Source of the DNA: Setoptus koraiensis
Lineage: Eukaryota; Animalia; Arthropoda
Assembly (NCBI GenBank): GCA_048013815.1
Contig: CM106586.1
Location: 9,796,001-9,860,000, forward strand
Length of the DNA: 64,000 nucleotides
Reading direction: 5' to 3'
The position numbers were made by a program, and so were the translations under genes. Below the pieces are notes generated by a model. It made no database searches. It was not told where the DNA came from and saw only the letters and a program-made list of their open reading frames with translations. Below are positions 1 through 64,000 of this stretch, piece by piece; the stretch's first letter is position 1; every line of letters begins with the position of its first letter.

Positions 1-1
1 C

Positions 2-322
2 AAGACCGTCTTTGAGAGATTGTGGGAACTTATGAACTCCAAACTGTCGCATGATTCCAAATTGAGATGCGCCGTTGTGGACGTATTCTACATGTTCTAT
101 GGTAGGTCCATTAGAGGCGACATGTCGAGCAGTCGACACAGCCATCCAAATTACAAGCCTAAAAAGAAGAAAAAGAAGAAGGACAAGGATAGGGATAAAG
201 AAAAAGACAAGAAAGACAAAGAAAGAAAGAAACAGAAGAAGCTGGAGAAGCTGAAACTATTGGAGGCCTTGGGCCATCATCAGCCGCAACAGAATTCCGA
301 ACACGACAAACACACAAACTAG
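2..322 (+). CDS. TAF2: TFIID subunit 2, 3' end (5'-partial, runs off the window)
   Basis: Frame open from base 2. LWELMNSKLSHDSKLRCAVVDVF resembles the TAF2 C-terminal motif LWKLMNSGTSHDWRLRCGAVDL and is followed by the typical Lys-rich tail (KPKKKKKKDKDRDKEK). Stop at 320-322. Confidence 0.8.
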   Translation, partial: KTVFERLWELMNSKLSHDSKLRCAVVDVFYMFYGRSIRGDMSSSRHSHPNYKPKKKKKKKDKDRDKEKDKKDKERKKQKKLEKLKLLEALGHHQPQQNSEHDKHTN

Positions 323-458
323 AATACTGATGCAAAAACATAAACTAGAATCAAAACGGTGATTGTTGGAAAATTCCATTTTTATATAGTAACAAAAAAG
401 AGAGATTAAATTCATATTCATCTTTCATATTTTTATATACATTATTACGAGTTCTTGT

Positions 459-1604
459 TTACATTTTTAGCATTTCTACTTGGACTTTGGACGGTGGCCG
501 GATTCCGTTGCGAAGATAAAGTACCCCATCTAGTGCTACTATAGGCAATCCATTGTCACGATGATAGACGATTAAATGGCTTATATCATTGAATGTCTTC
601 TCTTTGGTTCGCACAACGCCCATAGCATCTACGAGCAGGAGGTGACGTTTGACATTATTGTGCATGGCGCTTAGCACAAATTGACCAGGGTTCAGGTATG
701 ACTCCCTGACCAAGAAGTCGCCGTCCTGCTTGAGTCGAGTCTCACTATCTTCTCGACTTAGATATGGTCCATGATACCACTCTTCATTTTGAAGGGAAGC
801 TCTGATCACAGATCGCATATCCTCTTGGTTCGCAGATATTTCTAATTTAGGGGTCTTTGGTGGTTCCATGAGATCTAGATCGAGAGTGTTGTGGGTAGCT
901 AATGCTGAGGGCGTTTTGATCATTCTTCTGTCTATCCTTAGCGTGGTACTGTTACTGGATATCTGCTGAGCCCTCTTCTGAAACGCTTTCGCTATAGTGG
1001 CGAGAACACTTTTCGCCATTTCATACCCACATTCCAGGACGAAGCAAGCTCTACCAAATTTTGGATCCTTTGCCACATAGGCGACGAAATCTACTGTGTC
1101 TTCATCACCACTAGAAGCGAAAGAGACATTGGGCATCTCATGTGTTATAATGATTTCTCTAGTATCACACGAAACTATATTGAGGTGGCTGCTAGTGACA
1201 CATAACTGTACTTTGGTTCCTGAATGTAATAAGTTGGGTGCATCAGCTAGCATTGGTCCGACGTCTTCGTTTCTCTTGATTGATACTGGATTCGTTGGAT
1301 ACTTTCTCAGATTCGTAGCTTTGCACAATCTACTAATGGACTCTTTAGCGACTGCTGATCTAGTTTCTGGCTCCATTTTTCTAATTGAAGTTTTCACTTC
1401 GATACAACCAACATACTTATTAAATGAAGAGAGAAAGAATTGAGCGTGATTAATTCTTATGATCTGAAAAGACCCTACCAGATCTAGTTCTTGCGGAGAT
1501 TTACTTACTTTTGTTACAGATTTGCTGCCGTCTTCATTTTCTCTCACTGATACATGGCAGTAGTCCTCCTCTTTGAGGGGCGAGTATGAAAAATGCGTTG
1601 TCAT
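459..1604 (-). CDS. Shc: Shc adaptor protein (PTB + SH2)
   Basis: Shc-type PTB motifs YVGCIEV, HEMPNVSFASSGDEDTVDFVAYVAKDP..RACFVLEC; C-terminal SH2 EEWYHG...GDFLVRES. One continuous ORF; a 63-nt in-frame intron near 1410-1480 cannot be excluded. Confidence 0.9.
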   Translation of the reverse strand: MTTHFSYSPLKEEDYCHVSVRENEDGSKSVTKVSKSPQELDLVGSFQIIRINHAQFFLSSFNKYVGCIEVKTSIRKMEPETRSAVAKESISRLCKATNLRKYPTNPVSIKRNEDVGPMLADAPNLLHSGTKVQLCVTSSHLNIVSCDTREIIITHEMPNVSFASSGDEDTVDFVAYVAKDPKFGRACFVLECGYEMAKSVLATIAKAFQKRAQQISSNSTTLRIDRRMIKTPSALATHNTLDLDLMEPPKTPKLEISANQEDMRSVIRASLQNEEWYHGPYLSREDSETRLKQDGDFLVRESYLNPGQFVLSAMHNNVKRHLLLVDAMGVVRTKEKTFNDISHLIVYHRDNGLPIVALDGVLYLRNGIRPPSKVQVEMLKM

Positions 1605-1902
1605 TTTAGATGTCTAGGATGTAACTTGAAATATTGCCTAAGATTACGTTGGTGTAAGATCAATATGAGATAATAACTTGTTGAACAGTCCGGTAACAGT
1701 ATGTGGCTATGGTGTTAATAATAATATTTATAGTTGATTGGACAGACAAAATAAGAACAGTATGTAATCCTATCCAGATTATAGGAGTTTCATCATAAGT
1801 AATTTGATTCCATTAGTATCATGTCATCTAATATTTATTGTTGTGATGGTGATATTTCGTCACACATTTTCCTAGGTCCTAAGTTTGCTATTTTTACAAG
1901 TA

Positions 1903-2488
1903 TTGTGATTTGACCCGTGAAATGAAATAAAAATCGTCAACAATGTCTCCATGCGACACCATTTACGATACGGCTAATTTGATGAAAATGGATATCGGAT
2001 CACTTTAGATTAGTAAAATTAATAATAACAACAATAATATCGATATTGAATCGAGTTGCAGATTGCAATATAAATAAACATTTGTGCTGATTTGTTGTTG
2101 TCAGTTCATTTTCACGAAACTACCACATTATCGAGAGCAAGAAAAACAACATGCACAAATTCTCTCTGAACATAATGCAAGACTTCACGTTTTGGACGTG
2201 CTAGGCATGGCGTTACTCTCGCTCGAAGCTCTTAGCATGCCAAGTTCAGGATGGGCCTGGACATTTGTTATTGCTTGTGATACAAGCCTTGTTTAATTTA
2301 ATCAACTAGAATACTTGCCAACAAGATAAATTTCATTCGTTGAGAATCTCTGTCAATCTAACGTTCACTACAACAAGTGAACGAAAGACAGTGGACAGTG
2401 GCAATCCATCCGATCATAGATATACATCGTGCATGAACAACGACCCCTTCAACAACTCAACGATAAATGATTACACTTGTTGAAACAT
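1903..2488 (+). repeat. Direct repeat, left copy (586 bp), flanking the P450
   Basis: Matches 4113-4701; I count about 7 substitutions and one 3-bp indel. Confidence 0.95.
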
Positions 2489-2621
2489 CAGTGGTTATGA
2501 TTTAAGTATATTAAAATCATCATCCAAGCAGTGGTGTCACTCCTCTGGTACCACACTCACGGTATCAAGTTCATTCAAGCATTATTTTTAGGTTGTTGAT
2601 TTTATTTGTCTTGATACAACA

Positions 2622-4118
2622 ATGGAGCGTCCGTCTATTAATACAATTTATGATTGGTTTAGTCTTAAGCAAATTGTCATAGGCTCGGCAACCTATGTAA
2701 CTATTCGTGTTATTTTGTTTGTTTACAATCGATATAAGCTGTACCAAACATTCAAGAAATTATCAATACCAGGACCAAAACCAAATTTGTTAGATGGAAA
2801 TTTATCAAACAAGAGGGCAGATAAGGCACAATTCATGGTAGTGCAAAGATGGAGGGAGAAATATGGAAAAGTTTTTGGTTACTTCATCGGAGATTTACCC
2901 ATCCTTGTTATTTCTGATCCTGTGATACTTCGTGAATTTCTCATTAATAACCAGGAAGTATTCATCAACCGAGCCCCTCCATTCATTGATGTGAGACCTC
3001 TCTCAAACAGCATACTCTTTGCCAGAGGAAACCACTGGAAATCGATGCGTAAAGCACTGACTCCCGCCTTCAGCCTCTACCGTTTCAAAGGAGAAGAGGG
3101 GACCAGATTTATCGACGACAGTATTAGCTTAATGATTGACTACTTATCCAAGAAACAACGGAAATCCAGGTCAAATGGAGACCCTATGGTAGTGGACATA
3201 CTCAGTCTCATGAAAGCCACTGCTCTTCATCTTATATCAACAATGGCAATCGAACTTGAAGATGTAAAAGTCAAAGAAGACGAGCAACATGTTAGGGTGT
3301 TGGATGAATATCTCGAAAATTGTGATGGCACTGTAGTTGGGTGGGCTATAAAATTACCAATACTTCAAACCATATGCTCTTTCATAGGAAGTAATATCAC
3401 TCTGGGTAAGATTCAAGACGACATTTTGAGTGAACTAAGAGCTAAATTGAAAAAATTACTACATTCAGACACATCCAAGAGTAGAAATATCTTTGAAACC
3501 ATGGTACAACTCCATAAAGAAGGCTCACTCAGCAATATAGAAGTTTTGGGGAACTCAATGGCTCTATTATTTGCTGGTTACGATACAACAGCCACTACTT
3601 TGGCTTATTTCTTTTGGGCTATATCAAAACATCGAGACATTCAAGACAGATTGAGATCTGAGATAATATCGCATGGTTGCGAGTCTGCATATCTGAAAAT
3701 GGTTTTAAATGAAACCATGAGGCTATATCCCACCGTGATCTCGTTCACTCAGAGAGAGGCATCCAGAGATATCACTATCGATGATCTCACGATAAAGAAA
3801 GGTGTTGTTGTAGTCGTAAGTTCCTGGCTTCTCCACCGTGACCCCGACATTTGGCGTGAGCCCGAGAAGTTCGATCCAGAAAGGTTCGTCGACATGAAGA
3901 AGATTGATACTTGCGCTTTCGTTCCATTCGGAATCGGTAATCGCTTATGTCTAGGCTATCAATTGGCTATGTTGGAGATGCGACTAATAGCAACAGAGTT
4001 ACTGATGACTTATGATTTTAGTCTTGTTAGTCCGAACACTCTAAGCTTTGTCACGTCTGGCAGTGTTTTGACTAAACCTGTAGATACTATTAGGCTGGAA
4101 TTGAAACCATTGTTGTGA
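2622..4118 (+). CDS. Cytochrome P450, CYP3-clan-like, intronless (498 aa)
   Basis: N-terminal membrane anchor, WxxxR (HWKSMR), I-helix AGYDTT, ExxR (ETMR), PERF (FDPERF), heme motif FVPFGIGNRLCLG. Confidence 0.95.
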   Translation: MERPSINTIYDWFSLKQIVIGSATYVTIRVILFVYNRYKLYQTFKKLSIPGPKPNLLDGNLSNKRADKAQFMVVQRWREKYGKVFGYFIGDLPILVISDPVILREFLINNQEVFINRAPPFIDVRPLSNSILFARGNHWKSMRKALTPAFSLYRFKGEEGTRFIDDSISLMIDYLSKKQRKSRSNGDPMVVDILSLMKATALHLISTMAIELEDVKVKEDEQHVRVLDEYLENCDGTVVGWAIKLPILQTICSFIGSNITLGKIQDDILSELRAKLKKLLHSDTSKSRNIFETMVQLHKEGSLSNIEVLGNSMALLFAGYDTTATTLAYFFWAISKHRDIQDRLRSEIISHGCESAYLKMVLNETMRLYPTVISFTQREASRDITIDDLTIKKGVVVVVSSWLLHRDPDIWREPEKFDPERFVDMKKIDTCAFVPFGIGNRLCLGYQLAMLEMRLIATELLMTYDFSLVSPNTLSFVTSGSVLTKPVDTIRLELKPLL

Positions 4119-4701
4119 TTTGACCCGTGAAATGAAATAATAAAAATCGTCAACAATGTCTCCATGCGACACCAGTTACGATACGGCTAATTTGATGAAA
4201 ATGGATATCGGATCACTTTAGATTAGTAAAATTAATAATAACAACAATAATATCGATATTGAATCGAGTTGCAGATTGCAATATAAATAAACATTTGTGC
4301 TGATTTGTTGTTGTCAGTTCATTTTCACGAAACTACCACATTATCGAGAGCAAGAAAAACAACATGCACAAATTCTCTCTGAACATAATGCAAGACTTCA
4401 CGTTTTGGACGTGCTAGGCATGGCGTTACTCTCGCTCGAAGCTCTTAGCATGCCAAGTTCAGGATGGGCCTGGACATTTGTTATTGCTTGTGATACAAGC
4501 CTTGTTTAATTTAATCAACTAGAATACTTGCCAACAGGATAAATTTTATTCTTCGAGAATCCCTGTCAATCTAACGTTCACTACAACAAGTGAACGAAAG
4601 ACAGTGGACAGTGGCAATCCATCCGATCATAGATATACATCGTGCATGAACAACGACCCCTTTAACAACTCAACGATAAATGATTACACTTGTTGAAACA
4701 T
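4113..4701 (+). repeat. Direct repeat, right copy (589 bp); starts across the P450 stop codon
   Basis: Begins ttgTGA (stop 4116-4118), includes the AATAAA just downstream, and ends at ...tgaaacat like the left copy. Confidence 0.95.
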
Positions 4702-4751
4702 AGATAGAATCAATAGACATTCATTTGTGGTGGATTTGAATCGACAGAAAC

Positions 4752-5189
4752 ATGGCTATATCCTCGGAGCAGTTCATACAGTCAGCGCCAGAGATGATGC
4801 CAGCAGAGTTTAGGAAAAGCTTCACTCAAATGACGGAGCTTGAACAAAAGAGCAAATATCTTCTAAATAATATTAAAAAGAAGATAGAAGACTATAGGAG
4901 TTCTCTCAAGATGAGAAAACGCAACGAAATCTACGATGAAATTATGACAGAATTCGAAACTGCCCAAGACACTGTAAATGACAAAATGAAACTCACTTGT
5001 CAAACTTATGATATAATTGATAAACACTTGAAAAGTCTCAAGATCAGCCTGAAGCGAAGAGGCGATGGTTCGGGTCGCAAACAGATAGTGATTGCATGCC
5101 CCGAATCTCTAACAAACCCAATACAAATTGAGCCCGAATCACACACCAATGCACCCGTGTTATTGGATATTAATTTGCACAATAAATAA
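4752..5189 (+). CDS. ING-family (ING4/5-like) N-terminal domain protein lacking the PHD finger
   Basis: MPAEFRKSFTQMTELEQK...DKMKLTCQTYDIIDKHLKSL resembles ING4/5 LPFELQRNFQLMRDLDQR...[20 protein letters not shown]. Stops at 145 aa. Confidence 0.7.
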   Translation: MAISSEQFIQSAPEMMPAEFRKSFTQMTELEQKSKYLLNNIKKKIEDYRSSLKMRKRNEIYDEIMTEFETAQDTVNDKMKLTCQTYDIIDKHLKSLKISLKRRGDGSGRKQIVIACPESLTNPIQIEPESHTNAPVLLDINLHNK

Positions 5190-5289
5190 CTAACAACGAA
5201 ATAACTCATCAGTCTAGACTCTATAGTCTAGAGAACTCATCATTATCTCGGTTGAATGATCCACTTCCGGCGACTTGTGTCACTGATGC

Positions 5290-6800
5290 CAACCCTTGCA
5301 TCAATGAGAGAAATTGTCAGAGAGTGTTGTTGTGACAGAGTGCCAGTGGCACGAGCACGAGTGAAGGCGATTCTGCATAGCGGGACACAAGTCGATCACG
5401 AGTTACCGCGAGGTGGGCGCGCAACGGGATAGCGGTCGGGGGAGTCCCGCCCATCGGAGATTCCTTCTCCCGCCGGGAGACGTCTCCCTGGCGGGGGACA
5501 AAGCACCGTAGATTTGCTCGATTTGCGCCGATGTTTTCTCTGTTTTTCATGAATCTCATATCATCCTGTTATTATATTCGCTTTATTTTTGATTATTGAT
5601 ACTGAAATTGGGTGGCACCAAGATGAAAACAAGAGTGCGGAAGACGAACTCCCCTCTGCCGCTTTCGGTCATTTTGAGTTTGAATTTGCCGCACTCGTCC
5701 AACAGGATGTAATCCTGGGTGTCGCGGAACTACCGTCGTGCTTCGCAATGTAGTGTGAATTTTGTGCAAGTTGGATTCACTGTGCTCCGGCAAACCGTTC
5801 ATCTGAAGGTTCGAAGCGAAGACTGAACCTTCAAATGAACCCTGTTGTCGGCAAGTGCACGCGAACACAGTGCACAACTGATCGAGTTTATCTCTTTGCG
5901 AACATCAATGGTTACGCCGGGATTTGTTACAGTTGCGACGACTCGTTCCAGGGGGACGCCTGTCAGATGCATGCCAGCAATGGGTGCAATGCACTTGTGC
6001 ACTATTGTTTCCATTGTGTGTGCTCTAGCTCACGCACAACATCTGGTTCGGGGAACAACTACGAGAGGCGCTCGCAACGCCTCACAACTGCGCTCAACCT
6101 TAGCCTCACTAAACTCTCGCTCTAATCTAGAGTACACTTGTAACAAAAACAAGCGAGCTCCGACACAAGTGCAGGCCCACTCGATCAAGCGCCCCGTTCC
6201 GCCATTTGTGAACAAACACACACAGGTAGAGGGGTCCATGTCGAGCCGCATGTTACCAACATTATTATCATGATGTTACCAACATCGTAGTAGCTGAAAA
6301 TCGAACGTAGAAATCCGGTGAGCGCGCCCTCGCGGATTTTTGTTTAATCGATTACGTGAGTACTTCGAAAGATACGCACACACAAAGCCCGGACTGTGCG
6401 GATGTGTTCTGCAGTCGCGAGCATTTGCGCTTTATTACCATCGTCGCAAGTCGTATCGGGTCCGCGCAGGACCTCAGAGGCGGACCTGGCACCGCCTCTT
6501 CATAGGTCTCCGTATCCATTGACTGCTGTGACGGTGTCAATCAGAGGACTGGATTTTCAAGGGGACCCGCTCAATAGGAGATGAAGCAGACGAGGCCTCT
6601 GGGGCCACGAGGCTGGGGTCAGAACGTCTAAAAGATGCAAAAGTTTTCTTTTTGCCCGCATCCGGCTTGACGTGATCGAATCAAAGTCACGCACAAATGA
6701 TGACCGGGTTTCGCTCTCTGCGGGCCTATTCTCGACGAACAATACCCTTGTAGACAATACCCTGTGCACGCACAAAATGCTGTTTTGTGCATGTTTGAGC
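5290..6800. other. Unassigned GC-richer, hairpin-rich segment with broken ORFs (possible decayed mobile or viral element)
   Basis: Several inverted repeats (5797-5840, 6311-6339, ~5475-5488, ~6770-6790) and short ORFs on both strands. Weak resemblance of the minus-strand NLQMNGLPE...HPVGR to LINE ORF1. Confidence 0.25.
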
Positions 6801-6911
6801 ACGATTACCATCGCCTCTACAGTGGTATATATTGAGAAATGTGCTCGCTAATTTGACATTCACCTACACCAGCTTCACTATACTTATTTGTCTTTTAGCC
6901 AATCTTTTTTT

Positions 6912-7191
6912 TATCGACATACTCAATAGTTCCGGATATAGAAAATCTTTTACCATTATCTACCATCGCTACACATACTACAATATTAGAATTATTACCA
7001 ATACCAAATTATTGTCAGAATGCTTTATTTGCGTGCAGCTAGAGAATTCAGACCTCTCCTCAATGGTTGTAGGACATTCAAAACAGAGACTGCATCGTCA
7101 CCTTCATCATCCCTAAAGGGTGTACTAGCGCAAAAGATTGTTGAACACCAGAAAAAAGTCAAAGAATTTCGTGGCGTTCATGGACACAAAG
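6912..7191 (+). repeat. Citrate synthase 5' flank and presequence, donor copy duplicated at NDUFS8
   Basis: 6912-7110 and 7171-7191 align with 50363-50564 and 50565-50585. Confidence 0.92.
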
Positions 7192-8408
7192 TCATTGGTG
7201 AGATCACGGTCGATCAGGCGTACGGTGGTATGCGCGGACTTAAGACATTAGTTACTGAAACATCATACTTAGATCCTGACGAGGGTATCGCATTTCGTGG
7301 ATATTCCATACCCCAAATTAGAAAACTTTTACCATCAGCAGACGATGGCCAAGAGCCACTACCAGAGGGTCTACTTTGGTTGCTATTGACTGGCGAGATA
7401 CCAACCAAAGATCAAGTCAAATCTGTCTCAAAGGAACTGGCTCAGCATGCTGATTTATCATCACATGTAGTATCAATGTTAAATAATTTACCCTCTAACA
7501 CACACCCTATGTCACAATTCTCTGCGGCCATCACTGTGTCCAACTCGGAATCTCTTTTTGCTAAGGCATACGCCCAAGGTGTACCAAAGGCCGTCTACTG
7601 GGAGTATGTCTATGAAGACTCGATTCGCTTGATAGCGAAATTGCCCACAATTGCAGCTACTATCTATAAAAATCTTTACCGAGACGGTTCGTCAATTGGA
7701 GCGGTCAGCTCCGATAAGGATTGGAGTGCCAATTTTACATCAATGTTAGGCTACACTGATCAACAATTCACCGAATTAATGCGTCTCTATCTGACTATTC
7801 ACAGCGACCACGAAGGAGGCAATGTGAGCGCTCATGCCACCCATCTAGTTGGTAGTGCTCTATCTGATCCATTTTTGTCCTTTGCTGCGGGCATGAATGG
7901 ACTTGCGGGACCATTACACGGACTAGCCAATCAAGAGGTGCTTATTTTTATAAAGAAACTACAAAAAGAACTTGGTGCTGACTTTACTGAGAATCAGTTA
8001 AAAGAATTTATATGGAAGCATCTGAAATCAGGACAGGTTGTGCCGGGCTACGGACACGCTGTTTTACGTAAGACTGATCCGCGTTACACAGCTCAGAGAG
8101 AATTTGCCTTGAAACATTTCCCCGATGATAACATGTTCAAACTGGTATCTACTTTATATAAGGTGGTACCAACAATTTTGTTAGAATTGGGCAAGGTAAA
8201 AAACCCATGGCCTAACGTGGACGCGCACTCTGGCGTACTTCTAACCTACTACGGTATGACTGAGATGAACTTTTACACTGTTCTCTTTGGAGTCTCAAGA
8301 GCTCTTGGAGTTTGTTCATCTTTGGTTTGGGATAGAGCTTTGGGATTACCTATAGAACGCCCTAAATCGATGACCACTGAGGGACTGATGAAATTGGTTG
8401 GTTCATAG
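7020..8408 (+). CDS. CS: Citrate synthase, mitochondrial, intronless (462 aa)
   Basis: Catalytic motifs [45 protein letters not shown]; Arg-rich N-terminal presequence. Confidence 0.98.
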
Positions 8409-8454
8409 ATATGTTTTTAGTTTTGACAAAAAAAGAATGATTCAGTTTATTAAA

Positions 8455-8841
8455 TTACGTGTTAAACCGACGCTGATATCTTCTGTAATGTTGCGGTGTA
8501 TTTTGGTTGCTAGTCGACTGCCTGCTTTGTTTTCGTTTCCTATCTCGTTCTTGATCCCTATCTCTTTCCTCCTGTTCCTTTCCTTTTTGGTAGCGGAACT
8601 CTTCCAAAGAGCCAACAGAAGATCCTAAATCTCTATTCCTTTCCATTATTTCCTTGTCGTAACTTAGGCCCATCGTTTCGATATTGATAAACAATTGTGA
8701 CAGGCATACCAATTTGTCGATGGTATACCCTTTGTCCTTGTGGGCCAAAATGAAATCCTTGCGTAGTTTCCATTGATGCGGCAATTCATAGTTTTTCCTA
8801 TACACGTCGACATTTTTCTCATTTAGATGGGATGTAGTCAT
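8455..8841 (-). CDS. XRN2-binding domain (XTBD) protein, PAXT-1/CDKN2AIPNL-like
   Basis: YRKNYELPHQWKLRKDFILAH...DKLVCLSQLFINIETMGLSYDKEIME fits the XTBD pattern; charged C-terminal tail. First ATG at 8841. Confidence 0.75.
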   Translation of the reverse strand: MTTSHLNEKNVDVYRKNYELPHQWKLRKDFILAHKDKGYTIDKLVCLSQLFINIETMGLSYDKEIMERNRDLGSSVGSLEEFRYQKGKEQEERDRDQERDRKRKQSRQSTSNQNTPQHYRRYQRRFNT

Positions 8842-11800
8842 TTTGGTTGGAAACAACAATGAAGTGTTTCCCGTTAATTAATTTGGAAAAATATACGAAT
8901 CAGAGGGCTAAATTATAGAAGGGGAGCGCTAGATATCACAAATGCTGGTCTATAAGATTCATATTTCCTAAATATACTAGTAGTAATGAATAATGTTTTG
9001 ACGATTCCGCAATTAAATTTTATAAATTTTATAATGTATTAATTACAAGTTAGAAATAAAGACGTGCAATCAATATAATACTTTTGTCAAAATCCCGTGC
9101 GTTTTATCCTCATGGCGGGGTCATTTCATTATGTTGCAGTTCACATGAATACTGAAGGGCAACAGCGTTGATTTTTGCAACCCAAAAACACTACTGTCAA
9201 ACATATGATTTCAAAGCATACAGGGAATCTTAGTGCAAATATCCTCCTGAAGAGGGCACGAGAAAAAATTCCCTACAAGTTATAGGCTATAACTCATCTG
9301 GTTGTTGCGCTCACATTTCAACAAGCAGCGCCTCTCTGAGCATCAGGCCATAACCAAAAATCATCCAAGAGAGCGTTTTTCAGGTTTGCACACAAGTTGG
9401 AGGCTTAACAAGCCTTACGATTTGTCATGTTCTGACTTGTGATTTGTATCATACGAAACTCTCTAGATGCTAGTTCATAGGAGCCCCAAACCAGTTGAAA
9501 AAGGTTGAGCCGGTTCTCTGAAATAGGCACTGCACCGGTCGGACAAGCCCACGACAAATAGCGAGGCTCTGATGTCGGACTAATGTTGAGGAAAACAACG
9601 ATAGCGAATTTGAGCATCTCAAACCAGCATTCCAGCAGTACACAGTAGTGTGGCCACTGGGGGTCCATTGATAAAAGGCCACAATACACGCACTGTTATT
9701 ATTTACACTGTCAATATTAATATCAACGAACAGAACCACGAGTGTTGCTGCACCAATAATACAGACCCGTCATTATCTCAACACACATTACGGATTACAT
9801 TGAATTGATCTAGCAAGTGAATTGCCAGTAGTTATCCAGCAGCGGTGGGCATTATTAATATTATTTACCACTACACACTCTGCAGAATATATTAGTCTAG
9901 AATTCATTTTGCGAGCAAGAAAGAAAACGATGTCAAAATAGTGGACTTGGCCCAGTGATAATAAAACCACTAAACTACTTGTGCCTGTCGGCGCATGACC
10001 CGGCCCCCATATCCTATTCACTGGCACATCAGTGAGGATCGCTTTTGTTGGGGCCAGCAAACACACGAACAAAGGCCATTAGACCTAGTCGGGCGGGCTG
10101 AACAAACAAGCAAACACATTGACATATGGAAACTAATCTGTCTAGGCACACATTCTTGCGGGACTTGCTGCTAGCTGATACCGGTTGTTGTTGATTGATG
10201 AGAGCTGTGTTATTAGATAGATACAAGCCAGCGCTTCTCAATGCCTCCGTGTGTAAACACTGGATAATCGACTAGGATTGACTTTTTACATTATGATTTG
10301 ATTATTATTACAAGCAACAAGACAAATTTCATCTTGATAAGCTCACGCGCTAACACTGTCTTGCTTTGTTGTGAGCAGGACGCACCCACAAGTATAAGAT
10401 ATTTTTTATTATTATTGCAGCAACAACAAACTACAACAACAATCTATGAATAATTTCAAGTGAGAGTAAAGAAAGTATATGTGGAAATCTATCTAATGTA
10501 CTAATTGAATGTCTACGACATCAGCCAGTATTCAAGTTTCACCACAATCAATTGCAACAAAAACAACACCCTCGGAGCGAGCTTCCACTGATAGCGATAG
10601 CAATAGCTATTCGCCGATAACCAGCCAGGATTCCATTATACCATGATGCGTTATACAAGAATACGTAAGTTCACCATTCCTATTATCTAATACATACTCA
10701 GTTGAGTTGAGTAGATTTTGATGCTATCAACTATTACATTGTCATGGCCATTATGCAACAGCAGCAGCAGTGATATTCTATATGAAAGCTATTGTAAGTT
10801 GGACCTTTGTTCCAAATATCATATGTTGTAGCTCGGGCATTAACTCACACCACCATGCAATAGTCCGATCAGTCAACAAAAAGAAACACAGACACACACA
10901 AGAATAAAAAATCATTGAAATCGCCGTGATCAAATATCAAACAAATATCAAAAACAACAAAAAAAAAATACAAGTACTTTATCGTATAGTTTATCTTTGG
11001 CCACATTAATCGAGCAGTGAGAACAAGAACGATAACACCTATAACGCATTATATTCTTACGTGACATCATGATGATTTAAGTGTTTGTTACTATCAATAT
11101 TTGTTGTTGCTGTTGTCGTGTCGTGATATCTTTCGTGGGCATTGGGAGATGACTTGTAGCACGCGATCAGTGTCTTGTAACGCGCCCGTAATGGACTCGA
11201 GCTAAAAATGCAATCAAGTGTAAAGTAATTATCTACATGCCTCGCAACTTTATACTGCTGCTCTTATGAAATAGCCCTAGAGACTTTCAGAGAGAGAGAG
11301 AGAGAGAGACAAATTCTAGTTTTTAGTCGAATTTAGTTAAATGTGTAATCCGCAAGATAGCTCGAGAAAAGAAGGAATATTTTCATTGTTTTCGTTACTT
11401 TTAATGAAAAGTCGCTGATTAGTCGGTTAAATTCTTCTTTACTATAATTCTTCTATGCTAGCGAAAGCGTTTGTGGTGTGTAAAACAACTTGGAGAGATT
11501 GACAACAATTGAATTTATCGCCAGATCTAGCCAACAAGTGCAAGTAGACATGTGCCATTGTTGATATGAATACACAGTTTATGGACAGTTAGGCGTATTA
11601 TTGGCTAAATACTAGCATTAATCGAAACGCACCTTAAGTTTTCCTATGACAACTGGCATCTGACAACAAGAGTTATGCGACAAAAATAACAACAATAGCA
11701 ACATCTAACGTCTAACGAGGTTAATTTGGCGAGCCCTACGCCGAGACCGGGTGCATTGTTTTTTATCATGGGTGCATGCAGTGAGTGTGTGTGATGACAG

Positions 11801-12576
11801 TAGCAGTCCAATGAAACTTGTGTGTCGCCAATTGGCTATAACCTGATCAGCAAAGATATTTAAAAAAACCATTCTGTAGTGACAAACAACAATTATGGGT
11901 GATATCTTTCAACTATCGTCACAGCAGCAGCAGCAACAACAACAACAACAGCAACAATAACACAGCAAATCTTTAGTGCAAAGTAATCGATAATACACAC
12001 ACACATACGATTGGTTATGATATCGTAACGAGAGTGATTATTTGTAACTTTTTGGCGAGCTATTTCCAGTGAGACCAATGCCACATCAAGTTGTGAACAC
12101 ATTTTCAGCGACAACCAGAATTCAACGCTAGTCGCCGTGAAGTGACATCAATGCAAATCAAAGTTTTGTTCTTCAACTGTCCCAAGTTAGAATATTATCG
12201 TAAAAATCATCGTTCGTATACGTTGTGCTCGGCCATACATTAGCCAGTCAATACATGCGTTTTCAGTTGGCATTGGTCCAAAATTAGCCCCTCTCCGAAA
12301 TTGGTCACAACGCAATTGAGACACTTATATATATTGTACATAATTGCACACTGTGTCAACGATCTCCACAGCGACTCGCATCGTGAAATCGCTGGCTGTT
12401 CTGATTTGAGTTTACAACACCAACAGTTAGTCGGATTAAAAATCCCGTGAACACATCCGGAAAAAATTCCTATTTAGCGCCACCAATTAGCGTCTCGTCT
12501 ACAGAAAATCTACAGCCGACAGCAACCGTAGACAGCAACAGTAGACAACAACAGTAGACAACAACAGTAGACAACA

Positions 12577-13796
12577 ATGTCGCAATTGGAGCCCACATTG
12601 TCGGAGCCACGAATTGGCGTCGTGACCCCGCATCATATCATCGACGCCGGCAATTGTACAGACATAATTATATAATATATACATATTCCTTGCCTAACCA
12701 CGAGCCTGACATTCCCAAAAAACCAACTAACACCGTCTGTTATTCTAACCTTTCTTATCGCACACTCACACATTGATATTCGATGATTGATTAGCTACTC
12801 GAGACACAGCTGACGATAGTCAGAAGATCGCCACTAGCGACTCTGACTCGGACGACAAGCAAAATCTAGATAGGAGGCCCGGCAGCAAGAGCAGCGGATC
12901 CGCTGGAGCGGAGTTTCTCGGCAGCGGACATTTTGATCCTTTTCAGCGCAAACTCTACGTCGGACTACACGCATTTTCTCTGTCGACGGCTCTCGTGGGC
13001 CTCATATTACTGTGCGTTTGGATCTTTAAATATAAGACTGGCGTGTCGTTCACGGACACCAAGCGCATGGGCAACCTGCACGCCCTGTTCATGTACACAT
13101 TCATGGTGGGCCTCAACGCGTACGGTACGTCACCGGCTTGACCCCCCCTACAAGCTTGCCGGAATCAGGTTCAGTTTGCTGTTCGCCACGTGTTGTTCGC
13201 ATTCACCTGTCCACATGTTCACACAATTGACTGTTTGCAATTCTTGTCTTGTTTGTGTCTCGCTAGGTGTGCTCGTATACAGGACGTTCTACAGTTCGGC
13301 CAAGGAAAAGATGAAATGGATCCACGCGGGCCTGTCGCTTTTCAATGTCATAATGGCCATAGCTGGCGTAACTTTCATGTTTGTGTCGCACAACGCCTCA
13401 GGTGATCCCAATTTGTATTCGTTGCATTCGTGGATAGGATTAACAACAACCGTATTGTACGCGTCACAGTTTTTATTTGGTTTAATTACGTTCTTGAAAC
13501 CTGGCCTCAGTCAAGTAATCAGAGCCAAATCAATGCCATTGCACAGATTTATGGGTGCTGCCATATTGGTGATGGCCGGCTTGGCCGCTATCACGGGCAT
13601 TGCCGAGTGGGCAATTTGGTCAATTAAGGACTATAACAAGTTTTCTCCAATGACATTTATTGCTAACTTTACAGGTATTTGTGTGCTTGTGTCAACGTTT
13701 ATCTCAGTTTATTTACTATCTCAGAGAAGATATCGTCGGCCTGAAGCTTCGCAACGCGAGCACTTAGCCCAATTGTCCAAGTTTGCGCCCGAATAA
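12577..13796 (+). CDS. Cytochrome b561 family protein (spliced)
   Basis: Exon 12795-13124 (GNLHALFMYTF), intron 13125-13266 (GTACGT...TAG), exon 13267-13796 (KWIHAGL, NLYSLHSWIG, PLHRFMG: heme His motifs). The first exon 12577-12655 is a phase-compatible guess only. Confidence 0.85.
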
Positions 13797-13968
13797 AATC
13801 ATTTTTTTCACTTCGCCTCTAAATCTCCGGGGAGGGTGAATAGCACATTATTTTGTATACTATCTCTGGCGTATGTGATTGTGGGTGTGTGTGTGTGTGT
13901 TTGTGATTTTGTAAATGTATAAATAATATATTTGTTTGTATATATACGTATATATAGGTAGTGTAGCT

Positions 13969-16530
13969 CTAACATACTGCTGCCGGATTGGGCGTTGGGG
14001 TCGTTGTTGCTTGCAATTCTAATTTAGCTTTTAGTTTGCGCGCTCGTTGATTTACTTTAACTTTAGTTAACAAATGTAAACTACCAAATAATACTAATAA
14101 CAATACTGAACTAATGAGATTGAGCTCAATTAATATCAAAGCGTTATCTATGATGTGATGGCCTACTATTAATGAGCTTAAGGCAACTTGAAACATGGAG
14201 GCCAATATAAAAATGCCACTAACAGTGTTGGTAACTTTTGATATTTTCTCATCATAAAAGCTAACAATGGCGGGAAACATTGGACCGCAGCCTATGCCGA
14301 AGAAGCAGACACTGATCCATAATAACAGTTCGTTGGTGTTGGCGAAGAATAGCATGGCCACATTGCCAATGGCAACGCCCGCAACACAACCATAAAACAG
14401 GAAATGGGGCTTCACCGAAATGGCTACCCAAATGCCAAAGCCACGGCCAACGGCAAACGAGCTTGTGAGCGCCGACGATAAATAAGCCGCGGTTGATTTT
14501 GACAATTGTAAATCGGTGTTGACAGCAAACGTTGCCAAATAATTCATGCTGGTTATCTCAATACCACAATAGAACAATAGACAACAGGCCGCCATAAATA
14601 TGGCCGCTATCACATAGAAGGGGGGCGGGCCATCGCCGTCGGGCGCCTTAGAGGTCACTTTGACTGATTTCACTACTTCCGGTTGCTGGCAATTTATCGC
14701 TAGCATGGTTGTTGTTTGTTTGTCTGTTTGGCTGTTGCTGTTATTGATTGACTGGTTGTTGTTGTTGTTGTTTGCAGTGGGCGCCACAATGTACGAGCCG
14801 ACGCCTGGCGGGGGCGCTGGTTCACTGATTTGAATGGCCAGAGTGATTTCGTCGTCCTGATTTGTGGCTTGTTGTGGCTGCTGCTGTTGCTGTTGTTGCT
14901 GTTGTTGGCTTGTGGTGTCCGGCGTCGGCGGTGGCTGCTTGTCGAATAACTGTTCCGTCGATTGATCGTGCTGCTCGTGGGGCCCGTGCTTGCCGGGCGA
15001 CACAGGCGCAACAGGTGAGCGCGCGTGGGGAACCACCTCGACCAGTTCCAGTTGGTTCGTGTCGTCGCGTCGTCGTTGTTGTTGAGGTGCTTGTTGAGGC
15101 TGCTGCTGCTGCTGTTGCTGAGACAACAACATGGAAGTGGTGTGCTGCTGATGATGGTGGTGGTCGCCGCCTGACTGGACATTGGACGTGGTTAGATTAT
15201 TGTTTGATATAACGGCAACCTCGCAACATTCCAAGCCGCCCTTCTCCTGTAGGGCCAAGCGCTCGATGCTGGTCTTTTTGCCGCCCGTCTCTTGAGCAAT
15301 CTTGTAGTTTTCTAATTGTTGCTGGCCTTTAGCCTTTTGTTGTGCATCGCCAGAGTTGTTGTTGCCCCTTGGTGGCGCCACGTACGGCTCGTAGAAATAT
15401 AAAACAAACAGAGCTACTGAGGCGATTATTGAGGAAATTCCCACTACACTGTATGGCACATAAATTCTCGACTCGCCTGGCTCGGGCATGGTGAAGTTCT
15501 CTGCTCGGACGATTCGGATAAGTCGGATAATTAGGATAGTTCGGATAATTAGGATAAGTCGGGAGGGGGAAGATCGGGATAACTGAGGGGTCTGTGGGGA
15601 CAGTAGCGGGCCGCGGGGCCCCAAAATAGAAGGAAAACTCACCTAGTTGCGAGTAGTTGGGGCCGTGCAGCCTCTCGAGCTCGTGCTCGTCGGGCAGCTC
15701 GGGCGACAGAAACGGCTCGGCCACCACCGGGCCCAGGGCCGTGCCCATCGCAAATGAGAAATGGAGCGCCTGAAGCCAGGCATCCTGGCCGGGCCACATC
15801 TCTAAAATCCAAACGTTTGCGCCGCAGTCCGTTCCGCCGGCGGCCATCATTTTAGAGAATGTAATCACAGAGAAAAATAAATAGCTTGGTATCCAGGGCG
15901 TGATAAGATTAGCGATGCCAAAAATCATAAAATAAATAGCAATCAATAGTTGCCTGTTAAGATAGTTGAATATAAAACCACCTGTGGCGCGTCGACGGCA
16001 TTTCGATGTGGCCATTTCGATGTGGGCATTTCGATGTGGGCATTTCGTCAGCATTATGTCGGCATTATGTCGGCAATGATGCAGAGAGACGGAGATTTGT
16101 TTGATCGGTTAGATTGACTGGATATTGACCGGATGCGGTTGTTGCGCAACAGCGATTGAGTGATTTCTCGAATAGGTTGACAGACGGAGCTTGATTGGGG
16201 TACTCACTGAGGAAGCCACCAAACGAGTAGGCCAGTCCCGCGTAGGCCAACGAGTAGGACATCATGTCCTGGTTGACATGCAGTATATCGATCAGATCCA
16301 TCAGCGTCGGCCCCTGAATACTGATGCATAATCCCTGTTTGCGGCGAGATGGGTTTTTTTTTCAAAAAAAAAACGAGTGTTAGGTGATTGTGACACATTT
16401 CATGAGCTACAAATGGGTGTTTTACTAGTTGAGTGTCATATTTAGGGGCGCAGTTAAATGGGCTACTCACCACACAGAAACTGCCAAAAATGACGGCCAA
16501 ACTCGTGCATAATTTAAGCGACTTCTTCAT
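13969..16530 (-). CDS. MFS transporter, MFSD4/sodium-dependent glucose transporter-like, 4 exons
   Basis: Exons 16471-16530, 16208-16334, 15643-15981, 13969-15500, all GT-AG and phase-consistent. Motifs GPTLMDL, DCGANVWILEMW, LQALHFSFAMGTALGP, LLFYCGIEIT, GIGCGPMFP. Long Q/N-rich central loop. Confidence 0.85.
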
Positions 16531-16599
16531 GATTAATTAGCTGATGATTGTGTCTAGCTGGCTGGTGCTGAAGCTGACGGTGTGTTAATTGGCGTGTGT

Positions 16600-19500
16600 G
16601 TAATTGATTGGCTCGTCGTCCGGTATCAACGGGGCTCGGGTTGGGTCGGGTCGGGGCGCCGACACACTGGGGGCGAAGTGACACGCTGGCACAACCAGTG
16701 GGTGGTTGTGGTGCCGAAATGTTGTGCTTCGGGCCGGTGCTGTTGTAAATAGTTGTTGTATAAAATAATTGCTGCCAATCTATCTATTGTGATTTCTGGC
16801 GACGATGATTCTCTGTTGGCATGCGAGCATAATTATAACAAAGGTGTTTGAATTGAACATTTACATGTAGTAGCAGTAGTGGTAGAGATAGTGATAAATA
16901 ATAATAATAATAATAATGAAATATAAATGTATAAATAATAACAGCGAGTCTATTGTTGTTAATCATTGGCTATTCTCTGGCAAGACTAACAAATAATTTA
17001 GATGAGATATACACTTTTATAGTTGAATCGGGTTGTTGTCACTCCGCTCAACGACGCTATCTATTGTTATTATCTGTGTCTCGCATATTATTATTATTAT
17101 TATTATATGTGATATTAGTATTGTTGTTGCTGCTATTACAGTGTGGTCGTGCTCGCAAAGTGGCAGCACATAGTGGAGCGAAACTGGCTAAATTCATTAA
17201 AACGTCGTCGTCGCTGTCGTCGACTCAATACAATCGATAAAACAAATGACGTAGCCAGCCCGACTAGCAAGTGTCTCGGTGCACACGCCTTGCCACAAAT
17301 GGCAAATCGCTATTCTCTGTCACCATCGACAGCATCTTCGTCGTCTTCGTCGTCTTTGGTCGTCGTCTTCCTCATCGTCGTCTCGGTCGTCATCATCGTC
17401 TCGTCGTCGTGTTTTAACATCAGCGACTGACTCAAGTGACGACTACAACTGGTAAACACCATTAGACACTGCTCAACACTGTCGATACAACAAATGATGA
17501 TATTATTTTTGCTCGCTGTAATTAGCGCCACAAATCACAGCCACTGATTACAGCTAGCGGACACTTGTTGTTGCAGTTGCTGTGCGCTGTCACACTAGAT
17601 CCCGAGGCGACCCGTCGAGCTAGACAACATTATGTATATCTAGTCACTAGATTCCAGTGGCGCATAGTCGTCGTCGCATAGTCGTCGCATAGTCGTCGCA
17701 TAGTCGTCGCATAGTCGTCGACTGTTTGCCGTTGCACCGTGGCCAACGAGACACAACGAGACACAACGACACAGCGAGACACAACGAGACTAGCTCAGAT
17801 GGCGAGTATGCGGTTGTCTAGTGGCCAATATGCGGTTGTCTAATGGCGAATATGTGATTGTCAAGTTGACAAGTTGGACAATCTTGCTTTTCATCGTCTT
17901 TTCGGCGTCGTCGTCGTCGTCGTCGTCGTCGCCGCATTATGCGCTGTTTGCGTATACACTGACATCACCGCCATAGACACAATCGCGCTGCTGCTGTCGT
18001 TCGAATGCGACTTGTTCACTGATCAAACAAACATTGACTGATAACCAATATCCAATATAACACAATATTTAATATAACACAATACAATTTTGTGTTATTT
18101 ATATATCATCATGTGTGTTATATCCAGCAACAGCGAGCGAGTATCTAGGCAGGAAATAATTGTTGTTAAATGGCCAACCAGCAACGCATGACAATTGCAC
18201 AATCAAGCGATCTGTCTAACGATGGCTAACGATGGCTAACGATGGCTAACGATGGCTAATGGTGGCTAATGGTGGCTAATGATGGCTAATGATGGTGATA
18301 CAACAATATCACCACAACCGGCGTCCAATCAATCACTTCATACACATCAAATGTGTATATGCACACATATGAATATCGATTGAATGTCGTCTATTTGATC
18401 GCCCATCGTCGACTCGACCACGTCGAGTGAGCTAACAAGTCGACGAGTTACTAACAAGTTGTCAGATTGGGCTCGTTTGCGGGGGCTGCCTGTCAGGGCG
18501 CCAGCAAACGAGTGGGCAAGTGCATCGATCAATAATAACAGTCGATGAGTTTGTTTCACTGTCGCTTTGTTGGCAGCTCGCTAATTAGCTGCTTATTTGC
18601 TTATTTGAAGCACCTCACGCAAACAGCAAACAAGACGAGACAAGACAACACAAACATCAGGCACATAGCTCCTCGAGCGAGTGATGGCGTCAAGTTGCTC
18701 GGCTGTTCGCAAAATCTATCACTTGGCTCCATGACAATCAACGACAAACAACATAACCTCACAACAACATTCAATCCGACAAACGACTCTATTGAGCGAC
18801 ACACATAGGACAGCAGATCGACAAACCGATTGACAAAGTGAACCGATTGAAACCGGTTGCAAACTGGACAACGACACATAATCGGCTACCACTTGTTAGT
18901 GCAACAACTCGTCAACTTGTTTGTCATTGGTGACAAATCTTGATTGTTGTCAGTGACAAATTGACTATCGACTCATTTCATTTGTTGGCCGGTTGTGCGC
19001 CGCTCGACATTGCCCGTCGCTGCCCGATCTCACTGTATCCGACTGTATCCGACTGTATCTGACTATATCGACACTATATATCGGCGATAAAATATCGGCA
19101 CCATGTCCACTTGAATTTGTTTTGTTGCCAGCAAACAGTTGACAACGCAAACAGTCTGATGACTGGCTGACATGAAACACGAGCAAACACACAACAAATG
19201 TCATTTACTAATTGATGAAACTGATTGACACATGCATTGACACATCCATTGACACATCGATTGGTACATCGATCGATAAATTGATCGATATATCGATCAA
19301 TGCACTGATTGGCGTGACCCGCCACTTACCTGGCTCGGCCGATCACCTGCTCGCTCTTGCTGTGCGGTCAGTTTTTTCTTCTTCTAAGATCTTTTGCTTT
19401 AGATATTTTATAGATTCTGTGCTTATAGATGCTTGGTGATCCAATATCCAATATCCGGTTCCGGTTAACGTTGTCGTGTGATTGCACGAGTAGCGCGACT

Positions 19501-22500
19501 GGACGACTGCACACACACACACACACACACGCACGCACACGACGAAGCCACACAAATTATTGGCCACTGTTGTGAGTCAATTGATCAATTTGCGCTACAA
19601 ATGATGCATTGGCAATAGATCACCAATTGACGACGACGCTTGTTTTTTATCTGATTATTATCACTGCTTATTCTTAATAAATTTTGCCTTATATCGCGTA
19701 TACCTATATGATGTGTTATGCAACATTGATCAGATTGGTTTGTTGTTGTTGTTGTTGTTGGTGTTGTTGTTGTTGTTGACGACAGTATGTCCCCCCATAG
19801 CTAATTGAGAGCGCACGAATTGTGTAGCTTCATCATCGCTTAGACTGATCGCATTTGTAATTGTGAGTGTAGCGAGTGGCCAAGTGGCAATTGTGGAAAA
19901 TTGTGAAATATCTTCTATTGTGTTGTTGTTGTTGATGATGACAGTGACGCTAGCGCTCACATTTGTAAGTGTTACATAATATACATGTTATATAATAATA
20001 TGTATCGATCGTCGTTTAATATTGATTGATACAATATAGTAATAACAATAATACTATATTATAATAATAATAGTATAATAATAATACTGTCTGATATAGT
20101 GGCAGATAGGCCAGATAAAGCCACCATCGACCAATGGCATAGATAGCGCCTAGATATCGCGTATGATCAACATGATGTGTCTCTGACAATTTGTGAGATG
20201 AGGCGTTAGATCTGGGCTCATGTGTTAATCTAGTCCGTTGTGTTTGATTTGTTGTGGTATTAATCTGATCTCATCGACAGTATCTTTGTTTATAAAAGTG
20301 CATTGTGTGTGTGTGTGGGTGTGAGTTTTTTCTTCTATTTCTTCATTTGCTCATTTCTTCTTCATTTGTCTTATTCGTTTGTCTCGTTCGTTTGTCTCGT
20401 TCGTTTGTCTCGCTGTTGAGCTGTCGTCGAGTGTGCGACACGACGACGACGACGACGATAATAACAATAATTATAAGCTGCTATTGTTGTTACGATTATG
20501 ATACAATATAGCATAGGTGTGCTGACTGACGTAACGACCTATCACAATGACGATTTCGAGCCGCAAATATATATATATATATATACTATTATATATCTGT
20601 ATATCTTATATATTTATGTGTATATAAGACTCATATATACACGTTATGCGAGTAGCCGAAATATATGCAAGTATAAATATATATTTTTAATGATACTGGA
20701 TGTGGTATGTCGATGTGGTGATATATGTTGGTTGGTTAGCAAGCCAACGAGGGCACCGCGAATAAAATTTGTGTGAAAGCAGCTGAAATTAACTGATTGG
20801 CGCTGATTAACTGATCTCGCAATTGTCGCAGTCAGTCGGCGCTCGGTGTGATCTATCAAGTGGCCAATATTGACAGACTTTGTGACGACTTTGTGCAATC
20901 TTTGTGTTTATTTCCATAAATACGCTCACATATACGCTACATGTCGCTGTATATATGCTGTGATGTAATAAACTGGGCTGGCTGGCTGGCTGGCTGGTTG
21001 GCTCACTGGCGGCCTGGTGGCTAGACGATGGTGTAAATAAACAAACCATAACAACACTATTCGCTGGTTGCTGGCTGGCTGGCTGGTTGGCCCGTTCGCT
21101 GGAACGTTCTTGTTGTTGGCGTTCGTCGCTCGTTCTTTCGTCCGCCGTTCGTCGCTCGTTCTTTCGCCCGTTCGTCGGTCGCTATCGCTCGCTCGCCCAT
21201 TCGCTCCATGTTGTTGGCGGTGCGCGAACGCTGCTAGGCGCCACTCGCAACAACAAACAAGGACAAGCAGAGGGCATGGCGAAACTGGGCGATAAGCCGT
21301 CGCCGTTGCGCCCGTCGTGTTGTGCCCGTCGTGTTGTGCCCGTCGTGTTGTGTGGCATGGGAGCGGGGCGGCGAGAGTTGCGTAGCATGGGAGCGTAGCA
21401 TGGGAGCACAGGGTCCATGCTCCCGTAGTGCGGCGCGCCACGCCGCCGTCGCTAGCAGCCAGCGGCAGCAGCAGTGAGCAGCGCTAGCTAAGTGATGACG
21501 CAACCAACACTATGCCAAGATACACACACGCGGCCAGCGCCTCCATGGCATACTATGGGCTCGATACTACGGGCTCCATGCTATGGGCTCCATACTACGG
21601 GCTCCATAGTATCGAGTCTATGCGCTCATAGGCGCCCGTGAGCGCCTCATAGAGGCTCTATGCGCGACTCATGGAGGCTCTATGCGCGACCCATGGAGGC
21701 TCTATGCACCTCTGTGCGCCATTGAAAAGCAACGTGTGACGCGAGCCTTTTCAATGGCGAGCGGCTGCTGGTGGCGGGCAACGTTGAATGGGATTCAATT
21801 TCAAGGGTGAAGCGTGATTTAGGGGCTGTGCCAGGCGAGCGCTCCATCATATTGGCACCGCACGGAGCAGTCTCACTGGGCCCGACAAACAGCCGTGCCC
21901 GTCCGCATATCCGTAGATCCGCACATCCATAGGTGCCCACATCCATAGGTGCCCATATCCATGGGTCCGCTCATAGGGCCCACATCCGCGCACATATCGG
22001 CTCGCATCCATGCAACATGCACATTATGCGTTATCCACACAACGTTGCATCCACTGCGACGAGACAGCGACAGCCGTTATTAGTCAAGCTGGCCAGTTAT
22101 CGAGCGATCAGTCGCGCCAAGAGACGCCCAGAGAAATTATGACAATCACGACTGTAATCCGTTCGCCAGTTCGCTCGCCAGTTTGTTCGCCAGTTCGCTC
22201 GCCAGTTTGTTCGCCAATCCGTTTGCCAATTCGCTCGCCAGCCCGTTTGCCAATTCGCTGTCATTGGGCCCATGTTGCCTGCATGCTGTCTACACCTGTC
22301 CGGTGACAACGTGCGCTCGCCAATTCTGCGCACGCAATTCTGCGTGGGGCCCCTCACACTGTGAGGCTCAGAGGTGCAGCCGCCTACAACTCGCGCATGC
22401 AGCCATGAAAACGATTGCTGCAGAGGGGCCAGCGGCGCCGACGGGCACGACGGGGACGATGGAGCCAATGGGGCAGCGTACATTGTTTTGTCGATGTGCA

Positions 22501-25500
22501 CACTTTCTCAATGGCTGGCTGGCCGGCTGTCACACGACCGACAGACCAGACGGGGGGAGAGGCGACGAAAGGGGTCGCTCGCACAGCTCGCTGCATAGCG
22601 GACGCACCCGCCAACAACTGGCCAGACGATCGCGGGCCCCACACGGGTCCAAAAATATTGATCCAGTTGTGCGTGCCTGCGCTTGTTTAAAAATACACAC
22701 TTATGTATGTATCTGCAGATATATAAACTGTTGGATATACTGTCAGATATGTATAAACTGTTGGATATATATAAACTGTCGGGTATATTGTTGGATATAT
22801 GTGAACTGTTGGATATATTGTTGCGTATGCATGCATCCAACCAGCCTGCCAAATATGGCCGCTGGTATTGGGCCGTTTTTGGCCGTTTTTGGCCGTATTT
22901 GGCCGCATTTTTCCCGCATTTGGCCGCATTCGGCCGTATCTGGCATAGGGCCAATGGCAAGTTATTATTGGCGCCGCTCGGCACCGCGTCGCGTCGCATT
23001 GGGCCCCACAGCGGGCGCAGCAAACAGGCAGCCAGCTCCGTATACAAATATTTAATATAATGCTCGTGAGTGATATAATGCCCGAGTATATGATGTAATG
23101 CCCGAGTATGTGATATAATGCTCGAGTATATGATGTGATGCTCGAGTATATGATATAATGCTCGAGTACTCGAGTGTGTGATGCAATGAACGACCGTCGC
23201 ACTGCCCCCTATGTAATCGGGAATATAATCGCTTATATTATATAAGTTATATATATATATCTGGTCAGCCCAGGCCGGATATATTACCTAACTATACGTA
23301 TATGTTAGATATATATATAGTTGATATAGCCGATATATATAGTTGCACACAGATGCATGCGTAAAGGTAATAACGGTAAGAATAAAAATAAAAAAATTAC
23401 TAGCTCTGTGCGACTGTCAATTGCCAATTGCCGCTCGGTTGTGGGTGCCCGACGGGTGCCCGTCGGCGCGCCTCACGCCCACAACTGACGACGACTGCAC
23501 GACAAGCGAGCAGCATGTCATATACATACATCTATATATACTGACACTATGGCTGCCAGTGGGACCACAGTGACGTAATAGTGACTGGCGCATTGATGGC
23601 TCGGCTTGGCGCTTGCATCAGATTTAACGGGGTGCTCAAGCTGCCGAGCTGCGTGCTCGAAAGTGCAACCCGCGAACAGACAGTGTGTTGTCACCTGGGC
23701 ACAGAGGGCGCAGAAAGCGCCGAGGGCGCAGAGAAAACGCGTGGCCAAAGAACGCTGGTGTCGATGTTGTAAAGAACACTCGTCGATGCAAAGAACACAC
23801 AAGTCAGGCTGGCACAAAGGTTATTGAACAGCGAGGCCAAGTTCATGTTTGCTCTCGTGATGCTGCGCACTCTGGCGCCGCTGTAATGGCCGCCACTATT
23901 ACGTAATACGCAGTCGACATATTACGACGATTACGTATTACGGCGCTCGACAATGTCGAGTCGACTGTTCGACATGAGACACTCGACTGTTATTGCTCAC
24001 ATTGTGCCCTGTGTGTGTGTTACGTAACTGTGTATTCACATACATATTGCGCATACATTGCGCTGTTTGCTGGCGATAAGGCCGCTCACACACAAATAAT
24101 AATAATGGTGTCCACCAGTGTGTCTTGGGGCGAGTCTGCTGACCCCGGCGCATTCAGTTATTCGCCTTCTGTCGCAATCTGTTTCTAGTTTCCAATTTGC
24201 AGTTGGCTCCACTTAGTTTCGCCTCTATTCAGTTTCGCCTCTATTCAGCTTCGGTCTCTATTTAGTTTTGGTCTCTATGCGATGCGCCCGGCGCAATCTA
24301 TGCGCACTCCGTGGTGCGGACTCCGCACCGCACACCCCGTAATGCGGTAATGGCCCCGTGATACGGAGTCTGCACCACGGAGTCCGCACCACGGAGTCCG
24401 CACTGCGGAGGCGCATGCAGCCACGGAGCATATGCAGACTGTGTGTTGCGGAGGTCGGATATTCACATATCCACACGGCCGCGGTGACGGTGCACAGGCC
24501 CGGCCGGCAGCGGCAATGTGGCCAGTATTGGTCTCCGATGCACCACCACACGACGAGGCACCACCGCACTACCGTGCACCACCGCACCACCGTGCACCAC
24601 CACACGACAGTATGGCACCACATGACAGTATGGCACCGCACCACCACATGACAGTGTAGCACCGTGCACCACAAGGCACAAGCCGCCAGCAATGGCCATG
24701 GGGCCGTTGCACTAAACTGTTGTTTATCCGCTGTCGCAACGACGCCCGGTGGCTGCGTTGTTTGCCAAGTCGCAATGATGCAACCGACGCAACCGACGCA
24801 ACAAACGCAACAAACTGGCTGATGAATCGCATCGCTGGCGGCGCGCGCGGACCAGACTAGACTGACTCGTCGCTGTCTGCCCCCTCGTTCAGCTTTCTCC
24901 GTCGCTTCGAGTCGCTCGAGTCGCTCGTTCGAAGCCGACAATCCGCTAGTCGACTTGTCGCCAAACAACGGCAGCATCTGGAGGGCCAAATGTTGCCAAT
25001 CGTCGCTAGTCGCTAGTCGCTAGTCGCTAGTCGCTAGTCGCTAGTCGCTAGTCGCTAGTCGCTAGTCGCTTGTCGCTTGTGTCAAGTTCAAGCTCGGCAC
25101 GGCGACACAAGCAGAGAGAGTGTTGTTTGTGTCTGTTGCACAACATGTTATTGTGCTGCGAAATGGCTTCAATGAACACGACGGCCATGATGACGATAAG
25201 CGAGATAATGAATATAATATGGCAAGACATATCCACATATCACTCACAAGTGAGCCGTCAGTCGCTTTATTTGGCACCATATCGCACACAAACGTACGAG
25301 CATGTTGTTTGCAGATGCAATTGTGCAATACACATGCCATCAGAAATAATATGAAATAATATCATGTCGAGACAAAAACTCATCTAGTTTGTGTCTGTCT
25401 CTTAATTGCAATTTCGCTCGCTCGCTCGTTGTCACCGTTAACTTCGGCCTTCAATTCAAGGCTGTTACAATTGCGGATACAATTGCGATTGTATATCAAC

Positions 25501-25600
25501 AACAGCCACAATTTTGCGCCAGTGTGCGGCCGAAAATTTAAAATTGATCATTGATCGGACTCAATCCATTGACTTGCTGGGCATGTATTGCTGAGCATAT
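16600..25600. repeat. Low-complexity tract dense in micro/minisatellites; no recognisable gene
   Basis: Examples: (gcatagtcgtc)n ~17660-17720, (gatggctaac/t)n ~18215-18295, 18-20-mers at ~22720-23180, (gtcgcta)x9 plus 2 variants at 25002-25078. Confidence 0.8.
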
Positions 25601-26300
25601 ATTGCTGAGCATGATGAGCAAATATCAATTCACCTCCATCACACTGTAATGATTACAGGCGCCCTGGCGAGGGGCCCGGGCACCACACACAAACATAGAC
25701 ACACCGGCGGTGATAATGGTGATAATGTCACAAAACAATGCATCAATTTGTTGAATGTGACTCCATCACTAAGCTGCCAGCCATACAGCGCGCCAACAAA
25801 ACAATCACCAGCTATGTACGCAAAGCGACAATTTTTCCTCCCAATTATTGGCAACCACCACTTCCGGTTGCTCGTTCTCTTTTTGCTGCTTTTTTCTTTT
25901 CCAAGTGTCACTAAAGCAGTCTTACATATGTTATATATTGTACATGATATATTGTGTATGATATATTGTGTATGGTGGGCTAAGTAAAACTTTCCCGTCG
26001 TCACATGTTGGTCATCGCCGCTCGCTTGATACAATAGTTTGCAGCGCACAATCGGTAACGCACAACGCAATTTCCGGCTGTTTGCTAGAGGGCCCTGTTG
26101 TTGTGCGATGCCTCATGTCACAGTATCAGATCTCTTGTTGCTCTCTGTCAAATTCGATGTATAAATAACAACATGCGCATGTGTTGGCTTGGTTGCACAA
26201 ATGAAGGATAATTGGTGAAATCTTTTTCATCAAAATGCTATTTATTCAATTTTCATTTTAGACAATTTGTGCGATTCACCTATTCGATTGTGCCACACAA

Positions 26301-26756
26301 TTACTCATCTGAAAGCGGTAAACAAGTGCAGAAACTGTGGTCTACCCGACCTTTTCGACCGTACCAGCCGCAACATCCGGAACACATTTGCTCGTGATAC
26401 TGTGTATTGTATCCGAGATGGGTGTGGCAACTTTCAGGTCCTTTTTCGAAGGGACCCGGTCTTCTGAGGGGCGCTTCTTCGCTCTTCTCTTGCGCTTCTT
26501 GCTCATGCACCTCAGGCTGTTGGGCCAATTTTTCGCACTCTGTCATCTTGGCCGTTATCTCTTGATGCAATTTTTGCTCCTTCTGTTGATGTAATCGAGT
26601 CGCTCTACCTCCCGAGGACAACTCTTGGAGGGATTGCTGAAGTGCCGACAGCTCCGATTGGCATTTTTGCAAGCTGACGTTATCGCACGACACCGAAGCC
26701 GAGAATTCGACCATTGGGATGGCGCAAATCACCAATAAACTGATTGCGATATGCAT
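26301..26756 (-). CDS. Secreted protein: signal peptide, Q/E-rich coiled coil, 6-Cys defensin-like C-terminus (151 aa)
   Basis: ATG at 26756; hydrophobic MHIAISLLVICAIPMVEFSASVS; C-terminus SC...MCSGCCGWYGRKGRVDHSFCTC. Confidence 0.65.
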   Translation of the reverse strand: MHIAISLLVICAIPMVEFSASVSCDNVSLQKCQSELSALQQSLQELSSGGRATRLHQQKEQKLHQEITAKMTECEKLAQQPEVHEQEAQEKSEEAPLRRPGPFEKGPESCHTHLGYNTQYHEQMCSGCCGWYGRKGRVDHSFCTCLPLSDE

Positions 26757-27672
26757 TGTAGACCTGTGAGTTGGTTTATGATGATATGATTGGATGACAG
26801 AACAGAGAATTGTAACTAGAAATATATCGCGGGGTTTTTTGTACATGGTGCGTGTTATATTGATTATTCTGTTAGATCGTATAGAGCCTCCATAATGGAG
26901 GTTACGTACGTAGATCCTATTGTATGTGTCCGACTTGAATTGTACCTTTACAAGGGTTGATGTTTGAACAAGACCAAAAGAAAAACTTCTATTTCTAATC
27001 GTGACTCTATGAAGATTTCAAGTTAGACTACTGCCAGCACTTGGCTTTTATACCATTTTTTTTTTCATAGGCCTATCTAAGTTTCATAGAGAATTACAAT
27101 GAGCTACGCAGTCATAAATAGACCCCTCACTCCGACTTTGAACAAATGTCGTCATAACAAGCTACACAAATAGCTGCACAGCGTCGGAAAAAGGTGACAC
27201 TTTACACTCATCGTAGACAGATATTTCCAGCAATAACACGAGCTGTCTGGTTCCAATCTAATTTTTTCCTCAATATACTCCACTTTCATTCCAACTTGAC
27301 TTTTAATGTACAGTAAACCACGAATATCCATGCATTGATCTGACATACACGTTAGCACATGACTGGCATGATGCACAATGATTGATCACAGTCGCATCGG
27401 AACACTATACGTTACAGTCTGGAGCTGAACATTTTGAGGGGACCCGTCTGTCAACATGAAGAAACGCTGTCGATTTGTCTATCGCGAAAGCCTCGATAGA
27501 GAGAGACAGAGAGAGAGAGAGAATTGGCGTTATCCATGGTCTTTCCGATAAGCTAAACTGACTCGGATTGCCTGATTTGGTTGCGCCGGTGACAGACAAA
27601 CTTGAGTTAAGATTGGTGGGATTGGCAGCCTTTTAATATACGAAATATTTACAGTTTCAGTATCAGTTGCTT

Positions 27673-28172
27673 CTAATAGTGTCCCTTGGATTTTGATAGC
27701 AATCTTATTTCTGATATGGTCATTTGCTTGTTCACGCTCTTGCACATATCATAGATGGTTAGCAATGCAATGCTCGTGGCCAATAAACATTCCATCTCAA
27801 CACCTGTAGAGAAGCTCGTTTTCACTGTCGATTTCACTGTGATGGAACCCGCGTCAAAATTCACCTCCGTCTCAACATTTATGCAGCTTAAATTTATTTG
27901 ATGACACAGCGGAATAATCTGGCTAGTGCTTTTTGCGGCCATTATGCCCGCTAGTTTGGCCGTAGTCAACAAATCACCTTTGATTAGTTTGCCCCGACTT
28001 AACAAATCCAGCACTTCCCGTCCGACAAATATTTGACCTGTAGCAGTGGCCTGTCTGCTTGATTTTTTCTTGCTCGATATGTCCACCATTCTTATCTTGC
28101 CATTCGAATCTAGATGACTAAAATTTTCTTCAGCTGCAGCAGTCGCGGAGGTGTGTAGCATTCTTTGGGCGC
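27673..28172 (-). CDS. MOCS1: MOCS1B (MoaC, cPMP synthase) exon of the MOCS1 locus
   Basis: FSHLDSNGKIRMVDIS, KGDLLTTAKLAGIMAAK, IIPLCH, TGVEMECL, IYDMCKSV. Likely acceptor TAG at 28173-28175. Confidence 0.92.
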
Positions 28173-28328
28173 CTAGCAGTTGTGTGTTATGTAAGATTGA
28201 TAACAATAATGGAGCTCATATATGAGAGAAGAACATCCTCAAATACTGTCTGCGGGGCCAACAAGTTCTCATATGGATTTACATGTAATATGTAATACCA
28301 ACTAATTAATAACAGAGAATCATATCAG

Positions 28329-29553
28329 TTACCCACCGATCTTGACCATGGGCCTATTGGCCATTCTGGACAGGGCTAATCCACCTGAAGAGTATAGAGT
28401 AAACACATTTGTCTAACATTATTATCGGGCTAAAATGTAACATACTGTTGCTCTGAAATCTTACCTTACCTGCATGACGTTCGTGCTTTCGAAGTAGACT
28501 GGCAGCGATTGAATTGATTATTTCATTATCGTTGGCACCATTTCGAATGAGATCTCTAATTGACACTTCCTCCGCTCCAAACAAACAAACTTTAAGTGAC
28601 CCGTCTGCTGTAATTCTCAACCTGTTGCAACTAGAGCAAAAATTGTCACTCATGGAACTAATGAAACCTACAGTACCCAAGAAGTTGGGACAGTTGAAAT
28701 TTTTACTCGTATCATGCGCATCATGAGATTTCATTGGCTTGAAGTCGGGATAATATCGCCTGATTGTTTCGATTAGTTCCTTAGCGGGAACCATTTTTTC
28801 TTTTGACCAACCATTGAAATCGAACGGCATATACTCGATAAATCTGACATGAAGACGATTATGTTCCGCCAATTGTACGAAATCCACCACTTCGTCGTCA
28901 TTTTCTCCCCTTAAAACAACACAATTCAATTTGATTACATCAAATGGCGATACCAGCGCCTCTCTTATGCCAACAATAACTGCGCTCAGACCTTTTCGTC
29001 GTGACATTCTCTCGAATCTGTCTGGTTTTAGAGTGTCTAGGCTGATGTTGACATTGTTCAAACCTGATCAACGATCAACATGGTCTCACCGTTACTAATC
29101 TTGCACAGGTACATGATATAATGCAAATCGGTTGTTGTTGTTATTAGTTTATCGGGCAACTATTGACTCACCTGAATTATAGAGGAGCGAGCATTTGTTT
29201 TGTAGATTCACTCCATTGGTGGTCATACCAATTATGTTGAGTCCCGTCGACTTTAAGCTATTGAGCTTGCTTATCAGCGGTATCGTTTTATGATCAATCA
29301 TGGGCTCACCACCAGTCAATCGGATCTTATTGATTCCACACTTTTCAACTAAAACCTTCGAAACTCTGAATATCTCATCAATGGTTAACAATTTATCCTT
29401 AGGCGTAGCTTCTATACCCTCGGCAGGCATACAGTACCTGCAACGCAAATTGCATTTATCTGTTACTGATATTCGGAGATAGGTGTGCTGTCGTTGGAAT
29501 TTATCTTTCAGTAACGAGGAGCCCAAATTTGATATCACTTTCTTCGCCTGCAT
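28329..29553 (-). CDS. MOCS1: MOCS1A (MoaA radical-SAM GTP 3',8-cyclase), at least 3 exons
   Basis: YLRISVTDKCNLRCRYCMP, IRLTGGEP, MTTNG, FCSSCNRLRITADG. Introns 29064-29171 and 28385-28469; last exon ends NRPMVKIGG-stop. True 5' end may lie further upstream. Confidence 0.93.
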
Positions 29554-30028
29554 CGTTATCTGCTGAATCACTAAATTTCTCAAACGAACTGCAAGACAAT
29601 TGCTGAATAATATATTTACCAAAAGTGAATAACATATTAGGAAAAAAAAAGCTTGTCGACAACTGCAAGATCGCTATTTCTGAAAAATGCCACATTGTCT
29701 ACATGTGACAGGAAGACGATGCGCAAGTGTCAAGATGAAAAACTAGATAGGTCTCGTTTGATTTGAATACTGATAAGTCCATTTACTATTGTCATCATGA
29801 GATGTGATCATTTGGCAGCTGTTACGGCCGTAGATCTTTTAAACTTTAATAAGCCCGCCTCTGTCCACTGACTGAGGGAACAACAAGTTTTCTGTCTCTA
29901 TTCAAAGCATTCAATAGAATAAGAAGAAAAAGAGCAAGCCGTAATCGCCAGAACAATTTCAACCCAACTGCAAGCATTATTCAAATTATCATCATAAGAT
30001 AGGAATTGAAAGAACTCATCACTCTATT

Positions 30029-30441
30029 ATGACTGATAATGTTGCTTATTATCACTGGGTCCAGTTCTGGTATAGGCGAGGCCACAGCAAAATGATCTCT
30101 CAAGAAGAGATATCTGGTTGTCATTACAGGTAGCAAGCAAGAAAAATTTGACAAAGTTGTACAAGATTGTAAAGGTTTATCCCCTAAGAGATTTGAGCCG
30201 TTGTGGTCGACTTTCGTCAACTGATGACCATTAGTTAACAATGTTGGAATAACTGAGGTCCGCAAACCTGTTGGAGGCACCCGTATCGTATGGTCGGTCG
30301 CGTAGGCGAGTCTGAACGAAAACGACAGCATATTTGGCTTCGGACGACGCAGTTTTCATAACCGGAATCGATCTGGTGATTGACGGCGCCGTCCTCATCA
30401 GACCTAGCTCTATGGCTTCAACTATAAGGCAAAAACAATAA
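30029..30441 (+). pseudogene. Short-chain dehydrogenase/reductase pseudogene, internally deleted
   Basis: ATG 30029, frameshift, ITGSSSGIGEATAK then TGA (30093-30095); later LVNNVG, GRVGE and AYLASDDAVFITGIDLVIDG in shifting frames. The YxxxK core is not visible. Confidence 0.8.
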
Positions 30442-30924
30442 GCTCAGTTTACCTTGCTGGCTGATGAATGTACGAGTTTCTGCTCTGACAAGGTCCAAGG
30501 TAAATGCGTCCGGGTTTGAAAAGAGGGACGATGTCATGTTTAATAAAAGAAAAATGCTCAGGCGAACCAAAGTAAAGGTGCTAATTCATGTGTCAGATAA
30601 TTATTAAATCGGCAAGTAATTTCTGTAAACTACTATTTTATTGTTCGAGCAATGTTTTCTTTTTGTTGTTGACAATTTTTGAATTTGGCAAACTTATATT
30701 GGTGCATGCGCATGGTATTTTATCCATGCTCTTGGTGTACTCCTGTAAATATTGGCACACTCGAGGTCATCTGATTGAATTCGCAACGATTGCATTAATC
30801 ATTGAAACAAGAATATTTGGTTACTATATTGTTAATTATATAACCAGCCATCAGTCGCACCAGATAGCTACATAGATACAACTTACCAGCAATTAGCCAC
30901 CAAGCAGTCAACCAATTAGCAGGC

Positions 30925-31119
30925 ATGGCAGGTCACTCTAACGCAGATCCCGATGTTGTAGACGGAGTTAAGTTGGTAGGATGGAATAGAGTATTCAATT
31001 CATACACAGATTATGGTAGAAGAAATTTTGGTGCCGTGTCCCTCGCTGGATGGGCTCTAATATTCGGTTATTTCATGCTGAGGCCAAAGAAGCCTGTTGA
31101 ACCCAAGAAGGCACCATGA
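30925..31119 (+). CDS. ATP5MK: ATP synthase membrane subunit K (DAPIT/USMG5)
   Basis: FNSYTDYGRRN + one TM + basic tail LRPKK; resembles DAPIT FNSYTLTGRMN...FKLRSKK. Confidence 0.85.
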   Translation: MAGHSNADPDVVDGVKLVGWNRVFNSYTDYGRRNFGAVSLAGWALIFGYFMLRPKKPVEPKKAP

Positions 31120-31312
31120 TACCCTGTTAACTCTTTACTAATGGTCTTGTTAGTACGTCGTCATACCTAAAATTGTCTAATACCTATTGTTTGATGGCAA
31201 TTGCACAACAGCAGAGGTCAACATTAGTAGCAAGTCATATGATGATAGCTGTTAGTTAGCTCTATTATATAAAACATGTTCATCGTCAATTAAATTAGCG
31301 CCAGCATCACTA

Positions 31313-32158
31313 CTACCTACCCTCAACTCCGAATCTCTCTCCCAATGATTCCGTTTGTTGACTCTTGGAGAAACTCTGTAGGCCGTTGCTCACAGACTCT
31401 ACTGATAGACCTTTCTTAGCTGCAACCTGGATAGTTTCCCTCTTTTCCTCGAATGGTCCAGCCGACAAGCTCAAACTGGCGAATGGGTTAGCCAGGACCA
31501 GTTCATCATTTGGTTTACAGGTCGCGTAAGCCACTAGACAATCCTGACCAGTCAAGCCATGGCTCAACGCCTTGTAGTACCCGCTTCCTTCAAACCATTG
31601 TGGTGGTATTTTGCCGAGGTGTTCCTTGAATCGGCCCATTTGTATGCCGACTTGACATAAGACTTTCAATCTGCACTCGTTAGGCACAAAAAGCTTTTCC
31701 AAAATTTTCACTGATTTTGATATGGGATGTCCATCTTTCGACAATAGTTCCTCCCCTAGAAGAACATTCAATCTGTCTTTGGGAATCTTGAATGTTGTAC
31801 TAACATAATCAACCAGACCGCTGGGGTTGTTCATGAATTTTTGAACTCCATCAACAAAAGTTGATTCACTGATAGTTTTGCCGAATCCGTTGAAAAGTTC
31901 AAGTCCCGCAATATTCGATGTGTCGAATGGCAACTTCTGTTGGACTCCCTCGCCAGTCTTACCAGGAGTACCTACAAGTCCGCCAAATTGTCCCATATAT
32001 TGATTTCCATAGGTACTCAGTGTCTTTCCAAGCTGATTTATGTCAAATTGAGAGGCCAAAGTATCTACAGATCCTGAACTCCCTTGAACGCCGCCGGCAG
32101 CGACGGTTTTTAGTGCCAAAAGTGAGCACACTAAAAGCGATACTAATTTGATGGACAT
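31313..32158 (-). CDS. Secreted uncharacterised protein with DM4/DM12-like Cys motif (281 aa)
   Basis: Signal peptide MSIKLVSLLVCSLLALKTVAA; ECRLKVLCQ...YYKALSHGLTGQDCLVAYATC. Confidence 0.6.
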   Translation of the reverse strand: MSIKLVSLLVCSLLALKTVAAGGVQGSSGSVDTLASQFDINQLGKTLSTYGNQYMGQFGGLVGTPGKTGEGVQQKLPFDTSNIAGLELFNGFGKTISESTFVDGVQKFMNNPSGLVDYVSTTFKIPKDRLNVLLGEELLSKDGHPISKSVKILEKLFVPNECRLKVLCQVGIQMGRFKEHLGKIPPQWFEGSGYYKALSHGLTGQDCLVAYATCKPNDELVLANPFASLSLSAGPFEEKRETIQVAAKKGLSVESVSNGLQSFSKSQQTESLGERFGVEGR

Positions 32159-32626
32159 GTTGGTCGTGTAGGTGGTTCTGTTGGAACTTGTGCCGGAAAT
32201 TCAGATACTACTATGTGATCTTTCTATACTTTGACTTGTCTTCTGTTAATTGTTAGTTGATTGATACTTGATTAGATCACTAAGCAGAATGACTTTATCT
32301 CCATCTGATTTTTCCTTTTTATATTTGTAGCGAAAAGAGAATGCAATGGTTAGAATCATCAGGAGACATTCGAAAACAAATGAATGGCTTCTGTACGATA
32401 GTGACGATGATTAAAAGATATAAATTGACCGTAACTACTCTCGAAGAAACTGGCCAGTATTTGATATGTACTCAATTTATAATACATAAATATTGAATTA
32501 TGCAGTATACATTGCTCTTTATTATCATTATTATATGGTCCGTAACAATCGATACATATTAATTGTCGCCTGACTTGTTCCATGTTTGTAATAAAACATA
32601 TCTTTATTATTTTCATAATGTATTAG

Positions 32627-33604
32627 TTATTGAGGGCGATAGTTAGACAAGTGATCGGATTTAGGGATTGCAGTTTTCAATTTACTTCTATCTATGACGT
32701 TGCTTTTACGGTTAAAGAGATTCGTTGCATAGATAGTGTGTCTAGACATGGGAGAACTTTTTGATTGTTGCTTTTGTGGTGACAATCTATCAACTCGTTT
32801 CTGAGTTTCTTTTTTTTCCATTTTTTCCATGAATTCAAACATTTGTTGTTGCATTCTGGCCATACCATCTAACAAGAGTTTCTCTCTTCTAAGCTCTAGC
32901 TCCTTTTCTTGTTCTCTGCGTACTCTCTCCATTTCTAGTCGTTGTTTTTTCAGTTGTATCCATTCAGTCATGTTCTCACATTCTTTTGTGAGATGTGCAA
33001 TCATTCGATCGATGAGCAGGGCAGTTGACGCCACATCAAATGTGTTAATCGGACGCTGGTAAAACTGAGATTCCGACGATTTAGTTTTGGCATGTGACTG
33101 TTGTGGGCGACAATCATTGTTGGAAGTATTGTTACTAGTATGGTTCCTGTTATTATTGTTATTGTTTTTAACGAAAGTAGGTAGGCACATGGATATAGTT
33201 GCAGTTTCGTTTTCATCTGAATGAATCGACTGTCCGTCCGTATCTAACTGTGTCGATGGTTCATGTTTGACACCATCTTTCGTGCTGTCGATAAAGGGAG
33301 GATTGATGTCTGACTCAGTGGGCTCGTTGGTAGAATTTGGCTCGTCCGAATTAGTTGGCTCAGTAGTAGAAATGGGCTCGTCTGAGGGCTCTCTTGTGGG
33401 CGATCCAATTTCCGATATTGGCGGTGTCTTGGGAGGTGATTGCTTGACATTGTTTGCCGCTGGCGCCGATTGAGCGTCTGGAGTTACCCTAACGGGAGTT
33501 GAGAATAGATGTGATGAGGCCCTGATGCCTATGACTGCGCTGCTATAGAAGTCAGCATCATCAAATCTGGCCGGAGTTTTAATTGTCCTTCGAACCCGAC
33601 GCAT
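32627..33604 (-). CDS. Uncharacterised protein, disordered with a C-terminal coiled coil (325 aa)
   Basis: Long ATG-initiated ORF; basic N-terminus RRVRRTIKTPARFDD; E/R/K-rich coil LKKQRLEMERVRREQEKELELRREK. Confidence 0.7.
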   Translation of the reverse strand: MRRVRRTIKTPARFDDADFYSSAVIGIRASSHLFSTPVRVTPDAQSAPAANNVKQSPPKTPPISEIGSPTREPSDEPISTTEPTNSDEPNSTNEPTESDINPPFIDSTKDGVKHEPSTQLDTDGQSIHSDENETATISMCLPTFVKNNNNNNRNHTSNNTSNNDCRPQQSHAKTKSSESQFYQRPINTFDVASTALLIDRMIAHLTKECENMTEWIQLKKQRLEMERVRREQEKELELRREKLLLDGMARMQQQMFEFMEKMEKKETQKRVDRLSPQKQQSKSSPMSRHTIYATNLFNRKSNVIDRSKLKTAIPKSDHLSNYRPQ

Positions 33605-34310
33605 GGTGCAATTATTTGAATAAATGTGTGTTTAAGTGGCCGAGAAAATATATTCACTGTATATATTAGAATAATAATAATAATAATAATACGCGAATAC
33701 AATTGTTAATTGTTGGTCGATCTTGGTGGGCACTAGGATATCTCGATAAGACGAATGTACGAATGTATACACGTTGTTGCGAGTGTGTACCCCTAATGAT
33801 TAGCCCAATGTGTGTGTGTGTGTTGGTGTGTGTATCTTGGAACAGCGAGCGCCTTTTTCTGTTGCTGTCCCCCTCTTGCTCTACGCTCATACCAACTACT
33901 GCTACTGCTGCTGCTGCTGCTGCTGCTGCACTACGGCGGCAGTCAACTACGGCGCTAGTTGTGAGTTGCAGGGCAGCAGCGGCCACAGTAGCAGTGTACG
34001 CACACCCATTCATTTATTGAGAGAGCAGCTGTTTGATGAACACACAATTTACACACTTATTTTGCGCGCACAGGCCACACTCTTGGCACAGCGGCCAAGT
34101 GTTTTCAGTGCTGAAAGTGGCCTAAAAGTGAGAGATTATGTGGCACAGAATGCATTAATGAACGTAATGGATACAAATGTAAAAAATGGTGTGTGATTTT
34201 GTTGGTTGTTTGTGTTTGCAACGAACATTCCCCTCTGTATATATTCGTGTAAACAATGTGTGAGTGCGTATTGTTTCTAAATACAATTATCTTGTTCAAC
34301 TCTCGTCATC

Positions 34311-35956
34311 ATGTTTAAAAGACCCAATTGGCTAGGCCATTGGAATTCCAAGCCAAAGAATCCCCTGTCATTGGAGCATCTCAGATCGTTGTGTAATTTT
34401 ATGTCCAAGAATAGCACCGTCACAGAGCAAAACAAGACACTACTAGTGGAGACATTGCGATCAATTGCAGAGATACTGATATGGGGCGATCAGAACGACA
34501 GCTCCGTCTTCGAGTGAGTATGCCCACACAATGCACACCATCCATCTAATTAGCCACCCATCCAATTATCCATCCATCTAACTATCCATCCATCTAACTA
34601 TCCATCCATCTATCTATCCATCCATCCATCTATCTATCCATCCAACCCACTCGTATCGACAAACGCCGGCAAACGCCGGCAAACGCAATCAACAGCTTCT
34701 TCTTGGAAAAGAACATGCTCAGCTTCTTCTTGGACATCATGAAACAGAGGTGTGGCAGCTACGTTTGCGTACAATTATTACAAACGCTTAACATACTATT
34801 CGAAAACATACGCAATGAAACGTCGTTATACTATTTATTATCAAATAATCATGTTAACTCAATTATTGTCCACAGATTTGATTTCTCCGACGAAGAAGTC
34901 ATGGCCTACTATATTAGTTTCCTTAAGACGTTATCATTTAAACTAAATCCTCACACAATACATTTCTTCTTCAACACAAACGATTTTCCCCTATATACAG
35001 AGGCAATCAAATTTTTTAACCATAGTGAGAAAATGGTTCGCATAGCTGTCAGAACTCTCACCTTGAACGTTTTCAGGGTAGAGGAAAAGTCCATGCTCAA
35101 ATTTATTACGGACCAAACGGCTGTACCTTATTTTACGAATCTAATCAGGTTTCTAGGAGACCATGTTATTAATATTGAGAAATGTTTAAAGAATGGATAT
35201 CTGAATGATCAGCAGATGTTGAAACTAGATGATCTCTTCGCTGAACATCTTGATCATTTACATTATTTGAACGATATTTTATTATTGAAAATAGAAGATT
35301 TAAATCTTATATTATATAATTACCTAATGCATCGTCTATTAAAACCTCTAGTTGATGGGTACACGCAAAACTCAAACAGCAGCATGATAAGATTATTTAC
35401 ACTAGAATTCACCACTAACAGTCTGCAAAAGATTCTATCGACTAGTTTATGTTGCCAAGATGATGATGATGATGACGTTAATCATGGGAAAAAATCAGAG
35501 GATCGGCTTTCTAAGTCACAGGTCGAATTGATTGAAATAGCCAAACAAAAAGCTGAATCCAATGTCCGAACCTTATTCCATTCAGGCGACCAAATGACCT
35601 TTGTAGATATTTTTGAAAATGAATATAATGAAATGAGGCGGAAGCGCCTGAGCATAGACTATCTTTTGATGGATGCCAGACTGTTGCTTGATTTAAAAGA
35701 TAAAAACGTATCACCTAAACAGCCAAATCCCAAACAACAAAGCGACGACCGTACGAATCTTCATCAAAACAGTATTTCGCCAGAGGCAACACGTTATTCA
35801 CCCTTAACAAATGTTGAAAGAGCACGGCATACAATAAGAGATTTTTTACTTTGGCGACAATTGTTCCTAAACATCAGAAATGAGGAAGATACTGAGCTAC
35901 CTCTGGACGATACGCATTGGCTATCATTTGTGAAACTTCTTAAATGGGTTAGCTAA
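34311..35956 (+). CDS. CLEC16A: CLEC16A/Ema/GOP-1 homologue (FPL domain), 2 exons, ~487 aa
   Basis: LLVETLRSIAEILIWGDQNDSSVFD|FFLEKNML...VQLLQTLNILFENI...YYLLSNNHVNSII. Intron 34514-34695 (GTGAGT...CAG). Confidence 0.92.
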
Positions 35957-36023
35957 CCGGAACTAAAAATTTTACAAAAACATAAAGTATATCTCAGCGT
36001 GATTAATTTCGATTTTAGTAGAT

Positions 36024-37823
36024 TCAATGGCTGACAGTGAGAGACTGATATTTCGTTTTGAGTTCCGCTAACTTGGTGCACTCGTGTCCAATAATATTTC
36101 TATAGTTGGATCCAGCCAGTGGCAGTATCTCATTAAGGAGAAATTTGGCATTAGCCGCCATGAATTTCTTCATAGATAATACTTTTGTCTTGGTGATGGC
36201 AGATTCAATAGATTCAAGCTCTATTTGGAATGCCTCTGTTATATCGCTGACTAAGCTTTCAGTAGCAGGATTTGACAACTTTGCAATTTCAAATGAAATT
36301 GAGAAAATGAGAATAAAGTATTAAATTTAAAAAATAGATAGCATGTATATCACAGTTAATGTATTAATGATACTAACCTTAGCTAAATCTTTGACTGTGG
36401 TGAGAAATAATCTGGCGAATGATACTGTTGCCGCGGTGAGTGATAGTTTAAAATCCTTGTCTATGTAAGTGCGCATATTTTTGAGTCCAAGGTCGTTCAT
36501 CTCATCTAGAAATCTAGCTATATGTGCTTTGTTGGTGAATTTTTGAGGCTTCCACAACTCCTCGGCTGGCTGGTTTTTGATTGTGTCAATCAATTTTTTA
36601 TGACATTCATTAGTGACACGTTCGATGTCATTGTGCAAGTGATGATCAAAGCAAAAAGTGAGATCAACTCCAGCGGCATCTCTCAGTTTTGGGCATTGCA
36701 TGCGTACATTATGAACAGACTCTGCAATGACTGATAATGATACATTGGTTCCGAACACGTGTTTTTTAAAGGTAGTTAAAAAGTGCTCAAACTCATAACT
36801 AGTCCAGCTAGCCATACAAGCGAAAGTAGGTCGACGATGATCATATGATGGTTCAATCCCATTGGAATCTACTGGTTGAGTTAGATTATTGAACGAGCTT
36901 TGCGTGTAACCATCTGTATCTGGATAAGGATTAGAAATTAGTAAAGTGTTGCTAGTTGTGGTATTGTCCAGAAATTCTCCAACAATGTCGTCAAGTTGGA
37001 AGCCTCGACGGAATTCTTTGCAAGTGTCTATCACAGTATTGATGAAAATAGAGCTTATACGCTTAATGTATTGAAAAGTGCCTAAGGTATCAACTTCTTG
37101 CTGTTTGATGACAAGATCTAGGAAAGCACTTCTTTGGTTCAAGAATAGTCTAGCAGCTAGAGAGGATTTATTTAATTTTGACAGTGATCTTATTGCACTG
37201 ATTGATCGAGGTCCGTCCCGCATAGTACGATCAATAGAAGGTTGTAGTTCTTTAGAGATCGCATCCACCAGATCCTGGATATTTTTGTCGATCTCAAGTT
37301 TGAGATCTGATAAAATTGAAGGCTCAAGACGCCTCTGGACAGTTTGATATTGATCGGTCACTTTTAAAGCTAGATTGACTGCCTCCTCAAAATCACGTTT
37401 GCCGATCAAAACATCGAATTTTTCGGACATTCCATCGAATTTTTCAAATTCCACAGCAAATTCTCTTTGAATTGTGGCCAGTTCATCTTGTCGAAGCTTG
37501 GCCTGATCTGTAGCTTCGAATTTTTCATTTGTTGCTAGTCCACTATCATCAGTGATGGAGATCTCAAGCAACTGACTCATATCTGCCTGTTGTTGTTGAA
37601 ACAAATTGTTCAATTGATACATTTCCATTTTGAGAGACTGTATCTCTTTCGATAGACCAATAAATAAAGAGTAATTTTGCTGAATATTGTTCTTCAATTG
37701 AGCATTGGTCTGGTCATGCAACTCTTGTAATTTTTGCTTCTTGTTCAACAGCAACTCCAAGTTCATGGAGGATTTGGGTTGGTCAAATATTTCATTCTGT
37801 AATTCCTCCATTGTTTGATCCAT
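36024..37823 (-). CDS. EXOC8: Exocyst component 8 (Exo84), 2 exons, ~566 aa, no PH domain
   Basis: LKNNIQQNYSLFIGLSKEIQSLKMEMYQLNNL, FDVLIGKRDFEEAV, ELQPSIDRTMRDGP, LFLNQRSA, GVDLTF match Exo84 segments. Intron 36279-36377. Confidence 0.88.
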
Positions 37824-39411
37824 GATTGCGACAATTTAAAATGTAATAGACTCAGCTAATCCGATCGAGATGTAGATTACATAATAAGGGAAAAATATCA
37901 AACCTTGATGACTGAAAGTTTCTGCCCACAAATGAGAAAAGACACTTCGGGGACGCGCGAGAATTAAATTTTGTATTCACGAATTGTGAATATCAGTGCA
38001 TTGATATTCACGTTCCGATATTGAGTACATGGGCATGTGAATACTAGTTGGACGTCATTGAATTAGTCCACGAATGAATCACGCGCTCAGGTGCATCAGA
38101 GTGGCAACGAGCTTGTTGAATGTAACGGATCATAATCGATTGCGAGTTTTGTTTCCATAGATACCACGATGGAATAAAAAAACCACTTATTTCTTTATCA
38201 GTTTGTCGCCATTTTCACGCAATTATATTTATGTCGCAACACAATTCCCGTTTTACCTTGTTAATTGCATTGTGTGTTACGTTAAGAGGGAACTGTTATA
38301 AACAATAGAAGATATCGCACATTCAAGTGTTGCAGCATCGCTATAAATGATGACGATTGTCACCCACAGAGAGTATCAATCCGATCTGCTAAACTGCTTC
38401 ATGATGATGTTATAATAGTTGCTAGACAAGTTAGTTAGTGGTAGATTTTATACGATGATACGATGAGCTTCAAGTGGGGTGATGATATTGACATTAATAT
38501 TGAATAGTGTGTGTTGTATTTTAGTTTTCTATGCTGTTGACATTGATAATTAGAAGCGAATCTGATGACATTACTTTTTGTCTATCCAACAATTTATGTT
38601 GTAGACATCGTTAAACTTCGCTATGGAAGATATATGATTGCATCAAAAACCTATTAACAGATCGTATCGAGGTTATTAGCTTGTCATCCAATCCGTGATG
38701 GAGTCAAACATAATGTAATAATATATCATTATTCTTATGTATACATGCAACCATTGAATGTGGAATCACGTACAAAGGATGTGGACGTGGTGAAATGAAA
38801 TCATTCTGCTAGCTTTGTCGTACAGAGTAAATAGTTTTGTATTCTGCGAATAGATATACACACAACTATGATGAACTAGACTGTTGTTCAAACAGGAAAT
38901 GTGTCCAGGTATAATTAGATAATGTCGGTTTCGTCTGATTAGTACGTAAGAGGGGGACGGGGTGGTTGTTTCCCTGCAATCATAACGTTTATCACAGTTG
39001 ATGAGCTTGTGATAGACCTGATGTGACTCACTGATGGCAACAACAACAACAAAAAACACTATCTTCATGATTGATTAACTACTCTCTGATCTATGACTAG
39101 GATGACAATAGACACCATAAAATTGTTTCGCAATAACAAACAAATCAATCATCATTGATGTTGCAGTGATATTATTCAATCGCATTCGTTCAATGCCAAC
39201 CATAGATCTGATAGTGTGAGTTGAGAAACGAGCGAATTCGTCGTTGCTATATAAATAAAGAAAGTAGTGCGAATAACGTTCAGTCTTCATTTAAAACCAA
39301 CTTCAGAAAGCTTCGCAATTATTTTGTATCAAAAGAGTAATAGCTGCTGTATATTCGAGAAAGATATATTGAGGTGAACTGTTAAAGGAAGAGAAACTAA
39401 TAAACGAAAAC

Positions 39412-39903
39412 ATGTCTTCAATGCATCAAAAAGTGACTTGTGTCTTAGGTAAGCTTTTTGAATCGAACATTCAACATCAAGTATAGATTTGTTGCCTAGT
39501 TTTTTAAATCTTTGGTGAACTAACGTAGTATCATTTTTGTTCCTTTACTCATTACTTCTAAGTTGTTACTATCTTGCTGGTTAGTACAACTTTTGCAGCT
39601 CCATCAGCTCAGCCTAGTGATCGAAGCGACCAAAAAGACCAAAAGCAAACTAACATGGAGGAGTTAATAATGTTGAATCCAAATGAGGTCTATCTTAGCG
39701 GTGCAGACTGTAGAGATGACGAGAGGGTGGTATTGGGTATGTTGCCCGAATGTGAACCAACCTGCGATGATCCAAGACCAATCTGTCCAAGGATATTCAC
39801 CGTTCTGGATAAGCCATTTTGTTTCTGTAATGAGCCATTAGTTCGTCACAAAAAATCAAACCGATGTGTTCCGCTAGATCAATGTGAATCTATCAATCAA
39901 TGA
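39412..39903 (+). CDS. Secreted TIL-domain (trypsin inhibitor-like) protein, 2 exons
   Basis: Exon 39412-39448, intron GTAAGC...AAG, exon 39563-39903; signal peptide; CEPTC...IC...CFC...LVR...RCVPLDQC. Confidence 0.8.
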
Positions 39904-41387
39904 TCGCTTTGTAACTGCACAAAGTGTTGACCAAAGTGTTATTATTACCAGTGTATTATTATGGCATTAATGCATAACTCTATGTGTATATAAAAAGTTG
40001 ATTAACTTGATAATTTCACCAAAAGTATCACTACACAAATAGCTGTAGTATCATATCAGTGACATTCAAGGAGACAGTGCTGATTAATGAGAGAACGTCA
40101 GGATGTATGTTGAAACTCGGCAATATATCGCCGAACACCCAGTCAGAGTTCATTTCAGTGTTGTTAGCCAGGCTAAGTTAGCCTTCATTGTTTGTAGAAG
40201 GGCTGCATTATTTTAGAACTAAACGAAATGAAATTGTCTTTTTTCCTTCAGAAATCCATGAGTTTGGCCTCATTGACAGACTATAGAGGGAGAGAGAGAG
40301 AGAGAGAATGTGTGATGAATACTCTTGGACCTGATTGGGGATCAATCATCGAGCTAGCAAACAAACAAAAGTTGCAACTTGCTTGCATCAGCTCAACTCG
40401 CAACCTGTGCGCTCAGGTGAAAAACCCAAAATTCTTGTCACTGTCCTAATCCCGTTTCGCGCGTTATAACCCACATCCGACTTGTGCACCGGGTTATTTC
40501 GTGTCAGCAATCAGGTGATCGAGCAAATGTTTACACTTGTTTATTGGCAAGCTTACACACAATCAGAGGCAATGTAAATAATTTATACCAAATATACAAC
40601 AAGATCTTATTTACCTTTTCTTCGTTGTAACTATTAGTCATCAGCTATACTTTACACTGACAGCAACCGCGACTAATATTATTTTTATTATTATTTATTA
40701 TTACTACATTGCATTGCATATTGATTAGCAGCTACTTAATTATGTGTTGCTCCATATTGGAACCATATTACGCCATAGATAAATATTGTTTAAATGATAG
40801 TATATTTTCAATGTAAACTTGTCAAACAGGCACACGAAATAATGTTACTACGATTATCAACAGTCATCCAATCGTTTCCATTGGATTGATTGTAGAGGAC
40901 ACTACTGCTGGCAAAGCTGCTTACTCAGATGATTGTTAGTTAGACCATAAGGTCTGTAAAGAACAAGGTAAACAAAGAACAGAAAAAAAATCATCGCATA
41001 TTACAATATCATTCCATGGATAAATATATGATAATTGGTCTTCGGAAGCCATTATAGTGTTATTCAATTTGTTACCACCAGGATTCAAATTCTGCAAATC
41101 TCTATCAAGATCTCAAATCCTTTATCACTTGTTACTATTACAGCAACCATATGGCGTTTGACTTTGGAATGCTGAAGAAAGAGAATTCAACATATATACT
41201 TAAAAATAACCATTACAGAATATGATGCAATGAATCAACCATATGATATAATTATCTCAGTATCAATATATATCAAAAAGTATATTCAATTATTTATTCA
41301 ACTGCTAACTGATGGCAACTATGTGGTATAGTCACTAATGATAACTAAGATTTTACGCGAAAAAAAGACTTCTAATTAATACGCAAT

Positions 41388-44030
<2,643 letters not shown>

Positions 44031-44856
44031 ATTTAGTTGTGCAAGTGACAATGACATTGACATATTGGACTGGTTTCGATCATTGAGTGTAATTTGCTAG
44101 CTGAATGCGGCCGAAGGATCTCAGATATATATATAAATATATATATCTATACATCAAAATACACTGATGTATTTATTTACACTTTCTTACATAAACATTG
44201 TGGCTCGAAGGAAGGAAACTAATATTTATTTATCTATCGTTTGGTATTTGCTCGCGTATATTCGGCTACTAACATGGAAAAGTAATTAGTGACCAATTTA
44301 GGCGAATATCTTTACTTAATTACTATTGTACTTTAACGTTTTCTTCATGTGAGGCTAAACTGAATGTTCGGATAAATCTATCAAGTGCGAGAACTCTAAA
44401 ATCTGACAAAATATTGTAAGATGAGTCCGACTGAAATTGAGCACACTGATTAGAAAAATTGAATCTTAACTTTTCAATTCGATTTCTTGAAAATTGTTTG
44501 CATTGGGGTGCTGAAACATTGCAGTTTTTCCACCACAATTTTTACATGTTACTCAACCCACGATTTCAGTGGTAATCTTGCTGGCATTTTGTTCTGATTC
44601 AATGCTGGTACTGGTGATATTGGATTGTTCGTATGTGATGCTGGTGAAGTGAAACAAATATGAGTTAAGTGTGTATAAATCAATAAGTTAGTGCCGATAC
44701 GGTGTTAGTGAGCCGCCACAATCTTTGGTTAATCTGCTGTTTAGATTGGAAAAAATACGCCACTTGTTGTTGTTGTTGCTGTGTCGTGATGAGTATCCAT
44801 TATCTCGTAGCCGCTGTTGTTCACTTTCATCGATATGCTAACCTTTGATTAAATAG

Positions 44857-45788
44857 GAGGCTCTACGGATTATTACGCGAGCATAAACCATGCTATGAAT
44901 GTTGGCCAAATGTTTCGCGGGCCAGGCAATGAACTGATGCCAAACTACAAGCATCTTCCTGTTGCCTACCATGGACGTGCCTCGTCAGTAATAGTCTCAG
45001 GGACACCAATTGCCAGACCACCCGGTCAGACAAGCCCCGATGCGGGCTCCTCCAAGCCCAACTTCGGTCCATGTCAAAAGCTTGATTTCGAGCTAGAGAT
45101 GGGTGTCTTTATAGGGGGCAAGGGCAATCTGTTGGGTCACCCCATTCGCATGGCAAACGTCGAGGACTATCTTTTTGGAATGGTGCTACTCAACGATTGG
45201 AGCGCGAGAGACATTCAATTGTGGGAATATCAACCTCTGGGTCCATTCACAGCGAAAAACTTTGCCACCACAATAAGTCCGTGGATTGTGACATTTGATG
45301 CTTTGCAACAATTCAAGGTTCCCAACCATAAACTAAACACCGAACCTGAGCGTTATTTGCAGCATGATGACAATTTTAACTTTGATATCAACTTAGAAGT
45401 TTTAATCAGGCCTAATGGAATAGATAATCTGATGCCTATTTGCCATTCAAATTTTTCACATTTATTCTGGACAGTGAAACAAATGCTAGTCCATCACACA
45501 ATTACTGGTTGCAATATGTGTCCGGGAGACTTGATTGGAACAGGAACCATTAGTGGTCCGTCTTCGGGAAGTTATGGATCCTTGTTGGAAATATGTTGGA
45601 AAGGAACAAAACCGTTGAACTTTAGCAACAACATCACACGATCTTTTATTGGCGACGGAGACGAGATTGTCATGAGGGCTTTCAGCCAGGGAACCAGCTA
45701 CAAGATTGGCTTTGGCGAATGCAGCGGCATAATATTACCGTCGAAAGTTTACGCGTCTAGGCCATCTATTGTTATAGATCAATACTGA
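44857..45788 (+). CDS. FAH: Fumarylacetoacetase catalytic-domain exon (N-terminal domain not found)
   Basis: STDYYASINHAMNVG, HLPVAYHGRASS, LDFELEMG, LNDWSARDIQ, PLGPFTAKNFATTISPW, GDLIGTGTISG. Branch-like CTAAC and TAG acceptor at ~44838-44856. Confidence 0.88.
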
Positions 45789-46321
45789 ATTGATTGGTAA
45801 AAAACTAGATATAGTTTATATATTACAATCTATACATATTATACATAGTATAATATATAATATGATGCAACATTCTCTTGTTAGATTTTCAGTCAGCTGA
45901 AGCGTTTTCTAGGCGTTGCCGCACGACGAATATACTGGATTTAGTACACGTTGGTTATATGCACAGCTCAGGTGGTTGTTGTTGTTGCTCGCTGTGTTCA
46001 GTGCATTCAGTCTACAAGTGACCACCACAGGTCTAGCAACAGATAATTTTTATTTAATTAAGAGGCAAAATGCACTTCATTTCCAGCAAGCTGTAATCAG
46101 TGAGAAAATTTCCAATTCAATCTGTAACTATTTTTAGATTTCGACGACCGACCATAATTCAATGACTGTCAAGTAGCATGTGAGAAAGTCCGGCGTAGAT
46201 ATACGAAATTCGACATGACAATCTAAACAGAGGCCATATGAACTGAAGAATCAATTAGCCTTACTATTTGACACTATATTCATTTTTACTAAGACAGCAC
46301 TCATAATAACACCAATTCAGA

Positions 46322-46837
46322 ATGCCAAAAAGCTGTTGGGCCCCGTGTTTCAGATTGGGCGAGGATACACTGCCATCCAGACCAGCAACAATTTTGATAG
46401 CTTGGTACACTTTTGTATTGCATGTTTTATCCCTTGGTTACTTCATCGGCATCGCCAAAGGCCAAAGAAGTGACGAATTTTATTCTCCCTTGTTCGAGTA
46501 CGGAAATCCAGATCTGTCGATAATGGCCACGATAGCAGCGATATATTCTGGAATATACCTGATACTGGGTTCTCTGGGATTGATTAGAGGCGTTAATACC
46601 AACACACGTATTTACTATTTTCCATGGCTCTGGCTGACTGCACTAGAAATATTGTATCTTATATGGCATGGGTCATATTTGACGTGGAGGTACTATCACA
46701 ATTCTTACGCTATCATGGCAACAGTTATTATATACATCTATACCGTCTATCACTCCTACTTATACTCTGTAGTTCTATCGAATTACTATCATTTGAAGAG
46801 GATACAAAATCCAACACTTATATTTCTACAAGACTAG
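46322..46837 (+). CDS. Four-TM membrane protein, DUF4728/LAPTM-like (171 aa)
   Basis: N-terminal KSCWAPCF, four hydrophobic helices, motif LIRGV...YYFPWL. Confidence 0.65.
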   Translation: MPKSCWAPCFRLGEDTLPSRPATILIAWYTFVLHVLSLGYFIGIAKGQRSDEFYSPLFEYGNPDLSIMATIAAIYSGIYLILGSLGLIRGVNTNTRIYYFPWLWLTALEILYLIWHGSYLTWRYYHNSYAIMATVIIYIYTVYHSYLYSVVLSNYYHLKRIQNPTLIFLQD

Positions 46838-47292
46838 ACGAGGCCCCACAGTGGGATAAATATCTATCATCTCCTTCAAACACTAAAATATATTAATACT
46901 TCTAATTAACCGCAATGCCTGACTCATCCACCTAACCTATTGAGCAAAACGATTCCGGCAAACCAAGTTAGCATCATGGAAGCCATATTCATGGTTCGCT
47001 ACTAAGGAAAAACGAATATAATGAAAAGACTAGACTGGAGCAGCTTCTAGGGAAAAAGATGTTTAGCAATGTATTTGGTTTGTATCTGAAACTTCTTTGT
47101 TTAAAATTTTATTGAGATAAATTTAGTATGAAATATATTATTTATGAAAAGGCGAACCGTCGGTCAAAAACGCACATTATTATCGATTTTATTCCATAGT
47201 ATAGTTTAAAATCAATGTGTGAATCCTTAAAATGTTGCTCACATGCATACCTCAATCATGATATGATTTCAAAATTTCGAATTTATTAAGGT

Positions 47293-49728
<2,436 letters not shown>

Positions 49729-49885
49729 TTTGAGTATGAAATTAGGTGTGCTTGTGTCTATCACTAAATATTTGATAATTTTTTAAAAATTCTATAGCTT
49801 TTTAAATCTTTGGGTTTTAAACAAGGATCGATCCGAATGAGTGTTAAACGCCCAAGGTGCAGGCTTGTGTGTCATTGGTGCGATG

Positions 49886-49894
49886 TTTTGGCGC
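49886..49894 (+). promoter_or_regulatory. E2F-type site TTTTGGCGC upstream of MCM7
   Basis: Matches TTTSSCGC about 160 bp upstream of the MCM7 ATG; MCM genes are classic E2F targets. Confidence 0.4.
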
Positions 49895-50362
49895 CATTCC
49901 TTTCTTTGTTTTGATTTCTGTGCAGGTCCCTAAGAGAAAGGTATGTGAGTGAGTAGAAAAAAGCTCTTTTTCAAGTGACTACTGTGCTGAGCGGCCACGG
50001 GTAGTGTATGTCGGGCTACGCCTTTTTCTTGTACCTTGAGCGGGTGTAAGTTAGAAAGGACTATTTAGTACGTGAATGTGAGCAATACAGTCGAATATTC
50101 TAATTGTCTTTTGTTACAATTGCGTCATAACTGCCCTCTCTTCGATTGACAAATGGATAATTTGAACAAAAGCCGGGCCTAGAACGGGTACAGTTCACGG
50201 GTGTATGCCCGTACGGGTAGAAAGGTTTTGAGTAGGCGTGTGAACTGCGCAGGCACGACATAAACAATAGTCCTGTGCACGCACCACAAAGGTGCTTTGT
50301 GCATGTGCTCATAAAATAAATATTCACGTTTAAATGGTCATATGTTTCTATTGGCAGTGCCC

Positions 50363-50585
50363 TATCGACAAACGCAATATTTCCGAGGATAGAAAATCTT
50401 TCATCATCATCTACCATCACTATAGATATCACTATAATATTATAATTGTTACCAATACCGTATTATTCTGAGAATGCTTTATTTGCGTGCAGCCAGAGGA
50501 TTTAGACCTCTCTTGAACGGCTGTAGGACATTAAAAACGGAGACTGCATCGTCACCTTCATCATGTGACGTTCATGGACACAAAG
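50363..50585 (+). repeat. Citrate-synthase-derived 5' flank and presequence, recipient copy
   Basis: 82/91 nt identical over the first 91 coding bases versus 7020-7110; flank similarity continues upstream. Confidence 0.92.
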
Positions 50586-51124
50586 CCAAGACCGATTTCA
50601 GAAGTGTTACCGCACATCCAGACTGGGAAGATTGGAATGTTATCGGAAAAAAAATAACCAGCTCCGTGCTTTGGTCCGAAATAGTTCGTGGTAGTCTGTT
50701 AACGTTGGGAGCTTTCTTCAAGGAGCCAGCCACCATCAACTACCCATTCGAAAAAGGACCCTTGAGTCCCAGATTCAGAGGCGAACATGCACTTAGGAGG
50801 TATCCAAATGGTGAAGAGCGTTGTATAGCTTGCAAATTATGCGAGGCCATTTGTCCAGCTCAGGCAATCACTATCGAGGCAGAGGAAAGAGCAGATGGTA
50901 GTAGGAGAACAACTCGTTACGACATTGACATGACTAAGTGCATATATTGTGGCTTCTGTCAGGAGGCTTGCCCAGTGGACGCCATAGTGGAGGGTCCGAA
51001 TTTCGAATACTCTACAGAGACTAGAGAGGAATTATTATATAATAAGGATAAACTATTGACTAATGGCGACAGGTGGGAAGCCGAGATAGCAGCCAACATA
51101 GAAGCGGATCACCTGTATCGCTGA
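50474..51124 (+). CDS. NDUFS8: NADH:ubiquinone oxidoreductase core subunit S8 (TYKY), intronless, chimeric N-terminus
   Basis: [27 protein letters not shown], two 4Fe-4S motifs [12 protein letters not shown] and [13 protein letters not shown]-terminus ADHLYR. Confidence 0.98.
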
Positions 51125-54100
51125 GTATGACAATAATAAAGATTACTGCTTGTCTCGCGGCGGCAGTAGTCATCTAGTCTCCTTAGTGAATTGGAGTTCC
51201 GATTGGTTGAATAAAATAGATTTCGCCAGTAGTACACTAACACTCACATACACACACATTTGCACAATTTCATTGCATCATTGTGAAGCACCTGCAACAG
51301 GGGTTAGTTATCAATGTTATCTCGTTATTAATATAGCTGGTCACCTAATTTATATTCCTCTTTCATCATGTAATATTCTAAACGATTAAAGCAATTTCAC
51401 CGGATCATCGTATCTATCTTTTTCTTGTTCTGTCTCTCTCTCTTCTTAGCATTAATTTATTAATTTAAACTAGTAATAACAACTATGTGAGGATAGACTT
51501 GGACAAAAGGCAAGAAGAAAAGAAAGAAATTGATTAAATTTTCACCAGATTGGTGTTTTCTAACTAGTAGTTTGTAATAGTAGTGCCAGCAGTAATAGTA
51601 GAGAGAATAGCAAAAATTATTGCCAGCACTAATGATAGTTAATGGTTTGCTTAATGATCGCCATCAAGTCAGTCACGCAATTTTAATCATCGTTCAAGGT
51701 GCTACTCATGATGATTATTATTACTATTAATAACAATACTGATGGTAACAATAATAATAGCCGGCCAAGAAAAAGAATAACAACAGATTAGATAAATGAT
51801 AGTGGTGGTGGTCGTCGTTTATGCAATCAATCAGTTGAAAACTAACTACAAAATCATCGAAGCGATAGCAAGAGGAAACAAGGTTGTTGGTTGTGGTGCC
51901 TACCACATCAACAACAATTGATCGATGGTCGTTGGCTTACATCAATGGGTCGTCACTAGTGATGGACTAATATTGCAGCCAATGTGGCGTTTATCTCATT
52001 AGATTATATCAAAGGCAAGTTGCGAGATTTGCTACATAATGGCTTGTATATGTAAAAAGAAGAAGATCACTTGTTGTTATTGGTGGCGATGATGAGGGGA
52101 CCAGAGGTGAGAATTGGCGCAATCATTGATGGTGGTCACGATTACACGTTTACCTCGGGCTGATGGATCGACTGGTCAGCCAGCAACGATGATGCCTAGG
52201 TTAGTTGTATATTAGTTGGGTATAATGGAGGGGGGGGCGGGCATTTAGACGTGAATGATGCCATCGTCAACTGTACGACCGCCGATGGTCAGTTGACTAG
52301 TGGCGCCAGCAAGTGTCAACAATGTATTGACAGATAATTTATTATTATTACATGTACATGTTGGCTGCTGTTATCCTGTTATTTGGACACCATTGCTATC
52401 TGGTGTTTGTATTATTTGTTCGCCAATGACAATGACAATGACGTTAGTGTTTACGTTTGCACTGACTACTATCACTTGTTGCTGTGATTCAGACAAAAAT
52501 TTATATGAGCTGCGATTCTGTTGGCGCCAGTCTTGCCAGCCGCGCCAATTGTTGCAATTGTCGCAACATTGCAATGCCGTGGCCTGACAGATCTGAGATA
52601 ATTACCATGATACAATCAACGCTGTTATCGACGCTGACGTTGTTTGGGAGTGATGCAAACCGTGGCGACACACCAAACAAACAATAATAATAACTGTGAC
52701 AATAATACAGTAATATATAAAGGGCAGATAATATATGGCAGCGACAGTAAACAAGAGCATACCTAGAGAGGTCATTTGTTGTCGGTGTCACGGACAGTTT
52801 GAGTGTGAAAGCATCGCAGTTTATCGACTCGGACATGAGTCGATAAACTGACAATGCAACCGCGATACTAACAAGATCCTTGCACATGCAGTCCATTATA
52901 TATTGTCGCCGGACAATACTTGTCCGGCAAACGCCTCGGGCTGGTCTCTTTGCCAGGCTCTCCCGTGTGTCCCGGCCCCTTCTTGGCGGCCCCCTGACCA
53001 CGGGTGGCTCCGCTGACAGTTGTTGTATGGATGGCATTTGTTGGCCAATTGGAATGAATTGGAATGGAGTCAATTAACGCGACTGTTGAGGGACATTTGC
53101 CAATGAATTGAAGATTTTCCATTCTTGTTTGCTAGCGAGCGAGTGTGTGTGTGAATCGGCAACAATTGTGTCCGACGGCCAGAGTCAACTGGACCGCCGG
53201 CGGGGCGCCCCGCCTGAATCATCTATCATTGGCGTTAGCATTGTGAGCGTTGTTGGGCGCGTATTGTTTTGGCGTAGTTGCCGCGGTGATGTCATCGCGC
53301 CAACTTGATAAATTGAACACCAACATGCCGCTGGAATTCGCGAGTTCAGTTTGCCAACTTGTTGCTGACACGGCCGCATTGTGCCGGCCGCCAACAATAT
53401 TAAACAATATAAAAGGAACGCGATATTGGCTATCGAAATATATTTTTGTCGACTCCATGTTGAATGTTTGAACGCTCGAACGATATGGAATATTGAATAT
53501 TGAATGGCGACGCAATGTTTGTGTTGCGCCACCATGGGCACCGTCCATTGGCACCGTCCATGGGCACCGGCCGCATCACTGGCTGATGCGGCCACGACCG
53601 CGGCCAAGCTGTGACATGATCAATTTATCGGCGATATTTTAATTTTTATCTCGCAGCGTTCGCAGCGACAATGTTGCCATGGTGATGACTGGCCACCATT
53701 ATCTCTCTCGCACCGACTCAACACACTTGTTGGCGTTATAATTGGCCGGCGTGTGTGTCGGTGTCGGCCAGTGGCACTCCCCGTAATAGCCGGACTCATC
53801 TCATTTCTCACCTATCCGAAGATGGATCCGATCCCGTCTGTAAAGAATCCCGTCTGATCGGCCCGATGTGACTGCGTAGCGCCGCGTCTTTGTCCGCTCC
53901 TCTCGGCGAAAGTCCCGCGTCGTGTGAGGCCACCGCCCATTGCATGATTGATCACCTCGGCACCGGACAACAGTGGGCAAGGCCGGCAACGGCGACGACG
54001 CCGGTCGCGGCAGCGCCAACAAACGGCTCATCGCGTCGGCCGCTGATGCGGCGTGCCAAGACTGACAACAGCGCGAGTGGAGCCCGTCCTCGTCGGCCAC

Positions 54101-55461
54101 CTCGGCGGTCAGTGCGGGCCAATCCGGCGGCCATTGAGGGCCAATTCTGATAGGATCGGCCGCTCGATGCGGCCGTGGCGAGCAACAAAACAGTGCTCTT
54201 GAACCGGCCCAAAACCGACGGGCCCGAGACTGGTCGGCCCGAAACGGTCGGCCCGAAACGGTCGGTTCGGCCGCGCGGGCGCCCTCGTGCCTGTCCGCCA
54301 GATGCCGCCACGTCCGATATGTGACCGCGCACAAATGGCACTCCGCAAATCCGAGCACCGACAATTGCGATTGGTCTCATCGTCATCATCGCTGGCTCAT
54401 TGAGCGTGCGGTCAATATGTGGCCGCTGTCTCGTCACTGTCCGTTCTGTAAAGTTCACCTGTAAACTTGCGGTCGGTGGTTGACACGATGCGCATTGGCT
54501 TGTTGTATTGGCGCGATGCGGATTTACATGACGCGGACGGACACGATGAGCGCGACGACAAAACGGGCGAATCTCGTACAAGCGGCTGCCGGGCACCACC
54601 ATTGAGCGGGTTCGGCTGAGGCGGGCCAGCCAGCCAGCGACTAGCGACCCGCAGCCGGTCGGCCCACCAAAGAGGGCGCAGAGAGCGCAAAGAGGGCGCC
54701 GAGAACGCCAAAAACCAAATACAGGTGACACCTCGTCGGCAATTGTGCGATAGTTTGTGCGTGCGGTCTCGCCCGGCTCGTGCAAATTGGCACGTACGAC
54801 CGCAATTGTTGTGAGCACGCGGTGTGTCATTACCGGCGTCCTCATTACCGGCGCTGTTGCTGGTAGTTGCTGGTGGTTGCTGGTAGTTGCTGGTAGTTGA
54901 TGGTAGTTGCTGGTTGTTGCTGGTTGTCGGCTGGTTGTCGGCCGGTTGTGTTATTTGCGGCCACGGCGGCGAAAAGGTAACAACGGCCCGTCTAGAGCAA
55001 AGAGAGCCGGCCGACAGAATTACCTCTACACAATTCGGGTGGTCACGACGGCGCCAAATTAACGCCACCGATCGACAACATCAGCAACAGCAACAGCAAC
55101 AACGGCAACAGCAACAACAACAACAACGGCAACAACATTAACAGCGGCAACAACAACAACAACCTCGACGACAACACCTGAGAGGTGGCCACGCAAACAA
55201 GTGACGACGAAAAGGAAGCGACAAGAATGGGCGGCGTCTCAATTAGACAACAACAACAACAACTTGCCGGCCACCATCAGCGCCGCCGACAGTTAATTTA
55301 TAAGCAACACTACACGCCCACTTACCTGAGTTATTAGTTTGCTCTTGTTTTCTCTCTCGAAGTGGAGCGGCTTTTCTCGTTTGATCGCGGCCACTTGTTG
55401 TTGTTGTTGCCGTCGCTGTTGTTGTTGTTGTTGCCATTGCCGTTGTTGCCGTTGCTGTTGC

Positions 55462-55499
<38 letters not shown>

Positions 55500-56529
55500 C
55501 TGTTGCTGTTGCCGTTGTTGCCGTTGTTGTCGCCGCACTGGTCAGCGCGAAAACTGAGCTGCCAGAGAGCCGCCAAATGTGCTCCGACCCGAGACGCAAA
55601 TGTTGTGCTCACTCACCTGTTGTGCACAACACTGGCGCAACAGCCGCCGTTGAAATAAACGAATCCAATGAGCTAATGATACTGAGTGTGTGCCTAAGTA
55701 AATGATGACACAACAAACGACGGCCCTAATTGGACGACCACCTACAACGGCCGGCGCGCAAACGCCAGTTATATCATCAGCGGTTGTATCATCGTCGGTC
55801 GCATGGTCGCCGGTTATATCATCGTCAGTTATGGCGTGCCGGCCACTGCAACGTCCGCCGTCCGCCGTCCGTTTTTAGTGGATCACATGACCAGATTAGG
55901 CCGGCATTATGTGTTATTTATGTATTATTTATGTAGCATAATGTGGCCAGATTATAGAGAGCACGGCCGGGCAAATTGAGCAGTCAAGTCAATTGTCCAG
56001 TGTGTGTGTGTTGACGTGCTTAAATTAGTTTTTAATTTGCCTCCAAACAAGGCCACTCACAAATTGTGAGTCACAATGGCCAAGCGGCCCGGCCGAGCGA
56101 AGCCCATAGAAGCCCAGAGAAGCCCATAGAAGCCCAGAGAAGCCCATAGAAGCCCAGAGAAGCCCAGCGAAGCCGAGTTACCTGTAGTTGGCGTGTATTT
56201 ATTGCAGCACATGACGAGCGCACATTAGGAGCACTTTGGTATGCGTATATTTCGTTTATGTATATTTGCTGCCGTTTATAGGCCGCACTTAGGCGACGGC
56301 ATACGTAACATGGCGACGTGGACGCATAACATGGTGACACCTCTGTCCGACAAAACGTCGCTCGACTGTGACAGCCACAGCAACTATAGGCGACTTTTGG
56401 CACTTTGGCCACTTTGGCCCGGCTAGCTCGAGCTTCGGCCGACAACAGTGCGACTGACAACAGTGTGAGCGAAGCCAGTTTTATGGCCTGTGCATTCACG
56501 ACAATTATCCGGCAACAGTCAGCGAAGCA

Positions 56530-56663
56530 TCTCATATGAATACGAGAGTCACTCTCATATGGATATGAGAGAATTTCGTATGGATATGAGAGTCACTCTG
56601 ATGTGAATATGAGAGTCACTCTGATGTGAATATGAGAGTGTCTCATATGGATGCGAGAGTGAC
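56530..56663. repeat. ~23-bp minisatellite with internally palindromic units (x6)
   Basis: gagag(tcac) recurs at 56544, 56567, 56588, 56611, 56634, 56655; unit core ctctcatat-gg-atatgagag. Confidence 0.8.
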
Positions 56664-57824
56664 AATATAAAGTCGTTTCGAAATGACTTTATATTGTCAC
56701 TTATTGTCGCCGGCACTGACAGCTGCCGTTGTTTGTGTCCGGCCGAGCAGCGACAAACGAGCGGCCGCCAGGTGAGGCCGCCTGATTTGCGTTTCACCTC
56801 TCTGACAATGGCAAAATTGTGCGCTTCTGTTTGTGGCCCCATCTACTGCTACTATAATACATATAATATATATAATATATATAATATATGCTATTTTTAT
56901 GCTCATTATCAGCCCATTATTTACAACTGACGGTGTCCGGCCACGCCAACTATAGGCCGGCCACAAGTGTCGACGATGACTAATTAGTATCAGTGGCCAA
57001 TTGTAATTATCGTTGTGACCGGGCCGGCATCGTGGCGAGCATCGCATGAATAATGGCCGACAAGCAACGCATAAATACGGCAGCATGATACGGCCGCCAT
57101 TGTCATGAGTGGGACGAGCGTTTTTGTTAATGAGATACACATTCACAAGTGTTGCCGCTAATTGTCGGAATGGAAAAACGACAATTATTATTAGCATATT
57201 ATTATTGTCAGTTGGCGCTACACTGTCGGTCGGGCTCGCGTTGCCAGTTGGTCAGTTAGCATCGCATTGCTGGTTGGTCAGTTGGTCAGTTGGCGTTGCA
57301 TTGCTAGTTATATTGCTGCTTGGAGCTCACTGACAACTTTGCAACGGCTGCCAGTGGCTGCCAATGGCGCGTCCATCATTACACACTATATATTGAATAT
57401 TATGAGTGCCGGCGAGCCGCCGGTGTCAATGCGTCGGCACGCAATTCTTTCATCAGAATATTATTTATCTTTGCATTTTTGCACAATAATTAATATTTTA
57501 TCACTACCTGTTTGCCGGTCGCAAGTCGTATCACACAGGCAAGTCGTATCATACAGACAAGTTGCATCATACAGGCAAGTCGTATCATACAGACAAGTTG
57601 CATAATACAGGTTGTGCGCCCATCGAGCGGCAACATGCACATTATCCGCACCGAGCAAGCCCATCCGCATATTCACATGTGAATCTAGTTTATACATGCA
57701 GTTTATGCATGAAGTTCATAAATGCAGATTATATACGCAGTTTATATGTGCAGTGTGCGTACGGGATATAGGGCACATTGGCCATCTGTGGGCATTGATC
57801 GCCCAAAGACGCCCGTTGCGAAGC

Positions 57825-57937
57825 GCCGCTCAGGTGAGTTGCCAAGCCATCGCGCCCGCTCAGGTGAGTTGCCGAGCCATCGCGGCCGCTCAGGTGAGCC
57901 GCCGCCGAGCCAGCCTTGGCCGCGGCAACTCACCTGA
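57825..57937. repeat. 30-bp tandem repeat x3 plus an inverted partial copy
   Basis: caggtgag at 57831, 57861, 57891; reverse complement ggcaactcacctga at 57924-57937. Confidence 0.85.
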
Positions 57938-60900
57938 CATTGGGCTGGCCTTGCCGTTGTCGTGGCAACGCACACAGCCCTTGTGATACAGGTGAGCTGC
58001 ACGGGTGCCATAGTGGCAAACGAAGAAATGAATTGCGCAATGCAAAGCCATTGCGCAATGTCCACTTTTGGCAACAACATTTACCTATTATACCGCTACT
58101 AATGCATCAATCTGTCTAGTGGTCCAGCTCGCCTGAGTGTCGGTGTCTCTTTGTTTTTGTTGCCGCTGTTGCCGTTGTTGCCGCTGTTGCCGCTGTTGCC
58201 GCTGTTGCCGCTGTTGCGCCGCCGTGTTACGTCATCGCCGGCCAGCCCGGCCAGTTCACGCCTGTCCATCGCTCGCCGCGCCGGCCACTGGTCAGGCGCG
58301 AAGGGCGAGCGAGCGTCGGCTCGGCACTGTCGACTCGACAGTGTCCACCGCTCATTAATTGGCCGGCGCTCGAGCTCGGGCTTCGAATTTCGAATTGCGA
58401 ATTGCGAACTCGGGCTCCGGACGGCGAATTCGCAACGGCGAATGTCGAACTTGCGCCTCGAAGCCGGCAGTTCGAACTTGGAGTTTCCAACTTCAAATTT
58501 GGCATTTCGAAGCGCCTCGCGCCGAGAATGCGAAACGCAGCGCAGCGCGCCCGACAATGGCAAGTTGAACGGGTGCTTCCACCATTGCGCATTATTGCGT
58601 TACGCAAGCCGGCCCGTCACTCACCGGCAACAAAGGGCGGCCGGCCGGCCGGCCGGCCAGTGCGCGGCCGAATATGCGGCCAAAGTGCAGTGAATGCACG
58701 CCGGCCTAAATCGGGCCGCGGCGAAATGACGCAACGAGCGCTCGCATATGAGCGCTAGTTAGGAGGCCGGCGGCGCAAGTGCAAGAACAATGCCGATGAT
58801 TGGTGCGCGTGGCATTGACAAGCTCTAATCATGACGTCATCATCACCGGACAGGCGGGCCTGTCAGTGCCGGCACCTGTAAAAATATTATTATGTAACTT
58901 TGCGTAATGTGTGTGTGTGTGTGTTGAACAGTGTGCATTGTGCGCCGGACAACTCGGCACAACTTGTTGCGTTGGCTCGCCACTTACGGCCACCGGCCTG
59001 TTACCTGTCGAGCCGTGCCGACAACGGCCACCAATTCGACGCCCAGTTCGACAGGTGAGTTCGGCGGCGCAAGCGGGCGCTTCTCGCCTCGAGTGTGTGT
59101 GTGTGTGTGCGCTGCGAGCCATTTCCTCAGGGCGCGTCCGAGCGGCGTGTGGGGCCTCCATGGTTGCGCCTGGCATCGGGCGGGCGCAAATTAGAGGGTT
59201 CGTTCGCCGCCGTTGCCGCCGCTTCGTCGGCGCTGTCAGTGGGCCGGCCGTCGGTCGGTGGGCAGCGCAAATTCAATTACCTGGCCAGAGCGTTTTTGTT
59301 TGATCTTGTAATAACTTAATGCGCGCACTTTGCCGGGTCGCTCCTTCGCTCGCGCCGCCGACCGTCGGCTTCGAGCCGCGAACTCGCAACTTCGCACTCG
59401 GCACTCGCCGCTGCCAACTTCGCACTCGCAACTTTGAAATTTTGGAGCTCGCAACTTTTAGACTCGCAAATTCATGAATTTATGAATTCATGAATTCATG
59501 AAGTCGCAACTCGCAACTCGGAACGAACGGCCGACGGTGGCGCAGTCACACAATCGGCGAGCAACTAATTGCGCTCAATTAGTTGCTGTTAGCGCCGCCA
59601 CCTCGGCGACCCTCATTGTGACGCTGTGGCCAGCGGCGGGCCGGCAGCATTGCGCCGGTAATGATGCCATCGACTCGCCACCCGTCCGACGTGTAACATT
59701 TGGCGCGTCTGCCCAATAATGCAGCCAGTGATATCACTCATCGACGGGTATCACATTGTACATTGGACATTGTACATTAGACATTGTACATTGTACATTA
59801 GACATTGTACGTTAGGCGGCGGCGGCGGCGGAAACTGGCCAACGGATTCATCCATTGAATCTATCGGAACTTCCAATTTGGAAGGCGGATAGTTGGCCCG
59901 CATGGGCACCGCATCAATTGCATTCATTCGCAATTGACGTCGGTGGCGCTGGCGATCCATGGCGCGGCCAGCATCAGCGGCAACAGCCGCTGTTGAACAG
60001 CGTCAAAACGACGCTCGGTGTTATGTAACACTTGTTGCTCGGCGCAACTTGTTACATAACACTCACAAATTGTGAGCCACAATGGCCCACAAGCGATACT
60101 CGCACAGGCAACAGACGCGCCGGCGATAGTCGCACACAGGTGAGAGATGCACAGGTAACAGACAGACAGGTAAGAGATGCTCACGTAATAGGTGCACAGG
60201 TAATAGGTGCACAGGTAATGGATACAATGGTCGCGGCGAACAAGTGCCCGATTCACACTGCGACCATTTTCGTGCTCCTATTTTCTCAATTGGCTAATTA
60301 TAGCCTGGCCGTTGCCACTTGCCCATTCGCCACTTGCGCCAGTCTCGCCAATCGCGTCCCAATCTCGTCTCCGATGGTGGCGATCGGTCGAAACATCTTG
60401 CAACCGCTTGGCAAGTCACACAATTGTTGCCAAAAGCATGTTGCATAATGCTGCATGTTGGCCAATGTCGGACGTTGCGCAACATTGGGCGCAACATTAC
60501 ATGATGCGCAATTATCATTATTATGCAATTACATCACATATGCTGGCGAGCCGGCCCTGCAAACGACCGTTAGCGTTTGCAGGCAACGCGGCCAACTGGC
60601 TCACAATTTCGCAACTGACGATTAATCAATTAGTGCAATTGCGATCCAGTGGCCAACGCCGGGCTCACCTGATCAATTAGCTACCGGGCGAGCGTTTCAT
60701 TTGGCGGCCATTTCACATGCATATTATGTAATGTGCATTGGCGCCCGTCTCTCCCTCTCTCTCTTGTTATCTCGCCCGTCTCTCTCTGTCCGATCGCTGT
60801 GTCCGGCGGCTCGCTCTGTCCGCGCCGGGCACTGCGCTCATTATGTTGACTTGGCAATGGCTGTCGGCAAGGGCGCTCACATGATTCACATTACATAATA

Positions 60901-63900
60901 TACATATGAATTATATATTACATCATCATAAATATCAAGTGTGACAGTGTCACATGATACGCTCGGCGTGTCACACGGCCGCGCCGGCCGGGCAAGAGGG
61001 CGCCACCACTCATTAGCAGCGCTCATTAGCGGCAAATGAGTGGCGCAGCAAATGACGACACAGCACAGGACAACCGCTGTGACTGTTGTGGCGCAACAGG
61101 TACCCGCGCCGGCAGTAGGCCGCGGTCGGACATAGTGAGATATAGTGAGACATGGTACGTTCATAAACGAATAAATTAGTCAGTGTCTCGGCATCGTCGA
61201 CGGGCTTATTATCGGGCCGCTTGTGCCGTCTCGCTCACTCTGTTGCCCGCTGCGGTGCTCGTTGCGGCGGCCGGGACTCGTCGCTGCTATTCGCCGTCGG
61301 AACTCATCGTTGGGATTCACTAGATTTAGTGTGACAGCGGTCGCAACAAGTGCGCGCCGGGCCGCAAACAGGAGCGCAATCCGCAGAGCGTTTGGCAAAT
61401 AAGTGGCCCGGCCGAGCTCGCCAGCGACACGGGCGTGATTAATGGTTCGTCTCATTACACTCTCTCCCGACTGCCGACTGCCGACTCTCTCGACTCTCGG
61501 AAGCGCCCGCGAGTCAAGTGCTGAGCACTCAATTTGGCACTCATTTGGCACCCGGTCGGCGCTCGGTTGGCGCTCGGTCGGCGCTCGTTTGGCACCCGTT
61601 TGCAATGGGAAAATGGCCCGTTTTGCGGCGGAATGCGAGCGTTGCGACGGCTCTCGGGTCGCGAGCGATTTGCATACACGCACACATTGTTTCGCATGGC
61701 GATCGACAGAGCAGACGCAGGGGCTAATTGAAGCGCCAAAGCGATAATTCGAAGCTTTGTGCCGACACTGTCCGGCCGGCGAGCGGCCGACAAAATTGCT
61801 CGCCAACACACTCAAATCATTTGAGTCAAATGAGCACATATGCAAATGAGCGCTTGATTGGAGTGCTTGTGTTTGTTCGAGAGATTTGTTGGTTGCGGAC
61901 GCAGCGCAAGGATGACCAACAACAAGTGGCCGCAAAGGAATTCTCGCTCGCCAATGTGATGTGGTGGCGGCGGCGGCGGCGCAAAATGCAAATGTTGTGC
62001 CAACAGCGACAACGACAGCAACAGCGCCGAGCCGCACAACTGACCAGTATGGGCCGCTCGTTCTTTTGTAGTTGCCGATTTAACAGTGACCGCAATGACG
62101 GCGCGCCGAGGCCGCGCTTGCGCCGCCAGGTGAGGGCAGCCAATTTATGGTGGCCGTTATTGCGCGCTGTCCGGCGACGGTGTCCGTCCGTCACAACGAA
62201 CGGCGGCGAGCGTACAACAGCAACATCAACAACAGCAACAACAACAGCAACAGCAGCAACAACGACAACAACAACAGCAGCAACAACAACAGCAACAACA
62301 ACAACGACCACAGCAACAGCAACAACAGCAGCAGCAACAACAGCAGCAGCGGCAGCAACAACGACGCCGCAAAAGAAGCCGCAAAGCAAATAGATAATAA
62401 ACTGTGATGCGATTTGCATTACGACGGTCGCCGGCCAGCGACCGAGCCCGGCCCGAGCGGCCGCGCCAACCTGTTGTAGTGCTGTGTGCATTGTCGGCCA
62501 TTGATTTACAGCCGCTGTTAAAAGCTGTTTGCCCACGAGAGTCGCACCTGAGCACAACATTCCGCGCCAGCAACCACAACAACGACAACAACCTCCACAA
62601 CGACAACCACAGCAGCCACCACGACGACAACGACAACACTGACCGACGCTGTTGTCGCCGAGCGACATTCCGGCGAGTCGCTGTCTGCGAACGCCCTATA
62701 ACGAACGACCGTCGCTGCCCATGATGTAACCGCATGCGTACATGTGACACACAACAACGCCACTGAGATCCCTATATGCGTTTGTGGCGCAACGCGCCAG
62801 CTATTGCGTAACACCAGTGCGCCCTCTGCCTGCTCGGCGCCGCAAACAAAGTCTTGATTTCGACTCCCATCCCGTCGCATCGGCTCGCATTATGTCGTTT
62901 GGCCTGGCGTAGGCGCCCCGATATCTCGCCAGAGGAGGCCAATCGAGTGAATTGGCGTCCAAAGTGACCATTCTCTCAGTGGCTCTTCGGCCCATTTCCG
63001 CTCCTCGAAACGGTCGCCCTTCAAACGGCTCAATCCGATTGAGTCAATGGAGCCATTCGAACGACGCAAACAGTGAGCGGCCAACAAAACAAGCAACGCG
63101 CATACCCGGCCAACCAGCCACAAACTGAGCGACATTCCTCTTTGCGCACCGAGGCAAGCTAATTTGAATTTGTTAATTTGAGTCGAATTAACAAATTATT
63201 TGACTCAAATTATTTGAGGTGCGCGCAACGCACATTCCGCGCTTGAGACTCTCAAGTTGAGAGCGGCCGTGCGACGAATTGTCGTGCCAACAATGGCCAC
63301 CGACCCCATAAATTATGCGAGACAACACTGTGCACTAACTCTCAAATTGAGAGTCTCAATTCGATTAGTGGCGGCTAATTTGGCGCAATTAATTGTGGCG
63401 TAATCGTTCAATCGACCAGTCGATTGTCGGTCCGCCTATGGCGCTCACCGGCGACAAATCGGTCGGCGGGCATTCGGGCAGCGGGCGGCGGGCCGGCCGC
63501 GAACGAAAATTGTCGCCACAATGCAGTCGCCACAATGCGGTCACCACAATGCAATCATCGCGAAGCCGCCGGCGACCGCGCGAGGCCGTGAGCACGGATT
63601 GCCGCGCCTTGATCGCCGGGCTGGCATCGCGCATTTCCGGATAGGCCGGGCCGGGCCGAGCGCAGCATTGCGCGGGTACGAATAATTTGTCAAATCAAGT
63701 TGGGGGTGTGGCTGGCGCGGCGGGACATTCGGGACTGTTGAGACGGCCGGACAGTCGGGACTTTCGGGACTTCCTGGGCCGGACCCTCGGGAGTGTTCGG
63801 ACGGTCGGGAGCGTTCGGACGGTCGGGAGCGTTCGGACGGGCGGAGCGTGTTGAATGGCGGGCGCGGCGCGGTTTTATGGCCCTGCGTTGGTTACAACAC

Positions 63901-64000
63901 ACGTCATATAGGCATATTAAATTGAAATAATTTGCGTCGCCGGCAAATGTGTTAAAGTTCATGTTTGGTCTCGATGTGCGTCGCTCGGCCGGTCGGTGAT

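What the first reader, a model, noticed from the sequence alone, without database searches (positions are those of the whole stretch)
50363..51124. NDUFS8 has taken its mitochondrial presequence and 5' flank from citrate synthase
Seen in sequence: NDUFS8 starts [37 protein letters not shown] and citrate synthase (7020) starts [30 protein letters not shown]-(20 aa)-RGVHGHK. The first 91 coding nt are 82/91 identical. Seven of the 9 differences are synonymous and 28/30 residues match, which suggests selection on both copies as peptide. CS bases 7111-7170 (exactly 60 nt) are missing from the copy with the frame kept, homology resumes for 21 nt, then NDUFS8 sequence begins. About 110 bp of 5' flank is also homologous. 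Direction (inference): VHGHK lies in the mature CS N-terminal helix region, so CS is the donor. Established: presequence recruitment from other nuclear genes is known for plant organelle-to-nucleus transfers (e.g. rice rps11). I do not know of it for a long-nuclear animal complex I core subunit, where it would replace the native leader and possibly couple TCA and OXPHOS expression.
Basis: partly seen in the sequence, partly recalled or inferred. Interest (0 to 1): 0.9.

Follow-up and report, generated by a model that had tools for sequence, protein, structure and literature searches.

The report
NDUFS8 start copied from citrate synthase
In this gall mite, the complex I core gene NDUFS8 has lost its own promoter-proximal region and mitochondrial import signal and now begins with a copy of the neighbouring citrate synthase gene's upstream region, 5' leader and first 37 codons. 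It is a recent, datable swap of import signals between two old nuclear genes in an animal.

Summary
Window 50363-50564 copies citrate synthase (CS) 6912-7110: 87/107 in the 5' leader and 82/91 in the coding part, with 28/30 residues identical. Sixty CS bases (7111-7170) are absent and the frame is kept. 50565-50585 copies 7171-7191 (20/21). A further upstream block, 50261-50306, matches 6751-6794.

A sister species settles the direction. Its CS has the same MLYLRAAR leader. Its NDUFS8 sits at the syntenic locus next to the MCM gene and has an unrelated 48-residue leader. Homology between the two NDUFS8 loci restarts exactly at 50585.

Three-way site counts (25/7/20) and dS (about 0.33 between the copies, 0.46-0.57 between the species) place the copy after the species split.

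Independent public runs carry contigs that cross the junction. Two of these runs cover only the transcribed parts, so they look like RNA. Mis-assembly is excluded.

Seven of nine leader differences are synonymous, and there is no usable downstream ATG, so the borrowed leader is translated.

Import, cleavage and co-regulation with CS are inferred, not shown. I could not search the whole genome for a second NDUFS8.

The scan has flagged many similar 5'-end captures elsewhere in this genome, so this is one well-supported case of an apparent genome-wide habit.

The parts
6751..6794 (+). Donor: conserved upstream (promoter-region) element of citrate synthase, CCTGTGCACGCAC...TTTTGTGCATGT, an imperfect palindrome
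   Evidence: Conserved in sister CS (continuous win/sister homology starts at 6751) and copied at 50261-50306
6912..7019 (+). Donor: CS 5' leader block, starting at a DRE-like TATCGACA. It contains no ATG.
7020..7110 (+). Donor: CS codons 1-30 plus 1 nt, the presequence [30 protein letters not shown]
   Evidence: the same leader is on sister CS P0121
7111..7170 (+). CS segment ([20 protein letters not shown] region of mature CS) that is absent from the NDUFS8 copy
   Evidence: conserved in all CS relatives, so it is a deletion or skipped segment in the copy
7171..7191 (+). Donor: CS codons for (R)GVHGHK, part of mature CS
7020..8408 (+). Intact, intronless citrate synthase gene (462 aa)
   Evidence: Pfam PF00285 E 2.7e-96; 98% identical to sister CS; dN/dS 0.016
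49888..49927 (.). Last stretch of the MCM-NDUFS8 spacer still alignable with the sister species (37/40). It marks the leftmost possible limit of the replacement.
49928..50260 (.). 333 nt of unassigned origin between the orthologous island and the CS-derived segment
   Evidence: No similarity above shuffles to the CS upstream, sister CS upstream or sister NDUFS8 upstream plus leader
50261..50306 (+). Copy of the CS upstream element
   Evidence: 82.6% over 46 nt to 6751-6794; exact CCTGTGCACGCAC occurs only at these two places in the window
50307..50362 (+). Shortened, diverged copy of CS 6795-6911 (56 vs 117 nt). It keeps ATGTGCTC...ATTCAC.
50363..50473 (+). Copy of the CS 5' leader (87/107 identical, no ATG). 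Transcript-like contigs begin here.
   Evidence: X7 contig starts at 50363, X8 contig at 50422
50474..50564 (+). Copy of CS codons 1-30, now the NDUFS8 presequence [30 protein letters not shown]
   Evidence: 82/91 nt and 28/30 aa identical
50565..50585 (+). Copy of CS 7171-7191 (reads CDVHGHK); the right end is the fusion junction
   Evidence: 20/21; sister NDUFS8 homology restarts at 50585
50586..51124 (+). Native NDUFS8 body (AKTDFRSVT... to stop) with both 4Fe-4S motifs
   Evidence: 97% aa identity to sister P0001; dN/dS 0.021; Fer4 Pfam hits

Best explanation
After this mite split from its sequenced sister species, a DNA segment of about 430 bp from the 5' end of citrate synthase was copied to the NDUFS8 locus. 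The segment comprised the conserved upstream region, the 5' leader, the start codon and the first 57 codons. The copy lies 43.5 kb downstream of the donor on the same strand. It joined in frame three codons before the position matching the mature N-terminus of bovine or human NDUFS8.

The copy replaced NDUFS8's own promoter-proximal region and 48-residue presequence. It now measures 325 bp because of deletions, or template jumps, of 60 nt in the coding part and about 60 nt in the promoter part.

The gene is now transcribed from about 50363, within or just downstream of CS-derived promoter sequence, and translated from the CS-derived ATG. I infer that it is imported using the CS presequence and is probably cleaved at the shared R18-T-(F/L)20 site. 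That would leave a short CS-derived stub on mature NDUFS8.

Shown: the homology, the direction, the timing relative to the sister, the physical reality of the junction, transcript-like coverage and purifying selection on the peptide.

Inferred: import function, cleavage site, promoter use, and a DNA-level copy-paste mechanism (end joining or template switching, 0-1 nt of microhomology).
For: Homology blocks are.

Sister species:
- CS P0121 carries the same leader.
- NDUFS8 P0001 at the syntenic locus (MCM gene upstream on the minus strand; both flanks collinear) carries a different leader.
- The sister's two loci show no similarity to each other.
- Window/sister homology restarts exactly at 50585.

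Other eriophyoid NDUFS8 leaders are unlike the CS leader.

Timing:
- Three-way sites are copy=donor 25, copy=sister CS 7, donor=sister CS 20. Binomial p for 25 vs 7 is 0.002.
- dS is about 0.33 between the copies against 0.46-0.57 between the species.

Junction-spanning contigs:
- X6: 49700-50646, depth 112, equal to the 117.6 of the gene body.
- X7: 50363-50646.
- X8: 50422-51108.
- X7 and X8 have no cover over the 600-nt spacer.

Translation: 7 of 9 leader differences are synonymous. There is no in-frame ATG before residue 153 and no ATG in the leader.

Presequence character: net +5 in the first 22 residues and hydrophobic moment 0.85, against +2 and 0.48 for the sister's native leader.
Against: - Whether X7 and X8 are RNA is inferred only from their coverage pattern; the tool gives their kind as unknown.
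- X4 contigs abut at 50576-50579 and do not bridge the junction. They show no alternative junction or loose end either.
- Only one close relative is available, so polarity rests on one outgroup plus the site pattern.
- The whole genome could not be searched for a second NDUFS8 with a native leader.
- The left edge of the copied segment is not defined: 49928-50260 is unassigned.
- Import and cleavage are untested.
Confidence: 0.85

Rival explanations
1. The copy predates the species split and the sister species later replaced or lost it. The greater likeness of the copy to the window's own CS would then be due to gene conversion between the two window loci.
For: Only one outgroup is available. 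The two loci are on the same strand, 43.5 kb apart, which would permit conversion.
Against: - The sister NDUFS8 locus has no trace of CS-like sequence.
- The site pattern of 25 vs 7 favours a post-split origin.
- The longest identical run between the copies is only 25 nt and divergence is spread evenly, so there is no recent conversion tract.
- Other eriophyoid NDUFS8 leaders are unlike the CS leader.
Confidence: 0.05
2. The borrowed peptide is a passenger. What was selected was the captured promoter and 5' leader, and import relies on signals elsewhere in NDUFS8.
For: Another follow-up in this genome judged a captured 14-3-3 N-terminus to be a passenger (an unchecked AI note). The copy retains CS promoter motifs.
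Against: - The native presequence is entirely gone and the junction sits 3 residues before the mature-type N-terminus.
- 7 of 9 differences are synonymous.
- Both amino-acid changes keep or improve presequence character: E9G removes an acidic residue, and F20L keeps an R-x-(F/L) site.
- NDUFS8 in other animals carries a cleavable presequence (established knowledge).
Confidence: 0.07
3. RNA-mediated origin: a 5' fragment of CS mRNA or cDNA was joined to NDUFS8.
For: The best-conserved block starts at 50363 = 6912, where transcript-like contigs begin. Both genes are intronless.
Against: - Homology continues upstream of that point: 50261-50306 = 6751-6794, plus the ATGTGCTC...ATTCAC motif.
- There is no poly(A) tract and no target-site duplication.
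- Retrocopies normally keep 3' ends, not 5' ends (established knowledge).
- The CS transcription start was not measured.
Confidence: 0.04
4. Assembly artefact, or the reverse direction (CS took the leader from NDUFS8).
For: None after testing. One low-depth run (X4) has a contig break 6-9 nt left of the junction.
Against: - Three runs from two further studies carry contigs across the junction with 0-1 differences.
- Sister CS has the leader and sister NDUFS8 does not.
- The remnant GVHGHK is a conserved CS motif.
Confidence: 0.01

Closest known systems
Presequence acquisition by duplication of existing targeting signals in plants. Rice rps11-1 took its presequence from atp2, Arabidopsis sdh3 from hsp70 and carrot rps10 from hsp22, as summarised in PMC2631504, which cites Kadowaki et al. 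1996 EMBO J.
   Same: A mitochondrial protein gene carries a presequence copied from an unrelated nuclear gene for another mitochondrial protein. The donor gene stays intact.
   Different: In the plant cases the recipients were genes newly transferred from the organelle, with no presequence of their own. Here an anciently nuclear animal gene with a working presequence had it replaced, together with the promoter-proximal region and 5' leader. The sister species still shows the earlier state.
Young chimeric genes formed by partial duplication or illegitimate recombination in Drosophila (e.g. PMC1463047, PMC4069613)
   Same: The 5' part of one gene (regulatory region plus first codons) is fused in frame to the body of another. 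Junctions have little or no microhomology.
   Different: Those events usually create an extra gene while both parents persist. Here the chimera sits at the ancestral NDUFS8 locus and appears to be the working copy of an essential gene. A simple unequal crossover cannot give this arrangement, because an intact CS, the 43-kb interval and the CS5'/NDUFS8-3' chimera are all present.
Other 5'-end captures flagged in this same genome by the scan: PAN3/Sirt1, 14-3-3/UGPase, LMBRD1/PPCS, LRPPRC/STOML2, ZnT9 and SCO1/mRpL22, CISD3/SCOT, NDUFAF4/NDUFB11 (AI notes, three followed up)
   Same: The same anatomy: a copied upstream region, start codon and first codons of one gene in front of another gene's body.
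   Different: Those cases were not examined here. This one adds polarity from a sister species, relative dating, junction-spanning independent contigs and evidence of selection on the borrowed peptide.

Membership tests
NDUFS8 / TYKY (complex I 23-kDa Fe-S core subunit) | Two CxxCxxCxxxCP 4Fe-4S motifs and high identity to named NDUFS8 proteins | tested here: met
   [12 protein letters not shown] and [12 protein letters not shown] are present. Fer4 Pfam families hit. Identity is 74-97% to NDUFS8 proteins, including named ones.
NDUFS8 / TYKY (complex I 23-kDa Fe-S core subunit) | Orthologous position and purifying selection on the body | tested here: met
   Both flanks are collinear with the sister contig. 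dN/dS is 0.021.
Mitochondrial citrate synthase | Citrate_synt domain over the full length and close named relatives | tested here: met
   PF00285 E 2.7e-96; 84-98% identity to eriophyoid CS
Chimeric gene by partial duplication (5' capture) | The donor gene is intact elsewhere, and the paralogous segment covers the upstream region, start codon and first codons | tested here: met
Chimeric gene by partial duplication (5' capture) | The recipient's orthologue in an outgroup lacks the segment, and homology to the orthologue resumes at the junction | tested here: met
   (restart at 50585)
Chimeric gene by partial duplication (5' capture) | Transcripts cross the junction | tested here: inconclusive
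   X7 and X8 contigs cross the junction and cover only genic parts, which looks like RNA. The tool gives the runs' library type as unknown.
Cleavable N-terminal mitochondrial presequence | N-terminal, net positive, few acidic residues, amphipathic-helix potential | tested here: met
   Net +5 in the first 22 residues; hydrophobic moment 0.85 for an 11-residue window
Cleavable N-terminal mitochondrial presequence | Directs import and is cleaved by the processing peptidase | not testable with these tools
   Only a motif reading: R18-T-(F/L)20 fits the R-3 pattern known from other presequences (own knowledge, not tested).
Plant-type presequence borrowing after organelle-to-nucleus transfer | The recipient is a gene recently moved from the organelle genome | tested here: not met
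   NDUFS8 is nuclear with its own leader in the sister and in all other mites retrieved. The case works like the plant cases but is not one of them.

The most novel reading that the evidence does not exclude
Replacement of whole 5' modules (promoter region, 5' leader, start codon and N-terminal signal) by copies taken from other genes may be a frequent, systematic mode of gene evolution in this streamlined gall-mite genome. It may be tied to its deletion bias and DNA repair. Mitochondrial genes would then exchange presequences among themselves, because only donors that supply an import signal survive selection. NDUFS8/CS would be the best-polarised example.
Probability: 0.35. Interest if true: 0.8.

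Novelty: new variant of a known kind. Interest (0 to 1): 0.6.

Why it matters
This is a natural, recent and polarised experiment in the interchangeability of mitochondrial presequences. An essential complex I core subunit works with the import signal, 5' leader and promoter-proximal DNA of a TCA-cycle enzyme, while a sister species keeps the original leader.

Borrowing of presequences was known for plant genes newly arrived from the organelle, which needed a signal. Here a working signal was replaced in an animal. That allows direct tests:
- whether the donor leader imports better than the native one;
- whether NDUFS8 is now co-regulated with CS;
- how a stub of CS sequence is tolerated on the mature subunit.

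Together with the other captures flagged in this genome, it points to a testable genome-wide process in eriophyoid mites.

Tried and rejected
- **Relic of the native leader.** I looked for it, and for further CS-upstream homology, in 49765-50362 by blastn with word size 7, local nucleotide alignment and translated alignment against the sister leader. Nothing rose above shuffles.
- **Leader on other proteins.** Among proteins of 254-808 aa in the 5.8-billion-protein set, only sister CS has it. Proteins outside that length range, and this genome's own proteins, are not covered.
- **Exact-sequence look-up of the chimeric protein.** It is not on record, so no further loci could be fetched.
- **CCTGTGCACGCAC as a general promoter motif.** Only the two exact sites occur. 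With 2 mismatches there are 4 sites against 1.5 expected, which is not significant.
- **Simple unequal crossing-over.** Rejected on logic: its products are either a deletion carrying CS5'/NDUFS8-3' without an intact CS, or a duplication carrying NDUFS8-5'/CS-3'. Neither matches.
- **Raw-read RNA runs of 2026 (X14-X22).** These carry the label organism C. Other RNA runs with that label hold none of the gene, so the label is probably the host plant, and I did not spend the single read-laying run on them.
- **Eriophyoid genome papers.** Keyword searches of the two papers for chimeras, gene fusions or presequences found no report of such swaps. The only hits in the A. lycopersici paper are a transcript-merging annotation artefact and a reference title.

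Full report
**1. The observation**

Reading the two places and listing ORFs shows two intronless genes on the + strand.
- Citrate synthase (CS): 7020-8408, 462 aa, Pfam PF00285 E 2.7e-96.
- NDUFS8: 50474-51124, 216 aa, with two 4Fe-4S motifs.

Both begin MLYLRAAR. Repeat finding and blastn give three collinear blocks.
- 50363-50564 = 6912-7110 (84.7% over 202 columns).
- 50565-50588 = 7171-7194 (22/24).

By region, the 5' leader is 87/107 identical with one 3-nt indel, the first 91 coding nt are 82/91, and the resumed piece is 20/21. CS 7111-7170, exactly 60 nt, has no counterpart in the copy and the frame is kept. A 20-nt probe from the start occurs only at these two sites, against 0 expected by chance. 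Every number in the finding is right.

**2. What organism, and what relatives exist**

Earlier notes of the scan call this a gall-mite (eriophyoid) genome. The best named protein hits are eriophyoid (Fragariocoptes setiger) and other mites.

One much closer relative exists in a single public sample, SRR33593474. Its NDUFS8 (P0001) is 97% identical over the body and its CS (P0121) is 98% identical over the full length. I fetched both contigs as L001 and L002. Synonymous divergence between the two species is 0.57 for NDUFS8 and 0.46 for CS, with dN/dS of 0.021 and 0.016. They are distinct species, and both genes are under strong constraint.

**3. Direction and timing**

Sister CS starts [35 protein letters not shown], the same leader.

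Sister NDUFS8 starts MLSINYLRLISPRILPTSPSTTVAIVHNQGRFLCSKAGSTTEGAAKKE and then AKTDFRSVT, which is where the window protein also continues after ...CDVHGHK. The sister gene is at the orthologous locus.
- The MCM gene lies upstream on the minus strand.
- Collinear homology runs up to 49729 on the left.
- On the right, homology restarts exactly at 50585 and runs to 52168.

The sister's NDUFS8 and CS loci share nothing with each other. Other eriophyoid NDUFS8 proteins carry leaders of the type MRPNIR..L.RRANSTQ, unlike the CS leader. The remnant GVHGHK corresponds to the FR..HG.KVIG motif of mature CS, conserved in every CS retrieved. CS is therefore the donor and NDUFS8 the recipient.

In a three-way alignment of window CS, sister CS and the copy, the variable sites split as follows.
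- 25 where the copy agrees with the window's own CS.
- 7 where it agrees with sister CS.
- 20 unique to the copy.

The 25 vs 7 split has p = 0.002. This is what a copy made after the species split predicts, and it also shows the copy evolving about three times faster than the donor since then. dS between the two leaders is about 0.33 on few sites, below the 0.46-0.57 between species.

**4. Is it physically real and expressed?**

Contigs of four public runs other than the likely source were laid on 49700-51400.
- X6 (depth 112) has one contig covering 49700-50646 without a difference. It runs from the MCM end through the spacer and the CS-like segment and 61 nt past the junction. The body contig has depth 117.6, so there is no collapsed second near-identical copy.
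- X7 has a contig covering 50363-50646.
- X8 has one contig covering 50422-51108, almost the whole chimeric ORF.
- X7 and X8 have no cover over the 600-nt spacer. X7 does cover the MCM 5' end up to 49756. This is the pattern of RNA, not DNA, but the tool lists their library type as unknown, so I call it transcript-like.
- X4 (depth 4-7) tiles the region, but two of its contigs abut at 50576-50579, so it does not bridge the junction. It shows no alternative junction.

Mis-assembly is excluded. Transcription from about 50363 is likely.

**5. Is the leader translated and used?**

The next in-frame ATG is at residue 153, inside the second Fe-S motif region, and the 111-nt leader has no ATG. A functional protein must therefore start at 50474.

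Seven of the nine coding differences are synonymous on the parsimonious count. Fisher p is about 0.001, or 0.008 with the 6/3 path-averaged count.

The two replacements fit a presequence. E9G removes an acidic residue, and F20L keeps an R-x-(F/L) site. The leader has net charge +5 in its first 22 residues and a hydrophobic moment of 0.85, against +2 and 0.48 for the sister's native leader.

Aligned by eye to human NDUFS8 recalled from memory (not fetched with a tool), the junction K37|A38 lies three residues before the position matching the mature N-terminus. On that reading the swap removed the whole native presequence and none of the conserved mature protein; the eriophyoid alignment shows conservation starting a few residues after the junction. 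Import and cleavage are inferences.

**6. Anatomy of the event and likely mechanism**

CS-derived sequence spans 50261-50585 (325 nt) against 6751-7191 (441 nt) in the donor. The difference is made up of the 60-nt coding gap and a 117-to-56-nt shortening upstream of the leader, offset by a few small insertions in the copy.

The conserved CS promoter region, as judged by continuous window/sister homology, also starts at 6751. Its motifs survive in the copy: CCTGTGCACGCAC...TTGTGCATGT, ATGTGCTC...ATTCAC, and a DRE-like TATCGACA at the start of the leader. The resemblance to DRE is from memory, not tested.

Left of 50261, 333 nt (49928-50260) match neither the CS upstream region nor the sister's NDUFS8 upstream region. 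The last orthologous island is 49888-49927.

At the right junction, donor ...CACAAAG meets recipient CCAAGACC, with at most 1 nt of shared sequence.

Homology extends upstream of the probable transcription start and there is no poly(A) tract. I therefore favour a DNA-level copy-paste, either end joining or replicative template switching. It may have happened in steps: insertion first, then deletions that trimmed the redundant native leader and most of the mature CS piece. Simple unequal crossing-over cannot produce an intact CS, the 43-kb interval and a CS5'/NDUFS8-3' chimera together.

**7. Context in this genome**

The scan's other notes list many similar cases in the same genome.
- Between mitochondrial genes: LRPPRC/STOML2, ZnT9 and SCO1/mRpL22, CISD3/SCOT, NDUFAF4/NDUFB11.
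- Between other genes: PAN3/Sirt1, 14-3-3/UGPase, LMBRD1/PPCS, MPND/Fip1.

Three of these were followed up by other agents. They are unchecked AI notes and I did not test them. They make a genome-wide process plausible, but they are not evidence for this case.

In this window, the sister comparison also shows that the P450 cassette at about 2218-4233 is present only in the window lineage. That is another recent copy-paste event.

**8. Comparison with what is known**

Copying of presequences from other nuclear genes is established for plant genes newly transferred from the mitochondrion: rps11-1/atp2, sdh3/hsp70 and rps10/hsp22 (PMC2631504). Chimeric genes formed by partial duplication are well known in Drosophila (PMC1463047, PMC4069613).

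This case works like both but differs in three ways. The recipient is an anciently nuclear, essential animal gene that already had a presequence. The chimera occupies the ancestral locus and is not an extra gene. The promoter-proximal region and 5' leader came along with the presequence.

Keyword searches of the two eriophyoid genome papers (chimera, fusion, presequence) found no report of such swaps, and my literature searches found no animal precedent. These were limited searches and do not prove absence.

**9. Verdict**

- Co-regulation of the TCA cycle and OXPHOS is untested.
- It is a new variant of a known kind: a solid, datable example, probably one of many in this genome.

Noticed in passing
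The sister contig L002 is collinear on both sides but lacks the stretch between the repeats. The cassette is therefore an insertion in the window lineage or a loss in the sister.
   Followed up: partly
window 49888-49927 = L001 9647-9686: A 40-nt island (37/40 identical) is the only part of the MCM-NDUFS8 spacer conserved between the two species. It may be a promoter element of the divergently transcribed MCM gene.
   Followed up: no
window 50647: A/G polymorphism in the A-run ggaaaaaaaataacc, seen in runs X8 and X4. Contigs of X6 and X7 break at this spot.
   Followed up: no
window 6912, 50363; L002 about 9330: A DRE-like motif lies at the start of the conserved 5' leader in all three sequences: TATCGACA in both window copies and TATCGATA in sister CS. 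The resemblance to the Drosophila DREF site is from memory only.
   Followed up: no
window 8455-8859 (-); L002 10899-11285 (-): A small XTBD-domain gene converges on the 3' end of CS in both species, so the CS neighbourhood is syntenic.
   Followed up: no
window 55043-55191, 55372-55557, 58134-58244, 62170-62653: Long imperfect CAA/CAG (or TTG/CTG) codon-repeat tracts, probably poly-Gln coding.
   Followed up: no
window 51125-51400: Transcript-like contigs of X7 and X8 run about 275 nt past the NDUFS8 stop. This is either a long 3' UTR or an overlapping transcript. AATAAA occurs at 51135 and 51212.
   Followed up: no
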